A stretch of DNA of 64,000 bases from an uncultured Bacteroidales bacterium (GTDB taxonomy: Bacteria; Bacteroidota; Bacteroidia; Bacteroidales; VadinHA17). The stretch is from assembly GCA_963789465.1 (NCBI GenBank), contig CAWBLL010000009.1:406087-470086 (forward strand). Reading direction: 5' to 3'. The notes under the pieces are model-generated. The model searched no databases. It had not been told where the DNA came from and saw nothing but the letters and a program-made list of their open reading frames with translations. This document shows, one piece after another, positions 1-64,000 of this stretch (positions within the stretch are counted from its first letter, which is position 1; each line of letters begins with the position of its first letter). Made by a program: the position numbers and the translations under genes.

Positions 1-333
1 GAAGACTTTTATCACAATAATCGTTAAACCAGACTCTTTAACTTTCCTGTCAATTTTTCTCAATTCCCGTTTGGTCAGCAAGAGCTTCCGCTCACGGAAA
101 GGATCATGATTATTCAGATTTCCCCACCAATATTCGGCAATGTGCATGCCCCTGATAAACAATTCTCCATTATTGAAAAAACAGTAGGAGTCAGGTATCG
201 ATGCTTTTCCAAGTCTGATTGACTTAATTTCTGTACCCGAGAGCTTTATTCCGGCAATGAACTTTTCCAGGAACTCATAATCGTGAGAAGCCTTTTTATT
301 CCTGATCACAATATCTCCCTTGCCGCCCTTCAT
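1..333 (-). CDS. smpB: SsrA-binding protein SmpB, N-terminal part; the C-terminus runs off the window start
   Basis: Absent from the ORF track because there is no stop in the window. The reverse complement from the ATG at 333-331 reads MKGGKGDIVIRNKKASHDYEFLEKFIAGIKLSGTEIKSIRLGKASIPDSYCFF..., a canonical SmpB N-terminus. Confidence 0.85.
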   Translation of the reverse strand, partial: MKGGKGDIVIRNKKASHDYEFLEKFIAGIKLSGTEIKSIRLGKASIPDSYCFFNNGELFIRGMHIAEYWWGNLNNHDPFRERKLLLTKRELRKIDRKVKESGLTIIVIKVF

Positions 334-517
334 ATTCAATGATTATACAAAATTAGTAATGATACCTCTCATCTACCCATTTGGAAAAAATTGCTCTTTT
401 TTTATTGGTATAAAAGGGAAAATAGAAGTACATAGGAAAAGATTTTAGAATGTGCGGCAAAATTAACTAAATTTATGGTAATTTGCTTTTACCTACCGAT
501 TCATTAATAAAGCAGTT

Positions 518-1465
518 GTGGAATTAATATCACATTATGACCTGCTAATAATAACAGGGCCCACTGCCTCAGGTAAGACCTCACTGGCTGTGGCAGTAGC
601 CAATGAAATTGAAGGTGAGATCATTAGTGCTGATTCCCGGCAGGTTTACCGGGGAATGGATATTGGTACCGGGAAGGACTATGAGGATTACTTCATTGAG
701 GGCAAACGAGTGCCCTGCCACCTTATCGATATTGTCGACCCCGGATATAAATATAATGTGTTCGAGTACCAGAGTGATTTTGTAAGAACATATACAGAAC
801 TTATGGAACGGGGGGTTTTCCCGGTTGTGTGCGGTGGATCCGGAATGTACACCGACAGTATCATTTCAGGATACAAGATGGTGGAAGTGCCTCCTGACAG
901 CGGACTGAGGAGTAACCTGGAAAAGAAGACGATGGAGGAGTTGATCGGGATCCTGTCAACTTACAAAAATCTTCACAATACAACGGATATTGATACAAAA
1001 AAAAGAGTGATCAGAGCGATTGAAATTGAACATTACAATCAGAATAAGGACAGAAGTGTGAGCAAATTTCCCAGGATCAGATCATTGGTTGTTGGGATCC
1101 TGCCAGACAGGGAAGAGCGGCGCACAAATATCTCAAACAGGCTCAGGCAGCGACTTGATGAAGGCATGCTGGATGAAGTCAGAGGTCTTTTAGAACGGGG
1201 CGTAAAATCTGAAGTTCTGATCTATTACGGACTTGAATATAAATTTATCACCCTTTATCTTACCGGTAGGATGTCATACGAAAAAATGGTGACGGATCTT
1301 GAAATTGCCATACATCAGTTTGCAAAGAGGCAGATGACATGGTTTCGCGGCATGGAGAAAAAAGGTATCAGCATAAACTGGCTTAACGGATCAATGCCTT
1401 TGAAGGAAAAAGTTAAGCGGGTTATGACGTTATTGGGTTCTGACTCTAATAACAGTCCCGGATAA
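518..1465 (+). CDS. miaA: tRNA dimethylallyltransferase (MiaA)
   Basis: P-loop ITGPTASGKTSLAV followed by ISADSRQVYRGMDIGTGK, the MiaA signature. GTG start in the ORF track. Confidence 0.9.
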   Translation: MELISHYDLLIITGPTASGKTSLAVAVANEIEGEIISADSRQVYRGMDIGTGKDYEDYFIEGKRVPCHLIDIVDPGYKYNVFEYQSDFVRTYTELMERGVFPVVCGGSGMYTDSIISGYKMVEVPPDSGLRSNLEKKTMEELIGILSTYKNLHNTTDIDTKKRVIRAIEIEHYNQNKDRSVSKFPRIRSLVVGILPDREERRTNISNRLRQRLDEGMLDEVRGLLERGVKSEVLIYYGLEYKFITLYLTGRMSYEKMVTDLEIAIHQFAKRQMTWFRGMEKKGISINWLNGSMPLKEKVKRVMTLLGSDSNNSPG

Positions 1466-1466
1466 T

Positions 1467-3527
1467 TTATTTCAGATAAGTATCGAGCCACTCAAAGAAT
1501 TCATGTTGCCATATCACCGCATTCTGAGGTTTAGTAACAAAATGGTATTCATCCTCGAAAAAAAGCAGCCTGCTTGGAATGCCCATTAACTGTGCGGCCT
1601 GAAAAGCCTCCATGCTTTGTGTATAGGGTATCCTGAAATCATTGGCACCAGTGATGATAAGGATCGGAGTGTCCCACTTCTCAACCATCAGGTGGGGTGA
1701 GAAAGCATAGCTTTTGGGCTTATTCCAGTAGGGACCCTCTATATCCTTGTCAGGAAACCATAGTTCATCAGTAGATCCATACCAGCTTGTGAAATCGAAC
1801 ATACCGCAATGTGCTATAAATGCCTTGAATCTCTTTCCATGCATTCCCGCAAGATAAAAAACTGAAAATCCGCCATAACTTGCTCCTACAGCACCCAGCC
1901 TTGTTGCATCTACAAATGGTTCTTTTGCCATGGAATCGGTAGCATCCAGGTAATCCTGTATATTAGCTCCCCCATAATCACCGGAGATCTCTTCTTTCCA
2001 GGCTTGTCCGAACCCGGAATCACCTCTTCTGTTCGGCGCAATAATAATATATCCTTTAGCCGCCATCATCTGGTAGTTCCATCTGTATGACCAACTCTGT
2101 CCAAGTGCTCCCTGAGGACCTCCCTTGCAATACAGAAGGGCAGGATATTTTTTTGAAGGATCAAAATCAGGCGGATATATTATCCACATCTGCAGATCTT
2201 TGTGATCCCTGGTCTTAATATATCTCTCCTCAACCTTTCCCATACGGATAGCCTGATAAATTTCATTATTTATGTCGCTTACCTGGGTTATGAGGCCGTT
2301 GGACATGTCGACAACCGAGATCTCGGGAGCCATTGACATCGATACAATACCTGAAGCAAGAATGCCTGATTTGATATTCAGTGGCCCCATATCATGTACC
2401 CCTTCTGTAACTTTTTCCACCCCCTTGTCACGGATATTGGTTTTAAAGATCTGTTCGGTCCCGAGATAAGCGCAGGTAAAGTAAATATTGCTGTTATCGG
2501 CCCATGTGAGATTTTCAACATCAAAGTCCCAACCTTTGGTTATCCAGGTTCGCTTGACCTCTTTCATATCATAAACAAACAGCCGGTCCAGATCTGATTC
2601 ATATCCGTCCCTTTCCATGCTTTGCCATGCAATCATAGAACCATCGGGCGAGAATACGGGATTTCTGTCATATCCCATGTTCCCCTTGCTTATGTTGATC
2701 TCTTTCCCTGAGTCGATGTCGTACAGGTAAATATCTGTATTAGTGCTTTTTGCATAAGCCAGACCGGTCATCTTCTTCGATGTGTAAGCTATTTTCCTGC
2801 CATCAGGGCTCCAGGAAATAGCGCTCTCCTCAAAGTATGGCGAATCAGGTGATTCGTACCTCTTTCCTTCCATAATATCACTGGCACCCGACACGTTTTT
2901 CCCGTCGAAGTCTGCAACAAATATATGGCTGTACGAAAAATCACTCCATTTATTCCAATGCCTGTACATAAGGTCATTTATTATACGTACCCTGGCCCTG
3001 GGCAGATTATATTTTTCATTGGCGGTCTGATCAAGCTTGACTCTCCTTGTAAAGTAGATCTTATTATCTGTGGGTGATATATTATAGATCTCAAAATCAG
3101 TCATCCCCGATATTATTTTCTGTTCCGAACCATCATCATTCATGCTGTACAAATGATCCCCATTGATGAATGCTATTGATTTCCCCTCATTGTACCACTG
3201 GGGGGAAGATCCGCCTCCGGATGTAAGCTGTACAGGATCTCCTCCGGATGTGGAAAGTTTATAAATATTTGTTCTCTTTGCCTCACTCCCGAGATCAATA
3301 TCAGTTACAGTATATAAAATGTATGCACCATTGGGGGAGAGTGAAAAAGTTCCCAGCCGTCTGAATTTCCACATTAATTCAGGCGTCATCAATCCGGCGG
3401 TTTTCTCAGCATCGGTAAGCTGGTTATTGAATTGAAGGGCTGAATCAGGAGCAGGCTGGATAACCTGTTTGCACGATCCGGACAACAGAAACAGAGGAAG
3501 AAATACCGGGAGAAGATATCTTTTCAT
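1467..3527 (-). CDS. S9 family serine peptidase (prolyl oligopeptidase / dipeptidyl peptidase type) with an N-terminal beta-propeller; lipoprotein signal
   Basis: Signal peptide plus lipobox LLSGSC. PD40-like propeller repeats. C-terminal alpha/beta hydrolase with nucleophile motif GASYGGF, then GANDFRIP (Asp) and EDEYHF (His). Confidence 0.85.
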   Translation of the reverse strand: MKRYLLPVFLPLFLLSGSCKQVIQPAPDSALQFNNQLTDAEKTAGLMTPELMWKFRRLGTFSLSPNGAYILYTVTDIDLGSEAKRTNIYKLSTSGGDPVQLTSGGGSSPQWYNEGKSIAFINGDHLYSMNDDGSEQKIISGMTDFEIYNISPTDNKIYFTRRVKLDQTANEKYNLPRARVRIINDLMYRHWNKWSDFSYSHIFVADFDGKNVSGASDIMEGKRYESPDSPYFEESAISWSPDGRKIAYTSKKMTGLAYAKSTNTDIYLYDIDSGKEINISKGNMGYDRNPVFSPDGSMIAWQSMERDGYESDLDRLFVYDMKEVKRTWITKGWDFDVENLTWADNSNIYFTCAYLGTEQIFKTNIRDKGVEKVTEGVHDMGPLNIKSGILASGIVSMSMAPEISVVDMSNGLITQVSDINNEIYQAIRMGKVEERYIKTRDHKDLQMWIIYPPDFDPSKKYPALLYCKGGPQGALGQSWSYRWNYQMMAAKGYIIIAPNRRGDSGFGQAWKEEISGDYGGANIQDYLDATDSMAKEPFVDATRLGAVGASYGGFSVFYLAGMHGKRFKAFIAHCGMFDFTSWYGSTDELWFPDKDIEGPYWNKPKSYAFSPHLMVEKWDTPILIITGANDFRIPYTQSMEAFQAAQLMGIPSRLLFFEDEYHFVTKPQNAVIWQHEFFEWLDTYLK

Positions 3528-3552
3528 GATAGTTTGGTTAAATATTGACCTG

Positions 3553-4560
3553 TTATTTTTTCAGCGCATCGGCTACCTTGTTTTTCAGCTCATCGTACAA
3601 TTCGGGATTGTCTCTGAGTATTTGTTTTACGGCATCACGCCCCTGTCCGAGTTTAGTGTCCCCGTAACTGAACCATGAGCCACTCTTTTTGATAATATCA
3701 AAGTCGACGCCCAGATCAACAATTTCACCAGCCTGGGATATTCCCTCGCCGTAAAGAATGTCAAAATCAGCTTTTCTAAATGGGGGAGCAAGTTTATTCT
3801 TGACAATTTTTACCCTTGTCCTGCTTCCTACAATCTCTTCGCCATCCTTTATCTGATTGGTCCTGCGTATATCGAGTCTGACAGAAGCATAGAACTTCAG
3901 TGCATTTCCACCGGTCGTTGTTTCGGGGTTGCCGAACACAACGCCTATTTTGTCCCTGAGCTGATTGATAAAGACACAAGAGGTATTGGTCTTGTTAATA
4001 TTTGCTGTGAGTTTCCTCAATGCCTGTGACATCAGCCTTGCCTGAAGGCCCATTTTGGAATCGCCCATTTCGCCTTCTATTTCAGCTTTTGGGGTCAGGG
4101 CAGCCACAGAGTCTATGACGATAATGTCCAACGCTCCTGATCTTATGAGGTTGTCGGTTATTTCCAGAGCCTGTTCTCCATTATCGGGCTGGGAAATAAG
4201 AAGATTTTCGACATCTACTCCCAGTTTTTCTGCGTAATTACGGTCGAATGTGTGCTCAGCATCAATTATAGCAGCAATTCCCCCATTTTTCTGGGCTTCT
4301 GCGATGGCATGTATTGCAAGTGTTGTTTTTCCCGATGCTTCAGGTCCGTATATCTCTATCACCCTTCCTCTTGGCAAACCGCCGATACCCAGGGCAGCGT
4401 CGAGTCCGATCGACCCTGAAGAAATGACCTGTACATTATCTATGGCATGGTCTCCAAGCTTCATAATGGTCCCCTTGCCAAAGTCCTTCTCAATCTTCCC
4501 AAGAGTAACTTCAAGGGCTTTAAGCTTCTCCTTGTTTATTTCTTTGCGTTCAATGTTCAT
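3553..4560 (-). CDS. recA: Recombinase RecA
   Basis: Walker [20 protein letters not shown]. Typical full-length RecA sequence of 335 aa. Confidence 0.97.
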
Positions 4561-4573
4561 ATTATTGGGTTTA

Positions 4574-5035
4574 TTATTTATACAAACTGAAAATCTGCTC
4601 CGTATGGCCGTCAGTATTGACCTTCCCGATGATTTTTCCGATCATTCCCTTTTCATCTATGATGAATGTCGTCCTTATTACTCCCATGTAAGTTTTACCA
4701 TAATTTTTTTTCTCGCCCCATACCCCATAGTCATTCAAAATCTTTTTTGAGGTGTCGGCGATAAGCGGAAAGGGGAGGGAAAATTTTCCTGCAAAGCCCA
4801 GGTGTGATTTTTCACTGTCGGGGCTCACACCTATCACGGCAAAACCCTGTTTAAGCAATGAATCGTAGTTATCACGCAGATTGCATGCTTCAGCAGTGCA
4901 CCCCGGAGTATTGTCTTTCGGATAGAAATATAAGACTACCTTTCTGCCGGCAAAATCAGTCAGTTTAATTGTATTGCCATTTTGATCAATACCTTCAAAA
5001 TAGGGAGCTTTAGATCCTTCTTTTAATTGTGTCAT
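4574..5035 (-). CDS. bcp: Thioredoxin-dependent peroxiredoxin Bcp
   Basis: [16 protein letters not shown] peroxidatic/resolving Cys motif. 153 aa. Confidence 0.9.
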
Positions 5036-5167
5036 CGATTAATTATTTTGTTATTATGGGTAAATTTACGAAGTTTGAATTGTTTTATGCAAGAAAGTAT
5101 GGATTTGTTATTAACACAAATCATCCTTGGGTGAAATGATATTATTTGCCAGAATATTGAAAAACAG

Positions 5168-6868
5168 GTGTTTGTGAAGAAATATAGAGTATGTGATATT
5201 ATAGGACGGCAATTGAAAGCCACCTTAATGGTGATGGTGGTTGCAGTATTTTCAAATCTGAATATATTTGTCCTGAGCGGTCAGACTACCGCTACACGCC
5301 AGTCTTCCATAGATGAGTTCACCAAAGGGAATTATGAGCAGGCATATAATGATTTCAGATCGTTGCTCCGGAAATATCCGAAAGATCCGTTGTATAAGTA
5401 TTATTCCGGAGCCTGTCTCGTCCTGATGAAGAAAGATCCTTCGGAAGCGCTGACCCTGCTGCAGCAATCGGTCAATGGGGCCTCGGTTGTACGATCCCTG
5501 CCCGACGATGCCGTTTTCTACCTGGGAAGGGCTCAGCAGATGTCAGGGATGTTCGCTGAGGCGATATCGTCATATTCTCAGTATACCGATCAGGTAGGGA
5601 AAAAGGCGGCCAGAGAGCAGGATGTGGCAGGATATATCCAGGAGTGTGAGAATAAGAAAGGCATGATTGAAGATACTGAAGTCAGATCAACAACAGCATC
5701 GGCTGCGGTCATAAAACCTGAAACTGTAGGAAAGGTTGAACCTGCTACTGCCGGGAACAGCGCGACAAAACCAGCAGGTAAGGAGATCCGGGGAAAAACC
5801 CCTCTGCCGCAGGAATACGAAAAGGTACTGGATGAAGCGCTCCGGTTGCAGTACAAAGCGGATTCACTGAATCTGCTTGCAGAAGAACAGAAAAGGCAAC
5901 TGGGAAACATTCCGGAAGCCGAACAATCAGCACAGAAAATGAAAATCTCGCAAAATGAAATACTTGCAGCAAGTTACCAGAAATCTGCTGATATGAAGTA
6001 CAATGAGGCACAGGCGAAGATGAATCCCGGAGTTGACGTACCATTGCCCAAGACTGATACTATTCCGAAGGCTGCCCCCAGGGAGCCTGCACATAAAGAA
6101 GAAACAACAGTTGTCAAAGAAGCTCCGGTCAAGACCGGTACTGAGCAGAAAGTGGCAAGTGTAACTGTCAGGGCTACAGCAATTTTTTCTCAGTTTGAAG
6201 TCCTTCCCGGGGATGCAGCCTATCCGGATGAGAAGATCAAAATAGATCCCAAATTACCTGCAGGCCTTATTTATCGCATTCAACTGGCAGTATTCCGAAA
6301 TCCTGTTGCTCCTTCAGTTTTTAAGGGAATAACCCCCGTTTATGGTTTAAAAGTACCCGGGACCGACAAGACAAACTATTATGCAGGTTTATTCCGCAAG
6401 TCATCGGATGCAAAAAAAGCTCTGCTGAAGGTTAAGGAGACCGGCTTCAGGGACGCTTTTATTGTTGCCCAGGCGGATAATAAGGCTGTATCATCCGACA
6501 GAGCCGCCGTACTGGAGAATGAATGGGGCTCAAAACCTTTGTTTGAAGAGACACAGTCCACAATACCTGCTGATACTCTTCCTCCTACACTTTCATTCCG
6601 GGTAGAGGTGGCCAGGTCCTTAAAACCGATGAAGCCAGATGCAGTTGAAACATTGCGATCACTGTCAGGAAACAACGGATTTGATATTGTCCACCTGGCT
6701 GACGGTAATTATGTTTATCTGATTGGAAAATTTATTACTTTTGAAAGCGCAGCAGAATATGCCGATCTGTTGGTCAGGAATAATTACAGGGGAGCTAAAG
6801 TTGTTGCCTGGCTGGGTAACAAAGAGGTACCTGTTGATACGGCGCGGCAACTTTTTAATAATCTCTGA
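5168..6868 (+). CDS. TPR protein with low-complexity linker and two C-terminal SPOR-like (peptidoglycan-binding) domains
   Basis: The N-terminal TPR-like region resembles the N-termini of the three paralogues at 33-39 kb. SPOR-like segments IYRIQLAVFRN...YYAGLFRKSSDAKKALLKVKETGFRDAFIVA and FRVEVARS...YLIGKFITFESAAEYADLL. The start is uncertain: GTG at 5168 or an internal Met. Confidence 0.65.
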   Translation: MFVKKYRVCDIIGRQLKATLMVMVVAVFSNLNIFVLSGQTTATRQSSIDEFTKGNYEQAYNDFRSLLRKYPKDPLYKYYSGACLVLMKKDPSEALTLLQQSVNGASVVRSLPDDAVFYLGRAQQMSGMFAEAISSYSQYTDQVGKKAAREQDVAGYIQECENKKGMIEDTEVRSTTASAAVIKPETVGKVEPATAGNSATKPAGKEIRGKTPLPQEYEKVLDEALRLQYKADSLNLLAEEQKRQLGNIPEAEQSAQKMKISQNEILAASYQKSADMKYNEAQAKMNPGVDVPLPKTDTIPKAAPREPAHKEETTVVKEAPVKTGTEQKVASVTVRATAIFSQFEVLPGDAAYPDEKIKIDPKLPAGLIYRIQLAVFRNPVAPSVFKGITPVYGLKVPGTDKTNYYAGLFRKSSDAKKALLKVKETGFRDAFIVAQADNKAVSSDRAAVLENEWGSKPLFEETQSTIPADTLPPTLSFRVEVARSLKPMKPDAVETLRSLSGNNGFDIVHLADGNYVYLIGKFITFESAAEYADLLVRNNYRGAKVVAWLGNKEVPVDTARQLFNNL

Positions 6869-7143
6869 TGAAGGAGCGTACATTACATAGGGATGACAAA
6901 CTGAAAAGAGACGGAGCTTCCAGCAGCCTCATTTTATATAATGACGAAATCAATACATTTGATCATGTCATTAAGTCTCTTGTGGAAGTTTGCGGGCACG
7001 ACGCCGTGCAGGCTGAGCAATGCGCCCTCATTGTGCACTTCAAGGGAAGCTGCGAAGTTAAACTAGGCATTACAGAGGTCATGAATGCAATGTGCAAGTC
7101 ACTGAACTCAAAGGGGCTAAATTCAATAGTCAGGGGTTTATAG
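6868..7143 (+). CDS. clpS: ATP-dependent Clp protease adaptor ClpS
   Basis: LILYNDEINTFDHVIKSLVEVCGHDAVQAEQCALIVHFKG is a typical ClpS core. Its ATG overlaps the upstream TGA (TGATG). Confidence 0.85.
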   Translation: MKERTLHRDDKLKRDGASSSLILYNDEINTFDHVIKSLVEVCGHDAVQAEQCALIVHFKGSCEVKLGITEVMNAMCKSLNSKGLNSIVRGL

Positions 7144-7148
7144 AAAGG

Positions 7149-7565
7149 TTATTTTCCCCTGTGAAAAAACAGGTTCAGTCCCCTGTCAAAAAAGGCGAGA
7201 AACAGCAGGCATACGAATAAATAGGGTAAATATCCGGGCAGATTAAAATCAACCAGGTGATCCAGATTTATTTTGGTAGCAGGTATGATCAGATGTCTGA
7301 CGATTGATATCCATTGATTGCCTGGTAGTTCTGTGTTCGCAGCCGGAAGCAGCAAAGCAGTAACAGCCAGTACAGCCGTTACCAGCAGTGAAATTAGCGG
7401 GACAGAGTATCCTGAAAGATAGTGATGCCTATGCCTTACCGGTTTAGGCTCCATACGCACCCTGCTCATGACATTCAAGGTAAACCCATCCGGTGCTTTT
7501 TCATTCATTTTGGGATTTAAATATTCCCTTAAAAGCCTGTCGTTATATTCTTCCTGTGTACTCAT
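7149..7565 (-). CDS. Putative membrane anti-sigma factor, partner of the upstream ECF sigma
   Basis: Overlaps the sigma gene by 23 nt. Short cytoplasmic N-terminus followed by TM segments. No recognisable catalytic motif. Confidence 0.5.
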   Translation of the reverse strand: MSTQEEYNDRLLREYLNPKMNEKAPDGFTLNVMSRVRMEPKPVRHRHHYLSGYSVPLISLLVTAVLAVTALLLPAANTELPGNQWISIVRHLIIPATKINLDHLVDFNLPGYLPYLFVCLLFLAFFDRGLNLFFHRGK

Positions 7566-8145
7566 ATGGCATTACTCTTTTATTTTCTGAATTTCCAATT
7601 ACCTGCATCATCTTCTGTCGCGCCCTGAAAAGCTTCACCTTCACATTCGATTTGCTTATTCCGGTAATATCTGATATTTCATCGGTACTCATTTCTTCAT
7701 AATAGTGCAGTGTTATCAGGCTCCTTTCCTCCTCGCTGATCTTAAGGAAGGCAAAATTAAGCAACGATTTCCTGTATTCGGTCTCGGCTTCCTCTTCGGA
7801 TGTGCCTGTACTTAAAAAATCGGCCGCATCGGCCGGAAAATCTTCCAGTGAAAGCACTTTTCTTTTCTTTAGCCTAATATAAGAGACAGCAGTATTATAA
7901 ACTATCCTGTAAAGCCATGTGGAAAAGCTGCTTTTCCTCTGAAAATTGCCCAGGGCCCTGTAGACCTTAAGAAACGAATCCTGAGTAATCTCTTCCGCCT
8001 CTTCCCTGCAGCAACAAATTCTTAATGCGAGATTAAATGCCTTATCCTTATGCAAGTCAACAATATGGCTGAAAGCGTTTATGTTACCAGCCAGCACTTG
8101 ATCTATATAATACAATATGTCAGGTTTGTTACTCACTTTGACCAT
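7543..8145 (-). CDS. RNA polymerase ECF-type sigma-70 factor
   Basis: Region 2 (EAEEITQDSFLKVYRAL...FSTWLYRIVYN) and region 4 HTH (EEMSTDEISDITGISKSNVKVKLFRAR). Confidence 0.88.
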   Translation of the reverse strand: MVKVSNKPDILYYIDQVLAGNINAFSHIVDLHKDKAFNLALRICCCREEAEEITQDSFLKVYRALGNFQRKSSFSTWLYRIVYNTAVSYIRLKKRKVLSLEDFPADAADFLSTGTSEEEAETEYRKSLLNFAFLKISEEERSLITLHYYEEMSTDEISDITGISKSNVKVKLFRARQKMMQVIGNSENKRVMPYEYTGRI

Positions 8146-8384
8146 TTGACGGTTAAAATTACGAAATGGTTACAAACAGAGACACTTTTTTTGCTGGGAA
8201 TAAATGGGAATTAGTAAAATAATCAATAACACTTTTCAGAGGCCGGTAAGAAGGTAATGTCAAAGATCCCGGATTTTTAAAGCTATGCTTCCATTATGTG
8301 ACAAAACTCCTTTTTTATGCAAATTTACAAAGCATAGAACTTAAAGGTATGCCAGAAAACTCATTTTTCTTTAAACCGGCATGA

Positions 8385-8392
8385 TATTTTTG
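8385..8392 (+). promoter_or_regulatory. Candidate Bacteroidota -7 promoter box TATTTTTG (consensus TAnnTTTG)
   Basis: Exact match to TAnnTTTG, 69 nt upstream of the CDS at 8461. Confidence 0.3.
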
Positions 8393-8460
8393 TAACCGGA
8401 CCATTCATCTATGTGTCTAAAGGATAAATATGAGTTTTTAACCAATAAATAATTAACAAA

Positions 8461-8805
8461 ATGGAAGCAGCAATTACATTCATTGCATTTTTTGCAGCAG
8501 TTTTCGGAATGATGTATGTTTACTTTACCACACGTCATAAAGAGAGACTTGCCTTAATCGATAAGGGGGCGGACGCTTCTCTTTTTAACACCGGTAAAGA
8601 AAATGGCAGGTCCGGTGTCAACTGGGGGAAATTCACGCTTAAGATAGGTATGCTATTCATGGGCGTGGCACTTGGTATAATAGTAGGAGCATTGTTATCA
8701 GATGCAGGAGTTCTGAATGAGGGGGCAAATTATCCATCTATGATCCTGTTCTTTGGCGGACTGAGTCTTGTTTTGTATTATCTTATAGACAGAAAAACCA
8801 AATAA
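8461..8805 (+). CDS. Small integral membrane protein (about 3 TM helices), function unknown
   Basis: Hydrophobic segments ITFIAFFAAVFGMMYVYF, IGMLFMGVALGIIVGALL and MILFFGGLSLVLYYL, plus an RHKERLALIDKG motif. Confidence 0.6.
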   Translation: MEAAITFIAFFAAVFGMMYVYFTTRHKERLALIDKGADASLFNTGKENGRSGVNWGKFTLKIGMLFMGVALGIIVGALLSDAGVLNEGANYPSMILFFGGLSLVLYYLIDRKTK

Positions 8806-8884
8806 TTTTCATTCCTTTCTTTACTCATCCTCTGCCCCATTCTGGGGGCGGGGGATTTCTGCCACACAGGAATCTGCAGTGACC

Positions 8885-10165
8885 TTATTTTGTATAAAAT
8901 TCTATCATCTCTTTTATGGCATACTGGCAGACTGTACAGAACCCTTTCTGACTGTTGCTTTTCATACGGCAGTCCATCTGCGGGCGGTAGATTCCTTTTT
9001 CCGAATAGCCGCCGCCTTCGAACACCCCTGTTGCATTCTCATATTTCTCTTCTGCCGGTGTCGGGACAGGAATTTCCTTTGTGAGTAATTTTTTCCATTT
9101 GGAGTTGAAATCAACCAGTGTTGTAATATTGGGTTCCCATGGTTCCACATCCAGGGGATAAAACTCCTCATAAGCAACAGTTGATGAATAGTATTCGTCG
9201 GCAAGTCCGGCAAATCCATGGCCAAATTCATGCATGAAAACCTTTTGTGAAAGCAGATGACCGGTGGTTGTGCCACTGTAATAGTTATATACACCTCCGC
9301 CTCCATACCTGTTACTGTTTATGAGAACGACTATAACATCATGGGGAACAGCTGCGGCATAATCATTAACCGATTTTATGTCCTGAGTGGTCAGATACCG
9401 GTCAAGGTCGAATGTGTAAAAACTGGAATTCAAAGCGCTATTCACATAAATTCCCTCACCCGGGATATCTGTGCCTGATTCCTGTGAAACTGCGTCAACC
9501 GCCCAGATATTGAATTTTTTTTCAAAATCGAGGTAAGGCTCTTCAGAAAAGAGAACGTCAGTCATCTTCTTTATATCCTCATGGAATTTATCCATTTCAT
9601 CTGCCGTGTATCCCTCGGCTATAAAGGCAAGGTCAACTGATGTTACCGGATCTCCGCCTTTTTTGATCTCAGAAGTATTGACGTTTACCGGTTTTTCTTT
9701 TCTGATAAAGTAATCGGAAGGATCAATTTTTGTTTCATATAGAATTTTGAAAGATCCGTCACGTATTCTTCCGCTTATAACAAGCTTTATTTTGCTCTTT
9801 GGGAATGGCATCGTAGCCACTTCATAAAAGCATCTTGAAATTGTTTTGGCTTCGGCTGTAGTCTGCCATTCCTGGAAAAGAGAACTGAATCCTCTGGAAT
9901 AAATAAGAACATTTGAGGCTTCATCAAAAACTTCATATCTGAAATTCCCGTATCCGAAAGGATCTGTAAGGTTAATTTTTGAACCCGCCCAGAAAGGCTC
10001 CTCCTTCATCCCTGCAGGATAGACAGTAGTGTTCTGGCTATTGCCTGCGAACATGAAGTCATACCTTAAAACCTTGTCTGTAAAATAATTGTCGAATTTT
10101 ATCTGACCGTTAAGAGCGGCAGTGATGAATAATAAATATGATATCAGGGTTGTTTTCATTTGCAA
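8885..10165 (-). CDS. M64 family (IgA-peptidase-like) zinc metallopeptidase, secreted
   Basis: Signal peptide. HEFGHGFAGLADEY zinc motif in the typical M64 context. Confidence 0.8.
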   Translation of the reverse strand: MQMKTTLISYLLFITAALNGQIKFDNYFTDKVLRYDFMFAGNSQNTTVYPAGMKEEPFWAGSKINLTDPFGYGNFRYEVFDEASNVLIYSRGFSSLFQEWQTTAEAKTISRCFYEVATMPFPKSKIKLVISGRIRDGSFKILYETKIDPSDYFIRKEKPVNVNTSEIKKGGDPVTSVDLAFIAEGYTADEMDKFHEDIKKMTDVLFSEEPYLDFEKKFNIWAVDAVSQESGTDIPGEGIYVNSALNSSFYTFDLDRYLTTQDIKSVNDYAAAVPHDVIVVLINSNRYGGGGVYNYYSGTTTGHLLSQKVFMHEFGHGFAGLADEYYSSTVAYEEFYPLDVEPWEPNITTLVDFNSKWKKLLTKEIPVPTPAEEKYENATGVFEGGGYSEKGIYRPQMDCRMKSNSQKGFCTVCQYAIKEMIEFYTK

Positions 10166-10228
10166 AATAATAAGTATATGGAATTCGCAAAGCTAAAGAT
10201 TTTCAATAATTCCGATTGATAAATTCGT

Positions 10229-10236
10229 TACTTTTG
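10229..10236 (+). promoter_or_regulatory. Candidate -7 promoter box TACTTTTG
   Basis: Exact TAnnTTTG match, about 95 nt upstream of the CDS at 10331. Confidence 0.3.
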
Positions 10237-10330
10237 CGACAAATTAATTAATGAAATTGCTATGCGGTTCATAAATGATTCGTCGATATTGATAAATGAA
10301 TTTTCATAAATTTAAATAATAATTAATAAA

Positions 10331-11548
10331 ATGGCTGATCTCAATACAAGAATTAGTGACTTTGTCTGGAAGAACATCAGTGAAAGGCACGTTACAGGGA
10401 AAAGGGACCCATTTTGGGAATCGCTTCTGAATACAGGGACTGAGTTATGGCTGGATACCGGTGACATGGAGGAAGCTGAAGCTAACTGGTCGGCTGAAAT
10501 GAGTGCTCTGACAACTAATAATACGTTGCTCAATAAAGAGATACAGAAGGGCATTTATGACATCTTTATCAGCGAAGCAAAGAGCATTGTCAGGGATCTG
10601 CCCCCCGAAGAAAGGGTGAAGGAAATTGCATTTATACTGAATGCCCGCCACGGACTTCGCCTGGCTTCAAAGTTTGGCGGATATGTAAGTGTTGAATTGC
10701 ATACTGACACCGCGCATGATATTAAGGCAATTCAGTATTATGGGAGGCGATTTCATGAAATATGCCCTGAGCAGTTTATTGTAAAGGTTCCGTATACTGC
10801 TGAAGGATTGATAGGTGCAAGGCTTCTCAAGGATTCGGGCGTGAAAATTAATTTTACACTGGGTTTCAGTGCGCGCGAAAACGTACTTGTAACCAGAGTT
10901 GCAAGACCCGATTATGTAAATGTCTTTCTCGGACGTATCGGAGCATATATTGCAAACAATAATCTCGGCGACGGATCCGGGGCTGGAGAGAGGGCAGTTA
11001 TTTCATCCCAGAACTGGGTTACGGGCCTTTCTGCTGAAAATCCATGGCAGACAAAACAGATCGCTGCCAGTCTGAGAAATCACCATCAACTCGAACTTCT
11101 TGCAGGAACAGATGTTTTTACTATGCCTCCGAAAGTAGCTTCCGAAGGTCATAAGGAACTTAGCGGTAGTTTCACATCACATCTTCATGAAACCTATGAG
11201 GTGAACCTTAATGATGGTGCAAGCGGCGCTGGAATAGAAAAATTCTGGGAGGTTAACAATAATGTACTGAATCTTGCTGAGAGGCTTGCCAGGAAAGTTC
11301 CGGAATCAGGAACGGAAATAAAAAGCATAGCTCAGGAAGAGGGGTGCGGCGATATGTTCCCTTATCTGACAAAAGAGGAAAAAGGATTTATTGGATCAGA
11401 CGGAAAGATTCCTCTTCACTCCAGATGGGCAAATAAGATAAGTGAAGGAAAGTTAGCTCCCGATACATTGCTCACACTTGCCGGTCTTGCCTCATTTGCT
11501 GATGATCAGCATATGCTTGATGAAAGGATCAGAGGGATAATAGAATAG
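10331..11548 (+). CDS. Transaldolase-family protein, unusually long at 405 aa
   Basis: LWLDTGD...ALTTNNTLL resembles the TalB ADTGD...ATTNPSL motif. FIVKVPYTAEGL resembles the Schiff-base Lys region. Extra C-terminal extension of about 100 aa. Confidence 0.7.
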   Translation: MADLNTRISDFVWKNISERHVTGKRDPFWESLLNTGTELWLDTGDMEEAEANWSAEMSALTTNNTLLNKEIQKGIYDIFISEAKSIVRDLPPEERVKEIAFILNARHGLRLASKFGGYVSVELHTDTAHDIKAIQYYGRRFHEICPEQFIVKVPYTAEGLIGARLLKDSGVKINFTLGFSARENVLVTRVARPDYVNVFLGRIGAYIANNNLGDGSGAGERAVISSQNWVTGLSAENPWQTKQIAASLRNHHQLELLAGTDVFTMPPKVASEGHKELSGSFTSHLHETYEVNLNDGASGAGIEKFWEVNNNVLNLAERLARKVPESGTEIKSIAQEEGCGDMFPYLTKEEKGFIGSDGKIPLHSRWANKISEGKLAPDTLLTLAGLASFADDQHMLDERIRGIIE

Positions 11549-11553
11549 CCGGA

Positions 11554-12300
11554 TTATCGCTCAGCATTACGCTGACGCATAATTTCATATATAAGAATTC
11601 CTGCAGAGACAGAGACATTAAGGGATTCGATCGCACCAGCCATAGGGATCCTTACCAATTGATCGGCCAGGGATAGGAGCTCCCGGCTGATACCCTTGTC
11701 CTCAGATCCAAGAATCAGTACAACCGGGCCTGTGAGAGGGACTTCCGATGCAGGGATGCCCGATTTCTCAGTAGCACAGATTACCTTTAACCCGGATTCC
11801 CTGAGATATTCAACTGAACGAACTATACTTTTTTCCCGACATACGGGGAAGGAGTGAAGGGCACCCGCCGATGTTTTAACTGCATCGGCAGTAATCCTTG
11901 CTGATCCTTTTTCAGGTATCATTATTGCATGTGCGCCCAGGCATTCGGCAGTGCGGACAATAGCTCCGAAATTCCTTACATCCGATACCCCATCCAGAGA
12001 CATAATGAATGGATCCTCTCCCTTTTCAAAAATCATTGGTAAGAGATTGGATATGTACTGGTATTCGATCACGGATAACCAGGCCAGTACTCCCTGGTGG
12101 TTTTTTCTGGTGACCAGCTCAATCCTTTCAACCGGGACTATCTGGTACGATACATTATTTGTTTTTACCAGCGTCATAAGCTCGTGATAAAGAGCACCCT
12201 GTAACCCCTGCCTTACAAGCAGCCTGTCAATCTGCTTTCCTGCCCTTATAGCTTCAATAACTGGTCTTAATCCGAAAATACAATCTTTCTCTTTCTGCAT
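11554..12300 (-). CDS. rlmB: 23S rRNA (guanosine-2'-O)-methyltransferase, SpoU/TrmH family (RlmB-like)
   Basis: N-terminal substrate-binding domain (IFGLRPVIEAIRAGK). SpoU knot motifs LILGSEDKGIS and IPMAGAIESLNVSVSAGILIYE. Confidence 0.85.
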   Translation of the reverse strand: MQKEKDCIFGLRPVIEAIRAGKQIDRLLVRQGLQGALYHELMTLVKTNNVSYQIVPVERIELVTRKNHQGVLAWLSVIEYQYISNLLPMIFEKGEDPFIMSLDGVSDVRNFGAIVRTAECLGAHAIMIPEKGSARITADAVKTSAGALHSFPVCREKSIVRSVEYLRESGLKVICATEKSGIPASEVPLTGPVVLILGSEDKGISRELLSLADQLVRIPMAGAIESLNVSVSAGILIYEIMRQRNAER

Positions 12301-12445
12301 CAGTTAATTAAAATAATAGACTTAAAATCCTTCCGGATTATCCAGACGGAATACTATGCCTTTACGCCAGCTTGTGATTGCCTTATCCCAGTAAGTAACA
12401 AGAGTCTCACTTCGGCTCAGGTAAAAATCATTATCAGAGAAGATA

Positions 12446-13666
12446 TTAGGGTCTATGTTTAAAGTTAAAGAACATATATTCTTCTTTAACACTGTACCTG
12501 CCTCCCCATGAGGACTTTATTACAGGCTTTTTGTATCCCCAGTTTTCTCCTTCAACTGTCTTATAGACCTTGTCCGGCGGACCATAAATTATATAGATCA
12601 TCCCTCGTTCGCTTCTCCATCCCTCTTTGTAGGAGGTGAAATAAAAGTTAGTATAGAGAACCCGTGTATAATAGATCCTGATTAGTTCCCTGGCTTTGTC
12701 CACATTCCCTCCCACCTTGATCCAGAAATTGTCGAGAGCCAGCTTTTTTTTCTGGGCTGACCGCAAAGAATCCATTTCATCCTGAGACGCAAGGTAAGCC
12801 AATGGTTCTATCATCACCTCCGGGGTTCTCATGGCTGGATATGTCGGTCCCATATTAAAGAAGGTATAACCTTCCTCAATGTCTCTTTCCACGGTGCAAT
12901 GATAAATGCCTTCCCTGGGAAACATCATTGGAAGGGTATCGGAATAAGGAAGAGCGATTATCTTATCAGGCGGATAATCCATGGTTTTTTGCGGAAGTAT
13001 CATCGAGGGAGGATCAGGGACTTCCCTGAAGGGCTTATAATATGAAATAAAGAGGCTGTCGATATGTCCGCGCGAGTACAGCAGATTGACATACTCGTCG
13101 CGCTTCAGGACAGGGTTGAAAAGTTCGTTCTTGTTGAAATGACCGACTACCTTGAAATTGTACCTGTTATAATATGAGAGCGTATTGAAAGGGACAAAAG
13201 CCTGGATAACAGTGAGACGCAGCCTGTCGAGAATCCTGACATCGGCTGTATACTCATTTCCCTTTTCCACATTCAGTGGTACGTCATAAACATATTCCGG
13301 CCTGCCTTTCTCCTTGACGATACTGACATTATAGGCAATAGTGTCGATAAGCTGCCGGCCCTGACCGGAATTCGTATTATACAGCTTGATGTTGAACATC
13401 AGTTGCGCCGTTGGTATTCCCTTCGGATTAGCCTCAGAGAAGAAAAGTTCGTTGGCAAAGAACTTAATGGAGAGTACCGATACCTCGTCGGACTGATTGT
13501 AAATGTTATAGCGAGGATTATTGGAGTTCTTTGTCGGATTGTAAAGATAGGAGAGGTCCTTTGTATCTGTTGCAGGTTGTGTTGTTTTACAGGAATTGAT
13601 AAACATCACAGAAATGGCGGCTGTAAAAATGAAACAGAAGTTTCGGCTGGCAATATAAGTCTTCAT
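12446..13666 (-). CDS. GWxTD domain-containing lipoprotein
   Basis: C-terminal GWRSERGMIYIIYGPPDKV matches the GWxTD pattern. The likely true start is MKTYIAS... with lipobox FINSC, so the ORF-track start at 13711 is trimmed. Confidence 0.7.
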   Translation of the reverse strand: MKTYIASRNFCFIFTAAISVMFINSCKTTQPATDTKDLSYLYNPTKNSNNPRYNIYNQSDEVSVLSIKFFANELFFSEANPKGIPTAQLMFNIKLYNTNSGQGRQLIDTIAYNVSIVKEKGRPEYVYDVPLNVEKGNEYTADVRILDRLRLTVIQAFVPFNTLSYYNRYNFKVVGHFNKNELFNPVLKRDEYVNLLYSRGHIDSLFISYYKPFREVPDPPSMILPQKTMDYPPDKIIALPYSDTLPMMFPREGIYHCTVERDIEEGYTFFNMGPTYPAMRTPEVMIEPLAYLASQDEMDSLRSAQKKKLALDNFWIKVGGNVDKARELIRIYYTRVLYTNFYFTSYKEGWRSERGMIYIIYGPPDKVYKTVEGENWGYKKPVIKSSWGGRYSVKEEYMFFNFKHRP

Positions 13667-13682
13667 TCCCATAAAACTTACC

Positions 13683-14447
13683 TTAACTTTTATCAATCTT
13701 GTTCCATTCAATTTTTATTCTGCATAGTTCCTTACTGTCACCTGTCCTTAATACAGAATGATTATAGACAGAATTATCAGTCTTTCCGGCTGAAGTTTTT
13801 ATTACCACCTCCTCGTCAAACTGTGATTCTGCAAGATAGTTTATTTCAGCCGACCGGGGAAAATATTTCATCACGAATTCAAGATTATAGCAATCAGATA
13901 CCCATTTCAGATAATTAACGTTATTGGTATGCAGATTAATATCCAGATCACTGACTTTTATTCTGTAAGAATGTGATTCCTGCTCTTCGTCATTAAATGG
14001 CTCAAGCTTTGAGGCATACCTGAGGGGACTTTTACCTGGATTCATGTCGGAATAGAATTTCGAGAGTATTGAGTCAGGCCTCTGCACTTTTCTGGTGGTC
14101 ATATCCAGTATCAGCCAGGAGGAAGTTGCCGATGCTATGTGTGTACCATCCGGAAAGCTTACCTCAAAGTTCCTGAGGGCGAATAGCTTATCAGTACCAT
14201 TTGGCCATGTCTTTACCGTTATTGAATCTTCCCATTCCGGCAATCTGTTAACTTCCGCATAAATTCTTGACAGTACCCAAAAGCGGTTTTCCTTCACAAG
14301 GTCATCCCTGCCGAAACCCAGTCTGATCGCATGATCGGAAGCAATATCCTGAAGGTAGTTGAACAGGGAATAAATATTTAGTTTTCCATCAGGTCCGGTT
14401 TCGTAAATATGAACCCTGTACTCCTTCTCAAATAGCATCAGTTCCAT
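13683..14447 (-). CDS. Acyl-ACP thioesterase
   Basis: Double hot-dog thioesterase pattern: YRVHIYETGPDGKLNIYSLFNYLQDIASDHA ... DLDINLHTNNVNYLKW. The start was chosen at MELMLFEKEY; the ORF track extends to 14477. Confidence 0.75.
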   Translation of the reverse strand: MELMLFEKEYRVHIYETGPDGKLNIYSLFNYLQDIASDHAIRLGFGRDDLVKENRFWVLSRIYAEVNRLPEWEDSITVKTWPNGTDKLFALRNFEVSFPDGTHIASATSSWLILDMTTRKVQRPDSILSKFYSDMNPGKSPLRYASKLEPFNDEEQESHSYRIKVSDLDINLHTNNVNYLKWVSDCYNLEFVMKYFPRSAEINYLAESQFDEEVVIKTSAGKTDNSVYNHSVLRTGDSKELCRIKIEWNKIDKS

Positions 14448-16392
14448 CACTGTTTGATTTTTGTATAAATTCCTCAACCTCCTGGCTCAGAACTGTCCAC
14501 CGGTTCATCTCCTCATTCAGCTTATCCTTCAGATCTCTGTATCTTTCATAATTGGTTTCATGATCAGGCATATAATTTCCGGGCTCCATGAACGCCATAT
14601 CTACGGCTTTTATCTGGGATTCCAGCTTTTCAATAATAGCTTCTGACTCCTCCAGATTTTTTTTCAGTTTACGAAGGGCCTTGTCATACTCTTTCTTTTC
14701 CAGATACTTTTGTTTATTGGAAGACACATTTGCCTGGGTCGTTTCACTTCTGACCTTCTCTTTTCTCTCTAAATCCTTAAGGTTCTCCAGCTTCTTGCGT
14801 CTCAGAAAATCATATATTCCCCCTATGTTCTCCTTTATCCTGTTAAACCTGAATTCAAATACCTTTCCAACAATGCCGTCCAGGAAGTCCCTGTCATGAG
14901 AGACAACAATTAGTGTGCCATCAAATTTTATGAGAGCCTGTTTCAGAATATCCTTCGACCTCATGTCAAGATGATTTGTAGGTTCATCAAGTACAAGCAG
15001 GTTTACCGGTTCAAGGAGAAGTTTAACAAGCGCCAGCCTCGATCGCTCGCCACCCGACAATACCCTGACTTTTTTATCAACATCATCTCCCCTGAACAGA
15101 AAAGCGCCAAGCATATCACGTATCTTCGACCTTACATCTCCCTTTGCGATATTATCAATTGTCTGTAGTACTGTAATATTTTCATCCAGCAGTTCATCCT
15201 GATTCTGTGCAAAGTACCCTATTTTAACATTATGGCCTGTTTTCAGTTGTCCGGTATGATCAAGTTCCCCAGTTATTATTTTTGAAAATGTGGTTTTGCC
15301 TTCTCCGTTGCGACCCACAAATGCCACTTTTTCTCCCCGTGAAATTTTAAAGTGTATCTTGTTGAGGACATTGTGTATTCCATAGCTTTTTGAAAGATCT
15401 TCAGCTTCAATTACTACGGTACCTGATCGCGGAGCAGGTGGAAACCTGAGATTGATGGCGGTGCTGTCTTCCTCATCTACCTCGAGCCTCTCGACCTTGT
15501 CCAGCTGCTTTAGCTTGGATTGCACCTGTACGGCCTTCGTAGCCTTGTATCTGAAGCGCTCTATGAATTTCTCGGTATCCTCGATCATCTTATGCTGATT
15601 CCTGTAAGCAGCCAGCTGTTGCTCCCTCCTTTCAGCCCTCAGAAGAAGATATTTTGACCATGAAGCCTTATAATCATATATCTTGCCAATGGAGATCTCT
15701 ATTGTTCTACGGGTTACATTGTCCAGGAAAGCCCGGTCATGGGAAACCATCAGCAAGGCACCATAGTAACCGCCAAGAAAGGATTCAAGCCATTGTATAG
15801 ATTCAATATCAAGATGGTTGGTCGGCTCATCGAGCAGAAGCAGGGATGGTTTCCTGAGAAGTATTTTGGCTATTTCCACACGCATCCTCCATCCACCACT
15901 GAGCTCCCGTGTAGGCTTGTCAAAGTCATTCCTCTCAAATCCCAGTCCAAATAATGTCTGTTCCGCTTCAGCCATGTAATTCGCCCCACCAAGCATCCGG
16001 TAACGCTCTTCCACAATGGTCAGATGATCACATAGATTAAGGTATTCCACCGATTCGTAATCTTCCCGCCGGGCGATTTCATTGCTGCAAAATTCAATCT
16101 CTTCAGAGAGCCCGATAATTTCGGAAAAAGCAGTTATAGTTTCGTTGATCACGGTAGTGGTATCATCCACCCTCATCTGCTGAGGCAGGTAACCGATGGT
16201 GACATTTTTCGACATATCCACAAAACCGGATGTGGGAGCCTGCAGTCCTGCAATAATCTTCATAAGAGTCGACTTGCCGGCACCGTTTTTCCCGGCAAGA
16301 CCTATCCTGTCCTGATCGTTTATCAGAAAAGAGATATCTGTCAACAAATCAAAACTCCCGAATGAAACTGAAATATTCTGAACAGAAACCAT
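14428..16392 (-). CDS. ABC-F family ATPase (two ABC domains, no TM domain, C-terminal coiled coil)
   Basis: Walker A GKNGAGKST and GRNGEGKTT. Signatures LSGGWRMR and LSGGERSR. Walker B LLLLDEPTNHLD and LLVLDEPTNHLD. Start trimmed to MVSVQNISVSFG (cat at 16390-16392). Confidence 0.9.
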   Translation of the reverse strand: MVSVQNISVSFGSFDLLTDISFLINDQDRIGLAGKNGAGKSTLMKIIAGLQAPTSGFVDMSKNVTIGYLPQQMRVDDTTTVINETITAFSEIIGLSEEIEFCSNEIARREDYESVEYLNLCDHLTIVEERYRMLGGANYMAEAEQTLFGLGFERNDFDKPTRELSGGWRMRVEIAKILLRKPSLLLLDEPTNHLDIESIQWLESFLGGYYGALLMVSHDRAFLDNVTRRTIEISIGKIYDYKASWSKYLLLRAERREQQLAAYRNQHKMIEDTEKFIERFRYKATKAVQVQSKLKQLDKVERLEVDEEDSTAINLRFPPAPRSGTVVIEAEDLSKSYGIHNVLNKIHFKISRGEKVAFVGRNGEGKTTFSKIITGELDHTGQLKTGHNVKIGYFAQNQDELLDENITVLQTIDNIAKGDVRSKIRDMLGAFLFRGDDVDKKVRVLSGGERSRLALVKLLLEPVNLLVLDEPTNHLDMRSKDILKQALIKFDGTLIVVSHDRDFLDGIVGKVFEFRFNRIKENIGGIYDFLRRKKLENLKDLERKEKVRSETTQANVSSNKQKYLEKKEYDKALRKLKKNLEESEAIIEKLESQIKAVDMAFMEPGNYMPDHETNYERYRDLKDKLNEEMNRWTVLSQEVEEFIQKSNSDGTDAI

Positions 16393-16521
16393 AAATAAAT
16401 AAAAATGGATACAAGAGGCCAAAATAAATGAATGCAAATATAGAAAAAGAATGTCACCCGGGAAAAGTGAGACTTAACCAATATTGGAAGTAAGCCTGAA
16501 CAATATTCAGTACATAAGGGT

Positions 16522-16529
16522 TATATTTG
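16522..16529 (+). promoter_or_regulatory. Candidate -7 promoter box TATATTTG
   Basis: Exact TAnnTTTG match, 58 nt upstream of the ATG at 16587. Confidence 0.35.
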
Positions 16530-16586
16530 CAGCAGATCGGATTTATACAATACTTTCTCAACTTTTAATCTAAAAAACAAATAATC

Positions 16587-17823
16587 ATGAAAACTGGCAG
16601 ATCCCTTATCAAGTTTTTAACCTTCCTGTTCAGTCTGTCAGTATTTATTGCTTCCTGTACCAAAGAGACTAATACTCCGGTCAATAACTACTTTCGTTTC
16701 AAAGGAGGTATCCTTACAGCTTACCAAAGAATATCTCTCCAGCCTGGTGGATGCAGTATCTGTGACAAACCCGGAAGCACTTGAAATAAAGCCTCTTATC
16801 GTAAATGATATTACCGTATATAAAATTGTATACAAAACAACTGTAAATAATCAGGAGATAAATGCCTCAGGTCTTGTCTGTGTTCCCTCTACCCCCGGCG
16901 ATTATCCTGTTCTGTCGTTCCAGAACGGGACAAATACTGTAAATGCAGATGCACCAAGTGAACGGCCCTCTGATTATAATTATCAGATGATAGAACTCGT
17001 TGCTTCTCTTGGTTATGTGGTAGTAATACCCGATTACCCAGGATTCGGATCGTCTGCTTCCATTCCACATCCTTATCTCGTCAGGGAACCAACCGTAACC
17101 TCACTGGTCGACAACCTCTACGCGGTAAAGGAGATGGCCTCATCAGAGCTGCCTGGCATCAATCTATTAAATGAATATTACTTACTGGGTTATTCACAGG
17201 GAGGATGGGCAACCCTCGCCCTTGACAAAGCACTTGAAACTGATTACAGCTCGGATTTTGACCTTAAGGGAAGCGCCTGCGGGGCAGGACCTTACGATAT
17301 TTACCTGCTTCTGCAGGGAATGGTAAGCGCTGCTGAATATCCCATGCCTGTCTATCTCGGATATATTGTGAATGCATACATTGCATATGATCAGTTTACA
17401 AATCCGGTCACAGATATATTCAATGAACCTTACGCTTCCAGGATCGGCTCTCTGTATAACGGGTTGCTTACTTCCCAGGAGATCAACGATCAGTTGACTA
17501 CCTCAATCCCCGACTTAATTACTTCTGATTTTCTCGCCGGCTTTGAATCTTCCCCTCAATACTCTACTGTAAGGGAGGCACTTAACGATAATAGCGTATC
17601 AGCATGGCACACATATAAACCTCTGCTTCTTCTTCATGGGGCAAATGATACCCAGGTAGATCCGGTTTCGACAGAAAATCTCTATAGCGGAATGATTGCC
17701 GCCGGCACGTCAGCGGATATCTGCAAAAAAGTAATTATTCCCGGTGTTGACCACAGTGATGGAATAGTGCCGGCCATGCTCCAGGGGATCTTATTCCTTA
17801 ATAACCTGAGGAGCTCCAGATAG
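16587..17823 (+). pseudogene. Secreted lipase / alpha-beta hydrolase lipoprotein, interrupted by a +1 frameshift (or a sequencing error)
   Basis: ORF 16587..16784 supplies only the signal peptide and lipobox (MKTGRSLIKFLTFLFSLSVFIASC). The hydrolase body, with nucleophile elbow GYSQGG, is in the +1 frame (ORF 16648..17823), which is open from 16621. Confidence 0.7.
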
Positions 17824-17858
17824 ATTTTACCTCGATCCGATAAAATATTTGTCTAAAA

Positions 17859-19269
17859 GTGAGAAGAAGAAAAGAGCAGCCCTTACTTGAAAAAGTAAGA
17901 ATTACTGATATTGCCTCCGAGGGCAATGCGCTGGCCAGGGTTGAAAATATGGTGGTATTTGTACCGATGCTTATTCCTGGCGATATTGTTGATATACGCA
18001 TCATAAGGAAAAGGAAAAAATTCCTGGAAGGAAGAGTGGTAAGGTTTCACGAATATTCGCCGCTGAGGATAGCTCCGCGGTGTGATCATTTCGGGACCTG
18101 CGGAGGGTGCCGGTGGCAGCATCTTCCCTATAATCTGCAGCTTCAGTATAAGCAAAAGCAGGTATCTGACAACCTGACAAGGATCGGCAGGATAAGCCTG
18201 AACGGGTTTAATCCTATCATAGGGTCTAAGGATGAATATCTGTACAGGAATAAACTTGAATTTACCTTTTCGGACAGCAGGTGGCGCACTGAGGAAGAGC
18301 TTGCTTCAGGTGTTGAATTTGTAAAGGAAAATGCCCTTGGTTTTCATATACCCGGGCTGTTCGACAAAGTACTTGATATACAACGATGCCATCTTCAACC
18401 TGAGCCTTCAAATGCCATACGGAATGCCGTCAGGGATTATGCTCTGAGAAATGAACTGGATTTTTTTGACCTCAGGGAACAAAAAGGATTTCTCAGAAAC
18501 CTTGTTGTGCGCAATTCCATGTCAGGCAATGTTATGGTAATTGTGGTTTTCTTTAAGGATGATCCTGCGAAGAGGGAGGGACTGCTGGATTTTCTGGGTT
18601 CCGAATTTCCTCAGATAACATCACTATGGTATGTTATAAATTCTAAGAAGAATGATTCGCTAAATGATCAGACCCCTATACTTTACAAGGGTGAAGACCA
18701 TCTATACGAGGAGATGGACGGCCTGAAATTCAGGATTGGGCCGAAATCATTCTACCAGACAAATACCAGGCAGGCACTTGAACTATACCGTGTTGTAAAA
18801 GATTATGCCGCCCTTTCCGGCAGCGAGACTGTTTATGACCTTTACACCGGGACAGGAACCATTGCCGCATATCTTGCCAGGGTCCGCAGGGAAAGTCATT
18901 GGTATAGAGTATGTGGAGGAAGCGGTCAGCGATGCCATGGCAAATGCTTCACTTAATAATATCCGCAATACCTTCTTTTTTGCCGGAGACATGAAAGATA
19001 TCCTGAATGAGGATTTCATTAATTCTAATGGAAAGCCGGATATCATTATCACCGACCCGCCGAGAGCGGGCATGCATGCGGATGTGATCGCTGCAATTCT
19101 TAAGGCCTCACCTGCCGGAATTGTCTACGTAAGCTGTAATCCTGCAACACAGGCAAGGGATATCCTGCTGCTTTCTCAAGATTATAATGTAGAAAAAATA
19201 CAGCCCGTCGATATGTTCCCTCATACCCATCACGTGGAAAATATCGTACTTCTGAAACGAAATCATTGA
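17859..19269 (+). pseudogene. rlmD: 23S rRNA (uracil-5-)-methyltransferase RlmD/RumA family, split by a 1-nt insertion (or a sequencing error)
   Basis: TRAM domain. Fe-S cysteines CDHFGTCGGCRWQH. SAM motif DLYTGTGTIAAYLAR in frame A, continuing as SAGKVIGIEYVEEAV...DPPRAGMH...YVSCNPAT in frame B. The frames join if the GGG at 18880-18882 is read as GG. Confidence 0.85.
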
Positions 19270-19317
19270 TCTCAAAGGCAAGGGAGGTATGGAATATTTA
19301 AAATTAGTGTATATTTA

Positions 19318-20157
19318 TTGGCCGATTGCACAAATTTCAAGATGTCTGTTACCAAACAAATAGAACCTGATTATTTGTCACAAATCCCTGATAGAGGGAT
19401 TGATGATCACATTGCCAGCCTCAGGTATGCCGGTATGATACAGAATGCCCTTATGCCGGATCCCCGTTTCTTGAGGGGTTACCTTCAGGAGTTTTTCGTT
19501 CTTTTTTTGCCCCGTGATATTGTGAGCGGAGATTTCTATTATGCTTTTACCAACAGGCAGAAAATGTGCCTTGCTGCCGGCGATTGTACAGGACATGGCG
19601 TACCGGGGGCGTTGCTAAGCATTCTCGGGATCAGTTTCCTCAATGAAATATTACAATCCGGAGTCAACCTCAATGCAAACAGGGTACTTAACCTGATGCG
19701 TGAGAAAGTTATGAAGGCGCTGCATCAGACAGGCTATAGCTCCAAGACAAAGGACAGTATAGATATAGGGCTCTGCATCGTGGATTGTTTCACAGGGAAA
19801 ATGCAATACTCCGGTGCGAACAGGCCGCTTATTATGCTGAGGGACGGAGAACTTACGGAATTCAAGCCGGATAAGATGACCATCGGGGTAGCTCCTCTTA
19901 AGGAAACACCCTTTACAAATATTACAATAGATACATTGCCAGGTGATTCATTTTATCTCTTCTCGGACGGATTCTCAGATCAGTTTGGTGAAATAACAAA
20001 TAAGAAATTCAAGTATAAACAGTTTAAAAAACTTATTGAGTCATTCAAAGATCTCACAATGTCAGAGCAGAAAGAGTATTTTGAAAAAGCATTCATGGAC
20101 TGGAAAGGCAATACCCAGCAGGTTGATGACGTTCTGGTTTTCGGGTTTAAACTTTAA
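19318..20157 (+). CDS. Stand-alone PP2C / SpoIIE-family serine phosphatase with no sensor domain
   Basis: Motifs IQNALMPD, VSGDFYY, AAGDCTGHGVPGALLS, LFSDGFSDQ and VDDVLVFGFKL. The likely real start is the ATG at 19342 (MSVTKQ...). Confidence 0.85.
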   Translation: MADCTNFKMSVTKQIEPDYLSQIPDRGIDDHIASLRYAGMIQNALMPDPRFLRGYLQEFFVLFLPRDIVSGDFYYAFTNRQKMCLAAGDCTGHGVPGALLSILGISFLNEILQSGVNLNANRVLNLMREKVMKALHQTGYSSKTKDSIDIGLCIVDCFTGKMQYSGANRPLIMLRDGELTEFKPDKMTIGVAPLKETPFTNITIDTLPGDSFYLFSDGFSDQFGEITNKKFKYKQFKKLIESFKDLTMSEQKEYFEKAFMDWKGNTQQVDDVLVFGFKL

Positions 20158-20168
20158 CATGTAAAATC

Positions 20169-22457
20169 ATGATGAGGCTTATAGCTTTCAGAATCAGAAA
20201 TTTCAGATCAATTGTCGATACAGGCTGGCAGAACCTTTCACCCGATAATATCACCTGCCTCATAGGACAGAACGAATCAGGAAAGACATCTGTGCTTGAA
20301 GCCCTGAAGGTTTTTCATTCCGGGATCATTTCGGAAGATGTTCTCAGGAGCGATCTTTCGTTGCCTGAGGTAAGCTGCAGGTTCTCGATCCCTGAAGGCT
20401 GGCTGCTTAAAATTACTGAAAATCCCGGACCCGAACTGACTGAACTGCTTGCACGACTTGATCAGCTGGAACTCACCAGGAAATGGCTTCAGGATTTTTC
20501 ATCGGTTATAAGTGTAAGTGGAGCCATAAGTCAATATCTTGATTCACTGGATAATGCGTGGAGTCTGTATCTTACCGATGTATCTTCAAAACTGGAAAAT
20601 GAGTTGAATGACATCCGGGAGCATGAAGACATTCTTGCAAGGCTTACCGAAGAAGAATCAATACTCAGGTCGCAGCTTTCTTCTGATAATGTGTGGTCCA
20701 GGTTCATCAGGTTTTTCAGGAAGAGAAGTACGGAAAATGCCCGGCGCCCTGATGATAAGTCCGAGAATATGAATAGCAGGATGAGTAGTATAAAAAGGGA
20801 GAAAGAAAAGGTAATTTCTGAACTGGCAGAGAAGCAGGTTATTAAAAGGGTAGGAGATAAATGGAAGAAGCTCCGGGAGAAATATTATTCGCTGGATAAT
20901 CATCTGATGGAACTTTCGGCCAGGCTTGAGGAGAGGCACCAGAAAATGACACTGCTTATGAAACCTATAGATGATGAGAACGATTCGGAATGGAAAAGCG
21001 TCATTAACGACTTCCGAAAGACAAGAAGCGAGAGAGATCAGAAAAAGGCTGAGATGGACCGACAGGTTGCATTGTCGGGATACATTATCGATGGGATATC
21101 TGAAATGGTTGCAGAACAGAAGGTAGATAAAATAATCGATTCATACAGGTCGCAGTATAACAGTGAAATACTGGGCAGAAAGTATTTTGCCAGTTGTCCC
21201 GTATTTGAACTGTTCGAAGATTTTGGCAGCCTCCTGCCTAACAGGATCGACATGGGAGATATCATTTCAGGTAATGAACAGGTTGAAGGATATAAGGCAG
21301 CAAGAAATTTTCTGTCGATAGCTCAGCTCGATTATTCATTCTTTCAACAGCCTTCCAGTCGTATACTGAAACAAAAGATTGAAAACCTGAATTATAATCT
21401 GACAAGAAATTTTCATGATTTCTGGCAACAGTCAATCGGCAGTAACAATAAGATCCACATTCAATTTGAGCTGGAACATTATAACGCATCCTATGGTCCA
21501 AAGGCCGGTAAACCATACCTGGAATTCTGGATCAAGGATGAAGGGGAAAGACTCTATCCCAAGCAGAGAAGCAGGGGAGTAAGATGGTTCCTCTCTTTCT
21601 ATATGGAGCTTAAAGCCTCCGCAAACAACAGCAATAAGCAGCTTATCCTGCTTGTCGATGAACCTGGTGTCAGCCTTCATGCCAGAGCACAGGAAGATGT
21701 TCTAAAGGTATTTGATGATATAAAGGACAAGATCCAGGTCATATATACAACCCATTCACCTCATCTGGTTGAAATTAACAAGCTTCACCGTGTCCTTGCC
21801 GTTCAGAGGGACGATCTCGACAACATGAGGAGCAATACCAGGATCCTTGACCCTTTGAGATTGTCACTGGCATCGCCGGATACCCTGACACCTCTGCAGA
21901 ATATCCTGGGAAATCCAATGGCAGGTGAAGGTTTTTCGGATAAAAGAGTGAACCTGATAGTAAATGATACCGGTTCATTCTATATGCTGAACGCAATAAT
22001 TCTCCTTACAGGTTTCAAAGGACAAATTTGTGTGATACCCTCAACGAATGTATCTTCCATTCCACTGTTATGCAATATTCTGATGGGGTGGGGTATGGAC
22101 TTTGCGGTCCTTATATTTGAGAATGATGAAGAGGTGGAAATAGCCGAAATGGTCAGCAATACAGTTTACAGAACCGAAACCGGGGAGAAGGAGATTATTA
22201 TAAGGGTTCCGGATTCCTTTCTGAATGCGGAAGATCTGTTGTCGACTCTCGATTTCAAAAATTTTATCCTGAACAGCAGGGAAGGGATAACTGTTCCAAA
22301 CTCAGTTTATATAAAGGAAAAAGAGCTCCCCAGGAATTTTATGCTGAGCAGATTTCTCAACAATGTAAAGGAGGGCAGGATCAAGCCCGGGGATCTTGAT
22401 GAAGAGACTACGGAGAATTTCAGGCTTATCACGGAACTGCTGCGGGAGCTTAAATAA
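20169..22457 (+). CDS. SMC/OLD-like ABC-type ATPase (AAA_15/21/23-like) with a ~430-aa insertion containing a coiled coil and a ~170-aa C-terminal domain (possible degenerate Toprim)
   Basis: N-terminus RLIAFRIRNFRSIVDTGW...LIGQNESGKTS (Walker A, aa 33-41). Charged heptad-rich region at aa ~130-330. Signature-like RSRGVRWFLSFY (aa ~466-478). Walker B LILLVDEPG (aa 492-500). H-loop YTTHSP (aa ~526-531). C-terminal segment NLIVNDTGSFY ... AVLIFENDEE. Starts 11 nt after the PP2C stop. Confidence 0.75.
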   Translation: MMRLIAFRIRNFRSIVDTGWQNLSPDNITCLIGQNESGKTSVLEALKVFHSGIISEDVLRSDLSLPEVSCRFSIPEGWLLKITENPGPELTELLARLDQLELTRKWLQDFSSVISVSGAISQYLDSLDNAWSLYLTDVSSKLENELNDIREHEDILARLTEEESILRSQLSSDNVWSRFIRFFRKRSTENARRPDDKSENMNSRMSSIKREKEKVISELAEKQVIKRVGDKWKKLREKYYSLDNHLMELSARLEERHQKMTLLMKPIDDENDSEWKSVINDFRKTRSERDQKKAEMDRQVALSGYIIDGISEMVAEQKVDKIIDSYRSQYNSEILGRKYFASCPVFELFEDFGSLLPNRIDMGDIISGNEQVEGYKAARNFLSIAQLDYSFFQQPSSRILKQKIENLNYNLTRNFHDFWQQSIGSNNKIHIQFELEHYNASYGPKAGKPYLEFWIKDEGERLYPKQRSRGVRWFLSFYMELKASANNSNKQLILLVDEPGVSLHARAQEDVLKVFDDIKDKIQVIYTTHSPHLVEINKLHRVLAVQRDDLDNMRSNTRILDPLRLSLASPDTLTPLQNILGNPMAGEGFSDKRVNLIVNDTGSFYMLNAIILLTGFKGQICVIPSTNVSSIPLLCNILMGWGMDFAVLIFENDEEVEIAEMVSNTVYRTETGEKEIIIRVPDSFLNAEDLLSTLDFKNFILNSREGITVPNSVYIKEKELPRNFMLSRFLNNVKEGRIKPGDLDEETTENFRLITELLRELK

Positions 22458-22470
22458 AGATTTGATTTAT

Positions 22471-22501
22471 TTTGCGCTTTATCCATGTTTTTCTACATTT
22501 G
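22471..22501 (+). promoter_or_regulatory. Candidate Bacteroidota promoter: -33 TTTG (22471-22474), 19-nt spacer, -7 TACATTTG (22494-22501), driving the tRNA-Ser locus
   Basis: Both elements match the Bacteroides-type consensus (TTTG, about 19 nt, TAnnTTTG). Located 26 nt upstream of the tRNA-like fragment. Confidence 0.45.
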
Positions 22502-22526
22502 TCGCGCATTGTGGAGTTTAGAGAAA

Positions 22527-22584
22527 GGCGAGATGGGTGAGTGGCTTAAACCAGTCCCGATGGATCGGGACTAAACTGACGTAT
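22527..22584 (+). pseudogene. Truncated tRNA-Ser-like 5' half with a hairpin replacing the anticodon region
   Basis: 22530-22554 (gagatgggtgagtggcttaaaccag) is identical to 22611-22635 of the intact tRNA. Then a 16-nt palindrome tcccgatggatcggga replaces cagtttg. Then ctaaactgAcgtat versus ctaaactgCcgtat. No T-arm or 3' acceptor strand follows. Confidence 0.6.
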
Positions 22585-22607
22585 CACAATAGAGTTCATA
22601 TTTTACT

Positions 22608-22695
<88 letters not shown>

Positions 22696-22700
22696 CTTCG

Positions 22701-22740
22701 CTCGCCATAGCCCGACATAAGAAGGGCGACGGCGAGTTTT
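22701..22740 (+). terminator. Probable intrinsic terminator after tRNA-Ser(GCT)
   Basis: ctcgcc...gccc-loop-gggc...ggcgag stem followed by tttt. Confidence 0.5.
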
Positions 22741-22862
22741 CTGTTATATTTACTATGTCGATTCTATAGTTACTTTTAAGAGGCAAGCTTCGGCGGACGC
22801 AGTCCGCTGGTTCCTGAAAGACCTGAGGTAATATAAATAAAAACCCGCAAAGGTTTTATTCA

Positions 22863-22938
22863 GGAGTTGCAGGGTACCCCCCCGGGGATCACGACCGAGC
22901 CGCCGCAGGCCTATGAGGGCGTAATCCCCCTCCACCCT
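22863..22938. repeat. GC-rich ~75-nt repeat, copy A; inverted partner at 28471-28543
   Basis: ggagttgcagggtacccccccggggatcacgaccgagccgccgcaggcctatgagggcgtaatccccctccaccct aligns with the reverse complement of 28471-28543. Differences: a 2-nt C-run indel, a 6-nt block substitution within the 7-nt stretch ggcctat/gaaaggc, and a small change near the 3' end. About 65% GC against a ~40% GC background. Confidence 0.85.
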
Positions 22939-23261
22939 GTATCTCTCAGGTAAAAACCCTCATTTTACATAAAAATCGATAGAAAAAAGTTCCGGTTACT
23001 GTCATATTCAGCTTCCAACTGTAAAAACATTAATTCATTTATATATAATTAGTTATGATAAATATGCTGAAAATTATTTTTTTTGACTATGCTCTTGCTT
23101 TGCCTGAAAAAGCAGATTTACATTTTTTAACATTTAGTTTAATTATTCGATATTGATCTTGTTATGTTTCATATTTTTAGTATCTTCGCACCGTAATTTT
23201 AACAAAACGATTTTTGATAAATCGGAGGTTTTAAATAAACAAAGTATTAAAAGGTAAAAAA

Positions 23262-23855
23262 ATGAAGAACAAAGTTTTAATGGGATTAGCCACTATCGCA
23301 ATGGTCGCTTTCCTTTCGAGTTGCGGAAAAGTTCCGCAGGCAAAAGTTGATGCTGCCAACGCAGCTATCGCAGCTGCACAGTCTGCTGAAGCTGCTGTTT
23401 ATGTACCGGCTGAATTTGCAGCTGTACAGGATTCAATGAAGGCTATTGATGCTGCTATTGAAGTTCAGAAATCAAAATTATTCAAGAAATTCGGGCCTAT
23501 TGAACAGAAACTGGACGCAACATTGGCTGCAGCTAGCAAAGTAGCTACTGATGCTGGAGCTAAGAAAGAAGAAGTTAAGAAAGAGGCTGAAACCGTTTTG
23601 ACCGATATCAAAGGTGTAATTGACGAGAACGGGACTCTTATGAAAAAAGCTCCCAGAGGAAAAGAGGGAGCTGCTGTTCTTGAGCAGATGAAGACAGAGA
23701 TGACTACAATCGAGGCTTCAGTTGTTGAAGCTCAGGGTTCCTATGATAAAGGAGCCTATATGGATGCACTCAACAAGGTAAAAGCTGCAAAGGAAAGAGC
23801 CGATGGAATTAATAATGAGCTTAAGGAAGCAATTGCTAAAGTTAAGGGCAGGTAA
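23262..23855 (+). CDS. Ala-rich all-helical lipoprotein (DUF4398-like)
   Basis: Signal peptide plus lipobox FLSSCG. Repeated A-rich helical motifs (YVPAEFAAVQDSMKAIDAAI; GAYMDALNKVKAAKERAD). Ends in ...AKVKGR. Confidence 0.7.
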   Translation: MKNKVLMGLATIAMVAFLSSCGKVPQAKVDAANAAIAAAQSAEAAVYVPAEFAAVQDSMKAIDAAIEVQKSKLFKKFGPIEQKLDATLAAASKVATDAGAKKEEVKKEAETVLTDIKGVIDENGTLMKKAPRGKEGAAVLEQMKTEMTTIEASVVEAQGSYDKGAYMDALNKVKAAKERADGINNELKEAIAKVKGR

Positions 23856-23885
23856 TAATTCCGAGTACTTTTAAAGTTTTATAAA

Positions 23886-23915
23886 GCCCCCGGGATTCTC
23901 CCCGGGGTTTTTTTT
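23886..23915 (+). terminator. Intrinsic terminator
   Basis: gcccccggg-attct-ccccgggg hairpin followed by tttttttt. Confidence 0.7.
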
Positions 23916-23934
23916 AAAATTATCAGAGGGATTT

Positions 23935-25047
23935 ATGAGAAAGAGCTGGAGTAGTGTGCTGATTATTTTTGCCGTTGCAGGATCTATACCCCTGCTTATC
24001 TTTTTTTTAATCCGGATTACCCCGAATCCGCCTGTCTTAGTGATGGACCATGCCAGAAAGAAACTCTCAAAAGCTGGTGCTGCCAGGGCCGATACATATT
24101 CAAAACGACTCTATGCAGAGGCAAAAAATCTTTATGATTCGGCAATATTTAACTGGCAAAGGGAAAATAAAAGATTTCTTTTCGCCCGTGATTATCAAAA
24201 AGTGGCCAGCTTTGCAGAACTCTCCGCAAAAAAATCTACAGAAGCAGCCGACAACTCCATCAGCAGCACGACAATCCTTAAAAGCAGCATAATACAAAAA
24301 ATCGACACCCTCGACAATATCGTTGCCGATTTAAATAAGTTCTTTAAGAACTATCCTCTTGATTCAGAAACAATACGGCGTATCTCGAAGGGTAAGATGC
24401 TTCTGGAAGAAGCCAGAGTAGATTATGTGAAGGGTGAATACCTAAAATCCAACAGGAAACTGACCGATTCGGAATACCTTCTTTTTACATCGCACGACAA
24501 CGCAACCACAAACCTGAAAAACTATTTTAATTCTTATCCGACCTGGAAAAAATGGGTAAACGCCACAATTAAAGAATCAGAAAGAAATGGGGATTATTCA
24601 ATAATTATTGATAAATTTTCACGTAAATGTTTTGTCTATCAAAAGGGTACTAAAAAGTATGAGTTTATTGCTGAACTGGGAGCAAACTGGGTCGGTGATA
24701 AAAGATATAGGGGTGATAAGGCAACCCCGGAGGGAATGTATAAAGTGGCGAAAAAAATCGATGGTGGTAAAACAAAATATTATAAAGCCCTTTTGCTCGA
24801 TTATCCAAATGATGAGGATAAAAGGCATTTTAAATCCGATATCACAAATGGATTGTTGCCCGCTGATGCAGCTATCGGAGGGCTCATCGAGATTCATGGT
24901 AACGGTGGAAAAGGAATTGACTGGACAGAAGGCTGCATCGCACTAACCGACAGTGAAATTGAACTGGTATATAAAAAAGTAAGGATAGGCACTCCTGTTA
25001 CAATAGTAGGCTCAATTGTTGATCTGAAAAGTGCTGTTAACAGATAA
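23935..25047 (+). CDS. L,D-transpeptidase (YkuD domain), membrane-anchored, with an N-terminal helical DUF4398-like module
   Basis: N-terminal TM helix. KAGAARADTYSKRLYAEAKNLYDSA helical motif. C-terminal IEIHGNGGKGIDWTEGCIALTD (His...Cys YkuD catalytic motif). Confidence 0.85.
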   Translation: MRKSWSSVLIIFAVAGSIPLLIFFLIRITPNPPVLVMDHARKKLSKAGAARADTYSKRLYAEAKNLYDSAIFNWQRENKRFLFARDYQKVASFAELSAKKSTEAADNSISSTTILKSSIIQKIDTLDNIVADLNKFFKNYPLDSETIRRISKGKMLLEEARVDYVKGEYLKSNRKLTDSEYLLFTSHDNATTNLKNYFNSYPTWKKWVNATIKESERNGDYSIIIDKFSRKCFVYQKGTKKYEFIAELGANWVGDKRYRGDKATPEGMYKVAKKIDGGKTKYYKALLLDYPNDEDKRHFKSDITNGLLPADAAIGGLIEIHGNGGKGIDWTEGCIALTDSEIELVYKKVRIGTPVTIVGSIVDLKSAVNR

Positions 25048-25057
25048 AATGGTTTAA

Positions 25058-25870
25058 ATGGGAAATGACAATATCATAAACAAGGAAGCTAAAACAGAAG
25101 CAGAGAAGAAACATTCAGTTGATTCTGAGGAAGATTATGTAGATCTTCTCCATATCCTGGACTCCTTCTGGAAAAAATTGGTGGCAAACAGGACACTTAT
25201 CGTGGCCATGAGAAGGATTTTTGTTTTTTTCGTAACCCTGCTCATTGCGTTCTCTGCGGTAATGTTCGTTCTTTATTTTGTTCCGGTTTTAACTGAAATG
25301 GTTTCGGGTTCCAGTACACTGATCTCAAGCGATAAGGGGCCAGGACAGAGTGCCGGCTATAAAAAGCAGATATCCCTGGTAAACAGGGACATTCAAAGGA
25401 TGTCAAGAAAATATAATGCTTATACTACAGGCCAGTCATATATTGTGATCAATACCACTGACAACAGGTTTTATCTCTTCAGGAATAAAATACTGATCAG
25501 GGAAGGGTTCTGCAGTTCAGGCAGCTATACAATGCTTCAAACGGCAGGCGACAAACAATGGGTATTCAAAACCCCTAAAGGTAAATACTGGATCCGGGGC
25601 AAAACGACAAACCCTGTTTGGAAAAAGCCTGACTGGGCATTTGTGGAAGAAGGTTTGCCCATACCTTCCATAAACGATAACTCGAGATTTGAATATGGAG
25701 TCCTTGGCGATTACGCCCTGTCTATAGGTGACGGGTATATGATACATGGAACAATTTACAAGCGTTTTCTTGGAATGCCCGTTACCCACGGCTGTGTCAG
25801 ATTGAATGATGAGGATCTGAAAGTTATATACAATAATCTTAATGTTGGTTCGAAAGTTTATATTTTCTGA
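25058..25870 (+). CDS. L,D-transpeptidase (YkuD domain), membrane-anchored
   Basis: TM helix IFVFFVTLLIAFSAVMFVLYFV. Catalytic YMIHGTIYKRFLGMPVTHGCVRLND. Confidence 0.85.
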   Translation: MGNDNIINKEAKTEAEKKHSVDSEEDYVDLLHILDSFWKKLVANRTLIVAMRRIFVFFVTLLIAFSAVMFVLYFVPVLTEMVSGSSTLISSDKGPGQSAGYKKQISLVNRDIQRMSRKYNAYTTGQSYIVINTTDNRFYLFRNKILIREGFCSSGSYTMLQTAGDKQWVFKTPKGKYWIRGKTTNPVWKKPDWAFVEEGLPIPSINDNSRFEYGVLGDYALSIGDGYMIHGTIYKRFLGMPVTHGCVRLNDEDLKVIYNNLNVGSKVYIF

Positions 25871-25889
25871 TCCGATCCGTTAAAACACT

Positions 25890-26690
25890 ATGGAAAGAGA
25901 AAAACCCAATAATTCGTCCGGAGGAAAAACAGTTTTGGTGATACTGCTCATTCTCTGTTGTTCATTCCTGCTCTATTATTCAGTTATGTCGATGCTTGGC
26001 CCATCCAGGAAACTGGCTGAGATCAAAAAGGAAGTAACTGCGGAGAAACCTGAAAATGGTCAGGAGGAAGACAAGATCTATACCGATTCGGTCTTTTTGA
26101 ATCTGGAGAAGGAGCGAGCCTTCCTGCAATCGAGGATAATTATGGCTGAAAGTGATTCAATATATCTGACCATAAATTTTCCTGACAGCATACTGGAACT
26201 CGAAATAAGCGGTGTGGGAGTTCATGAGTCCAAAATGAGCAGTTTTAAAGTCAGCAGAATGCTGACAAAAGGGAATGAGTATATTATTTACTCAATGTTA
26301 TCTGCTCCACTTACCATATCTGACGATTTTGCAACTATTCCTAAAGAGCCTGTAATGATCAAAATGGCTCCAAAGGACACATCCGAATATAAACCTGACA
26401 TTATACCTGATACTTCCATCACCGAGCCAGTCTGTTATATATTCAAGATGACTAATGGCGTCAGGATTCATATTTACCAGGAAGAAAACGAAAAAGCGTC
26501 CGACAAGCTAGCCATACTCAAATTCGATCTGAATGACAGGCTGCGTCAGACCTGGAAAGCTATTAAAAGTGTGGCGCTTCTAAAGGTACCGGAATACTAT
26601 CCGGATATCAGGATCAGAATACCAAGGTCGGACGCAAAGATAATATATCGTGCCATTCCCAAAAAGGGCCAGATAGCTCTGTTCCTTTAG
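25890..26690 (+). CDS. Membrane-anchored hypothetical protein, possibly a non-catalytic YkuD-like fold
   Basis: N-terminal TM helix VLVILLILCCSFLLYY. The segment SIYLTINFPDSILELEISGVGVHE resembles the start of the YkuD domain of the upstream gene (SYIVINTTDNRFYLFRNKILIRE), but there is no H...GC motif. Confidence 0.4.
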   Translation: MEREKPNNSSGGKTVLVILLILCCSFLLYYSVMSMLGPSRKLAEIKKEVTAEKPENGQEEDKIYTDSVFLNLEKERAFLQSRIIMAESDSIYLTINFPDSILELEISGVGVHESKMSSFKVSRMLTKGNEYIIYSMLSAPLTISDDFATIPKEPVMIKMAPKDTSEYKPDIIPDTSITEPVCYIFKMTNGVRIHIYQEENEKASDKLAILKFDLNDRLRQTWKAIKSVALLKVPEYYPDIRIRIPRSDAKIIYRAIPKKGQIALFL

Positions 26691-26768
26691 TATTTAAATC
26701 GAAGTTCCTGTATCTTTCCAGGATGTTTTCATATATCTTTATGTTTACTTATGTAATAATATAAGATT

Positions 26769-27143
26769 ATGAAGCGTTCATGCAGGTCTTTCCCGGTAGC
26801 GTATCTGTTCCTGGTTTACATTTTTCTGACTTCATGGAGTCGTGTAACTGCTCAGGAAGCTTCCGAAACATCCCCTCCCTTGCCAGGCAATATCAACCTT
26901 ATTGTATCTGAATCCTGTATGCCTTGCCATTCTTCAAAAGGTGGGCTGCTTTCCAGAACGAAGCTGAATTTCAATGAATGGACCAACTATTCAGCAGAGA
27001 AACAAAAAAAGAAGGCTGCTAAAATGTATAAGGAATTGAAAAAAGGCGCAATGCCTCCCAAGGATGCACGTGAAAATAATCCGGATATAATACCTTCCAG
27101 GGAACAAATAGAGATTATTAAATCCTGGGCCAATTCGTTTTAG
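26769..27143 (+). CDS. Small secreted haem-binding-domain protein with a single CxxCH
   Basis: Signal peptide. CMPCHS motif followed by LNFNEW...K-rich helix, as in the Haem_bd-type small cytochrome-like family. Confidence 0.65.
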   Translation: MKRSCRSFPVAYLFLVYIFLTSWSRVTAQEASETSPPLPGNINLIVSESCMPCHSSKGGLLSRTKLNFNEWTNYSAEKQKKKAAKMYKELKKGAMPPKDARENNPDIIPSREQIEIIKSWANSF

Positions 27144-27196
27144 ACTTATGGAGATTATCCCCTGATGAAGGAGTTGCTAATTCAATTTTCTGGTCT

Positions 27197-28477
27197 ATGA
27201 GCCGATTCACCGGTCTTGCCGGCATATTCATTATTCTCGTACTGGCCTTCCTGTGGTCGAACAACAGGAAGGCAATTAATTACAGACTTGTATTAACGGG
27301 ACTGTTACTGCAGATATCCCTTGCAATTTTTATCCTGAAGGTTCATGCCGGGCAGGAGATCTTTTACTGGATAGGAAAAGCAATAAATAAGCTGCTTGAT
27401 TTTTCGAAAGAGGGGAGCCTGTTTGTTTTTGGAGACCTGACCAAAGTCACACAAATATTGCCGGAATCAATGGTTAAGAGCGGTGTTTTCCTCTTTATCC
27501 TTCTTCCAACAATCATTTTTGTCTGCGTACTGGTGGCAATAGCATATCATATCGGACTTATGCAAAGGATAATCGCCGTAATCGCCCGATTCGTCCATTG
27601 GGCGATGAGGGTTAGTGGCAGTGAGGCATTGTCGAATGTGGCAAGTGTATTTGTAGGACAGGTGGAGGCACAGATAATAATCAGGCCTTATCTTTCCGGA
27701 ATGACAATGTCGGAATTGCTGGCTTCCATGACGGGAAGCATGGCTTGTATAGCAGGCGGTGTAATGGCTGTGTATATATCAATGGGAGTTCCTGCTTCAT
27801 ACTTGCTTGCGGCAAGTCTGATGGCAGCTCCCGGCGCCCTGGTTATCTCAAAAATCGTTTTTCCTGAAACAATGGAATCAGAGACCCAGGGCAAAGTAAA
27901 GCTGGAGGTCAGGAAGGAACATTCAAATATTATGGATGCAATTTCCCATGGCGCAGGCGATGGCATGAAAATCTCCCTAAATGTGATAGCCATGCTTATA
28001 GGTATCATTGCCCTGATAGCCATGGCTGATGCAATTATTGGTTATCTGGGCCATCTTCTGTCATGGATGGGAATTTCTCTGGACTCATTTGGGCTTAACG
28101 TTGATCATCTGAGGCTTAAAGACATTTTTGGTGCATTTTTCAGCCTTTTTGCCGTGGTCATGGGAGTGCCTCCTGCAGAGTCGCTTCAGGTAGGTTCACT
28201 GTTTGGGACAAAGATGGTAATTAATGAATTTGTCGCTTACTCTGATCTCACACCTATGATTAATCAGGGACTTCTGAGTACAAAATCTGTGATCATAGCG
28301 AGTTTTGCTTTGTGTGGATTTGCAAATTTCAGCTCCATCGCCATCCAGCTTGGAGGAATAGGGGCACTTGTTCCGGACCGCAGGGCCGATCTGGCCAGAC
28401 TCGGCTTTAAAGCTATGCTCTGCGGCACAATGGCTTCGTACATCTCAGCCTCACTGGCCGGGATACTTATAGGGTAA
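27197..28477 (+). CDS. nupC: NupC/CNT family concentrative nucleoside transporter
   Basis: Polytopic membrane protein with typical CNT blocks (GSEALSNVASVFVGQVEAQIIIRPY..., VINEFVAYSDL, ALCGFANFSSIAIQLGG). Confidence 0.85.
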   Translation: MSRFTGLAGIFIILVLAFLWSNNRKAINYRLVLTGLLLQISLAIFILKVHAGQEIFYWIGKAINKLLDFSKEGSLFVFGDLTKVTQILPESMVKSGVFLFILLPTIIFVCVLVAIAYHIGLMQRIIAVIARFVHWAMRVSGSEALSNVASVFVGQVEAQIIIRPYLSGMTMSELLASMTGSMACIAGGVMAVYISMGVPASYLLAASLMAAPGALVISKIVFPETMESETQGKVKLEVRKEHSNIMDAISHGAGDGMKISLNVIAMLIGIIALIAMADAIIGYLGHLLSWMGISLDSFGLNVDHLRLKDIFGAFFSLFAVVMGVPPAESLQVGSLFGTKMVINEFVAYSDLTPMINQGLLSTKSVIIASFALCGFANFSSIAIQLGGIGALVPDRRADLARLGFKAMLCGTMASYISASLAGILIG

Positions 28478-28543
28478 GGGGGATTACGCCCTCGCCTTTC
28501 TGCGGCGGCTCGGTCGTGATCCCCGGGGGTACCCTGCAACTCC
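28471..28543. repeat. GC-rich ~73-nt repeat, copy B; inverted relative to copy A at 22863-22938
   Basis: See copy A. Starts within the last 7 nt of nupC, including the stop codon. Confidence 0.85.
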
Positions 28544-28671
28544 AAATTACTTCCTTGTTCGTTTCACTCACAAGGTATTTTTATTTTCAGATGGCTTCAC
28601 TCATGCGAGCATGGCTCAGCTATCTGAAAATAAAAATCCCGCAGCTGGCTGCGGGAGTAATTTGGAGTTGC
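28536..28671. repeat. 136-nt nested inverted-repeat element: a 15-bp outer stem enclosing three hairpins
   Basis: gcaactccaaattac (28536-28550) is the perfect reverse complement of gtaatttggagttgc (28657-28671). Inside: ccttgt/acaagg (28553-28575); atttttattttcagat / atctgaaaataaaaat (28577-28592 / 28622-28637, 16 bp perfect); cccgcag/ctgcggg (28638-28655). Confidence 0.75.
28627..28655 (-). terminator. Intrinsic terminator of tRNA-Ser(CGA), possibly bidirectional
   Basis: On the minus strand: cccgcag-ccag-ctgcggg followed by atttttatttt, starting about 15 nt after the tRNA 3' end. Confidence 0.65.
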
Positions 28672-28759
28672 GGAGAGAGGGGGATTCGAACCCCCGGTTC
28701 GCCGGAAGGCGAACAACGGTTTTCGAGACCGCCGCATTCGACCACTCTGCCATCTCTCC
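28671..28759 (-). tRNA. tRNA-Ser (anticodon CGA), class II
   Basis: Manual fold of the reverse complement: acceptor GGAGAGA/TCTCTCC; D-stem GCA/TGC; anticodon stem GCGGT/ACCGT with loop CTCGAAA; variable arm GTTCGCC-TTCC-GGCGAAC; T-arm GGGGG-TTCGAAT-CCCCC; discriminator G. 89 nt. Confidence 0.93.
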
Positions 28760-28799
28760 CTCAAATAGGGAAACTATTTCAGGATCCGGTAAGGGTTCG

Positions 28800-28807
28800 C
28801 AAAAATA
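28800..28807 (-). promoter_or_regulatory. Candidate -7 box TATTTTTG for tRNA-Ser(CGA)
   Basis: The plus strand reads caaaaata, which is the reverse complement of TAnnTTTG. About 40 nt upstream of the tRNA 5' end. Confidence 0.3.
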
Positions 28808-29032
28808 ATAAATATTTGTCATCAAAAACCTTAACAATCGCAATTTAGCAATTAGCATATGATTAATATTGCATCAGGACTTTCATAAGCGCAAAATGAA
28901 TACCAGGGAATGTTCTTATATTTGATAAACCACTGAGGATAAAATTACTCCTGATATTCTTTGAAACCAGTTCTGAAAAGCCTTATTTTGTAGCCTTTAA
29001 TTTCAAAATCTGGTAATTTTAATTTATTCATT

Positions 29033-31162
29033 ATGAAATTAGTATTTAAATATTTATTAATCAGCTCTTTAGTATCTATGGTAATCATTAGTTGCAGAAG
29101 GTCAGGCACTGATCAGGCCGGTACAAATCCTTTCTTCTCCCCCTATAACACTCCTTTTGATGTTCCTCCATTTGAAAAGATACTGTCGAAAGATTATATG
29201 CCTGCATTCGAAAAGGGAATGGATGAGGGCCGGGCTGATCTTGAAAAAATTCTCGACAATACTTCTGAGGCTACTTTTGAGAATACAATTGACCCGCTCG
29301 ACAAAATGGGTGAGCTCCTGACCAGGGTGTCATCTGTCTTCTTCGGGATAACATCTGCCAATACCAATGATACGCTTCAGAAAATAGAGATGGAGATTTC
29401 TCCAAAATTATCTCAATACAGAGATGAGATATTCCTGAACCCGATTCTTTTTAAAAGAGTTAAATCAATATATGACAATAAGGAAAAATTCAGCCTCACT
29501 GATGAACAAAATTTCTTACTCGGGAACCTTTACAGAAATTTTGTGCGTAATGGATCTCTGCTTTCACCTCGCGAGCAAGACACGTTAAAACAGTATAACC
29601 AGGAAATCTCCGTCCTCACAGTAAAATTCAGTCAGAATGTTCTTTCGGAAACGAACAGGTTCAAACTGACCATCGACAATGAAGAAGATCTGAAGGGATT
29701 GCCAGAAAGTGTCAGGACCGGAGCAGCTGAGGCAGCAAAAGGTGCAGGAGCAGAAGGCAAATGGATCTTCACAACACAGAAACCCAGCATGCTTCCTTTT
29801 TTGACCTACTCAGATAACCGTGAGCTTAGAAAGAAACTATATGATGCTTATCTGACCCGTGGCAATCATAATGATGAGTTTGATAACAAGCAGGTACTTC
29901 TCAATATTGTTAAGCTGCGTGCCTTGAGGGCAAAGCTTCTCGGTTATAAAACCCATGCCGATCTGCAATTGGCTGACAGAATGGCAAAGAATCCGCAAAA
30001 TGTGTTCAGCCTGCTGGATCAGGTATGGACACCGGCATTAAGAGTCGCGGGAGAAGAGCTTGCCTCCATGCAGAAGATTGCCGACAGGGAAGGGGCCAGG
30101 ATAAAAATAGAACCATCCGACTGGTGGTATTATGCCGAAAAGCTGCGGAAGGAAAAATATAACCTGGATGACAATGAACTGAGGCCTTACTTTAAACTCG
30201 ATAATGTACGCGAAGGTGCGTTTGCAGTGGCCAATAAGCTCTATGGCATTACCTTTACACCTATCAGCAATATTCCTCTTCCTCATCCGGATGCCAAAGC
30301 CTTTGAAGTTAAAGATGCGGATGGTAGTCCTCTGGGTGTGCTGTATATGGACTTCTTTACCCGCGCCAGTAAAAGCCAGGGAGCATGGTGCGGCGGGTAC
30401 CGTGATCATAAATGGCTGAATGGCACTGAAATACATCCAGTTGTTACTATTGTTTGCAACTTTAATAACCCGTCAGGTGATACTCCATCCCTGCTGAGCC
30501 TCGATGATGTCTCTACACTCTTTCACGAGTTCGGGCATGGCCTCCAGAGTCTTTTCTCCGTGAACAGATACGCCACAACCTTCCCTGCAATGGATATCAT
30601 CGAACTGCCTTCACAGATCATGGAACATTGGGCAGTGGAACCTGAAGTCCTGAAGATGTATGCAAAACATTATCAGACCGGAGAAGTAATGCCTGATAAA
30701 CTGATTGAAAAAATTCAAAAGAGCGGACATTTTAACACCGGTTTCGACAATACTGAAATCATTGCAGCTTCAATCCTGGATATGGACTATTATACACTGG
30801 AGGCACCTGTAAATATAGAGATCGGGAAATTTGAAAAGGATTGCATGGATAAGATAGGACTGATAAAAGAGATTGAACCCAGATACAAATCCACTTATTT
30901 TCTGCATATTGTAGGAGGATATGATGCCGGTTACTACTGCTATACATGGGCAGCTGTACTCGACAATGATGCCTTTGAAGCATTTAAGGAGAAAGGCATT
31001 TTTGACAAGGCAACTGCTGAGTCCTTCCGCAAAAATATTCTGGCGCCAATGGGAATAACCGATGCAAAGCAGAGTTTTATAGACTTCAGGGGCCGTGATG
31101 CGGTAATTGGACCTCTGCTCAGAAACAGGGGGCTGATCCCCTCCGGCGCTGGTAAGAATTAG
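29033..31162 (+). CDS. dcp: M3 family metallopeptidase (peptidyl-dipeptidase Dcp / oligopeptidase A-like), lipoprotein
   Basis: HEFGHGLQS zinc motif with downstream IELPSQIMEHW. Size 709 aa. Lipobox IISC. Confidence 0.85.
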   Translation: MKLVFKYLLISSLVSMVIISCRRSGTDQAGTNPFFSPYNTPFDVPPFEKILSKDYMPAFEKGMDEGRADLEKILDNTSEATFENTIDPLDKMGELLTRVSSVFFGITSANTNDTLQKIEMEISPKLSQYRDEIFLNPILFKRVKSIYDNKEKFSLTDEQNFLLGNLYRNFVRNGSLLSPREQDTLKQYNQEISVLTVKFSQNVLSETNRFKLTIDNEEDLKGLPESVRTGAAEAAKGAGAEGKWIFTTQKPSMLPFLTYSDNRELRKKLYDAYLTRGNHNDEFDNKQVLLNIVKLRALRAKLLGYKTHADLQLADRMAKNPQNVFSLLDQVWTPALRVAGEELASMQKIADREGARIKIEPSDWWYYAEKLRKEKYNLDDNELRPYFKLDNVREGAFAVANKLYGITFTPISNIPLPHPDAKAFEVKDADGSPLGVLYMDFFTRASKSQGAWCGGYRDHKWLNGTEIHPVVTIVCNFNNPSGDTPSLLSLDDVSTLFHEFGHGLQSLFSVNRYATTFPAMDIIELPSQIMEHWAVEPEVLKMYAKHYQTGEVMPDKLIEKIQKSGHFNTGFDNTEIIAASILDMDYYTLEAPVNIEIGKFEKDCMDKIGLIKEIEPRYKSTYFLHIVGGYDAGYYCYTWAAVLDNDAFEAFKEKGIFDKATAESFRKNILAPMGITDAKQSFIDFRGRDAVIGPLLRNRGLIPSGAGKN

Positions 31163-31233
31163 ACCAATCAGTTGATCTGCATGGGATGAATATCTCTTCA
31201 GGTTAATAATGTATTTACTGATCTGTCCTTTAT

Positions 31234-32250
31234 ATGGCTGAGAAATATATTTGTGGCTTATCGGCCGGTGAAATTTTCAGTATAATAGAACCGTGGAATT
31301 TTAAATTTCCGCATGCTGTTTCAATATCCAACAATATTTATAAAAAGCGGATTAATGAAATAGCCTGGTTCAGAAATATTCCGGGGGATCTGAAGATTTT
31401 GTTACAAAAAGATTTCAGGTCCGGTATTCTGAGTACCCTAAGATCGGAAGTCTCCGTTGACGGTACTGAAAAATACCTTTTCAGCGGGGCAGGTGGTAAA
31501 CTGTTTGAAACTGTATATATTCCTGATAATAAAAGAAATACCATTTGTGTATCAGTGCAGTCGGGATGCAGGATGGGATGCAGCATCTGTGCTACGGCAG
31601 CCTATGGATTCCGTGGAAACCTGTCAGCAGGGGAAATTGTCAGTCAGGTTCTCAGCATCCCATACTCAGGGAAAGTTACCCATGTAGTGATGATGGGTAT
31701 GGGGGAACCGATGGACAACATTGATAACGTTCTGAAGGCGTGCCATATCCTTACTTCGGAATGGGGACTTTCCCTTAGTCCCCGGAATATTACTGTCTCG
31801 ACGGTAGGGATAATGCCGGGTATTGTAGAATTTCTCTCTGCTTGTGAGTGCAATCTTACCCTGAGCCTGTTCTCTCCTTTTCCTGAGGAGAGAAGGAGTA
31901 TGGTACCTGCCGAAGCAAAATATCCTGTGAAAAGCATCATCGATTTTCTTAAAGCTTATCCATTAAAGAAAAGAAGAAGGCTAAGCGTTGCTTATGTAAT
32001 GATTAAGGACCTGAATGATACTGACAACCACCTTCTGGCGCTGAGATCACTGGTTCAGGAATCGGGGATAAGGGTGAACCTGCTGCCATACCATCCGGCA
32101 GGTGGAGATATCAGGAAATCATCTTCCATGGAAAGGATGATGTGGATTAAACATAATCTGGTAATATCAGGTATTTCTGCTTCCATCAGAAAGTCCAGGG
32201 GAGCTGACATTTCAGCAGCATGCGGCCTGCTGGCTTCACAGCTGAAATGA
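31234..32250 (+). CDS. rlmN: Radical SAM RNA methyltransferase, RlmN/Cfr family
   Basis: SVQSGCRMGCSICAT (CxxxCxxC), GMGEPMDN, and C-terminal AACGLLASQL resembling the AACGQL region. Confidence 0.8.
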   Translation: MAEKYICGLSAGEIFSIIEPWNFKFPHAVSISNNIYKKRINEIAWFRNIPGDLKILLQKDFRSGILSTLRSEVSVDGTEKYLFSGAGGKLFETVYIPDNKRNTICVSVQSGCRMGCSICATAAYGFRGNLSAGEIVSQVLSIPYSGKVTHVVMMGMGEPMDNIDNVLKACHILTSEWGLSLSPRNITVSTVGIMPGIVEFLSACECNLTLSLFSPFPEERRSMVPAEAKYPVKSIIDFLKAYPLKKRRRLSVAYVMIKDLNDTDNHLLALRSLVQESGIRVNLLPYHPAGGDIRKSSSMERMMWIKHNLVISGISASIRKSRGADISAACGLLASQLK

Positions 32251-32396
32251 TATGGTTTCATGTTATAAACGGGAATCGGTCAACTGGTCAGATGCTCTAC
32301 AATCAGGTTAAACCGCCTCAGTCCTTCGCCAGGCCCGGGTTTGAAAAGCTTCCTCCCCTGTGGAGAAGAGCTACTCATTCAATGGCTTTCTTATCA

Positions 32397-32924
32397 TTAT
32401 CTCTGGTTTTGTTTAATCAGCTGGAACAGATGTTCATCCAAGTATCCATCCGATGTTTTGATCCACTCCTTTTTTACTCCGGTCTGTTCAAAGCCAAGCT
32501 TCATGAAGAGGTCCATGCTCTCGGAGTTATTAGCCAAAATATTACAGTAGAGCTGATGAAGCTGAAGAGTCTTGAAGCAGTATTCGATAAGTCCCGTTAG
32601 TGCCATTGCGGCATAACCTTTTCTTCTGTAGAGTTCGATTGCGATGAGTATACCCAATCCTGCCCTTTTGTGGAACGGGTCGAAATCGAAGATATCGACA
32701 GTCCCTATGGTGACTTTATCATGGATATGTTCGATCATAAGCCTCAATTGTCCTGATTCATAGATGTTTTTATGGGAATTCTCGAGGTACCTTTTCAGAG
32801 TATATTTAGAAAAGGGGGAAATCGTATTACTGATAGTCCAGTATGATTCATTATTCTCCCACTTATACAGAAGTTCAAGGTCTTCTGGCTCCAATGCCCT
32901 GAGCTTTATTTCTTTATACTTCAT
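32397..32924 (-). CDS. GNAT family N-acetyltransferase
   Basis: LRALEPEDLELLYKWEN... and the acetyl-CoA motif YRRKGYAAMALTGLIEYCF. 175 aa. Confidence 0.8.
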   Translation of the reverse strand: MKYKEIKLRALEPEDLELLYKWENNESYWTISNTISPFSKYTLKRYLENSHKNIYESGQLRLMIEHIHDKVTIGTVDIFDFDPFHKRAGLGILIAIELYRRKGYAAMALTGLIEYCFKTLQLHQLYCNILANNSESMDLFMKLGFEQTGVKKEWIKTSDGYLDEHLFQLIKQNQR

Positions 32925-33020
32925 TTGAGCTATTTCTGATTCTTGAAGATAATCGTGAAGGTCTAAAAATTATCACAATGAATACTTCCGGAAGAACCGA
33001 TGCACATTTGCCACCTCGCC

Positions 33021-34964
33021 CTATTTTGAGACCTTTTTGATAAAAATATCCTCCGGATATCCTTTTCTCATAAGATCCAGCCTGTGAGCAAATGCCTCTT
33101 CTCTTGTCTGAAACATACCTGTGGTATAGCGGTAAAACCTATCCTGATCATTATACATCGCCCTTATGTCTGGAATGTATTTGAAATAACTGATATCCAC
33201 AGGATTATACAAAGCCATTACCTGTACGGTATAATAAAGTATGTCTGAGTCTTTGATACTCTCATCACCAAGATCATTTACATTCAGGTTTTTAATAAGA
33301 GTACTTGTATCAACCTGGGCAATCTTTGGTATCTCATTAAGATTTATTTTGTCATAAGTAACAGGTACTCTTCGTGATGAAGGATCTCTGACAAGCACGA
33401 TGTCAATATTCATTGTTGTTTTAATGTTTGCACTTGTAATTGTAGTATCAATTGACTGTGGAAAATAACCGGGTCCGGTATAGAGGAGCCTGTACTTCCT
33501 GGGGATCACATAAAAGGCGTACAATCCAGTGAGCTTGTTTGGATAGCTGACGTCAACAGTATCATTTGAGGTAAGGTCAATAAGATGAATGCTGAAAGTT
33601 TTGTCGAGTGCCATCAAGGTATCGGATAGTCCCAGTTTACCATTGACTTCCGCAAACTGACCGGTTCCGGCTCCGCCAAGGATCAGATAAAAGATGTCAC
33701 TTTTCTTGTATCCGGTTGTCATGGCATAATAGGCATTTTTCCCATTATTCCAGGGCTGGAAAAACTTGTCATCATCACTGGTATTGATCGGATAACCTAT
33801 ATTTTCAGGTGTATCCCAGTCAGATCCGTTTTTCCGGCTTAAGAAGATATCGTATCCCCCCATTGAATTATGTCCTTCAGATGAAAAATAAAGATCTGAA
33901 TTATTCTCAGTAATGAACGGAGTATCCTCATTGAATTGTGTATTGATAGTTGATCCCAGATTTACCGCAGGCCCCCAGTCGCCAGTAGCATCCAGCTCGG
34001 AAACATAAATGTCAAGCTTTCCCTCTCCTCCGTCCCTGTTGCTGGTAAAGTACAATTTTTTCCCGTCGGCAGATATTGCAGCATGTGATTCATAAAACCT
34101 GGTGTTGATATTCCTGTTGAGTTTTTTTATCGGGGTCCAGGAGTCGTTCTTAAAAGTTGAGGAATAGATCGCTCCGTCATAATTGTCTGTTTTATAGAGA
34201 AACAACTCAGTGCCATCCCTGTTCAGGGAGCAGGTAGAACAGTCTTCCCCGGCTTTAAGTTCAGCTGTTATATCCAGCGGAGTCAGCCATTTTCCATTCT
34301 GTTTTCTTGAGCAATAGATCGCATTTACAAGTCCATGGCTTTCAGTATACGCTATTGTATTGCCGTCAAAACTTACTGCCGGATTCTCATTTATGGTACC
34401 ATGGCTGAATTCACTGCCCAGCAGTTTTTTATTTAGAGCAACCGGTTTTTCCATCAGTTTCATGGCATTTTTACATGCCTGGATCTGCTGATCGATGAAC
34501 CCGGTATTCTTCATCCCCCCTTTGCTTTCTGTCTCCTCTACAAGCTTTTTGAACTTTTCCAGTGTACTTAAGCCTTTTTCAAGATCATTGTTTGTCATGT
34601 ACGCCTTGGCGAGGGAAAAGTAGGCTTCAAGAGGTGCTCTTTTTTCGTTATACGATGAGGTTTTGGAATCATAACTTGCGTCCTTTACAGCTTCCTCAAG
34701 ATAAGGAATAGCTTTTTTCTTTTCCCCGGGGATTTGCAGATAACATGTTCCTATCTTGTACTTGATGTTCATATTATCAGGAGAATCCAGAAGCAGGTAT
34801 TGCTGGTTGGCAAGCTCATATTCTTCATAAAGGTAATATGTCTCAGCTTGTTTGAAGATTTTTTTGTTTTCGGCAGACGATTGGGCAGAGGCAACATATG
34901 GAAACATTACCAGAATCAGCGACCGGAGAATGGAGCTTATGATTTTTACTCTGAGATTGCCCAT
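33021..34964 (-). CDS. Secreted TPR + PD40 (TolB-like beta-propeller) protein with Ig-like/CarboxypepD_reg-like module and C-terminal SPOR-like domain (paralogue 3)
   Basis: Signal peptide. TPR block YKIGTCYLQIPGEKKKAIPYLEEAV. PD40 repeats (SADGKKLYFTSNRDGGEGKLDIYVS, etc.). C-terminus YYTVQVMALYNP...YRYTTGMFQTREEAFAHRLDLMRKGYPEDIFIKKV. Confidence 0.75.
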   Translation of the reverse strand: MGNLRVKIISSILRSLILVMFPYVASAQSSAENKKIFKQAETYYLYEEYELANQQYLLLDSPDNMNIKYKIGTCYLQIPGEKKKAIPYLEEAVKDASYDSKTSSYNEKRAPLEAYFSLAKAYMTNNDLEKGLSTLEKFKKLVEETESKGGMKNTGFIDQQIQACKNAMKLMEKPVALNKKLLGSEFSHGTINENPAVSFDGNTIAYTESHGLVNAIYCSRKQNGKWLTPLDITAELKAGEDCSTCSLNRDGTELFLYKTDNYDGAIYSSTFKNDSWTPIKKLNRNINTRFYESHAAISADGKKLYFTSNRDGGEGKLDIYVSELDATGDWGPAVNLGSTINTQFNEDTPFITENNSDLYFSSEGHNSMGGYDIFLSRKNGSDWDTPENIGYPINTSDDDKFFQPWNNGKNAYYAMTTGYKKSDIFYLILGGAGTGQFAEVNGKLGLSDTLMALDKTFSIHLIDLTSNDTVDVSYPNKLTGLYAFYVIPRKYRLLYTGPGYFPQSIDTTITSANIKTTMNIDIVLVRDPSSRRVPVTYDKINLNEIPKIAQVDTSTLIKNLNVNDLGDESIKDSDILYYTVQVMALYNPVDISYFKYIPDIRAMYNDQDRFYRYTTGMFQTREEAFAHRLDLMRKGYPEDIFIKKVSK

Positions 34965-35016
34965 TAAAACAAATTTAGTGATATAAAAATATTATTTCAA
35001 CTGAACCAGATCGGAT

Positions 35017-36291
35017 TTACTTGAAAGTTATTTTATAGATATCTTCTTTCCCATATCCGGCAGCGTCTTTCATGATTGCATAATACCCTGATTTTCCATC
35101 TCCCACAGGCATGAAAAAAAGTTCATCATCGGGTGTGTTAAGCGGGTATCCCAGGTTTTTTGGTTTGCTCCACAGCCCGTTCGTCTGCATATCAGACCTG
35201 AAGAGATCATAGCCTCCAATATTTTCATGACCCTGTGAGCTGAAGAAAAGAGTCCTTGCCTTATTTATCAGAAAGGGGCGGTCTTCATTGAAGGGTGTAT
35301 TTATTTCTGGTCCCAGATTGACAGGAGGTCCCCAGTCACCATTGACTTTTCGTGTAATATAGAGATCAAGCCCGCCAAATCCTCCGGGTCTGTCAGAGGC
35401 AAATATCAGTTGCTCGCCATCATCAGAGAGAAAGGCATGAGATTCCCAGTATTTTGTATTTATGTTCTTATTGAGCTTGACAGTCTTTGACCAGGTATCG
35501 CCATTTAGTGAACTGTAATATATGTCACTGTTATAGTTATCGTCCCTTGAAAGGTACAGCTTTTTTCCATCTGCAGAGAGGCAGGAGATATAGAAATCGC
35601 CGTCAGACTGCAATTCAGGTGTAATATTGACAGGGGAAGTCCATTTCCCGTTTACCAGCTTTGAGAACATTATGGCATCATAGAATTTGAGAGAAACCAT
35701 ATAGGCGAAGGATTTGCCATCGGCTGAAATAAGAGGATTGAAATTGGATTTGTCGTCATTGAACTGGTCGCCCATGTTCTCTTCTGTAAAAGAGACAGGT
35801 TTTGCGATCAGGGTTTTTGCCATATCACAGACCTCGATCTCATGTTTGACGAAATCCATGTTTTCATGATCGTCAGGCAGCAGAGTACCTGCATACTTAA
35901 TAAAGGTCTCTTTGGCTTTGTCAAACTTGTAATTTATCCTGTAGGCAGTCGCAAGATAGAACAAAGCATCGTAAGGAGCAGCCGTCTGGCTGATGGTTCC
36001 CTCCTTATGCCTGGCAGACATATTTTTGCATGCAGCTTCAAGATAGCTTACAGAGAGATTCTTTTCCCCCGGAATATTAAGATAACAGAGGCCTATGCAA
36101 AATGCCAGGTTGGCATTATCCGGCATCTTTTCATATACCTGCATATAATCGCCAAGGGCATCAGAATAATCCCCCCTCATCAGAAAATATTCTGCTTCAA
36201 GGAAAGTAGTCTGGAGTTTATTGTCTTCCTGTGCGAATAAGGAGGCAGTAAGGATTCCCATCAGAATAAAACATACAAATCTTTTGCTCAT
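35017..36291 (-). CDS. Secreted TPR + PD40 beta-propeller protein with a minimal architecture (paralogue 2)
   Basis: Signal peptide. FCIGLCYLNIPGEKNLSVSYLEAA TPR block. PD40 repeats (SDDGEQLIFASDRPGGFGGLDLYIT, etc.). 424 aa with no extra C-terminal module. Confidence 0.75.
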   Translation of the reverse strand: MSKRFVCFILMGILTASLFAQEDNKLQTTFLEAEYFLMRGDYSDALGDYMQVYEKMPDNANLAFCIGLCYLNIPGEKNLSVSYLEAACKNMSARHKEGTISQTAAPYDALFYLATAYRINYKFDKAKETFIKYAGTLLPDDHENMDFVKHEIEVCDMAKTLIAKPVSFTEENMGDQFNDDKSNFNPLISADGKSFAYMVSLKFYDAIMFSKLVNGKWTSPVNITPELQSDGDFYISCLSADGKKLYLSRDDNYNSDIYYSSLNGDTWSKTVKLNKNINTKYWESHAFLSDDGEQLIFASDRPGGFGGLDLYITRKVNGDWGPPVNLGPEINTPFNEDRPFLINKARTLFFSSQGHENIGGYDLFRSDMQTNGLWSKPKNLGYPLNTPDDELFFMPVGDGKSGYYAIMKDAAGYGKEDIYKITFK

Positions 36292-36391
36292 ACTGAAAGA
36301 TTTTGATGAACAAATTTATTAAAAATAATGGCATTAGAAGTACATATAACCCCATTATTCATTATAGCAAGTTTATTATATGCTTGTCAAC

Positions 36392-39250
36392 TTATTTCTT
36401 CTCCTCCCTTTTCTTTTTTCTTCCAAAGGTTATGTAAAGGAAAATTGCCGAGACTCCGATGACTATCCATAATAGCCAAAGCTTGCCACCCCTGGCTGTG
36501 CCCGCAGGTGTTTTGATCATTTCAGCCGGGATGTTCTTTGCAACTATCATATTTGCAATAGATTTAAAGACAGATTCTTCAGGGAACCTGACCTTGTCTT
36601 TGGAAGTTATAAGGAACAAAATCAGATCATAAGGGGATTTGATCTTTTCCTTTTTAAGATCAACCGATTTCAGGGCTGAGGCAAAAGGTTCTTCTGAAAT
36701 ATTCGCCAGGTCATTAAGAAAGTCCTTTGTTTTTGTGTTGGGCAGAGATCCTATCGCTGAAAACATTTGAGAGAGCATTTCAGGTGTCATACCACGGTTT
36801 ATCGATTCATCATAGAAAGAGTTAAGCCATTTTCCCCTGAACTTGATATTTGCCTGGTCATTCGTAGTCACGGACTGCCGCAGCAGTTCTCCATTTTCAG
36901 ATGTCTCGCTGTATGTTAATATCTTATCCTTGATTACGGTAATTGCGGGATCGACTTCTGTAAGGATTAAACCGGCAAGGTCGTCCAGATCTTTCGCTGT
37001 GATCCGCCCATTGCTCTTATCAGTGACATATCTTTGCAGATCCGCCCATGATTTGAGATTATCCTTGTATATATCGGCTCCGGAAAGAATATTTTTGAGT
37101 TCCCCTTCGGAATAATTGGCAAGAATGTCTGTCGCTGATTGTGACAGGACATTATCCGTAAACGCCACCCGGAGGGCGAGTTTGTCAATATCTTCGGTCC
37201 TTATGTTCTTTTCAGGGGCTTTGGTTTTCAGGAATGACAACATTTCATCACTTTTTGTAAATACCTGTTTCCCGACGCCGGATTCTGATATAAGATCTGA
37301 AATATTTTTATCGGCATGCTTCTTCAGCAGGGCAAGGTATGCTTCTGTCTGTCTCCTGGAAATAATACTGCCGTATTCCGGTCGACTTACTGTTTCCGTC
37401 GCCTGACCTTTTTCTCTTTTTATAAATACGTCTGCCATTGCAGTATTGCTGAACCTGTCAGTGAGTTTGAAAACGACCCTGTTATTTCCGGGTCTGGGTG
37501 CTATCTTGTAATTAAAGGCGGGAGATGTCATCATATACTTTTTTGAGGATATCACCTTATCACCGGCCCAGATTTCCACGTTAAGTGCTGACAGAGGTTC
37601 CACTTTAAGGGGTATTATTATGGTATCGCCTTTTGTGACTGTGATATTCCTCTCTCCCTCAACGGAGAGATCTGCCGTATGGTCGTTTCTGGAGAGGATA
37701 ATTCCTGGAATTTCAACGTTATCGGAAGGATGGGAAAGAGGCAGATTCAGGTCACGTGTAACTTTTTCACCTCCATAGCCTTCATAATCCAGTTTGTAAT
37801 CACCCTGGGGTACATTGAACTGGTATTCTGTTGTCTCAGGATTCGTATAGACGATCATTGATTGTCCGGGGCTCGTGTTATTTTTCACATCTATTCTGAC
37901 ACTGTCCTTGTAGATGCCCATTAGATCATCAACACTGGCAGTTCCGCTGATTATGAATTTTCTGGGATGCTCATCCGAAAAGATCTCAACACGGTAGATA
38001 TCAAGCTTTCCATATCCCTCAGGTGTATTCATGGCATAGTAACCCTGGTATTTTCCAATGGAAGGTTTAAAGAAAACATCATCATCAGTTGTATTCAACG
38101 GATATCCTTCATTTACGGGCTCAGACCACTCTCCGTCAGCTTTCAGTGTGGAAGAGAATATATCATAGCCACCCATGTTGAAATGTCCTCTGGAACTGAA
38201 AAAAAGTGTTTTATCATCTTTGCTGAGGAATGGTGTTTCCTCGTTGTAGGCCGTATTGACAACTGCCCCGAGGTTAGAGGGTTCTCCCCAGTCACCTGTG
38301 CTGTCTCTTTCGGAGACATATATGTCAAGACCGCCGAAAGTTCCTTTTCTGTTGCTTGTAAAGTAGAGTTTTTTATTATCATGAGATATCGTAGCATGCG
38401 ATTCCCAGTATTTAGTGTTGATATTGTCATTCAGTTTGACAAGGGGGGACCATGTATCGTTTTCAAATGTCGATGAATATATTATACCATCATAATCTGC
38501 AGAACTGTAGAGATACAGCGTTTTTCCGTCAGAGGAGAGCGACGTGGGATAAATATCCCTGTCCACTTTCAGGATTTCATTCATGTTTTGTGGAACAGAC
38601 CACTGCCCGTCACTTTTCACTGAATAAAGCAGCGCCTCATAAAATGGTTCGGTTTTTGAAAAGACTATCATTTTCTCATCATCGGATACCACCGGATTAA
38701 ATTCTGACGTGCTCTCATTTATAATACTGCCCAGGTTATGTTTTATAATGAATATTGGTCTGGACATAAGTTCCTTGGCGTTCCGGCAGGACTGTACCTG
38801 AAGGTCAACAACCGTTGTATCATATATTTCAGGGTTGAGATTTTTCTTGAAGAGGCTGTAAGTCTCAATTGCTTTATCGAGCTGATTGTTTATTCTGTAT
38901 GCATTTGCAAGGTAATAGAGAGCATCATATGGGGCTCCTGATTCCTTGAATTTACCCTCTTTGTATTTTGGGTCAATATTTTTGACTGCATCTTCAAGAT
39001 AGCGAATGGCTATTTCCTTCTCCCCCGGGGTATTAAGGTAGCATTGGCCGATCCTGTATTTGAAATTAGCATTATCGGGAAATCGTTGAAGCAGTTGAAT
39101 ATATAAAGGCAAGGCATCCTGATAAGCTTCGAAAAGGATCCAGCTCTCAGCGTCGTAAAAATTGTTCTTGATTTCTGCCTTCGACTGGGAAAACAGATTA
39201 TTACTGGTTAGTGTAACCAGAAGAGACAACAATAGAACTATCCTTTTCAT
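36392..39250 (-). CDS. Secreted TPR + PD40 beta-propeller protein with two Ig-like modules, a ~300-aa helical repeat region and a C-terminal TM anchor (paralogue 1)
   Basis: Signal peptide. YRIGQCYLNTPGEKEIAIRYLEDAV. PD40 repeats. C-terminal LWLLWIVIGVSAIFLYITFGRKKKREEKK (TM helix plus basic tail). Confidence 0.75.
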   Translation of the reverse strand: MKRIVLLLSLLVTLTSNNLFSQSKAEIKNNFYDAESWILFEAYQDALPLYIQLLQRFPDNANFKYRIGQCYLNTPGEKEIAIRYLEDAVKNIDPKYKEGKFKESGAPYDALYYLANAYRINNQLDKAIETYSLFKKNLNPEIYDTTVVDLQVQSCRNAKELMSRPIFIIKHNLGSIINESTSEFNPVVSDDEKMIVFSKTEPFYEALLYSVKSDGQWSVPQNMNEILKVDRDIYPTSLSSDGKTLYLYSSADYDGIIYSSTFENDTWSPLVKLNDNINTKYWESHATISHDNKKLYFTSNRKGTFGGLDIYVSERDSTGDWGEPSNLGAVVNTAYNEETPFLSKDDKTLFFSSRGHFNMGGYDIFSSTLKADGEWSEPVNEGYPLNTTDDDVFFKPSIGKYQGYYAMNTPEGYGKLDIYRVEIFSDEHPRKFIISGTASVDDLMGIYKDSVRIDVKNNTSPGQSMIVYTNPETTEYQFNVPQGDYKLDYEGYGGEKVTRDLNLPLSHPSDNVEIPGIILSRNDHTADLSVEGERNITVTKGDTIIIPLKVEPLSALNVEIWAGDKVISSKKYMMTSPAFNYKIAPRPGNNRVVFKLTDRFSNTAMADVFIKREKGQATETVSRPEYGSIISRRQTEAYLALLKKHADKNISDLISESGVGKQVFTKSDEMLSFLKTKAPEKNIRTEDIDKLALRVAFTDNVLSQSATDILANYSEGELKNILSGADIYKDNLKSWADLQRYVTDKSNGRITAKDLDDLAGLILTEVDPAITVIKDKILTYSETSENGELLRQSVTTNDQANIKFRGKWLNSFYDESINRGMTPEMLSQMFSAIGSLPNTKTKDFLNDLANISEEPFASALKSVDLKKEKIKSPYDLILFLITSKDKVRFPEESVFKSIANMIVAKNIPAEMIKTPAGTARGGKLWLLWIVIGVSAIFLYITFGRKKKREEKK

Positions 39251-39495
39251 TATATTTTAATTAATCTGGTTGGAATTCCGGCACATAAAATAATCTGTGT
39301 GATTTTAAGCCTTAAATTATAAAAATAAGAGTGAAAGAGGTTAATATCTTAGTTTTCACCTCGAAGGTACTAATATAGTAAGAAAATTCAAAAATACAGG
39401 TTATGAGTTCAATCCTTTTTTCTGATTATTCCGATATTTTTACAAAATAATTTAGTTTAAGGAAAGTTTATCAGGCGTAAAACGCGCTATGCGGG

Positions 39496-40827
39496 TCAAT
39501 GTAGTTCCGGAGAGTAGTTTTCGAGGATATCCTTGACCTTATGAAGGAATTTTCCGGCGAGTGCTCCGTCGATGACCCTGTGGTCATAACTGAGCGAGAG
39601 AATCATTATGTGTCTGATGGCTATCATGTCGCCATCGGGAGTCTCAATGACGGCAGGGGTTTTTCTGACTACCCCGGTTCCGAGGATGGCTGCCTGCGGT
39701 TGGTTGATAATGGGAGTCCCTGCCAGATTGTCATAACTGCCGAAGTTTGTGATTGTAAAGGTGCCTCCGGTAATTTCATCAGGCTTTAGCTTATTGTTCC
39801 TTGCCCTTGAAGCAAGGTCGTTGACAGCTTTTGCAAGCCCTGTAAGGTTCTTCTCATCGGCGTTTTTTATAACGGGTACAATGAGGTTTCCATCCGGGAG
39901 GGCTGTTGCCATCCCTATGTTGATATTCTTTTTCCTGATAATATTATCTCCGTCAACAGAAATATTTACCATTGGCAACTCATGAAGAGCTCTTGCAACA
40001 GCATCGACGAAGATAGGAGTAAGGGTCAGCTTCTGACCTTCGGCGGCAAGAAATTTCTCCTTGTAGGAATTCCTCCAGTTTATCAGCCGGGTAACATCCG
40101 CGTCGATAAATGACGTTACATGGGCAGATGTCCTCTTTGACATTACCATATGTTCAGCAATCAGCTTCCTGATCCGGCCCATTGGTATTATCTCATCACC
40201 GGCCGCTTTCTTATCAGTGATCAATTCACCTGTGGATTCCCCTGCAGCAGGACCTTTTGCTTCCTTTGCCACTCTTGCTGCTTCAGCTTCTTCGACTTCT
40301 TTTTCTGCTTTTCTGCGGCTTCCCAATAATTTGTTTATATCGTCCTTAGTGATCCTGCCATCCATACCGGTGCCGGTTACCATGTCCAGTTCGGAATAGC
40401 TTATTCCCTCCTTTGCAGCGATGCTTCTGACCAGCGGGGAAATGAATTTTCCGGATGGTGTACGGCTTTTCATATTTCGCGAATATTCGAGCACCTCCTT
40501 CTTTTCAGCCTTTACCGAATCTATGGTCTCTCTGATCCGCTGAACTTCCTTTAAAACTTTTGCAGAATCTTCCGGAGTCTGCGTAATTTCATTCTCAATA
40601 ACGGCAATTATTTCACCGATCCTGGCAACAGTCCCCTCTTTGACAAGGATTGACACTACTGTTCCCTCCATCGGTGCAGGTATTTCAGAATCAACTTTGT
40701 CAGTCGCTACTTCTACAATAGGATCATCTTCCTTGACCAGGGTGCCTTCAGTTACAAGCCATTTATTTATGGTGGCTTCTATTACACCTTCTCCCATCGC
40801 CGGTAATACAATATTCATCCTGGCCAT
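39496..40827 (-). CDS. 2-oxoacid dehydrogenase E2 component (dihydrolipoamide acyltransferase)
   Basis: Lipoyl domain with VATDKVDSEIPAP. E3-binding domain (SPLVRSIAAKEGI). Catalytic LSLSYDHRVIDGA. Confidence 0.88.
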   Translation of the reverse strand: MARMNIVLPAMGEGVIEATINKWLVTEGTLVKEDDPIVEVATDKVDSEIPAPMEGTVVSILVKEGTVARIGEIIAVIENEITQTPEDSAKVLKEVQRIRETIDSVKAEKKEVLEYSRNMKSRTPSGKFISPLVRSIAAKEGISYSELDMVTGTGMDGRITKDDINKLLGSRRKAEKEVEEAEAARVAKEAKGPAAGESTGELITDKKAAGDEIIPMGRIRKLIAEHMVMSKRTSAHVTSFIDADVTRLINWRNSYKEKFLAAEGQKLTLTPIFVDAVARALHELPMVNISVDGDNIIRKKNINIGMATALPDGNLIVPVIKNADEKNLTGLAKAVNDLASRARNNKLKPDEITGGTFTITNFGSYDNLAGTPIINQPQAAILGTGVVRKTPAVIETPDGDMIAIRHIMILSLSYDHRVIDGALAGKFLHKVKDILENYSPELH

Positions 40828-41017
40828 AATTTCTTATATATTTTCAGGTAAAAAGCAAGTAGTGATAATATAACTCTTCAGATTTATAAATTGTTTCTTA
40901 TAAATCCTCATTAGCAAATTAGTATAAAATCATGAGATTAACAATCATAAAGGACAATTGTTTTATAAATTGGTGCTCCGTTGGCCGGTATTGCGTTTAA
41001 GCAATATCGGCTGGCAA

Positions 41018-41635
41018 TTATTGCTGATTGTAGGGATTCCTGTTGTTTATAGCCCGTCCAAGGGTTATTTCATCAGTGTACTCAAGTTCATCACCCACTG
41101 CCACACCCCTGGCGAGTGTAGTAAGATTCAGCTCATACTTGCTGAGTCTTTTATACAGGTAGAAGTTTGTAGTATCACCCTCCATTGTGGTGCTGAGAGC
41201 AAATATTACCTCCCTGATCCCTCCATTTTTTACCTTTTCTTCAAGACTGTCTATCCTGAGATCAGACGGACCAATACCGTCAATGGGGGAAATGATTCCT
41301 CCCAAGACATGGTAGAGTCCATTATACTGTCTGGTATTCTCAATGGCCATCACGTCCTGGATATTTTCCACAACACAAATAACCGCCTGGTCCCTCTTGT
41401 CATCACTACATATGCTGCAAATTTCAGTATCGGATATATTGTGACAGATCTTGCAATAGTGTATTTCCGAATGCAGTTTGATTATACTCTCCCCAAACCG
41501 CTTCACTTCTTCTGAATCCCTTCGCAGAAGATTCATCACGAGTCTGAAGGCAGTCTTCCTTCCTATGCCGGGAAGGGATGCAAATTCATTTACTGCATCT
41601 TCCAGTAGTCTTGATGGAAATCCGGTAAAACTCAT
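41018..41635 (-). CDS. recR: Recombination protein RecR
   Basis: HhH N-terminus ([12 protein letters not shown]). Zn finger [18 protein letters not shown]. Toprim [15 protein letters not shown]. Confidence 0.93.
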
Positions 41636-41746
41636 TATCTGTTATTTTTTTACAAAATTAACCCAATTTTCCGGTGTTAATAATAGAGGTCAGAATTTTC
41701 TCTCTTCCGGAGTTTTTGTTATTCTTGTAAATTAATATAGTATTTT

Positions 41747-43201
41747 ATGTCTCCTTCGCTCATCCTTGGAATATTCCTGATCTATACAGTGATATTGTTC
41801 ACGGTCACCTGGATCACTGCCCGAAAGGCAGATAACCAGTCATTTTTTCTCGGGAATAAGGCCTCCCCGTGGTTTGTGGTGGCTTATGGAATGATCGGAG
41901 CATCACTTTCGGGAGTTACATTTATGTCTCTTACCGGCTGGGTAAAAGATACTCAGTTCAGTTACATGGTAGTGGTGCTGGGTTATCTGTTCGGTTACTT
42001 TGTAATAGCGACCGTATTGCTTCCCCTTTATTACAGACTGAAACTGACATCCATCTACTCCTATCTGGACCAGAGGTTCGGATTCTGGTCCTACAAAACG
42101 GGAGCCGGTTTTTTCATTATTTCAAGAACACTGGGGGCATCCCTGCGTATGTATCTGGTTATAAGCGTTCTTCAGATATTTGTATTTGACGCATGGCATG
42201 TGCCATTCTGGGTCAATGTATTTGTATTTATTCTGCTTATAATTCTTTATACACTGAAGGGGGGAATAAGAACGATCATCTGGACTGATACTCTCCAGAC
42301 TACTTTTATGCTGCTCGCGGTGATTTTATCTGTTATTTACATCAGCAGGGATCTCCATGTTTCTATTCCGCGACTGGTTTTGGAAGTCCGGAACAGCCCT
42401 GTATCAAAAATGTTCGTTACAGACTGGCATCATGAGAGGTTCTTTCTAAAACAGTTCTTCAGCGGGATGTTCATAACTATAGTAATGACAGGTCTTGATC
42501 AGGAAATGATGCAGAAAAACCTGAGCTGCCGCAATATAAAAGAGGCTCAGAAGAATATGTTCACTTTCAGCGGAATACTGGTATTTGTCAACCTGCTGTT
42601 CCTTTTTCTCGGAGCCCTGCTGCTGATCTTTGTACATTCAAAGGGAGTAGAGGTTAAGAGCAGCGACGATATATTTCCAACCGTGGCACTCAGATACCTT
42701 GGTCCTGTTGCGGGAGTTGTATTTCTTATAGGGCTTATTTCGGCCGCCTTTCCAAGTGCAGACGGTGCACTTACATCACTTACAACATCGGTGAGCATTG
42801 ATTTTCTGGGTCTTGAACAGAGGGAAGGCATTTCTGAGCGGTTCAAGACACGAGTAAGATATATCGTACACATTTCCATAGCTCTTGTGTTTTTTATAAG
42901 TGTGATTATATTCAGTAAGTTAAGCGACAGGGCAGTAATTGATAAACTTTTCACAATTGCAGGCTATACCTATGGTCCGCTTCTCGGGTTGTATACGTTC
43001 GGCCTGTTCACCAAAAGAAGGGTCAGAGACAGGCTTACACCGGCTATTGCAATTATCTCTCCCCTGATATGTTTTTTTCTCAGCAAATATTCCGAGATCC
43101 TGTTCAACGGGTATAAGTTCGGTTTTGAATTGCTCCTTCTGAATGGATTGCTCACCTTCGCAGGATTGCTGATATTCAGCAGCAGGGAGGTGGAAAGTTA
43201 A
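41747..43201 (+). CDS. Sodium:solute symporter (SSF) family transporter
   Basis: About 13 TM segments. Typical SSS blocks (GGIRTIIWTDTLQT, FFSGMFITIVMTGLDQEMMQK). Confidence 0.8.
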   Translation: MSPSLILGIFLIYTVILFTVTWITARKADNQSFFLGNKASPWFVVAYGMIGASLSGVTFMSLTGWVKDTQFSYMVVVLGYLFGYFVIATVLLPLYYRLKLTSIYSYLDQRFGFWSYKTGAGFFIISRTLGASLRMYLVISVLQIFVFDAWHVPFWVNVFVFILLIILYTLKGGIRTIIWTDTLQTTFMLLAVILSVIYISRDLHVSIPRLVLEVRNSPVSKMFVTDWHHERFFLKQFFSGMFITIVMTGLDQEMMQKNLSCRNIKEAQKNMFTFSGILVFVNLLFLFLGALLLIFVHSKGVEVKSSDDIFPTVALRYLGPVAGVVFLIGLISAAFPSADGALTSLTTSVSIDFLGLEQREGISERFKTRVRYIVHISIALVFFISVIIFSKLSDRAVIDKLFTIAGYTYGPLLGLYTFGLFTKRRVRDRLTPAIAIISPLICFFLSKYSEILFNGYKFGFELLLLNGLLTFAGLLIFSSREVES

Positions 43202-43273
43202 AAATGCGTCAGGTTCAGTGATTTGCAGATAAACGGATACTCATTAAATGAAGTCTTCCTGCGGTTATCATTC

Positions 43274-44065
43274 TCACCGGTAGTTGTTGCGGGGCTGCTG
43301 TTGGCTGGATCCTGGAGAAGCCGTACCTGGTGACCGGTTCTGGCCCGGATTGTCTTCATAATCCTCCTCTTCTTCCGGCTCAACTTTTTTTGTTATCACC
43401 CTGATCTTCTTGTATGGAATATTCCAGACAATGAAATAGCTAAAACCAGTAGTGAACCTCTTTTCTGCATTTCCGAAACCTGGAAAATAAATGGGTTTCA
43501 GATCCTCATTGGAACCACTATACAATAGCATCCTGAGACTGACGGACCACCCCATGCTGAAATTCCTGAAGACCTCCGCCCTCATCCCGGGCGCCACTTC
43601 CAAAAAATGGCCCCAGCTTTTGGAAGCAGGTATGGAAGAGGAAAATTCACCCCAGTAATTCGACTGACTTAATTCAGGAACTTCCCATTGGTAATGGCTT
43701 ATACCATACCTCAAACTAATTCCTGCCCAATACTTGCCAATCGACTTTTTAGGTTTCAGCATGTTAAAATCTACTCCTGCACGGATAAAAAAACCTTTAT
43801 TAAGATAAGCGTAATTATACTGGGAAAAATCGTAGTTGAGATAACCCGCATTGAGCGCAACTCCCAGCTTTTCATTGAGGTCCATCGATACATAGGCTTC
43901 AGTACTGAGGGTCTGTTTGTTTATAAAGTAATCGCCCGGTCCCAATGCCTCAATACCGGCATTTATTTTCAGGGGGATATAGAGGGTATCCTGCCCTTTT
44001 GCAAGTGTCAGACTGCTGAGGATAATAACCTGTATACTAATAATATATGCGGATATTCTCCTCAT
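43274..44065 (-). CDS. Putative outer-membrane beta-barrel protein with an acidic/Pro-Gln-rich C-terminal tail
   Basis: Signal peptide. Alternating hydrophobic beta-strand pattern. Tail KKVEPEEEEDYEDNPGQNRSPGTASPGSSQQQPRNNYR. Confidence 0.5.
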   Translation of the reverse strand: MRRISAYIISIQVIILSSLTLAKGQDTLYIPLKINAGIEALGPGDYFINKQTLSTEAYVSMDLNEKLGVALNAGYLNYDFSQYNYAYLNKGFFIRAGVDFNMLKPKKSIGKYWAGISLRYGISHYQWEVPELSQSNYWGEFSSSIPASKSWGHFLEVAPGMRAEVFRNFSMGWSVSLRMLLYSGSNEDLKPIYFPGFGNAEKRFTTGFSYFIVWNIPYKKIRVITKKVEPEEEEDYEDNPGQNRSPGTASPGSSQQQPRNNYR

Positions 44066-44501
44066 AAAGAGTTGTTATGTTTTTTTTAGTAAAAGTTATT
44101 GAATCAATAATGTTGAATGAGTGAAAAACTGTATCGAGGTTGTAATAATAGGTATATCCGCATTCCTTCGATATGAAGTGGGTATAACTGCTGTAACGGA
44201 ATTCAATAGTGTCGACAAGATCATTTATGCCAATAACAAAAGTGCGGGTTTGGTCTGCTGCATATAACGGGAATTCAGCACTCTTCAGATCTTTGGTAGC
44301 ATCATAAATTTTCAGTGTGTCCATATTCAGTCCAAAGAGTGTCACACTGTCCGGAGCCTGGGCGATGTTCCCCAGGTAAAATGTAGCTTTGACCCTTGAT
44401 TCTGTTTCTTCGATGCACGATCCGGGTGCACATGAGGTAATGTAGCAGCCTGATATAGCCATCATGAAGAAGAGTATTCCGTAATAAAAATGTCTCATCA
44501 A
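44037..44501 (-). CDS. Small lipoprotein of unknown function, co-transcribed with the downstream beta-barrel gene
   Basis: Signal peptide plus lipobox AISGCY. Overlaps the downstream gene by 29 nt. Confidence 0.5.
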   Translation of the reverse strand: MMRHFYYGILFFMMAISGCYITSCAPGSCIEETESRVKATFYLGNIAQAPDSVTLFGLNMDTLKIYDATKDLKSAEFPLYAADQTRTFVIGINDLVDTIEFRYSSYTHFISKECGYTYYYNLDTVFHSFNIIDSITFTKKNITTLYEENIRIYY

Positions 44502-44604
44502 TCTTTGGAAAGCGTCAAAATTACAAAAATTAAGCCGTCATCAGCAATAAACCGGAGCAAACTGAAAAGAATTGGTCTGCTGAAAAGCAGCTGCCACACA
44601 ATAT

Positions 44605-47235
44605 TCAGGATTTCCCGATCAGGAGGGCAGCTTTTGAGAGTGCCTGAGGTATGCCCCCCGGGTTTTTCCCTCCGGCTGTTGCCAGAAATGGCTGGCCACC
44701 ACCGCCTCCGTTAATTTCTCCGGATATCTCCTTAATTATTGCGACAGCATTTAAATTCTTCTTATTGATGAGACCATCACTTACCATGACCAGCAGGTTT
44801 GCCTTGCCCATATTCTCTGAGCCTATCACAAGTACTGTATTGTCAGATGAGTTTCTGGCGAGGAAAGCAATATTTTTCAGAACATCTGCCGATTCAGCCT
44901 GAACCTTGCCGGATACGAATTTTATATTATTAATTATCACAGACTTTTCTTCGAGCTCCCTGAGCATTGTTGCTGCTGCCTGCACCTGGTATTTTTCAAC
45001 TGATTTTTTCAGGGCATTGTTTTCCGAAATCAGCTTCCCCAGACTTTCAGTTACGTTGCCCGTGCTTTTAAGAAGAGCTGCAATCTCTTCCATCTGGTAT
45101 AATCGTTCATTAATATAATCTTCAGCTTTTTTGGCAGTCACAGCTTCAATTCTTCTTATTCCTGAGGCAATGGCACCTTCTGAGACTATCTTGACAATGC
45201 CGATTGTACCGGTTGAGGTAACATGGGTACCTCCACAGAGTTCCACAGAATTGCCGAATTCGACCATTCTGACGGTATCCCCGTATTTTTCCCCGAACAG
45301 GGCTATGGCTCCCATCGACTTGGCCTTTTCAATAGAAATCCCTTCAGTGACTTTACGCGGGTGGTCTTCCCTAACCATCCTGTTAACCAGTGTTTCGATC
45401 CTGGATAATTCTTCTCTGGTTACTTTGCTGAAATGGCTGAAGTCAAAGCGAAGGCGGTCGGGTGTTACCAATGACCCTTTTTGTTCTACATGACTTCCTA
45501 ATACGACTCTTAATGCATTGTGGATCAAATGTGTAGCTGTATGGTTATTGGCAGTCATAAGTCGTTTTTCTGCATTCACAACTGCTTTGAATACAAGTGA
45601 TGGATCAGAGGGGAGACTCCTGGCCTGATGTATTATCAGGTTATTTTCCTTAAATGTATTCGTAATTGTTATTCTGTCCCTTGTTGAGATCAGCTCTCCT
45701 GTATCGCCGACCTGACCTCCGGATTCGGCATAAAAAGGCGTTTTGTTCAAGACTATGTGGTAGCCTTCCTTACCCTTGGTCTTTACCGTGCGGTACCTGG
45801 TTATGATCACATTGTCCTCCAGCTCGTCGTATCCTGTGAATTGTGTTCCTTCAATGTCGTTTATAATTTTCCAGTCTGCAGTTGTTACGGAGGCATCCTC
45901 TCTGGACCGTTCCTTCTGGTTTTTCATCTCCTCCTCAAATCCCGTATAGTCGAGGTCCATATTGTTCTCCTTGAGTATCAGTTGTGTAAGGTCGACAGGA
46001 AATCCAAAGGTATCATACATCTCAAATGCAATTTTTCCAGGCATCGTGTGCTTTTTGAGCTTTTTCAGATCTTCAATAACTATTTCAATCATCTTCAGGC
46101 CTTTGCCGAGTGTTTTTAAAAAGGCTGCCTCCTCTTCCAGAATAATTTTTGAGATCTGCTCCTTTCCCGTGATCAGCTCCGGATATTGGTTCCCCATTGT
46201 CGCGGCTAGTACGGGTACAAGCCTGTAAATGAAAGGATCCTCCATGTCCAGGCTGTTATAGCCATATCGCACCGCGCGTCGAAGAATCCGTCTTATTACA
46301 TACCCGGCTTTATTGTTTGAAGGAAGCTGGCCGTCAGCAATTGAAAATGCCACGGCTCTCAGGTGATCCGCCACTACCCGTAGGGCTATATCCCATTGTT
46401 TATTTTTACCATAGGTTTTTCCCGTAATGGCCGATGCTTCCCCGATTATGGACTGGAATATATCAGTTTCATAATTTGATTTTTTGCCCTGTATCACCAT
46501 GCATAGCCTTTCGAATCCCATCCCAGTATCGACATGTTTTGAAGGTAGCTGTTCCAGTACTCCGTCGGCCCTTCTGTTATACTGGATGAATACCAGATTC
46601 CAGATCTCAATGACATGAGGATGTCCTTTGTTTACAAGATCTTTGCCCGGGATCTTCTTTCTTTCTTCATCATCCCTAATGTCTATGTGAATTTCAGAAC
46701 AGGGGCCGCAGGGACCTGTTTCACCCATCTCCCAGAAGTTATCTTTTGCAGATCCTTCGATTATTCTGCCTTCCGGATTTGTGAAACATTTTTCCCAATG
46801 CCCGAATGATTCATCATCTCGTTGTACTCCATCGGCAATATTTCCTTCAAAGATTGTTGCATATAGCCTGTCTTCAGGAATGCCCAGCCTGTGAACGAGG
46901 AGCTCCCAGCCCCAGCTGATAGCTTCTTTCTTGAAATAGTCGCCAAAAGACCAGTTTCCAAGCATTTCAAACATGGTATGGTGGTAGGTATCGTGGCCAA
47001 CCTCCTCCAGATCATTGTGTTTTCCGGATACCCTGAGGCACTTCTGTGAGTTTGCAACCCTCTTATTCAGAGCTTGCTGATTCCCGAGGAAAATGTCCTT
47101 GAACTGATTCATACCCGCATTGGTGAACATCAATGTAGGGTCATTTCTGACTATCATTGGGGCTGATGGGACTATCAGATGACCTTTTGCTTCAAAGAAT
47201 TCAAAAAACAACTTCCTCAGTTCCTGTGCCTTCAT
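44605..47235 (-). CDS. alaS: Alanine--tRNA ligase
   Basis: MKAQELRKLFFEFFEAKGH... canonical AlaS N-terminus; HHTMFEMLGNWSFGDYFK; editing-domain HTATHL. Start trimmed to the ATG at 47235. The 77 codons upstream in the ORF track overlap the divergent promoter region. Confidence 0.95.
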   Translation of the reverse strand: MKAQELRKLFFEFFEAKGHLIVPSAPMIVRNDPTLMFTNAGMNQFKDIFLGNQQALNKRVANSQKCLRVSGKHNDLEEVGHDTYHHTMFEMLGNWSFGDYFKKEAISWGWELLVHRLGIPEDRLYATIFEGNIADGVQRDDESFGHWEKCFTNPEGRIIEGSAKDNFWEMGETGPCGPCSEIHIDIRDDEERKKIPGKDLVNKGHPHVIEIWNLVFIQYNRRADGVLEQLPSKHVDTGMGFERLCMVIQGKKSNYETDIFQSIIGEASAITGKTYGKNKQWDIALRVVADHLRAVAFSIADGQLPSNNKAGYVIRRILRRAVRYGYNSLDMEDPFIYRLVPVLAATMGNQYPELITGKEQISKIILEEEAAFLKTLGKGLKMIEIVIEDLKKLKKHTMPGKIAFEMYDTFGFPVDLTQLILKENNMDLDYTGFEEEMKNQKERSREDASVTTADWKIINDIEGTQFTGYDELEDNVIITRYRTVKTKGKEGYHIVLNKTPFYAESGGQVGDTGELISTRDRITITNTFKENNLIIHQARSLPSDPSLVFKAVVNAEKRLMTANNHTATHLIHNALRVVLGSHVEQKGSLVTPDRLRFDFSHFSKVTREELSRIETLVNRMVREDHPRKVTEGISIEKAKSMGAIALFGEKYGDTVRMVEFGNSVELCGGTHVTSTGTIGIVKIVSEGAIASGIRRIEAVTAKKAEDYINERLYQMEEIAALLKSTGNVTESLGKLISENNALKKSVEKYQVQAAATMLRELEEKSVIINNIKFVSGKVQAESADVLKNIAFLARNSSDNTVLVIGSENMGKANLLVMVSDGLINKKNLNAVAIIKEISGEINGGGGGQPFLATAGGKNPGGIPQALSKAALLIGKS

Positions 47236-47344
47236 ACTAATAATCATTGTGTTAATTAAATAAATCTTGAAATTGGCTTGTAAAATTAGTTTATTTGATT
47301 TAGATTTGCCCGAACAATAAAGAAAATTCAATAATCGTCTGCCT

Positions 47345-48313
47345 TTGCAACGAAACAGGAAATATGTATTCGACTTTGCTGATCTACAATTCAAGCAGAT
47401 TAAGCTGCCTTGGAAAATAAAGATATTCCGATCATTCCTGTGGATTGCTTTATCTGTTCTGGTCACCTTATTCTACGGCTTTATTTTCAGGAATATTTTT
47501 GGTTCTCCCAAGGAGAAGCTGCTCAATATGCAGCTTGAAAACATCAAGCTGGAGTATTCTATTGTAGGTCATCAGCTGGATAATTCAGTTGCCATGCTCC
47601 ATGGATTCCGGTTGTCTGATGACAGACGCTATCGTCCGATACTTGACATGGACAGTGTACCTGAATCTTATAGAAAAGCCGGATATGGCGGCGTTGACAG
47701 GTTCCGGGATCTTACCGGCTATATGAATTCTGATTTGCTGATTTCATACAGGTCAAAGCTTGAAGCGATTAAAAATCAGGCGAATATTCAAATGGAATCT
47801 TTCAGGTCGATAGGCGAGATGGCAGTTGAATGGAAGAGAGAGGTTGACCATCAGCCGATGATAAGTCCTGTAGATGTTAAATTCCGTCTTGGTGACGGCT
47901 TTAAGTTCAGGGAAGTTCATCCCGTGCTTGGAACGCCCAGGATGCACTATGGTCAGGATTTTTCTGTTCCATATGGTACAGATGTCCATGCTACCGGTGA
48001 CGGAACAATAATAGAATCGGGATGGAACTCGGGAGGTTTCGGAAATTACATAGTTATTGATCATGGTTACGGGCTGCAGACTACATATGGTCACCTGAGC
48101 CAGATTAAAGTCTCGAAAGGAATGAATGTAAAAAGAGGCGACCTCATAGGCCTGAGCGGAAATACCGGAACATCTTCCGGGCCGCATTTGCATTACCAGA
48201 TCGATCAGTTCGGACAACACAAAAATCCGGTAAACTTTTTTAACAATGATATTTCGGCGGATGAGTATAATGAGATGATCCAGACACTGGGATCAAAATC
48301 CAAATTCAGGTAG
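47345..48313 (+). CDS. M23 family metallopeptidase (LytM-type), membrane-anchored
   Basis: HYGQDF ... GNTGTSSGPHLHYQI. N-terminal TM helix. The TTG start is inferred because the N-terminus (KYVFDFADLQFKQIKL) aligns with the paralogue's KYKFNPDSLSYDRIRL. Confidence 0.8.
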   Translation: MQRNRKYVFDFADLQFKQIKLPWKIKIFRSFLWIALSVLVTLFYGFIFRNIFGSPKEKLLNMQLENIKLEYSIVGHQLDNSVAMLHGFRLSDDRRYRPILDMDSVPESYRKAGYGGVDRFRDLTGYMNSDLLISYRSKLEAIKNQANIQMESFRSIGEMAVEWKREVDHQPMISPVDVKFRLGDGFKFREVHPVLGTPRMHYGQDFSVPYGTDVHATGDGTIIESGWNSGGFGNYIVIDHGYGLQTTYGHLSQIKVSKGMNVKRGDLIGLSGNTGTSSGPHLHYQIDQFGQHKNPVNFFNNDISADEYNEMIQTLGSKSKFR

Positions 48314-48403
48314 TAAGCTGCCCGAATTATCATCCCCAGATTAATCACCACTTCCATTCATTGAATTTCATAATTTTCAGAATTGAATTATCTTTGACAA
48401 ATT

Positions 48404-49375
48404 ATGACACCTACAAAATATAAATTCAATCCGGATTCTCTAAGCTATGACAGGATAAGGCTTGGAATCGGTGAAATTCTATTAAGATTTCTGGCTTATT
48501 TTGTTGGTTCAATGCTTGTTGCCGTGCTTTATTGGGTCATCTTTGCGGCATTCTTCGACTCACCCAAGGAAAAGGCCCTTGAACGTGAACTGGAACAGCT
48601 GACAATACAGTACGACCTTATTAACCGGGAGATGGGAAACGTTGAAAATGTTCTGGACGACCTCCAGAAGACGGATGATAATCTCTACCGTACCATTTTT
48701 GAAGCAGAGCCAATTCCCCCAACTCTAAGGAATGGAGGGGTGGGAGGTGTTAACAGGTATAAATCGCTCGAGGGATATGAGAATTCAAGCCTTGTGATAG
48801 AAACCGCGAACCGGCTTGATAAGATCAGAAAAAAAGTTTATGTTCAGTCAAAGTCATTCGATGCCCTCATTGACCTGGCAAAAAATAAGGGAGATATGCT
48901 CAGATGTGTACCTGCTATCATTCCTGTCTCAAGCAAGGATCTGACCAGAATAGCATCTGGTTTTGGCCTGAGGATTCATCCCATATACAAGATTATAAAA
49001 TTTCATTACGGTATGGATTTTACTGCTCCGGCCGGAACTGATGTATATGCAACGGGTAACGGAGTTGTTGCTGAGGTTGAGTCATCCCAAAGAGGCCTCG
49101 GAAAACATATTATTATTGATCATGGATTCGGATACTCAAGTATCTATGCTCACCTGAGCAATTTTAACGTGAGGGTCGGCCAGAAGGTACAAAGGGGAGA
49201 CATTATAGGATTTGTTGGTAATACAGGAACTTCAATAGCAAATCACCTTCATTATGAGATAAAGCTCAATGGAGTGAATGTTGATCCGGTCAATTACTAT
49301 TTTGAAGATCTGACTCCTTCAGAATATGAAAGATTGATAGAGATCGCATCCAAAACCGGACAGTCTTTTGATTAG
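48404..49375 (+). CDS. M23 family metallopeptidase (tandem paralogue)
   Basis: HYGMDF ... GNTGTSIANHLHYEI. Same architecture as the upstream gene. Confidence 0.85.
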   Translation: MTPTKYKFNPDSLSYDRIRLGIGEILLRFLAYFVGSMLVAVLYWVIFAAFFDSPKEKALERELEQLTIQYDLINREMGNVENVLDDLQKTDDNLYRTIFEAEPIPPTLRNGGVGGVNRYKSLEGYENSSLVIETANRLDKIRKKVYVQSKSFDALIDLAKNKGDMLRCVPAIIPVSSKDLTRIASGFGLRIHPIYKIIKFHYGMDFTAPAGTDVYATGNGVVAEVESSQRGLGKHIIIDHGFGYSSIYAHLSNFNVRVGQKVQRGDIIGFVGNTGTSIANHLHYEIKLNGVNVDPVNYYFEDLTPSEYERLIEIASKTGQSFD

Positions 49376-49392
49376 GTATTTTATTTTATTAT

Positions 49393-50490
49393 ATGACTAA
49401 ATCGCCGGGACTAATTCTGATATTGTTCCTGTTACTTAACAGTTCTCAAATACTGATTTCCTCACCTTCCCTGAAAGATGGAACTGTCTGTTCCGCAGAT
49501 ACAATGGTATCACAGCGGGAAATAATAATAACCGGTGTAGGCGATATTATGCTCGGATCTTCATTCCCGGATTCCAGGCGGCTCCCCCCGTTTGATAATC
49601 CCTTTCTGCTTCTGCAAAGTGTTGCAGATACCCTCTCATCTTCAGATATCACATTCGGCAACCTGGAGGGATCTTTCCTCAACAGCGGTGAACCATGGAA
49701 GAAATGCCGGGATACAACTATTTGTTACCTTTTCAGAATGCCGGAAAGATACGTTTCGGCACTTACCTCCTCAGGTTTCAATTTACTTAGTGTTGCCAAC
49801 AATCACTTCGGTGATTTCGGGATACCGGGCAGGACAAGAACGATGCATATTCTGGATTCAGCAGGGATTAAGTATGCAGGACTTCTTGAACACCCCTGGT
49901 CTATTTTCAGGAAGGATTCGGTCCTTTACGGATTTTGTGCTTTTGCCCCCAATGCAGGGACAGTGAACATCAACGATACAGCAAAGGCTGCATCAATTGT
50001 CAGGATGCTGGCGGATACTTGTGATATTGTAATAGTCTCATTTCATGGTGGTGCTGAAGGCGCTGATTATCAGCATGTACCTAAAACAAATGAAATTTTT
50101 CACGGCGAGGACAGGGGAGATGTTTATCATTTTGCCCATGCCATGATTGATAATGGTGCAGATGTCGTTTTTGGTCACGGACCACATGTCAGCCGTGCCA
50201 TTGAGGTCTACAGGGATCGTTTCATAAGTTACAGCATGGGTAATTTCTGCACATACGGCCGGATAAATCTTAATGGGCCTAATGGTCTCAGCCCGATCGT
50301 GAAAATTAAAGTCGATCTCTCCGGCAGATTTTTGTCAGGCAGAATAATTCCTGTTTACCAGTCATGGCCGGGAGGTGTAAAATATGACTGTAACAGAAGA
50401 GTAATCGGTAAAATACGTGATCTTATGGCTGCCGATATTCCTGATAACACAATTAAACTCTCCGAGAGCGGAGACATAACCTATAAGTAG
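49393..50490 (+). CDS. CapA family (PGA_cap metallophosphatase-like) protein
   Basis: Signal peptide. GDIMLG...FGNLE...ANNH...SFHGG...GHGPH pattern typical of CapA-type proteins. Confidence 0.75.
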   Translation: MTKSPGLILILFLLLNSSQILISSPSLKDGTVCSADTMVSQREIIITGVGDIMLGSSFPDSRRLPPFDNPFLLLQSVADTLSSSDITFGNLEGSFLNSGEPWKKCRDTTICYLFRMPERYVSALTSSGFNLLSVANNHFGDFGIPGRTRTMHILDSAGIKYAGLLEHPWSIFRKDSVLYGFCAFAPNAGTVNINDTAKAASIVRMLADTCDIVIVSFHGGAEGADYQHVPKTNEIFHGEDRGDVYHFAHAMIDNGADVVFGHGPHVSRAIEVYRDRFISYSMGNFCTYGRINLNGPNGLSPIVKIKVDLSGRFLSGRIIPVYQSWPGGVKYDCNRRVIGKIRDLMAADIPDNTIKLSESGDITYK

Positions 50491-50495
50491 TTGTA

Positions 50496-50831
50496 ATGCC
50501 ATACAAGGAAAAAAAGGTCGAAAAGCTCTTCTATTCAATAGGAGAAGTCGCAGAAATGCTTAATGTGCCCATCTCGACAGTAAGATTCTGGGAAAACGAA
50601 TTCGCAATTCTCAAGCCCATGAAAAATAAAAAGGGCAACAGGCTTTTTACTCCCGGGGATATTAAAAACCTGAGGATAATACATCATCTGATTAAAGATG
50701 AGGGGATGACTCTTGCAGGAACGAGGAAGAAACTCTCCGAGAAATGGGACGAGACTGATCATACATTTGAAATAAGCGAAACTCTTCTGAGAATCAAATC
50801 AATGCTTCTCGACATGAGAGACAGTATGTGA
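50496..50831 (+). CDS. MerR family transcriptional regulator
   Basis: YSIGEVAEMLNVPISTVRFWENEF HTH. 111 aa. Confidence 0.8.
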   Translation: MPYKEKKVEKLFYSIGEVAEMLNVPISTVRFWENEFAILKPMKNKKGNRLFTPGDIKNLRIIHHLIKDEGMTLAGTRKKLSEKWDETDHTFEISETLLRIKSMLLDMRDSM

Positions 50832-50835
50832 AATT

Positions 50836-51930
50836 ATGAAGCTATCTGAAATTTGTCAATATCTTGATACTGTCATCCCTCTGTCTTTCCAGGAAGATTA
50901 TGATAATGCAGGCTTGCAGGTGGGAATACCAGGCCGCAAAATATCATCTTCTTTATTGACAATTGATGTAACCGAAGAGGTACTTCAGGAGGCAGTAAGT
51001 AATGGATGTGATCTGATTATTTCCCATCACCCCTTGCTTTTCAGGGGTGTGAAAAAAATAACCGGAGGATCAAGTACTGAAAGAATACTGGCCATGGCAA
51101 TAAAAGAGGATATTGCAATATATTCTGCACATACCAACCTGGATGCAATGGGCTTTGGCGTAAGCAGGAAGATGGCCGTGAAAATCAACCTGGGTAATGT
51201 CAAAGTACTGGCTCCATTACAGAACAGGTTGCTCAAGCTTGTCACATATATTCCGGAATCTCACCTTGAAAAAGTTAGAAGTGCCTTGTTTGAGGCGGGT
51301 GCAGGTGTAATAGGAAATTATGACCGGTGTGGCTTCACACTGGAAGGACAGGGTAGTTTCAGGGCAGGTGAAAAGGCACATCCCTTTGTTGGAGAAGCAG
51401 GTAAGTTTCATATCGAAAATGAGATCAGGTTGGAGACTGTACTTTTTTCCCACCTTAAAACCGCTGTTATTAAAGCACTTCTCGATTCTCATCCGTATGA
51501 AGAAGTAGCTTTTGATCTTTACCGGCTTGAAAACGACAACATTGAAGAAGGGCTGGGATGTGTCGGGGAGTTCGAGCAGCCAATAGAAGAGATCGATTTT
51601 CTGAACCTTATAGCATCTGTGTTCGATGCCCGTGGAGTAAAGCATTCCAGGCAAGCCGGGCGGCCTGTGAAGAAGGTTGCGCTCTGCGGCGGCTCAGGGT
51701 CTTCCCTGATCAGCTCTGCAATACGCTCCGGAGCCGATGCTTTTGTGACAGCTGATATCAGATATCATGATTATTTCGAGGCAGAGAATGTGATACTGCT
51801 TGTCGACGCGGGACATTTTGAAACTGAAAAATTCACTACAGAAATTTTATACGATCTAATTATCAAAAAATTCCCTAAATTTGCAGTCCGGTTTTCTGAA
51901 ACAAATACAAATCCAATAAATTATTTGTAA
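50836..51930 (+). CDS. Nif3-like dinuclear metal centre protein (YbgI/GTP cyclohydrolase 1 type 2 homologue)
   Basis: DNAGLQVG, ISHHPLLFRG, AHTNLD and a PII-like insert. 364 aa. Confidence 0.85.
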   Translation: MKLSEICQYLDTVIPLSFQEDYDNAGLQVGIPGRKISSSLLTIDVTEEVLQEAVSNGCDLIISHHPLLFRGVKKITGGSSTERILAMAIKEDIAIYSAHTNLDAMGFGVSRKMAVKINLGNVKVLAPLQNRLLKLVTYIPESHLEKVRSALFEAGAGVIGNYDRCGFTLEGQGSFRAGEKAHPFVGEAGKFHIENEIRLETVLFSHLKTAVIKALLDSHPYEEVAFDLYRLENDNIEEGLGCVGEFEQPIEEIDFLNLIASVFDARGVKHSRQAGRPVKKVALCGGSGSSLISSAIRSGADAFVTADIRYHDYFEAENVILLVDAGHFETEKFTTEILYDLIIKKFPKFAVRFSETNTNPINYL

Positions 51931-51932
51931 AT

Positions 51933-52697
51933 ATGGAAAAAGTAAAAACGCATGAGTCTGAAATTTCTGTGGAGGATAGACTAAGAGCATTGTATAGCCT
52001 TCAGCTGGTTGATTCAGAGATTGATAAAATAAAGACCCTCAGGGGGGAATTACCCCTTGAAGTTCAGGATCTGGAGGATGAAATTGAAGGACTCGAAACC
52101 AGGCTGGGGCATCTGAAGGATGAAGTCCTGAACCTGGAAAAAGCTGTTGCAAAGAAGCATAATGAGATCACTGATGCAGAAAATCTTATAAAAAAGTACG
52201 AAGAACAGCAGAAAAATGTAAGGAATAACAGGGAATTTGATTCTCTCTCGAAGGAAATTGAATTCCAGAATCTGGAAATTGAATTATTCAACAAGAAGAT
52301 CAAAGAGTTCAACTTTCAGATTGATGAAAAGAGACTGGTTATAACAGAATCTGAAGCTGCTCTTTCAGAACGCAAGACAGATCTTGAAAATAAGAAATCA
52401 GAGCTTGATGAAATAATATCTGATACCCAAAAAGAGGAAGAGGGTTTATACAAAAAGCTTGAAACTATTGAGGAAATAATAGAAGACAGACTGCTTACTG
52501 CCTATAAACGCATCCGGGCCAACGCACGCAATGGCCTGGCCGTTGTTCCTGTGCAGAGGGATGCCTGCGGTGGCTGCTTCAACCAGATTCCTCCACAGCG
52601 GCAACTTGACATAAAATCAAGAAAAAAAATAATTGTATGCGAGTATTGCGGAAGAATACTTGTTGATGACGAAATAATCCAGGAAGGACATATTTAG
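51933..52697 (+). CDS. Coiled-coil protein with C-terminal C4 zinc ribbon (COG1579-type, usual Nif3 neighbour)
   Basis: Long heptad region. C-terminal CGGC...CEYCGRIL. Confidence 0.75.
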   Translation: MEKVKTHESEISVEDRLRALYSLQLVDSEIDKIKTLRGELPLEVQDLEDEIEGLETRLGHLKDEVLNLEKAVAKKHNEITDAENLIKKYEEQQKNVRNNREFDSLSKEIEFQNLEIELFNKKIKEFNFQIDEKRLVITESEAALSERKTDLENKKSELDEIISDTQKEEEGLYKKLETIEEIIEDRLLTAYKRIRANARNGLAVVPVQRDACGGCFNQIPPQRQLDIKSRKKIIVCEYCGRILVDDEIIQEGHI

Positions 52698-52716
52698 AAA
52701 TAGCCCAATCAAAAAG

Positions 52717-52754
52717 GAAAGCTGACTCATAAAGGGTCAGCTTTCTTGTTTTTT
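52717..52754 (+). terminator. Intrinsic terminator
   Basis: gaaagctgac-tcataaagg-gtcagctttc followed by ttgtttttt. Confidence 0.7.
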
Positions 52755-52778
52755 CTAACTTTACCTCATAATTCAGCA

Positions 52779-54821
52779 ATGATTATGAAAATATCTGATT
52801 TCAGACGGCTGGTGGCCGAAGGAATACCCGATGAACTACCGGGTACAAAACCCTGCGATAATATTCTGAACCATGCGCCCAAACGGAAGGATGTTTTAAA
52901 TGGTCAGGAAAAAAGACTTGCTGTTAAAAATGCTCTCAGGTATTTTCCGGTCAGATTCCATCAGGTGCTGGCCAGGGAATTTGCCCGTGAACTTGAATTA
53001 TACGGAAGAATTTACATGTACAGGTTCCGGCCCGATTATGAGATAAAAGCCCGTGCCATTGATGACTATCCCTGCAGAACAAAAAGTGCCGCTGCAATTA
53101 TGCTGATGATATCCAACAATCTTGACAATGATGTGGCGCAACATCCTCATGAACTTATTACCTATGGCGGCAATGGCGCCGTTTTTCAGAATTGGGCCCA
53201 ATACCGTCTGACGATGAAATATCTGTCTGAAATGACCGACCGGCAGACGCTTGTAATGTATTCAGGACATCCCATGGGCCTTTTTCCGTCAAACAGGGAT
53301 GCCCCCAGGGTGGTGGTTACAAATGGAATGGTGATTCCCAATTATTCTTCACCCGATCACTGGGAACGGTTCAATGCTCTGGGAGTATCTCAATATGGTC
53401 AGATGACGGCCGGTTCGTATATGTATATAGGACCGCAGGGCATTGTACACGGGACAACAATTACACTCCTGAATGCTGCGAGGATGTTGGGAATCAATGA
53501 AAAAGCGGAGGCTAAACTTTTTCTGTCATCCGGACTGGGGGGGATGTCGGGGGCACAGCCCAGGGCGGCCGTGATTGCCGGTTTAATATCTGTCATCGCG
53601 GAAGTGAATCCAAAAGCTCTCCGTACCCGTTTTCAGCAGGGGTGGGTCGGGGAAGTGTGCGACAATCCTGATATTCTCGTAACCAGGGTAAGGAAAGCCC
53701 TGGAAACGGGTAAAGCAGTGTCAATCGCCTACGGAGGAAATATAGTGGAAGTATGGGAAAAATTTGCGGATGAGGGTATACATGTCGATATTGGTTCGGA
53801 TCAGACATCGCTCCACAATCCCTGGGCCGGAGGATATTATCCGGCCGGATTAAGCTTTGAGGAATCAAACCGGATGATGACTGAGGATCCTGAAAAGTTC
53901 AGAGAGGCTGTGCGCCAATCGCTAAGAAGACAGGTCGATGCAATAAACAGGCATACGGCAAGGGGTACCTATTTCTTTGACTATGGAAACGCATTTCTTC
54001 TGGAAGCATCCAGGGCAGGAGCCGATATCCTGAAGCCGGATGGGGAATTCAGATATCCTTCATATGTTCAGGATATAATGGGACCACTGTGTTTTGATTT
54101 CGGTTTTGGCCCCTTCAGATGGATCTGTTGTTCCAATGATCCTGCAGACCTGGAAATTACCGACAGGATAGCAGCAGAGCAACTGAAAAGACTGGCTCAG
54201 GGTTCGCCGGATGAGATAAGGATGCAGCTTGAAGACAATATTTTCTGGATTACCAGGGCAGCAGCCAATAATCTTGTGGTAGGCTCACAAGCCAGGATCC
54301 TTTACGCTGATTCGGCTGGAAGGATAGCTATCGCGGAAGCATTCAACAATGCTATTGCCAAAGGACAGATCTCTGCCCCTGTCGTTATTGGAAGAGACCA
54401 TCATGATGTTTCCGGGACCGATTCTCCTTACAGAGAGACTTCCAATATTTATGACGGTTCAAAATTTACCAGCGACATGGCTGTTCAGAATGTTATCGGT
54501 GATTCCTTCAGGGGTGCGACATGGGTATCACTCCACAACGGAGGTGGAGTAGGATGGGGTGAAGTCATAAACGGAGGCTTTGGCATGGTGCTCGACGGAT
54601 CCTCCGATGCAGCAAGGAAACTAAGATTGATGCTCCACTGGGATGTTAACAACGGTATTGCCAGACGAAGCTGGGCCAGGAACCCGTCTGCCATGGCTAC
54701 TTTAAAAAGAGAGATGGAGAGGACTCCCGGTCTTGTTGTAACACTTCCGAATATTGCCGACGATCAGATGATCGAAGAGGCCATGGAGGATTTGCATAAA
54801 GGCGACCGTAATCCGGCATGA
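52779..54821 (+). CDS. hutU: Urocanate hydratase
   Basis: Large conserved enzyme: GGMSGAQP, ELITYGGNG, GSDQTSLHNP. Start trimmed to the ATG at 52779 because the terminator of the upstream gene lies inside the longer ORF. Confidence 0.92.
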   Translation: MIMKISDFRRLVAEGIPDELPGTKPCDNILNHAPKRKDVLNGQEKRLAVKNALRYFPVRFHQVLAREFARELELYGRIYMYRFRPDYEIKARAIDDYPCRTKSAAAIMLMISNNLDNDVAQHPHELITYGGNGAVFQNWAQYRLTMKYLSEMTDRQTLVMYSGHPMGLFPSNRDAPRVVVTNGMVIPNYSSPDHWERFNALGVSQYGQMTAGSYMYIGPQGIVHGTTITLLNAARMLGINEKAEAKLFLSSGLGGMSGAQPRAAVIAGLISVIAEVNPKALRTRFQQGWVGEVCDNPDILVTRVRKALETGKAVSIAYGGNIVEVWEKFADEGIHVDIGSDQTSLHNPWAGGYYPAGLSFEESNRMMTEDPEKFREAVRQSLRRQVDAINRHTARGTYFFDYGNAFLLEASRAGADILKPDGEFRYPSYVQDIMGPLCFDFGFGPFRWICCSNDPADLEITDRIAAEQLKRLAQGSPDEIRMQLEDNIFWITRAAANNLVVGSQARILYADSAGRIAIAEAFNNAIAKGQISAPVVIGRDHHDVSGTDSPYRETSNIYDGSKFTSDMAVQNVIGDSFRGATWVSLHNGGGVGWGEVINGGFGMVLDGSSDAARKLRLMLHWDVNNGIARRSWARNPSAMATLKREMERTPGLVVTLPNIADDQMIEEAMEDLHKGDRNPA

Positions 54822-54840
54822 GTTCATAAATTGCAGCTAA

Positions 54841-54859
54841 CCGGCCTGACATAGGCCGG
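54841..54859. terminator. GC hairpin between convergent genes, a possible bidirectional terminator
   Basis: ccggcc-tgacata-ggccgg. There is no clear T-run, hence the low confidence. Confidence 0.3.
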
Positions 54860-54864
54860 CAAGT

Positions 54865-55230
54865 TCAGAATATCCCTTTCCTGAGCATTGAAAGCATGCA
54901 TTCATTCACAACCTCAATCCCGTTTCTTTTCGCCATTCTGGCAAATTCCGGATTTACTGTTCCCGGATTAAAAATTATCCTTTTGGGTTTTAGGGAAATA
55001 ATAAAATTGTAATATTCCTTTTGATTTTCAGCTGACAGATAAAGGGTTATGGTATGCACGTCTGTAATTCCGCCGGGCATTCCCTTTCTGATGATAATGT
55101 CTCCCAGATCGGCTTCCCTTTTGCCGACGGCAATAACGGGGATATCATTTTGCTGAAGTTTCCTTATGGCATCGTAGGAGAATCTTTCTGGATTTGCACT
55201 TGCTCCCAGAACCAGAGTTTTCTTCTGCAT
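54865..55230 (-). CDS. CoA-binding domain protein (YccU-like)
   Basis: TLVLGASANPERFSYDAIRKL... Rossmann-like CoA_binding_2 pattern. 121 aa. Confidence 0.7.
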   Translation of the reverse strand: MQKKTLVLGASANPERFSYDAIRKLQQNDIPVIAVGKREADLGDIIIRKGMPGGITDVHTITLYLSAENQKEYYNFIISLKPKRIIFNPGTVNPEFARMAKRNGIEVVNECMLSMLRKGIF

Positions 55231-55255
55231 AAGTCAAAAATTTAGAGCCACTTAC

Positions 55256-55735
55256 CTATTCCATGGAAAGAAGTACTACTGCGAGTGCCATTATACCCTC
55301 CTCACGGCCTGCGAATCCAAGCTTTTCAGTTGTGGTGGCTTTTATTCCTACATCATTTATTGCTGTTCCGGTTATTTCTGAAATAATAATCTTCATATCA
55401 GGTATGTAGGTGGAAATTTTGGGTTTTTCCAAACATACCGTACTGTCAATATTTATGACATTGAATCCCTTTTCCCGGATCAGATTTATAGTCCTTCCCA
55501 GAAGGATCTTACTGTCGATATTTTTAAATTCTAAACTGCTGTCAGGAAAGTGATGTCCTATATCACTCAGTCCGGCTGCACCGAGAAGGGCATCGCAAAC
55601 TGCATGCAGAAGGACGTCTCCATCCGAGTGCGCAATGCAACCTTTATCTGATGGGATCTTTATTCCTCCAAGCCAGAGTTCCAGATCATCTTCAAGGCGA
55701 TGGAAGTCGATTCCCTGGCCTATCCTGATTTTCAT
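55256..55735 (-). CDS. ispF: 2-C-methyl-D-erythritol 2,4-cyclodiphosphate synthase
   Basis: RIGQGIDFHRL ... AHSDGDVLLHAVCDALLGA ... typical IspF. 159 aa. Confidence 0.93.
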   Translation of the reverse strand: MKIRIGQGIDFHRLEDDLELWLGGIKIPSDKGCIAHSDGDVLLHAVCDALLGAAGLSDIGHHFPDSSLEFKNIDSKILLGRTINLIREKGFNVINIDSTVCLEKPKISTYIPDMKIIISEITGTAINDVGIKATTTEKLGFAGREEGIMALAVVLLSME

Positions 55736-56895
55736 CCCTTTGTTTTGGGCTCTATCTTATGACTGCTGAAATTGAAAGCCAGAGAAAAGCGTAATGTCCT
55801 GGCCAGAGGATTATTCTGAGCTGTAGGAATCAGGTAGGAAAAATCAAGGGCAAATATATTAAGTTTGAACCCGGCGCCAACAGTAAAATATTTACGGTTA
55901 CCCTTTGTTTCATTCTCATGAAAATATCCGGTTCTTACTGCAAATTGTCCATTATACCAGTATTCAGCGCCCAATGCATATTGTATTTCATGCATCTCCT
56001 CCTTAAAACCACCGGGAGCATCATAAAATGAATGTATAATTGCTACCGGAACAGATACATTGGGATCCTTTCCATCTATTATATTCCCATTTGAGTCATA
56101 AACAGGTGGGGTAGGAACAAGCAGTTTATTCAGGTCAAGGGTGAGAGTAAGCTTGTTATGCGGATCAAGAAAGATTGAACCTGATGTTCCAACCTTGAGG
56201 TTCATAGGTATAAAATCTGCAACCTGCGCATCTGAGTAGGTCATCTTGGTTCCGATATTCGAAAAGTTAAATCCAAGACCCCACATTCCGTCCTTGTTAA
56301 AAAGATTTATATCTTTCTGATAGAGGCCTGAGATATCTGCAGCGAATGATATGCCCGGCTTGGTGGCTGAACCACCGGAATATGATCCCCCGGTCAGGTT
56401 TGAATAGATGAACCTGAATGCAACTCCGCCCGAAAAATGGTCAGTAAAGAGCCTGGAATAGGCAGCGTCAATTGCAAATTCATTTGGCTTGAAGACTCTC
56501 TCAAGGTTGCCAAAATCGTCAGTGAAGGGAACATCTCCAAGTGAGGAATAAATAAGACTTCCGCTGACAACCTGCTTGTTGTCGATTCTCCAGTAACCTG
56601 AAAGGTAGGCAATATTGATGTCGGGGACAAGATTTCTGAGCCAGGGGGTATATGATAGTCCCACTCCTCCGTTACCGTCAATGAAAGCATACTTTGCAGG
56701 ATTCCAGTGCATGCTGTAGACATCAGGCGATGTTGCCACACCGGCATCACCCATACCTCCTGCCCTTGAATCTGGTGCAATTGTAAGAAACGGAACTACG
56801 GTCTGAATCGGATTCAGTACATCTTGTGAGAACAATAGGGTATTTCCGGTCATAAATGCCAGAAATATCATTATCGCGGGGGCTGCTTTCTTCAT
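55732..56895 (-). CDS. porV: Type IX secretion system outer-membrane channel protein PorV (LptO)
   Basis: Signal peptide, then FLTIAPDSRAGGMGDAGVATSPD, the PorV hallmark. Beta-barrel pattern. Adjacent to porU. Start trimmed to MKKAAPAIM (56895). Confidence 0.85.
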   Translation of the reverse strand: MKKAAPAIMIFLAFMTGNTLLFSQDVLNPIQTVVPFLTIAPDSRAGGMGDAGVATSPDVYSMHWNPAKYAFIDGNGGVGLSYTPWLRNLVPDINIAYLSGYWRIDNKQVVSGSLIYSSLGDVPFTDDFGNLERVFKPNEFAIDAAYSRLFTDHFSGGVAFRFIYSNLTGGSYSGGSATKPGISFAADISGLYQKDINLFNKDGMWGLGFNFSNIGTKMTYSDAQVADFIPMNLKVGTSGSIFLDPHNKLTLTLDLNKLLVPTPPVYDSNGNIIDGKDPNVSVPVAIIHSFYDAPGGFKEEMHEIQYALGAEYWYNGQFAVRTGYFHENETKGNRKYFTVGAGFKLNIFALDFSYLIPTAQNNPLARTLRFSLAFNFSSHKIEPKTKG

Positions 56896-57056
56896 TGTGT
56901 TTAAGGTTAATGATTTTACAAAATTACACCTATTTGCCACATATTTATCAATTCACCGTCAATTAAGGGTGTGATTTTGATTATATTCAACATATCAGTG
57001 ATGAACGTATAATTTTCTTCTATAAACTATTAATAAGTTATTATATTGTATGAAAT

Positions 57057-60000
57057 TTACAAAATGATCATCCGTCCCCAGGCATTAGCCGTTTCTCCCT
57101 TCCCTGTTATAACTGTAACCGAATAGGGATAAATTCCTTTGCCGGCTCTTTTACCGCCTTCAAGCGTACCATCCCATGTAACTGGAGTTAAAACATAACC
57201 GGAAGTGATATCCTTTGTTTTAATGATTTTTATTATTCTTCCATCGAGGGAGTAAATATTTATTGTTATATCCAGATATTCATCGGGCCTGTTGTGCTCT
57301 GCTCTTATACTGGTCTGACCGGAGAAAGGATTAGGATAGCTGATTATGTGCCTGAGCATGAATTTCCCATTTGGTTCCACCAGGAAGCTGATAGATGCTT
57401 CCGACGAATTATTTGAGTTATCCCACGCCTTTACCTTAACTGTATGGCCGCCGTTGCTGAGATAGCCCAGATCATAGATAACCTTTCCGTTTGTATAGTC
57501 ATCGAAGTCATTTTCAAAATAGCTGTTGAGAATGAAAGGTCTCTCACTATCATTGTCAAGATATCCTGTCAGATCGTGTCCGATGGCTGAACCGGTAGCG
57601 TTGATGCCTGTCCTGTCACCAATAAAGACCAGCAGTCTCGGGTTATTGTCCGTTATACCCCCGTCCCTGAAAAGTGTATCATTAATATAGAGCTTAATTT
57701 CCGGTCCCTCATTGTCGCCAGGTGATGAGTCTGAGAATCCGCCTACCGTGAGACCATTGAAATATCCTGACATATCCTCGTTGCCGCCACTACCGTAATA
57801 GCTTATGCGTCCGTCTCCAAAGGAATAATTTATGTCCCGGGGGACAATAAATGTAAATCTGAACCTGCCATTTTCAGCTTTGGTTTTGCCACTGAACAGA
57901 ATATTGTTACGGACATTGAATTCTACTGCCACTCCTCCGTCATTTGCGAGTGTCTTTACTTTATTAACCTTGTCATAAACGACAGGGGAGACTATCCCGT
58001 TAAAGGAGTTCATTACCCCGCCACCATTATTTTCCACATGACCTGCAATGGTTACCAGGGAAAGCGCTTTAAGACTGTCTGTCTTTTCAGATACCGGTAC
58101 ATTATTCAGGGAGTCTGTGATGATTTTCCCATGCCATGGGAAGGCGAGTCTCAATGCTGGATCGCCCAGCAGGGTAAAATTCCTTTTATTGGGTCCGTCG
58201 CCGGTACGGTTTTTAGCTATTCTTATTATATCACCAAAAGCCAGGGCATTTCCGGCTTCATCACGGTCAAATGCACAATTGAAAATATTCCTGTTAAGCG
58301 TATAATTGGGTGCAGAATAGACAAGCCTGGTGGTTGTCATCAAAGCTATTCCTCCTCCATCTTTATTGAGAAGGACCATTTCTCCTGCAGAGGTCTTTTC
58401 AGTCATCTGTCCGGAAATTATATTTATATCCATGTCATCAAAACGGCTGAATTCACAGGTCGCTGTGATAAACAACGGAAGCCTGTCATTATTTGTCCAT
58501 GAATTTATGTCCTCTGTCCTTACCACCTGTTCATGAGCCAATCCATTTTCATTACCGTGTCCGATATAATTGAAGATCAGGCAACCCGAATTTATCCGGT
58601 CGGTTATTGCCTTATTCACATCCGGATAAGACTGTCCGCTGCCTGTTGTAATCTGTTTGTAAGCATCCAGATAGATCTTATCCACATTTATGAAGGGGAC
58701 ACTGTCGCGCAGTATGCCGGCAAGTCCTTCCGCGTCGGAGAGGTGAATATTTCCATCCTCATCATCAGCAGTAAGGCAAACCACATTCTTCCAGTCTCCC
58801 ATATTGGAGGGCCCAAGGTATTTAAGTATCTTGGAGATCATCACTCCAGCTTGAATCGTATCGGTTACAGGGAGTCTGCCTATCCCTATATCTTCTGTCC
58901 CTTCAGATTCTCCCTCACCCTCATCCAACAGCCCGTAAAAGTCATCAGAGGTAAAGGAGGAAGTTTCAATATTCGAGTTTTTCGACTGATAAGTGGGAAT
59001 ATAATTTGGATTCGCCGGGGGAGCAGTCTTGTTCTCATAAGAGCCGTCACCGAACAGCAAAAGATATTTCAATGGATGCGATGTCCCTTTCTGACGTAGG
59101 TATTTCATCCTGAAGAAATTTCTGAGAGCACAAATATCAGGGATCCCTCCTGAAAACTCGTTATATATTTGCCCGGGAGTTACAACCTGTGAAATAATTC
59201 CGGTTTCTGCCGAATGAATTGAGGCAAGCTTTTCAGCATATTTCAGGAACAAGGGATGTGACAGTATTATCATATCTGCAGGGGCCGATGCATGCAGGTC
59301 CTGATTTGGCACAGGTACCTGTCTTATTATTGGTATTGAAGCATTGTCAGGAGTAAATACTGCGAAGGTTCTCAGGGAGTCGCTGTTGAATTTAAATACG
59401 AGGTTTTCACCTGACCTGCTGTATACGATATTTTTAATATTCAGAGGGTCAGATACATCCCAGATCACAGGATTGCCGGTATTGCTTTTTACTGAAAATT
59501 CAGTGATCCTTCCGGCTTCTACCGATCTCGAATCAAAAAACTGTGACATTTTACCGTTGAAGCTGCTGAACCGCCTCGCCTTGATCTGCAGGTAGTCGAG
59601 CCAGCCATGAGCTCCGCTCTCCCCGCCGCTGTTAAAGGTTACCTTGTAAACCGGAGATGGCGAAGCAACAGGTGCAGTTCCGGATGAGTCAGTAATTTCA
59701 GCATAGGTGCCCGTTGTATTGTAAAGATTGACTGGAGGTACATTTACACTCTTTCTCAGAACAGATCCTTCATACATATTGAAAACAGTACTTATGGAAG
59801 CCCTGGCGGCTACTCTAAGATCATATTTTATATCCTCGGCAATATTAATGTCGGTGAATCCGGGATTAATTGTGATTTCCGAGATCCGCTGGAACCACTC
59901 TCTCCCTGATTTGATCAGGTTATCCTGGTCCTTCTGATAGATAAACAGTGCATCGGATTCTGATGAAAAGTAGCCGGGCGGTGCCGTGGGAGCACTTGCT

Positions 60001-60452
60001 GTACTGATTCTCTTCCCCGGTAATACTTCCGAAGTGATAAAATAAAATGCTGTATCTGAATAATTATGGCTCAGGTAAGAGTAATCCCCTTTCTCATAGT
60101 TAAAAATCCATCTTCCGGTACCTTTCGCATAGAAAAGAAGATATTCCCCTTCATCCAGTACACTATCATTGCCTGAAATGAATATGGCCATCTCTTTAAG
60201 GTCGTCGGGTGCGGGATCATTATTATAATATGAGAGCTGTCCTGCGTTGTTTCCATATATCCTGGGATTTGACGGATTTTCAAGTCCCATATCCCTGAGC
60301 CGCGAGTAATCGATTCTGTATATTCCGTCTTCGGTAACTGCGATGCGGAACCATTTACCTTTAGATAGAACAGAACTTTCCACGGGAATTTGGCCGTATA
60401 GACAGGAGGGCAGCAACAAAAGGAAAGGCAGTATTTTAAAAAATCTTATCAT
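57057..60452 (-). CDS. porU: Type IX secretion system sortase / C-terminal signal peptidase PorU (C25 gingipain-like)
   Basis: Size about 1130 aa. C25-type catalytic regions YIGHGNENG and ITATCEFSRFD. C-terminal CTD-like beta sandwich. Synteny with porV and gldJ. Start trimmed to MIRFFKILPFLLLL (60452). Confidence 0.85.
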   Translation of the reverse strand: MIRFFKILPFLLLLPSCLYGQIPVESSVLSKGKWFRIAVTEDGIYRIDYSRLRDMGLENPSNPRIYGNNAGQLSYYNNDPAPDDLKEMAIFISGNDSVLDEGEYLLFYAKGTGRWIFNYEKGDYSYLSHNYSDTAFYFITSEVLPGKRISTASAPTAPPGYFSSESDALFIYQKDQDNLIKSGREWFQRISEITINPGFTDINIAEDIKYDLRVAARASISTVFNMYEGSVLRKSVNVPPVNLYNTTGTYAEITDSSGTAPVASPSPVYKVTFNSGGESGAHGWLDYLQIKARRFSSFNGKMSQFFDSRSVEAGRITEFSVKSNTGNPVIWDVSDPLNIKNIVYSRSGENLVFKFNSDSLRTFAVFTPDNASIPIIRQVPVPNQDLHASAPADMIILSHPLFLKYAEKLASIHSAETGIISQVVTPGQIYNEFSGGIPDICALRNFFRMKYLRQKGTSHPLKYLLLFGDGSYENKTAPPANPNYIPTYQSKNSNIETSSFTSDDFYGLLDEGEGESEGTEDIGIGRLPVTDTIQAGVMISKILKYLGPSNMGDWKNVVCLTADDEDGNIHLSDAEGLAGILRDSVPFINVDKIYLDAYKQITTGSGQSYPDVNKAITDRINSGCLIFNYIGHGNENGLAHEQVVRTEDINSWTNNDRLPLFITATCEFSRFDDMDINIISGQMTEKTSAGEMVLLNKDGGGIALMTTTRLVYSAPNYTLNRNIFNCAFDRDEAGNALAFGDIIRIAKNRTGDGPNKRNFTLLGDPALRLAFPWHGKIITDSLNNVPVSEKTDSLKALSLVTIAGHVENNGGGVMNSFNGIVSPVVYDKVNKVKTLANDGGVAVEFNVRNNILFSGKTKAENGRFRFTFIVPRDINYSFGDGRISYYGSGGNEDMSGYFNGLTVGGFSDSSPGDNEGPEIKLYINDTLFRDGGITDNNPRLLVFIGDRTGINATGSAIGHDLTGYLDNDSERPFILNSYFENDFDDYTNGKVIYDLGYLSNGGHTVKVKAWDNSNNSSEASISFLVEPNGKFMLRHIISYPNPFSGQTSIRAEHNRPDEYLDITINIYSLDGRIIKIIKTKDITSGYVLTPVTWDGTLEGGKRAGKGIYPYSVTVITGKGETANAWGRMIIL

Positions 60453-60570
60453 TAATGCCGACAAAGATATAAATGTGCTTTCTGTTTGCGAACTAAATGT
60501 GTTTTTTTGTATGCAGTTTCGATTTATAATAATAACGATGTCGCAACGTTGATATTGCAGTTCTCCGGGT

Positions 60571-61539
60571 ATGTTCAAGAAACCTTTTATACTCCTGATA
60601 TTCATCGCCGGTACCGCTTCCCAGGCAAGTGCCCAGGGAATACGTTCAGGACCATTCTACCAGATGCTGCTAATGAACAACCCCGCCTTTTCAGGGAGTG
60701 AGGCAGATGGCGTATTAAGGCTTTCATACCTTAATTTCTATCCTGGAAACAGCTATGACCTTAATTCGGTCTATTTGTCTTATGATTCATATATGGCCGG
60801 TCTGCATGGAGGAACAGGATTCTATCTCTCTGAGGATCACCTTGGAGGTATAATAAATGATCTCAGGGGTGGATTCTCATATGCTTATTTCCTGCAGGCA
60901 GGGAAGAACCTATTCATTAATGCCGGACTAACGGCATCAGTAATGCACAGGGGTATAAATTTAGGTAACGCCGTACTTCCTGATCAGATTGATCCTGTTG
61001 GAGGAGCTTCACTGCCCTCTGCAGAAGTGCTTGACAGCCGTGGACGAACAGTTTTTGATGTCGGAGCCGGTGTCTTTGTGGTGAGCGGCAGGCTGGCAGG
61101 CGGTTTTTCAGTAAATCATCTGGCAGAGCCCGAGCTGTCATCTTCGTCTGTCTCAACCGAAAACATCAAACGGAGGTATACTTTTAATCTCTCTGCTGAC
61201 CTGAATTTAAACAGCAAGGGAACCCTGAAAGCTGAACCCCTGCTGCTGGCAGTATCAGAGGATGGGTATTTTTCAACCGGAGCAGGTGCATCGCTGGAGA
61301 GCAACCATCTTGCATTTAATGTAATCGTATATGGCGATAACGGTGGTAATGTGAATATTCAGTCAGGCTTTGCCTTTAATTTCAATCTAGTCACAATTTA
61401 TTACAACTACCAGTTCAATGCCATATCGGGCAATTCTTTTCTTCCTTTATCGCTTCTGCATGAGGTGGGTCTCAGTTTTATTTTAAATAATGTTGAAAAA
61501 AGAAAAGCAATCAATACAATATATTTACCCAAATTGTAG
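60571..61539 (+). CDS. PorP/SprF family type IX secretion system membrane protein
   Basis: Signal peptide, then YQMLLMNNPAFSG...LRLSY, typical of the PorP/SprF family. Beta-barrel pattern. Confidence 0.8.
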   Translation: MFKKPFILLIFIAGTASQASAQGIRSGPFYQMLLMNNPAFSGSEADGVLRLSYLNFYPGNSYDLNSVYLSYDSYMAGLHGGTGFYLSEDHLGGIINDLRGGFSYAYFLQAGKNLFINAGLTASVMHRGINLGNAVLPDQIDPVGGASLPSAEVLDSRGRTVFDVGAGVFVVSGRLAGGFSVNHLAEPELSSSSVSTENIKRRYTFNLSADLNLNSKGTLKAEPLLLAVSEDGYFSTGAGASLESNHLAFNVIVYGDNGGNVNIQSGFAFNFNLVTIYYNYQFNAISGNSFLPLSLLHEVGLSFILNNVEKRKAINTIYLPKL

Positions 61540-61621
61540 TTATATTTGATGTTTGGAAAAATTGTTTTAGTTAAATATATTATATTTGAGTATTCTTAAA
61601 AGCCATAAAACTAAAGGAGTT

Positions 61622-63121
61622 ATGTATAAATTCAGAGCCATTCCAATTATTTTAGTTGCTTTCCTGTTTCTTGTTGCATGTTCTTCAAAGCGAAAGGGTG
61701 AGTCAAATGTTTCTTCTACTACTGGCTGGAAATATAATGATCCCGATAATGGCGGATTTGAGGTAGCTCTTGGCGCCGAACAAAAAACGGGTCCCGGACT
61801 TGTTCTTATTGAAGGCGGCCGATTCACAATGGGACAGGTGCAGCAGGATGTTATGTATGACTGGAATAATGCACCAAGAACAGTCACTGTATCATCGTTT
61901 TACATGGATGAAACTGAAGTCAGGAACGTTGATTACCGTGAATATCTCTTCTGGCTGCGCAGGGTCTACAAGGATTATCCGGAAGTTTTTAAGAGAGCAC
62001 TTCCCGATACACTCGTCTGGAGAAGTCCTATGGGATTCAATGATCCATATGTTCAGTATTATTTCAGGCATCCTTCCTATAATAATTATCCTGTGGTTGG
62101 AGTCAGTTGGGTGAAAGCCAATGATTTCTGCCTCTGGAGGACCGACAGGGTCAATGAGCAGATTCTTATTGACGAGGGAGAACTGAATCCTGATCCCAAT
62201 CAGTTGAATGAGAAAAATTTCAATACAGAAGCCTATCTTGCTGGTCAGTACGAAGGTGTTGTAAATCAGCTTCGTGAAAGTCTTAACCCCAATCAGACTG
62301 AACGCAGGACAACCTTTGAAGATGGAATACTTCTTCCTTCTTACAGGCTTCCTACTGAAGCAGAATGGGAATTTGCGGCTTATGCTCTCCGGGGCAATAC
62401 TTATGAGGAGAGAATTTATGAAAGAAGGATATATCCGTGGGACGGACATAATGTCAGAAATGCAGCCTCAAAACACAGAGGGGAAATGATGGCCAATTTT
62501 GTCCGTGGAAGAGGTGATATGATGGGAGTTGCCGGCAGCCTTAACGACAATGGAAGTATAACTACCGATGTTAAATCATACTGGCCTAATGACTATGGAC
62601 TTTACTGCATGGCCGGAAACGTAAACGAATGGGTTCAGGATGTATACCGTCCACTCACAAGCGAAGATGTCGACGGATTCAATCCTTTCAGAGGAAATGT
62701 ATATACCGATCTGAGGAGAGACGCCAATGGTGCTGTCGTCGCGAAAGATAAACTGGGTCGTCTTATTGTCGACACTGTCAATGATATCGATGTTGCAAAC
62801 AGGTATAATTATCAGAAAGGCGATTACAGGAACTACAGGGATGGAGACCTTCAGTCAGCAATTCCTGAAGGAGCAGACTGGACAACTGAGGATAATAAAA
62901 GAGGCTCGCAAAGGATGTATGCCCAGGATGATTCAAAACAGAATAATGATTTCGTAACCCTTATAAATGATAATGCCAGGGTATATAAAGGCGGATCCTG
63001 GAAGGACAGGGCTTACTGGCTTAATCCTTCAACAAGAAGATTCCTTGATCAGGAAAGTTCCCGCGATGACCTGGGATTCCGTTGCGCCATGATCAGGGTG
63101 GGAAGTCCTGCGGGTCTTTAA
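61622..63121 (+). CDS. gldJ: Gliding motility lipoprotein GldJ (SUMF1/FGE-like fold)
   Basis: Lipobox LVACSS. FGE-sulfatase-like blocks (IEGGRFTMG, NYPVVGVSWVKANDFC, RLPTEAEWEFAA, GFRCA). Followed by murF, as in Flavobacterium. Confidence 0.85.
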   Translation: MYKFRAIPIILVAFLFLVACSSKRKGESNVSSTTGWKYNDPDNGGFEVALGAEQKTGPGLVLIEGGRFTMGQVQQDVMYDWNNAPRTVTVSSFYMDETEVRNVDYREYLFWLRRVYKDYPEVFKRALPDTLVWRSPMGFNDPYVQYYFRHPSYNNYPVVGVSWVKANDFCLWRTDRVNEQILIDEGELNPDPNQLNEKNFNTEAYLAGQYEGVVNQLRESLNPNQTERRTTFEDGILLPSYRLPTEAEWEFAAYALRGNTYEERIYERRIYPWDGHNVRNAASKHRGEMMANFVRGRGDMMGVAGSLNDNGSITTDVKSYWPNDYGLYCMAGNVNEWVQDVYRPLTSEDVDGFNPFRGNVYTDLRRDANGAVVAKDKLGRLIVDTVNDIDVANRYNYQKGDYRNYRDGDLQSAIPEGADWTTEDNKRGSQRMYAQDDSKQNNDFVTLINDNARVYKGGSWKDRAYWLNPSTRRFLDQESSRDDLGFRCAMIRVGSPAGL

Positions 63122-63149
63122 TATCTGATTAAATTCACTTTGAATATAA

Positions 63150-63183
63150 GCCTCATTATGAAACCATAATGAGGCATTTTTTT
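63150..63183 (+). terminator. Intrinsic terminator after gldJ
   Basis: gcctcattatg-aaac-cataatgaggc followed by attttttt. Confidence 0.7.
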
Positions 63184-63187
63184 CATC

Positions 63188-64000
63188 ATGAAGACAGAAC
63201 AACTTTACAAACTTTTTAAGGAATCGAAGGGCATAGCCACTGATTCCAGATCCATTAAGAAGGGCGAAATATTTTTTGCCATGTGGGGTGAAAATTTCAA
63301 TGGGAATAAATACGCCGCCGAGGCACTGGAAAAGGGCGCTTCTGTTGCCGTTGTAGATGATCTTCTCTTCGAGACAGACAAGACAATACTAGTCGATGAT
63401 TGCCTTTTGGAACTACAGGCACTGGCATCCCATTACCGGAAAGAGCTTGGAATCCCTGTTATTGCCATTACCGGGACAAATGGCAAGACTACAACCAAGG
63501 AACTGCTGGCTACTGTCCTTGCAAAAAAATTCAAGGTGCATTATACTCCCGGGAATCTGAATAATCACCTCGGCGTTCCTCTTACCATCTTATCTGCACC
63601 TGCTGATACGGAAATGATGATCATAGAGATGGGAGCTAACCATATAGGTGAAATCAGAACCCTGTGCTCTGTTGCATTGCCTGATTATGGGATCATTACA
63701 AATATCGGGTCAGCACATATCGAAGGTTTTGGATCATTTGAAGGAATTGTAAAGGCTAAGACAGAACTTTATGAATACCTGCGGAAGGTAAATGGAATAG
63801 CTTTTTACAACGACAAAAATCCACTCCTGACAGAGAAGATATTCAGGATAATAAACAGGGCAATCCCATTTTCCGATCCCACAGGGATTGAACTTAATGT
63901 TGAACCTTTGTTATCTGAACTTAACCTTGTGGTGTCTGTTTCGTACAAGAATCATTATTTCAGTCTGAAGACAAACCTGTTTGGCAGCTATAACATTGAA
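63188..64000 (+). CDS. murF: UDP-N-acetylmuramoyl-tripeptide--D-alanyl-D-alanine ligase, N-terminal part; continues beyond the window end
   Basis: Absent from the ORF track because there is no stop. The ATG at 63188 reads MKTEQLYKLFKESKGIATDSRSIKKGEIFFAMWGENFNGNKYAAEALEKGA... and later ITGTNGKTTTKELL (Mur ligase P-loop). Confidence 0.88.
   Translation, partial: MKTEQLYKLFKESKGIATDSRSIKKGEIFFAMWGENFNGNKYAAEALEKGASVAVVDDLLFETDKTILVDDCLLELQALASHYRKELGIPVIAITGTNGKTTTKELLATVLAKKFKVHYTPGNLNNHLGVPLTILSAPADTEMMIIEMGANHIGEIRTLCSVALPDYGIITNIGSAHIEGFGSFEGIVKAKTELYEYLRKVNGIAFYNDKNPLLTEKIFRIINRAIPFSDPTGIELNVEPLLSELNLVVSVSYKNHYFSLKTNLFGSYNIE

Follow-up and report, generated by a model that had tools for sequence, protein, structure and literature searches.

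An uncultured Bacteroidales genome carries a phosphatase gene followed by a gene for an ATPase of the type used by several anti-phage systems, with a tRNA gene just downstream. Does such a pair belong to a mobile defence system, or does it serve some other function of the cell? The original prediction, made from a 64-kb stretch of DNA (the window), read the locus as a candidate defence island beside a scarred tRNA-Ser gene and the pair as a possible new module of ATPase and phosphatase. The second part of this reading has held up. The first has not.

Both open reading frames are real (19318-20157 and 20169-22457, both on the + strand) and, as had been noticed, they are co-directional and separated by 11 nt. 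The two genes form one operon, and this operon would encode a cooperating pair. Among relatives, the spacing between the genes is mostly 7-30 nt. Judging from its conservation, the ATG at 19339 is most likely the start of the phosphatase gene, rather than the TTG at 19318. In a comparison of eight loci, TGTATATTTA is the sole conserved block between rlmD and the phosphatase gene, and it lies 25 nt 5' of the conserved ATG. Its likeness to the known Bacteroidetes consensus suggests a promoter that belongs to the pair itself. The features of the locus are collected in Table 1.

Table 1. Features of the phosphatase-ATPase locus, in window coordinates.
Feature	Position	Strand	Remarks
Promoter-like element TGTATATTTA	19308..19317	+	Bacteroidetes -7 type, TAnnTTTG-like; precedes the PP2C gene
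PP2C/SpoIIE phosphatase, SiaA-type	19339..20157	+	272 aa; mechanical ORF from TTG 19318
OLD-family ABC ATPase	20169..22457	+	762 aa; coiled-coil insertion and degenerate Toprim domain
Walker A GQNESGKTS (residues 33-41)	20265..20291	+	Invariant in A1 and all 84 metagenomic relatives
Coiled-coil insertion, helical, highly charged (about residues 119-340)	20523..21188	+	Located where OLD proteins have their dimerisation domain
Signature-like QRSRGVRWFLSFY, Walker B LLVDEP (D497, E498), H-loop YTTHSP (H529)	21564..21761	+	Invariant columns
Toprim-fold domain, predicted (about residues 594-680)	21948..22208	+	AlphaFold2 and Foldseek; catalytic residues replaced
C-terminal helical domain (residues 681-762)	22209..22454	+	Holds family-wide invariant E688, D695, F729
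Promoter-like element for tRNA-Ser (TTTG ... TACATTTG)	22461..22502	+	Directly after the ATPase stop codon
tRNA-like 5' fragment	22527..22585	+	Copy of tRNA-Ser acceptor-5' and D-arm, then a hairpin
tRNA-Ser(GCT)	22608..22696	+	ARAGORN; 150 nt past the ATPase stop codon

The first gene encodes a minimal SpoIIE/PP2C phosphatase (Pfam SpoIIE, 6.6e-19). Its predicted metal-binding motifs (SGDFYY, GDCTGHG, SDGFSDQ and DDVLV) are all found, and the metal-binding residues D72, D89, D217, D270 and D271 are at least 97% conserved in 133 orthologues. The whole domain aligns with SiaA of Pseudomonas aeruginosa (PDB 6K4E, E 2.6e-29; PMC8457831), so that the PP2C subtype is the one found in the SiaABCD partner switch. 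The NCBIfam model of SiaA gives 160.8 bits in its C-terminal domain only, against an equivalog cut-off of 700 bits. Unlike SiaA, the window phosphatase lacks a sensor part with transmembrane or HAMP regions, and no sensor domain was detected in it, as had been expected. No PADLOC model matches it. By its sequence the product is a stand-alone phosphatase of the SiaA type that is predicted to be catalytically intact.

The second gene product matches Pfam AAA_15 (7e-26). The Walker A, ABC-signature-like, Walker B and H-loop motifs predicted for it are present and invariant in relatives. The best 120 homologues listed are 71-86% identical to it and nearly all 757-785 aa long. Its two ATPase halves are separated by the insertion with a highly charged coiled coil that had also been foreseen. 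Helices are predicted by AlphaFold2 at residues 119-179, 196-263, 273-307 and 312-340, with a pLDDT of 66-87 in most 10-residue blocks. The full-length model, built from 15 close homologues, is poor (pLDDT 52.7) and was thus used for this insertion only. The insertion is the least conserved part of the protein, is absent or short in relatives of 560-650 aa and is much longer than in the OLD protein of Thermus scotoductus (Ts OLD): a coiled coil of about 220 aa stands here in place of the four-helix dimerisation domain of OLD.

An N-terminal ABC ATPase with P-loop, Walker B and H-loop, interrupted by a helical dimerisation insertion and followed by a C-terminal Toprim domain, is the architecture of the OLD family, whose Class 1 and Class 2 have been described from P2 Old, Ts OLD (6P74) and Burkholderia OLD (PMC7049728, PMC6755086). 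The window ATPase shares this layout, and with Class 2 it shares a helical C-terminal domain. Its Walker B is a canonical DE, a difference from the OLD family. The AAA_15, PADLOC, PDB and Foldseek matches all agree with the layout of OLD, GajA, AriA and PtuA proposed for it. These matches do not make it a member of any of those systems. PADLOC ATPase models including AriA, Old, PtuA and GajA match at 1e-11 to 3e-26, and among PDB sequences Ts OLD 6p74 matches best, with AriA and PtuA also matched; the NCBIfam PtuA model reaches 35 bits, below its cut-off of 500. Because all of these matches are limited to generic ATPase motifs, assignment of the protein as AriA, PtuA, GajA, Old or retron Eco8 was rejected.

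The further C-terminal domain of 170 aa that had been noted is indeed there, and it can be divided into a predicted Toprim-fold domain and a helical domain of the OLD type. An AlphaFold2 model of residues 560-762 (pLDDT 85.9) has a four-fold beta-alpha topology. In Foldseek its top PDB match is the Ts OLD nuclease 6p74 (E 3e-3, probability 1.0, TM 0.41), and GajA is matched with a TM of about 0.4. One canonical relative has a weak match to PF20469 (OLD-like_TOPRIM) exactly at this position. The models therefore lend moderate support to a Toprim fold of OLD type. A profile of the domain gave only noise against PDB sequences, and a fold search of viral structures (BFVD) returned uninformative matches.

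The catalytic residues of this domain have been replaced. Where canonical relatives have NNVILEE...DDDxxG, the window protein has N599 at the column of the catalytic Glu and F650-E651-N652 in place of DDD, the DxD metal-binding motif; both replacements hold throughout the clade with few or no exceptions. Unlike the OLD nucleases, the protein is thus an OLD-derived ATPase that has most probably lost the ability to cleave DNA or RNA. E688 and D695 are acidic, invariant throughout the family and still present, so the C-terminus may have a residual or altered metal-dependent activity.

Evidence that the two proteins belong together can be provided by their linkage. The PP2C gene lies directly upstream of the ATPase gene in all 80 species-representative Bacteroidales genomes (GTDB loci), in 75 of the 79 more distant metagenomic relatives (38-44% identity) whose loci have enough upstream DNA, and in three further look-ups. 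Homologues without the phosphatase gene, which the original prediction had considered as a possible outcome, are thus the exception. The named homologues all come from MAGs, none from a cultured organism.

Loss of the Toprim residues goes along with the phosphatase. Among relatives that lack the Glu, the DxD or both, PP2C is present in 63 of 64, a correlation that is phylogenetically non-independent, and the sole exception (L086) has a near-canonical Toprim (DDE). All four loci without PP2C have a canonical or near-canonical Toprim. Two of these relatives, L109 and L127, are cleanly without PP2C and have the same synteny as L093, which has it.

The pair is inherited with the chromosome and evolves slowly, at the rate of the neighbouring rlmD. 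Distances of the ATPase follow those of rlmD (Mantel r = 0.80, reached by 0 of 999 permutations), and the mean p-distances of ATPase, rlmD and PP2C are 0.287, 0.286 and 0.320. The length of the ATPase hardly varies, at 760-762 aa. Because dS is saturated for most pairs, the dN/dS of at most 0.07 is only a rough upper-bound estimate. By these comparisons of sequence, Bacteroidales/Bacteroidota carry the pair as a fixed module of the chromosome that is passed on vertically, and purifying selection acts on it about as strongly as on the neighbouring housekeeping gene. The gene order rlmD–PP2C–ATPase–tRNA-Ser is ancestral.

The surroundings are equally ordinary. A Pfam scan of the sizeable ORFs in all 64 kb shows about 50 genes, all of them housekeeping, and found no defence or mobile-element genes. 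Homologues likewise sit in conserved housekeeping contexts, the setting that the original prediction had named as speaking against it, with housekeeping and metabolic neighbours rather than defence genes. Beyond the tRNA-Ser of ten other species sampled there is a variable region with metabolic and PUL genes only, free of integrases and defence genes. Close relatives of the pair were not found on phages or plasmids, and neither a patchy or horizontal distribution nor a location in a defence island or mobile element was seen.

The adjacency to the tRNA gene is ancestral. The tRNA gene lies 60-700 nt 3' of the ATPase gene in 49 of the 60 loci scanned, and six of the other 11 are cut by contig ends. 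The pair is on its 5', conserved side, away from the 3' integration site. A promoter-like element does begin a few nucleotides past the ATPase stop codon, as described. It is nearly invariant in six aligned loci, and the Bacteroidetes consensus suggests that TTTG ... TACATTTG may be the promoter of the tRNA. The supposed scar, which lies outside the protein module, is common to the window and one 79%-identical relative (L004) only. Since it is a 5' fragment, located upstream of the tRNA and common to that relative, it is no typical integrase scar. Vertical inheritance, housekeeping synteny, ancestral adjacency to the tRNA, a lost nuclease site and the absence of close copies from phages and plasmids together speak against the defence-island reading, and the pair is not a mobile anti-phage island.

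PARIS (AriA/AriB), Septu and retron PtuA/PtuB, and Gabija (GajA/GajB) each join an ABC ATPase sensor of the same superfamily to a separate effector gene. The partner here is not a Toprim protein (AriB), an HNH nuclease (PtuB) or a helicase (GajB), and it has no mobile or defence context. No AriB Toprim/DUF4435 gene adjoins the ATPase gene; the ATPase has a fused, degenerate Toprim-like domain of its own, and its AriA match is a generic AAA_15 profile. Neither a PtuB HNH nuclease nor a retron reverse transcriptase is adjacent. The window has no helicase gene, and hence no UvrD/GajB-type adjacency as in OLD Class 2 or Gabija. OLD Class 1 has no obligatory neighbour and Class 2 has a UvrD-like helicase, whereas the neighbour here is PP2C; both classes are mobile, whereas the window pair is vertical. 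None of the named systems found in PADLOC, Pfam, NCBIfam or the literature joins such an ATPase to PP2C, and no description of an OLD-, AAA_15- or Toprim-type ATPase with this partner was found in the literature. The claim of a new module is borne out by this and by the tight linkage.

The best explanation, offered tentatively, is an undescribed and vertically inherited class of OLD-family ATPases whose output is a phosphatase and not a nuclease, with the operon pair cooperating in signalling or surveillance. The ATPase dimer would serve as a sensor or scaffold gated by ATP, in which the dead Toprim domain and the helical domain have been kept as a surface that binds nucleic acid or protein. 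The bound PP2C would dephosphorylate a protein in place of DNA cleavage. A likely target would be the phosphoprotein of a SiaC/STAS-type partner switch, with its gene at another locus, or else the ATPase.

The pair probably feeds a partner switch of the SiaC/STAS type, and the components of such a switch can be looked for nearby. In keeping with the prediction, Pfam on about 50 window ORFs and targeted searches, phmmer among them, detected no STAS, SiaC, GHKL anti-sigma kinase or Hanks kinase in the window. SiaC, STAS, SpoIIAB-like and Hanks kinase genes, and phospho-substrate or kinase genes generally, were not found in the window or among its 80 closest loci, with limited sensitivity because the SpoIIAA, SpoIIAB and PknB queries were approximate sequences. 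An HMM of 17 SiaC-like proteins found no match in the window or these 80 loci (L001-L080). The SiaC (DUF1987) phosphoprotein, SiaB kinase and SiaD cyclase of SiaABCD are absent from both, and no Sia system includes an OLD-like ATPase. In one lineage only (17 loci, L143-type), a SiaC-family gene (E 2.7e-30) adjoins the pair, as does a Reg_prop/Y_Y_Y-SpoIIE sensor phosphatase gene. Since SiaC is linked in this single lineage and on the opposite strand, this may be mere synteny.

How such a pair may have arisen is a more speculative matter. It is possible, though doubtful, that an immune ATPase-nuclease sensor was domesticated to give a class of OLD-family proteins now widespread in Bacteroidota: having gained a SiaA-type PP2C, it repeatedly lost its Toprim catalytic residues and now has dephosphorylation, as in a partner switch, for its output. 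If so, a nuclease effector was exchanged for a phosphatase and fixed as a core cellular function, with signalling through an SMC-like, ATP-gated clamp.

To our knowledge, OLD-family ATPases have been studied almost exclusively as anti-phage nucleases, and the only vertically inherited member with a cellular role described to date is Cran1, from archaea. If a bacterial lineage joins it, one with hundreds of Bacteroidales species, a decayed nuclease site and an obligatory phosphatase partner, the recruitment of OLD-type sensors for core physiology would be recurrent. The lineage would also be a tangible example of Ser/Thr phospho-signalling tied to an ATPase of the immune type. An AAA_15/OLD-like ATPase beside a tRNA is, by the same token, insufficient for calling a defence system.

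Alternately, the pair may be a chromosomally fixed, domesticated but still active anti-phage system, in which a phage trigger is recognised by the OLD-like ATPase, which then frees or activates a PP2C effector; or else PP2C keeps the system restrained. The same type of ATPase serves OLD, Gabija, PARIS and Septu, the adjacent tRNA is a synteny break point, and distant relatives with canonical Toprim occur on plasmids, beside a serine recombinase or after a helicase. Loss of the Toprim residues by itself may leave a defence role intact, as E. coli YbjD does not need its Toprim domain for its anti-phage phenotype (PMC13261556). This alternative is unlikely given the strict synteny, an evolutionary rate and tree shape like those of rlmD and a low, if roughly estimated, dN/dS with no sign of diversification. 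The PADLOC results, the 64-kb neighbourhood and the regions past the tRNA, the lack of close phage or plasmid copies and the position 5' of the tRNA weigh against it too. Cellular signalling or genome-state surveillance is more likely than classical mobile anti-phage defence.

Somewhat less probable still is a chromosome or DNA-maintenance ATPase (RecF/RecN/Rad50-like or Cran1-like), tuned by Ser/Thr phosphorylation and with PP2C as the dedicated regulator whose substrate it is. Such a role would suit a Rad50/SMC-like head with a long coiled coil, a phosphatase devoid of sensor domains, and housekeeping neighbours that in some lineages include SSB or exonuclease genes. A kinase is linked in no lineage looked at, however, DNA-repair genes are not consistently linked, and canonical-Toprim relatives do without PP2C in identical synteny. 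Cran1, a Class 5 OLD ATPase of Sulfolobales that is vertically inherited, takes part in the cell cycle and is not a defence protein, provides a precedent for this role as well as for the favoured reading (PMC12796447). Like the window ATPase gene, its gene is conserved within one order, lies in a conserved operon and apparently does not serve defence. Unlike it, Cran1 is archaeal, is an active nickase that keeps all nuclease residues and has no phosphatase partner; the two have no specific sequence relationship.

Fortuitous adjacency of two unrelated genes is effectively refuted: the closest 80 genomes are wholly syntenic here, so linkage in them alone proves little, but the metagenomic loci, at 38-44% identity, keep the pair closely spaced although the genes around it differ (at least five flanking contexts), and distances of PP2C co-vary with those of the ATPase (r 0.79).

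The two co-directional genes of the pair lie 11 nt apart, as originally predicted. They encode a PP2C phosphatase and a 762-aa ATPase, and they form a real module that is undescribed in the literature searched.

Features of the window around the gene pair
Feature	Position	Strand	Basis or remark
rlmD (TRAM + methyltransferase)	17859-19269		two overlapping ORFs
Gene 1, PP2C/SpoIIE phosphatase	19318-20157	+	ORF; Pfam PF07228, 6.6e-19
Gene 2, 762-aa ATPase	20169-22457	+	ORF; AAA_15 7e-26, also AAA_21
tRNA-like 5' fragment	22527-22585		sequence repeat; between conserved promoter-like element and real tRNA
tRNA-Ser(CGA), second serine tRNA	28670-28759	-	6 kb downstream
Tandem paralogues	47345-49375, 23935-25870, 33021-39250		two M23 peptidases (322, 323 aa), two YkuD L,D-transpeptidases, three consecutive PD40/TolB-like proteins

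Scanning one genome per GTDB species turned up 238 relatives of the ATPase, all from uncultured Bacteroidales/Bacteroidota MAGs. The best 80 of these, with 63-85% identity, make up the close set, and a PP2C orthologue lies directly upstream of the ATPase in every one of their loci (80/80). A distant set of 80 more loci, whose ATPases are 38-44% identical to that of the window, was obtained by scanning metagenomes with distant family members as seeds. Here 79 loci have 900 nt or more of DNA upstream, and PP2C lies directly upstream of the ATPase in 75 of them; the count includes four contig look-ups, three of which also show PP2C upstream. The distant phosphatases are 42-55% identical and are mostly 7-30 nt away from the ATPase gene. 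The original prediction had proposed a joint module and suggested counting upstream PP2C neighbours; both sets bear it out.

The flanks of the distant pairs represent no fewer than five unrelated contexts: TsaD/AsmA-like genes, OmpA/TPR genes, a DnaQ-GIY-YIG exonuclease, SusC-like receptors, and adenylosuccinate lyase. The linkage is thus kept through extensive genome rearrangement, and chance adjacency is excluded. No third gene is linked to the pair in every lineage, judging by the flanks of the close and distant loci.

The pair is inherited vertically under strong constraint. In the 80 closest genomes the gene order hydrolase, rlmD, PP2C, ATPase, tRNA-Ser(GCT) is conserved. The housekeeping gene rlmD is found upstream of the pair in 75/80 close loci (in two of the remaining five the contig ends), and the tRNA follows the ATPase in 49 of 60 loci scanned, with six of the other 11 on contigs that stop within 330 nt. 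A nearly invariant promoter-like element for the tRNA lies directly 3' of the ATPase stop codon. ATPase and rlmD show correlated pairwise distances (Mantel r 0.80, 0/999 permutations), and mean divergence is 0.287 for the ATPase, 0.286 for rlmD and 0.320 for PP2C. The dN/dS ratio is about 0.02-0.07, with dS saturated. The length of the ATPase is 757-785 aa in nearly all of the 120 best homologues, and mostly 760-762 aa.

Vertical inheritance, conserved synteny and housekeeping neighbours speak against a defence island, the framing under which the locus was first described, and that framing is unsupported. All sizeable ORFs of the 64-kb window are housekeeping genes or of unknown function, and include miaA, recA, recR, alaS, T9SS porV/porU/porP, and peptidoglycan enzymes. 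The pair sits 5' of the tRNA, away from the 3' position at which integrative elements insert. Beyond the tRNA the genes vary by species; those sampled in other species (SusC, fumarase, aconitase, GH43, histidine kinase, PfkB, DegT) included no integrase or defence gene. Searches with tblastn gave one weak partial match among 50,697 phage records and, among 72,556 plasmids, only short-form relatives with up to about 32% identity.

Distant relatives with a canonical Toprim domain, in which the catalytic beta1 Glu and beta3 DxD are both kept, look mobile or defence-like, unlike the window pair. Examples are found on plasmids, beside a serine recombinase, or overlapped by a Helicase_C+NOV_C gene. 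For instance, in the metagenomic locus L099 (19-4922) a 915-aa Helicase_C + NOV_C protein precedes such a relative with a 4-nt overlap, and the two genes look like a separate helicase and OLD-like two-gene system of defence type. Alternatively, the window pair itself could be a defence system that has become fixed in the chromosome yet is still active.

Gene 1 contains the intact motifs of a PP2C/SpoIIE phosphatase (SGDFYY, GDCTGHG, SDGFSDQ, DDVLV), as first read. The metal-binding residues D72, D89, D217, D270 and D271 are each conserved in at least 97% of 133 orthologues. In an alignment of eight loci, TGTATATTTA is the sole conserved block in the intergenic region upstream of PP2C; it resembles the Bacteroidetes -7 promoter element. 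The same alignment has a conserved ATG 25 nt further downstream, at window position 19339. Together these make it most likely that the protein starts at this ATG and is 272 aa long, and point to a putative promoter of the pair's own.

The top NCBIfam model for the phosphatase is the C-terminal domain of SiaA, at 160.8 bits, which is far under the full-length equivalog cut-off. Its only strong solved relative is 6K4E, the PP2C domain of P. aeruginosa SiaA; the match spans the whole domain (E 2.6e-29). Gene 1 encodes an intact SiaA-type phosphatase without a sensor domain. In a partner-switching system, SiaA removes phosphate from SiaC, a DUF1987 protein (PMC8457831).

As the original prediction had noted, the window lacks a partner of this kind: Pfam scans of about 50 window ORFs and targeted searches turned up neither a STAS or SiaC gene nor one for a GHKL-type or Hanks-type kinase. 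A lineage of 17 loci differs in its surroundings (L143, 825-8804, and 16 similar metagenomic loci such as L104, L107, L120 and L128). There, a 1121-aa Reg_prop/Y_Y_Y-SpoIIE sensor phosphatase precedes the cassette and overlaps the small PP2C by 4 nt, and a Peptidase_C26 gene is followed by a SiaC-family (DUF1987) phosphoprotein gene (PF09345, 2.7e-30), about 1.1 kb downstream on the opposite strand. DUF1987 proteins have been proposed to modulate adjacent proteins generally (PMC8457831). Since no SiaC gene was found near the pair in the window's own lineage, a link to SiaC or to partner switching is a lead only.

In the ATPase, the motifs first listed are all present and are invariant in close and distant relatives: Walker A GQNESGKTS, the signature-like QRSRGVRWFLSFY, Walker B LLVDEP and H-loop YTTHSP. 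The AlphaFold2 model of the full-length protein is poor (pLDDT 52.7); it has long helices at residues 119-340, with pLDDT 66-87 in most blocks, in agreement with the highly charged coiled coil described earlier. Searches of PADLOC, NCBIfam and PDB sequences matched AriA, Old, PtuA, GajA, retron Eco8, Rad50 and RecF, in each case only over two segments, the N-terminal P-loop and the Walker B/H-loop.

When 1.84 billion cluster representatives were scanned in full with HMMER, 412 clusters of the ATPase family came up at E <= 1e-30. These include relatives of 760-785 aa with 35-44% identity, and many proteins of 560-650 aa without the coiled-coil insertion, the common part being residues about 330-760. 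The C-terminal domain of most aligned members reads NNVILEE ... LPATGA ... vvlDDDxxGr, a pattern of beta1-Glu, beta2-Gly and beta3-DxD that is the Toprim signature. Residues 560-762 of the window protein gave a confident AlphaFold2 model, built on a diverse alignment (pLDDT 85.9, pTM 0.81), in which a helical bundle comes after four beta-alpha units. Its closest solved structure is the OLD nuclease of Thermus scotoductus, 6p74 (E 3e-3, probability 1.0, TM 0.41). Gabija GajA structures reach TM of about 0.4, and the remaining matches are generic alpha/beta folds. In one canonical relative, PF20469 (OLD-like_TOPRIM) gives a sub-threshold match exactly over the C-terminal Toprim segment.

OLD proteins consist of an ABC ATPase with a helical insertion, then a Toprim domain, to which Class 2 adds a helical domain (PMC7049728, PMC6755086). 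The family signature and the model matches argue for this architecture in the window ATPase, including a predicted Class 2-like helical domain. Throughout the clade that includes the window protein, however, beta1 ends in N599 in place of Glu, and F650-E651-N652 stand where beta3 would end in DDD; the acidic E688 and D695, invariant family-wide, are still there. By the usual Toprim chemistry, Glu and DxD are needed for the nuclease site, which would be dead here. The protein is best described from sequence and model as an intact ABC engine with a long coiled-coil insertion and a predicted Toprim fold without catalytic residues. It appears to descend from OLD members and to work like them, but it lacks the catalytic feature of an OLD nuclease, and for that reason should be filed as an OLD-derived ATPase.

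Toprim state and presence of PP2C (raw locus counts, uncorrected for phylogeny)
Toprim state	With PP2C	Without PP2C
beta1 Glu lost	32	0
Glu kept, DxD lost	31	1 (L086, reads DDE, near-canonical)
Glu + DxD both kept	12	3

Of the three canonical loci without PP2C, two (L109 and L127) encode ATPases with canonical Toprim Glu and DxD and have the same synteny as the PP2C-bearing L093. PP2C is cleanly absent from these two, leaving a gap of ~190 nt (about 4317-4509 and 4821-5001); loci of this synteny that do carry it are L093, L097 and L101-103. The most parsimonious course of events would be that an ATPase-nuclease of OLD type with a coiled coil gained a PP2C partner; in lineages that retained this partner the nuclease residues decayed afterwards, apparently more than once.

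None of the defining partners of Class 2/Gabija, retron/Septu or PARIS systems is present with the window ATPase. Its closest conceptual parallel is Cran1, a "class 5" OLD ATPase that is passed on vertically in Sulfolobales and has a role in the cell cycle (PMC12796447). Cran1 keeps its nuclease and has no phosphatase, whereas the window ATPase has lost the nuclease residues and has a PP2C partner. In the literature searched, no paper links PP2C with OLD, AAA_15 or Toprim proteins, and the only co-mention is in an unrelated figure legend (10.1101/2024.01.29.577857).

By analogy with OLD/Rad50-type heads, the ATPase dimer may act as an ATP-gated sensor or scaffold, and its dead Toprim and helical domains may provide a binding module. 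In that case PP2C, which lacks a sensor, would be controlled by the ATPase and supply its output. The phosphatase could act on a phosphoprotein of SiaC/STAS type whose gene lies elsewhere, or on the ATPase itself. Alternatively, the ATPase could serve in DNA maintenance, with PP2C merely its regulator.

Upstream of the pair, rlmD is split by a single frameshift near 18850-18880. In L001, a close relative, it is one intact ORF of 476 aa; either the frameshift is an error of sequencing or assembly, or the gene has become a pseudogene very recently.

The tRNA-Ser site is a synteny or assembly break point. About 20 of the 80 MAG contigs stop 0.1-0.7 kb past the ATPase gene, at or just beyond tRNA-Ser (among them L006, L007, L014, L016, L018, L020, L022, L023, L027, L028, L036, L049, L051, L052 and L063). 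Gene content past the tRNA varies by species and includes PULs, TCA-cycle enzymes and glycoside hydrolases, with no visible integrases.

The tRNA locus had been read as scarred. The tRNA-like copy is a 5' fragment, unlike a 3' integrase-type scar. It copies the first ~26 nt of tRNA-Ser(GCT), that is, the 5' acceptor strand and D-arm, with one base just upstream differing, and has a perfect hairpin, GTCCCGA-TGGA-TCGGGAC, in place of the anticodon region. The fragment is absent in L001, L002, L011 and L012, and is common to the window and L004, which has an extra ~40-nt insertion. The second serine tRNA, tRNA-Ser(CGA), is found at a similar position in L002 and L061.
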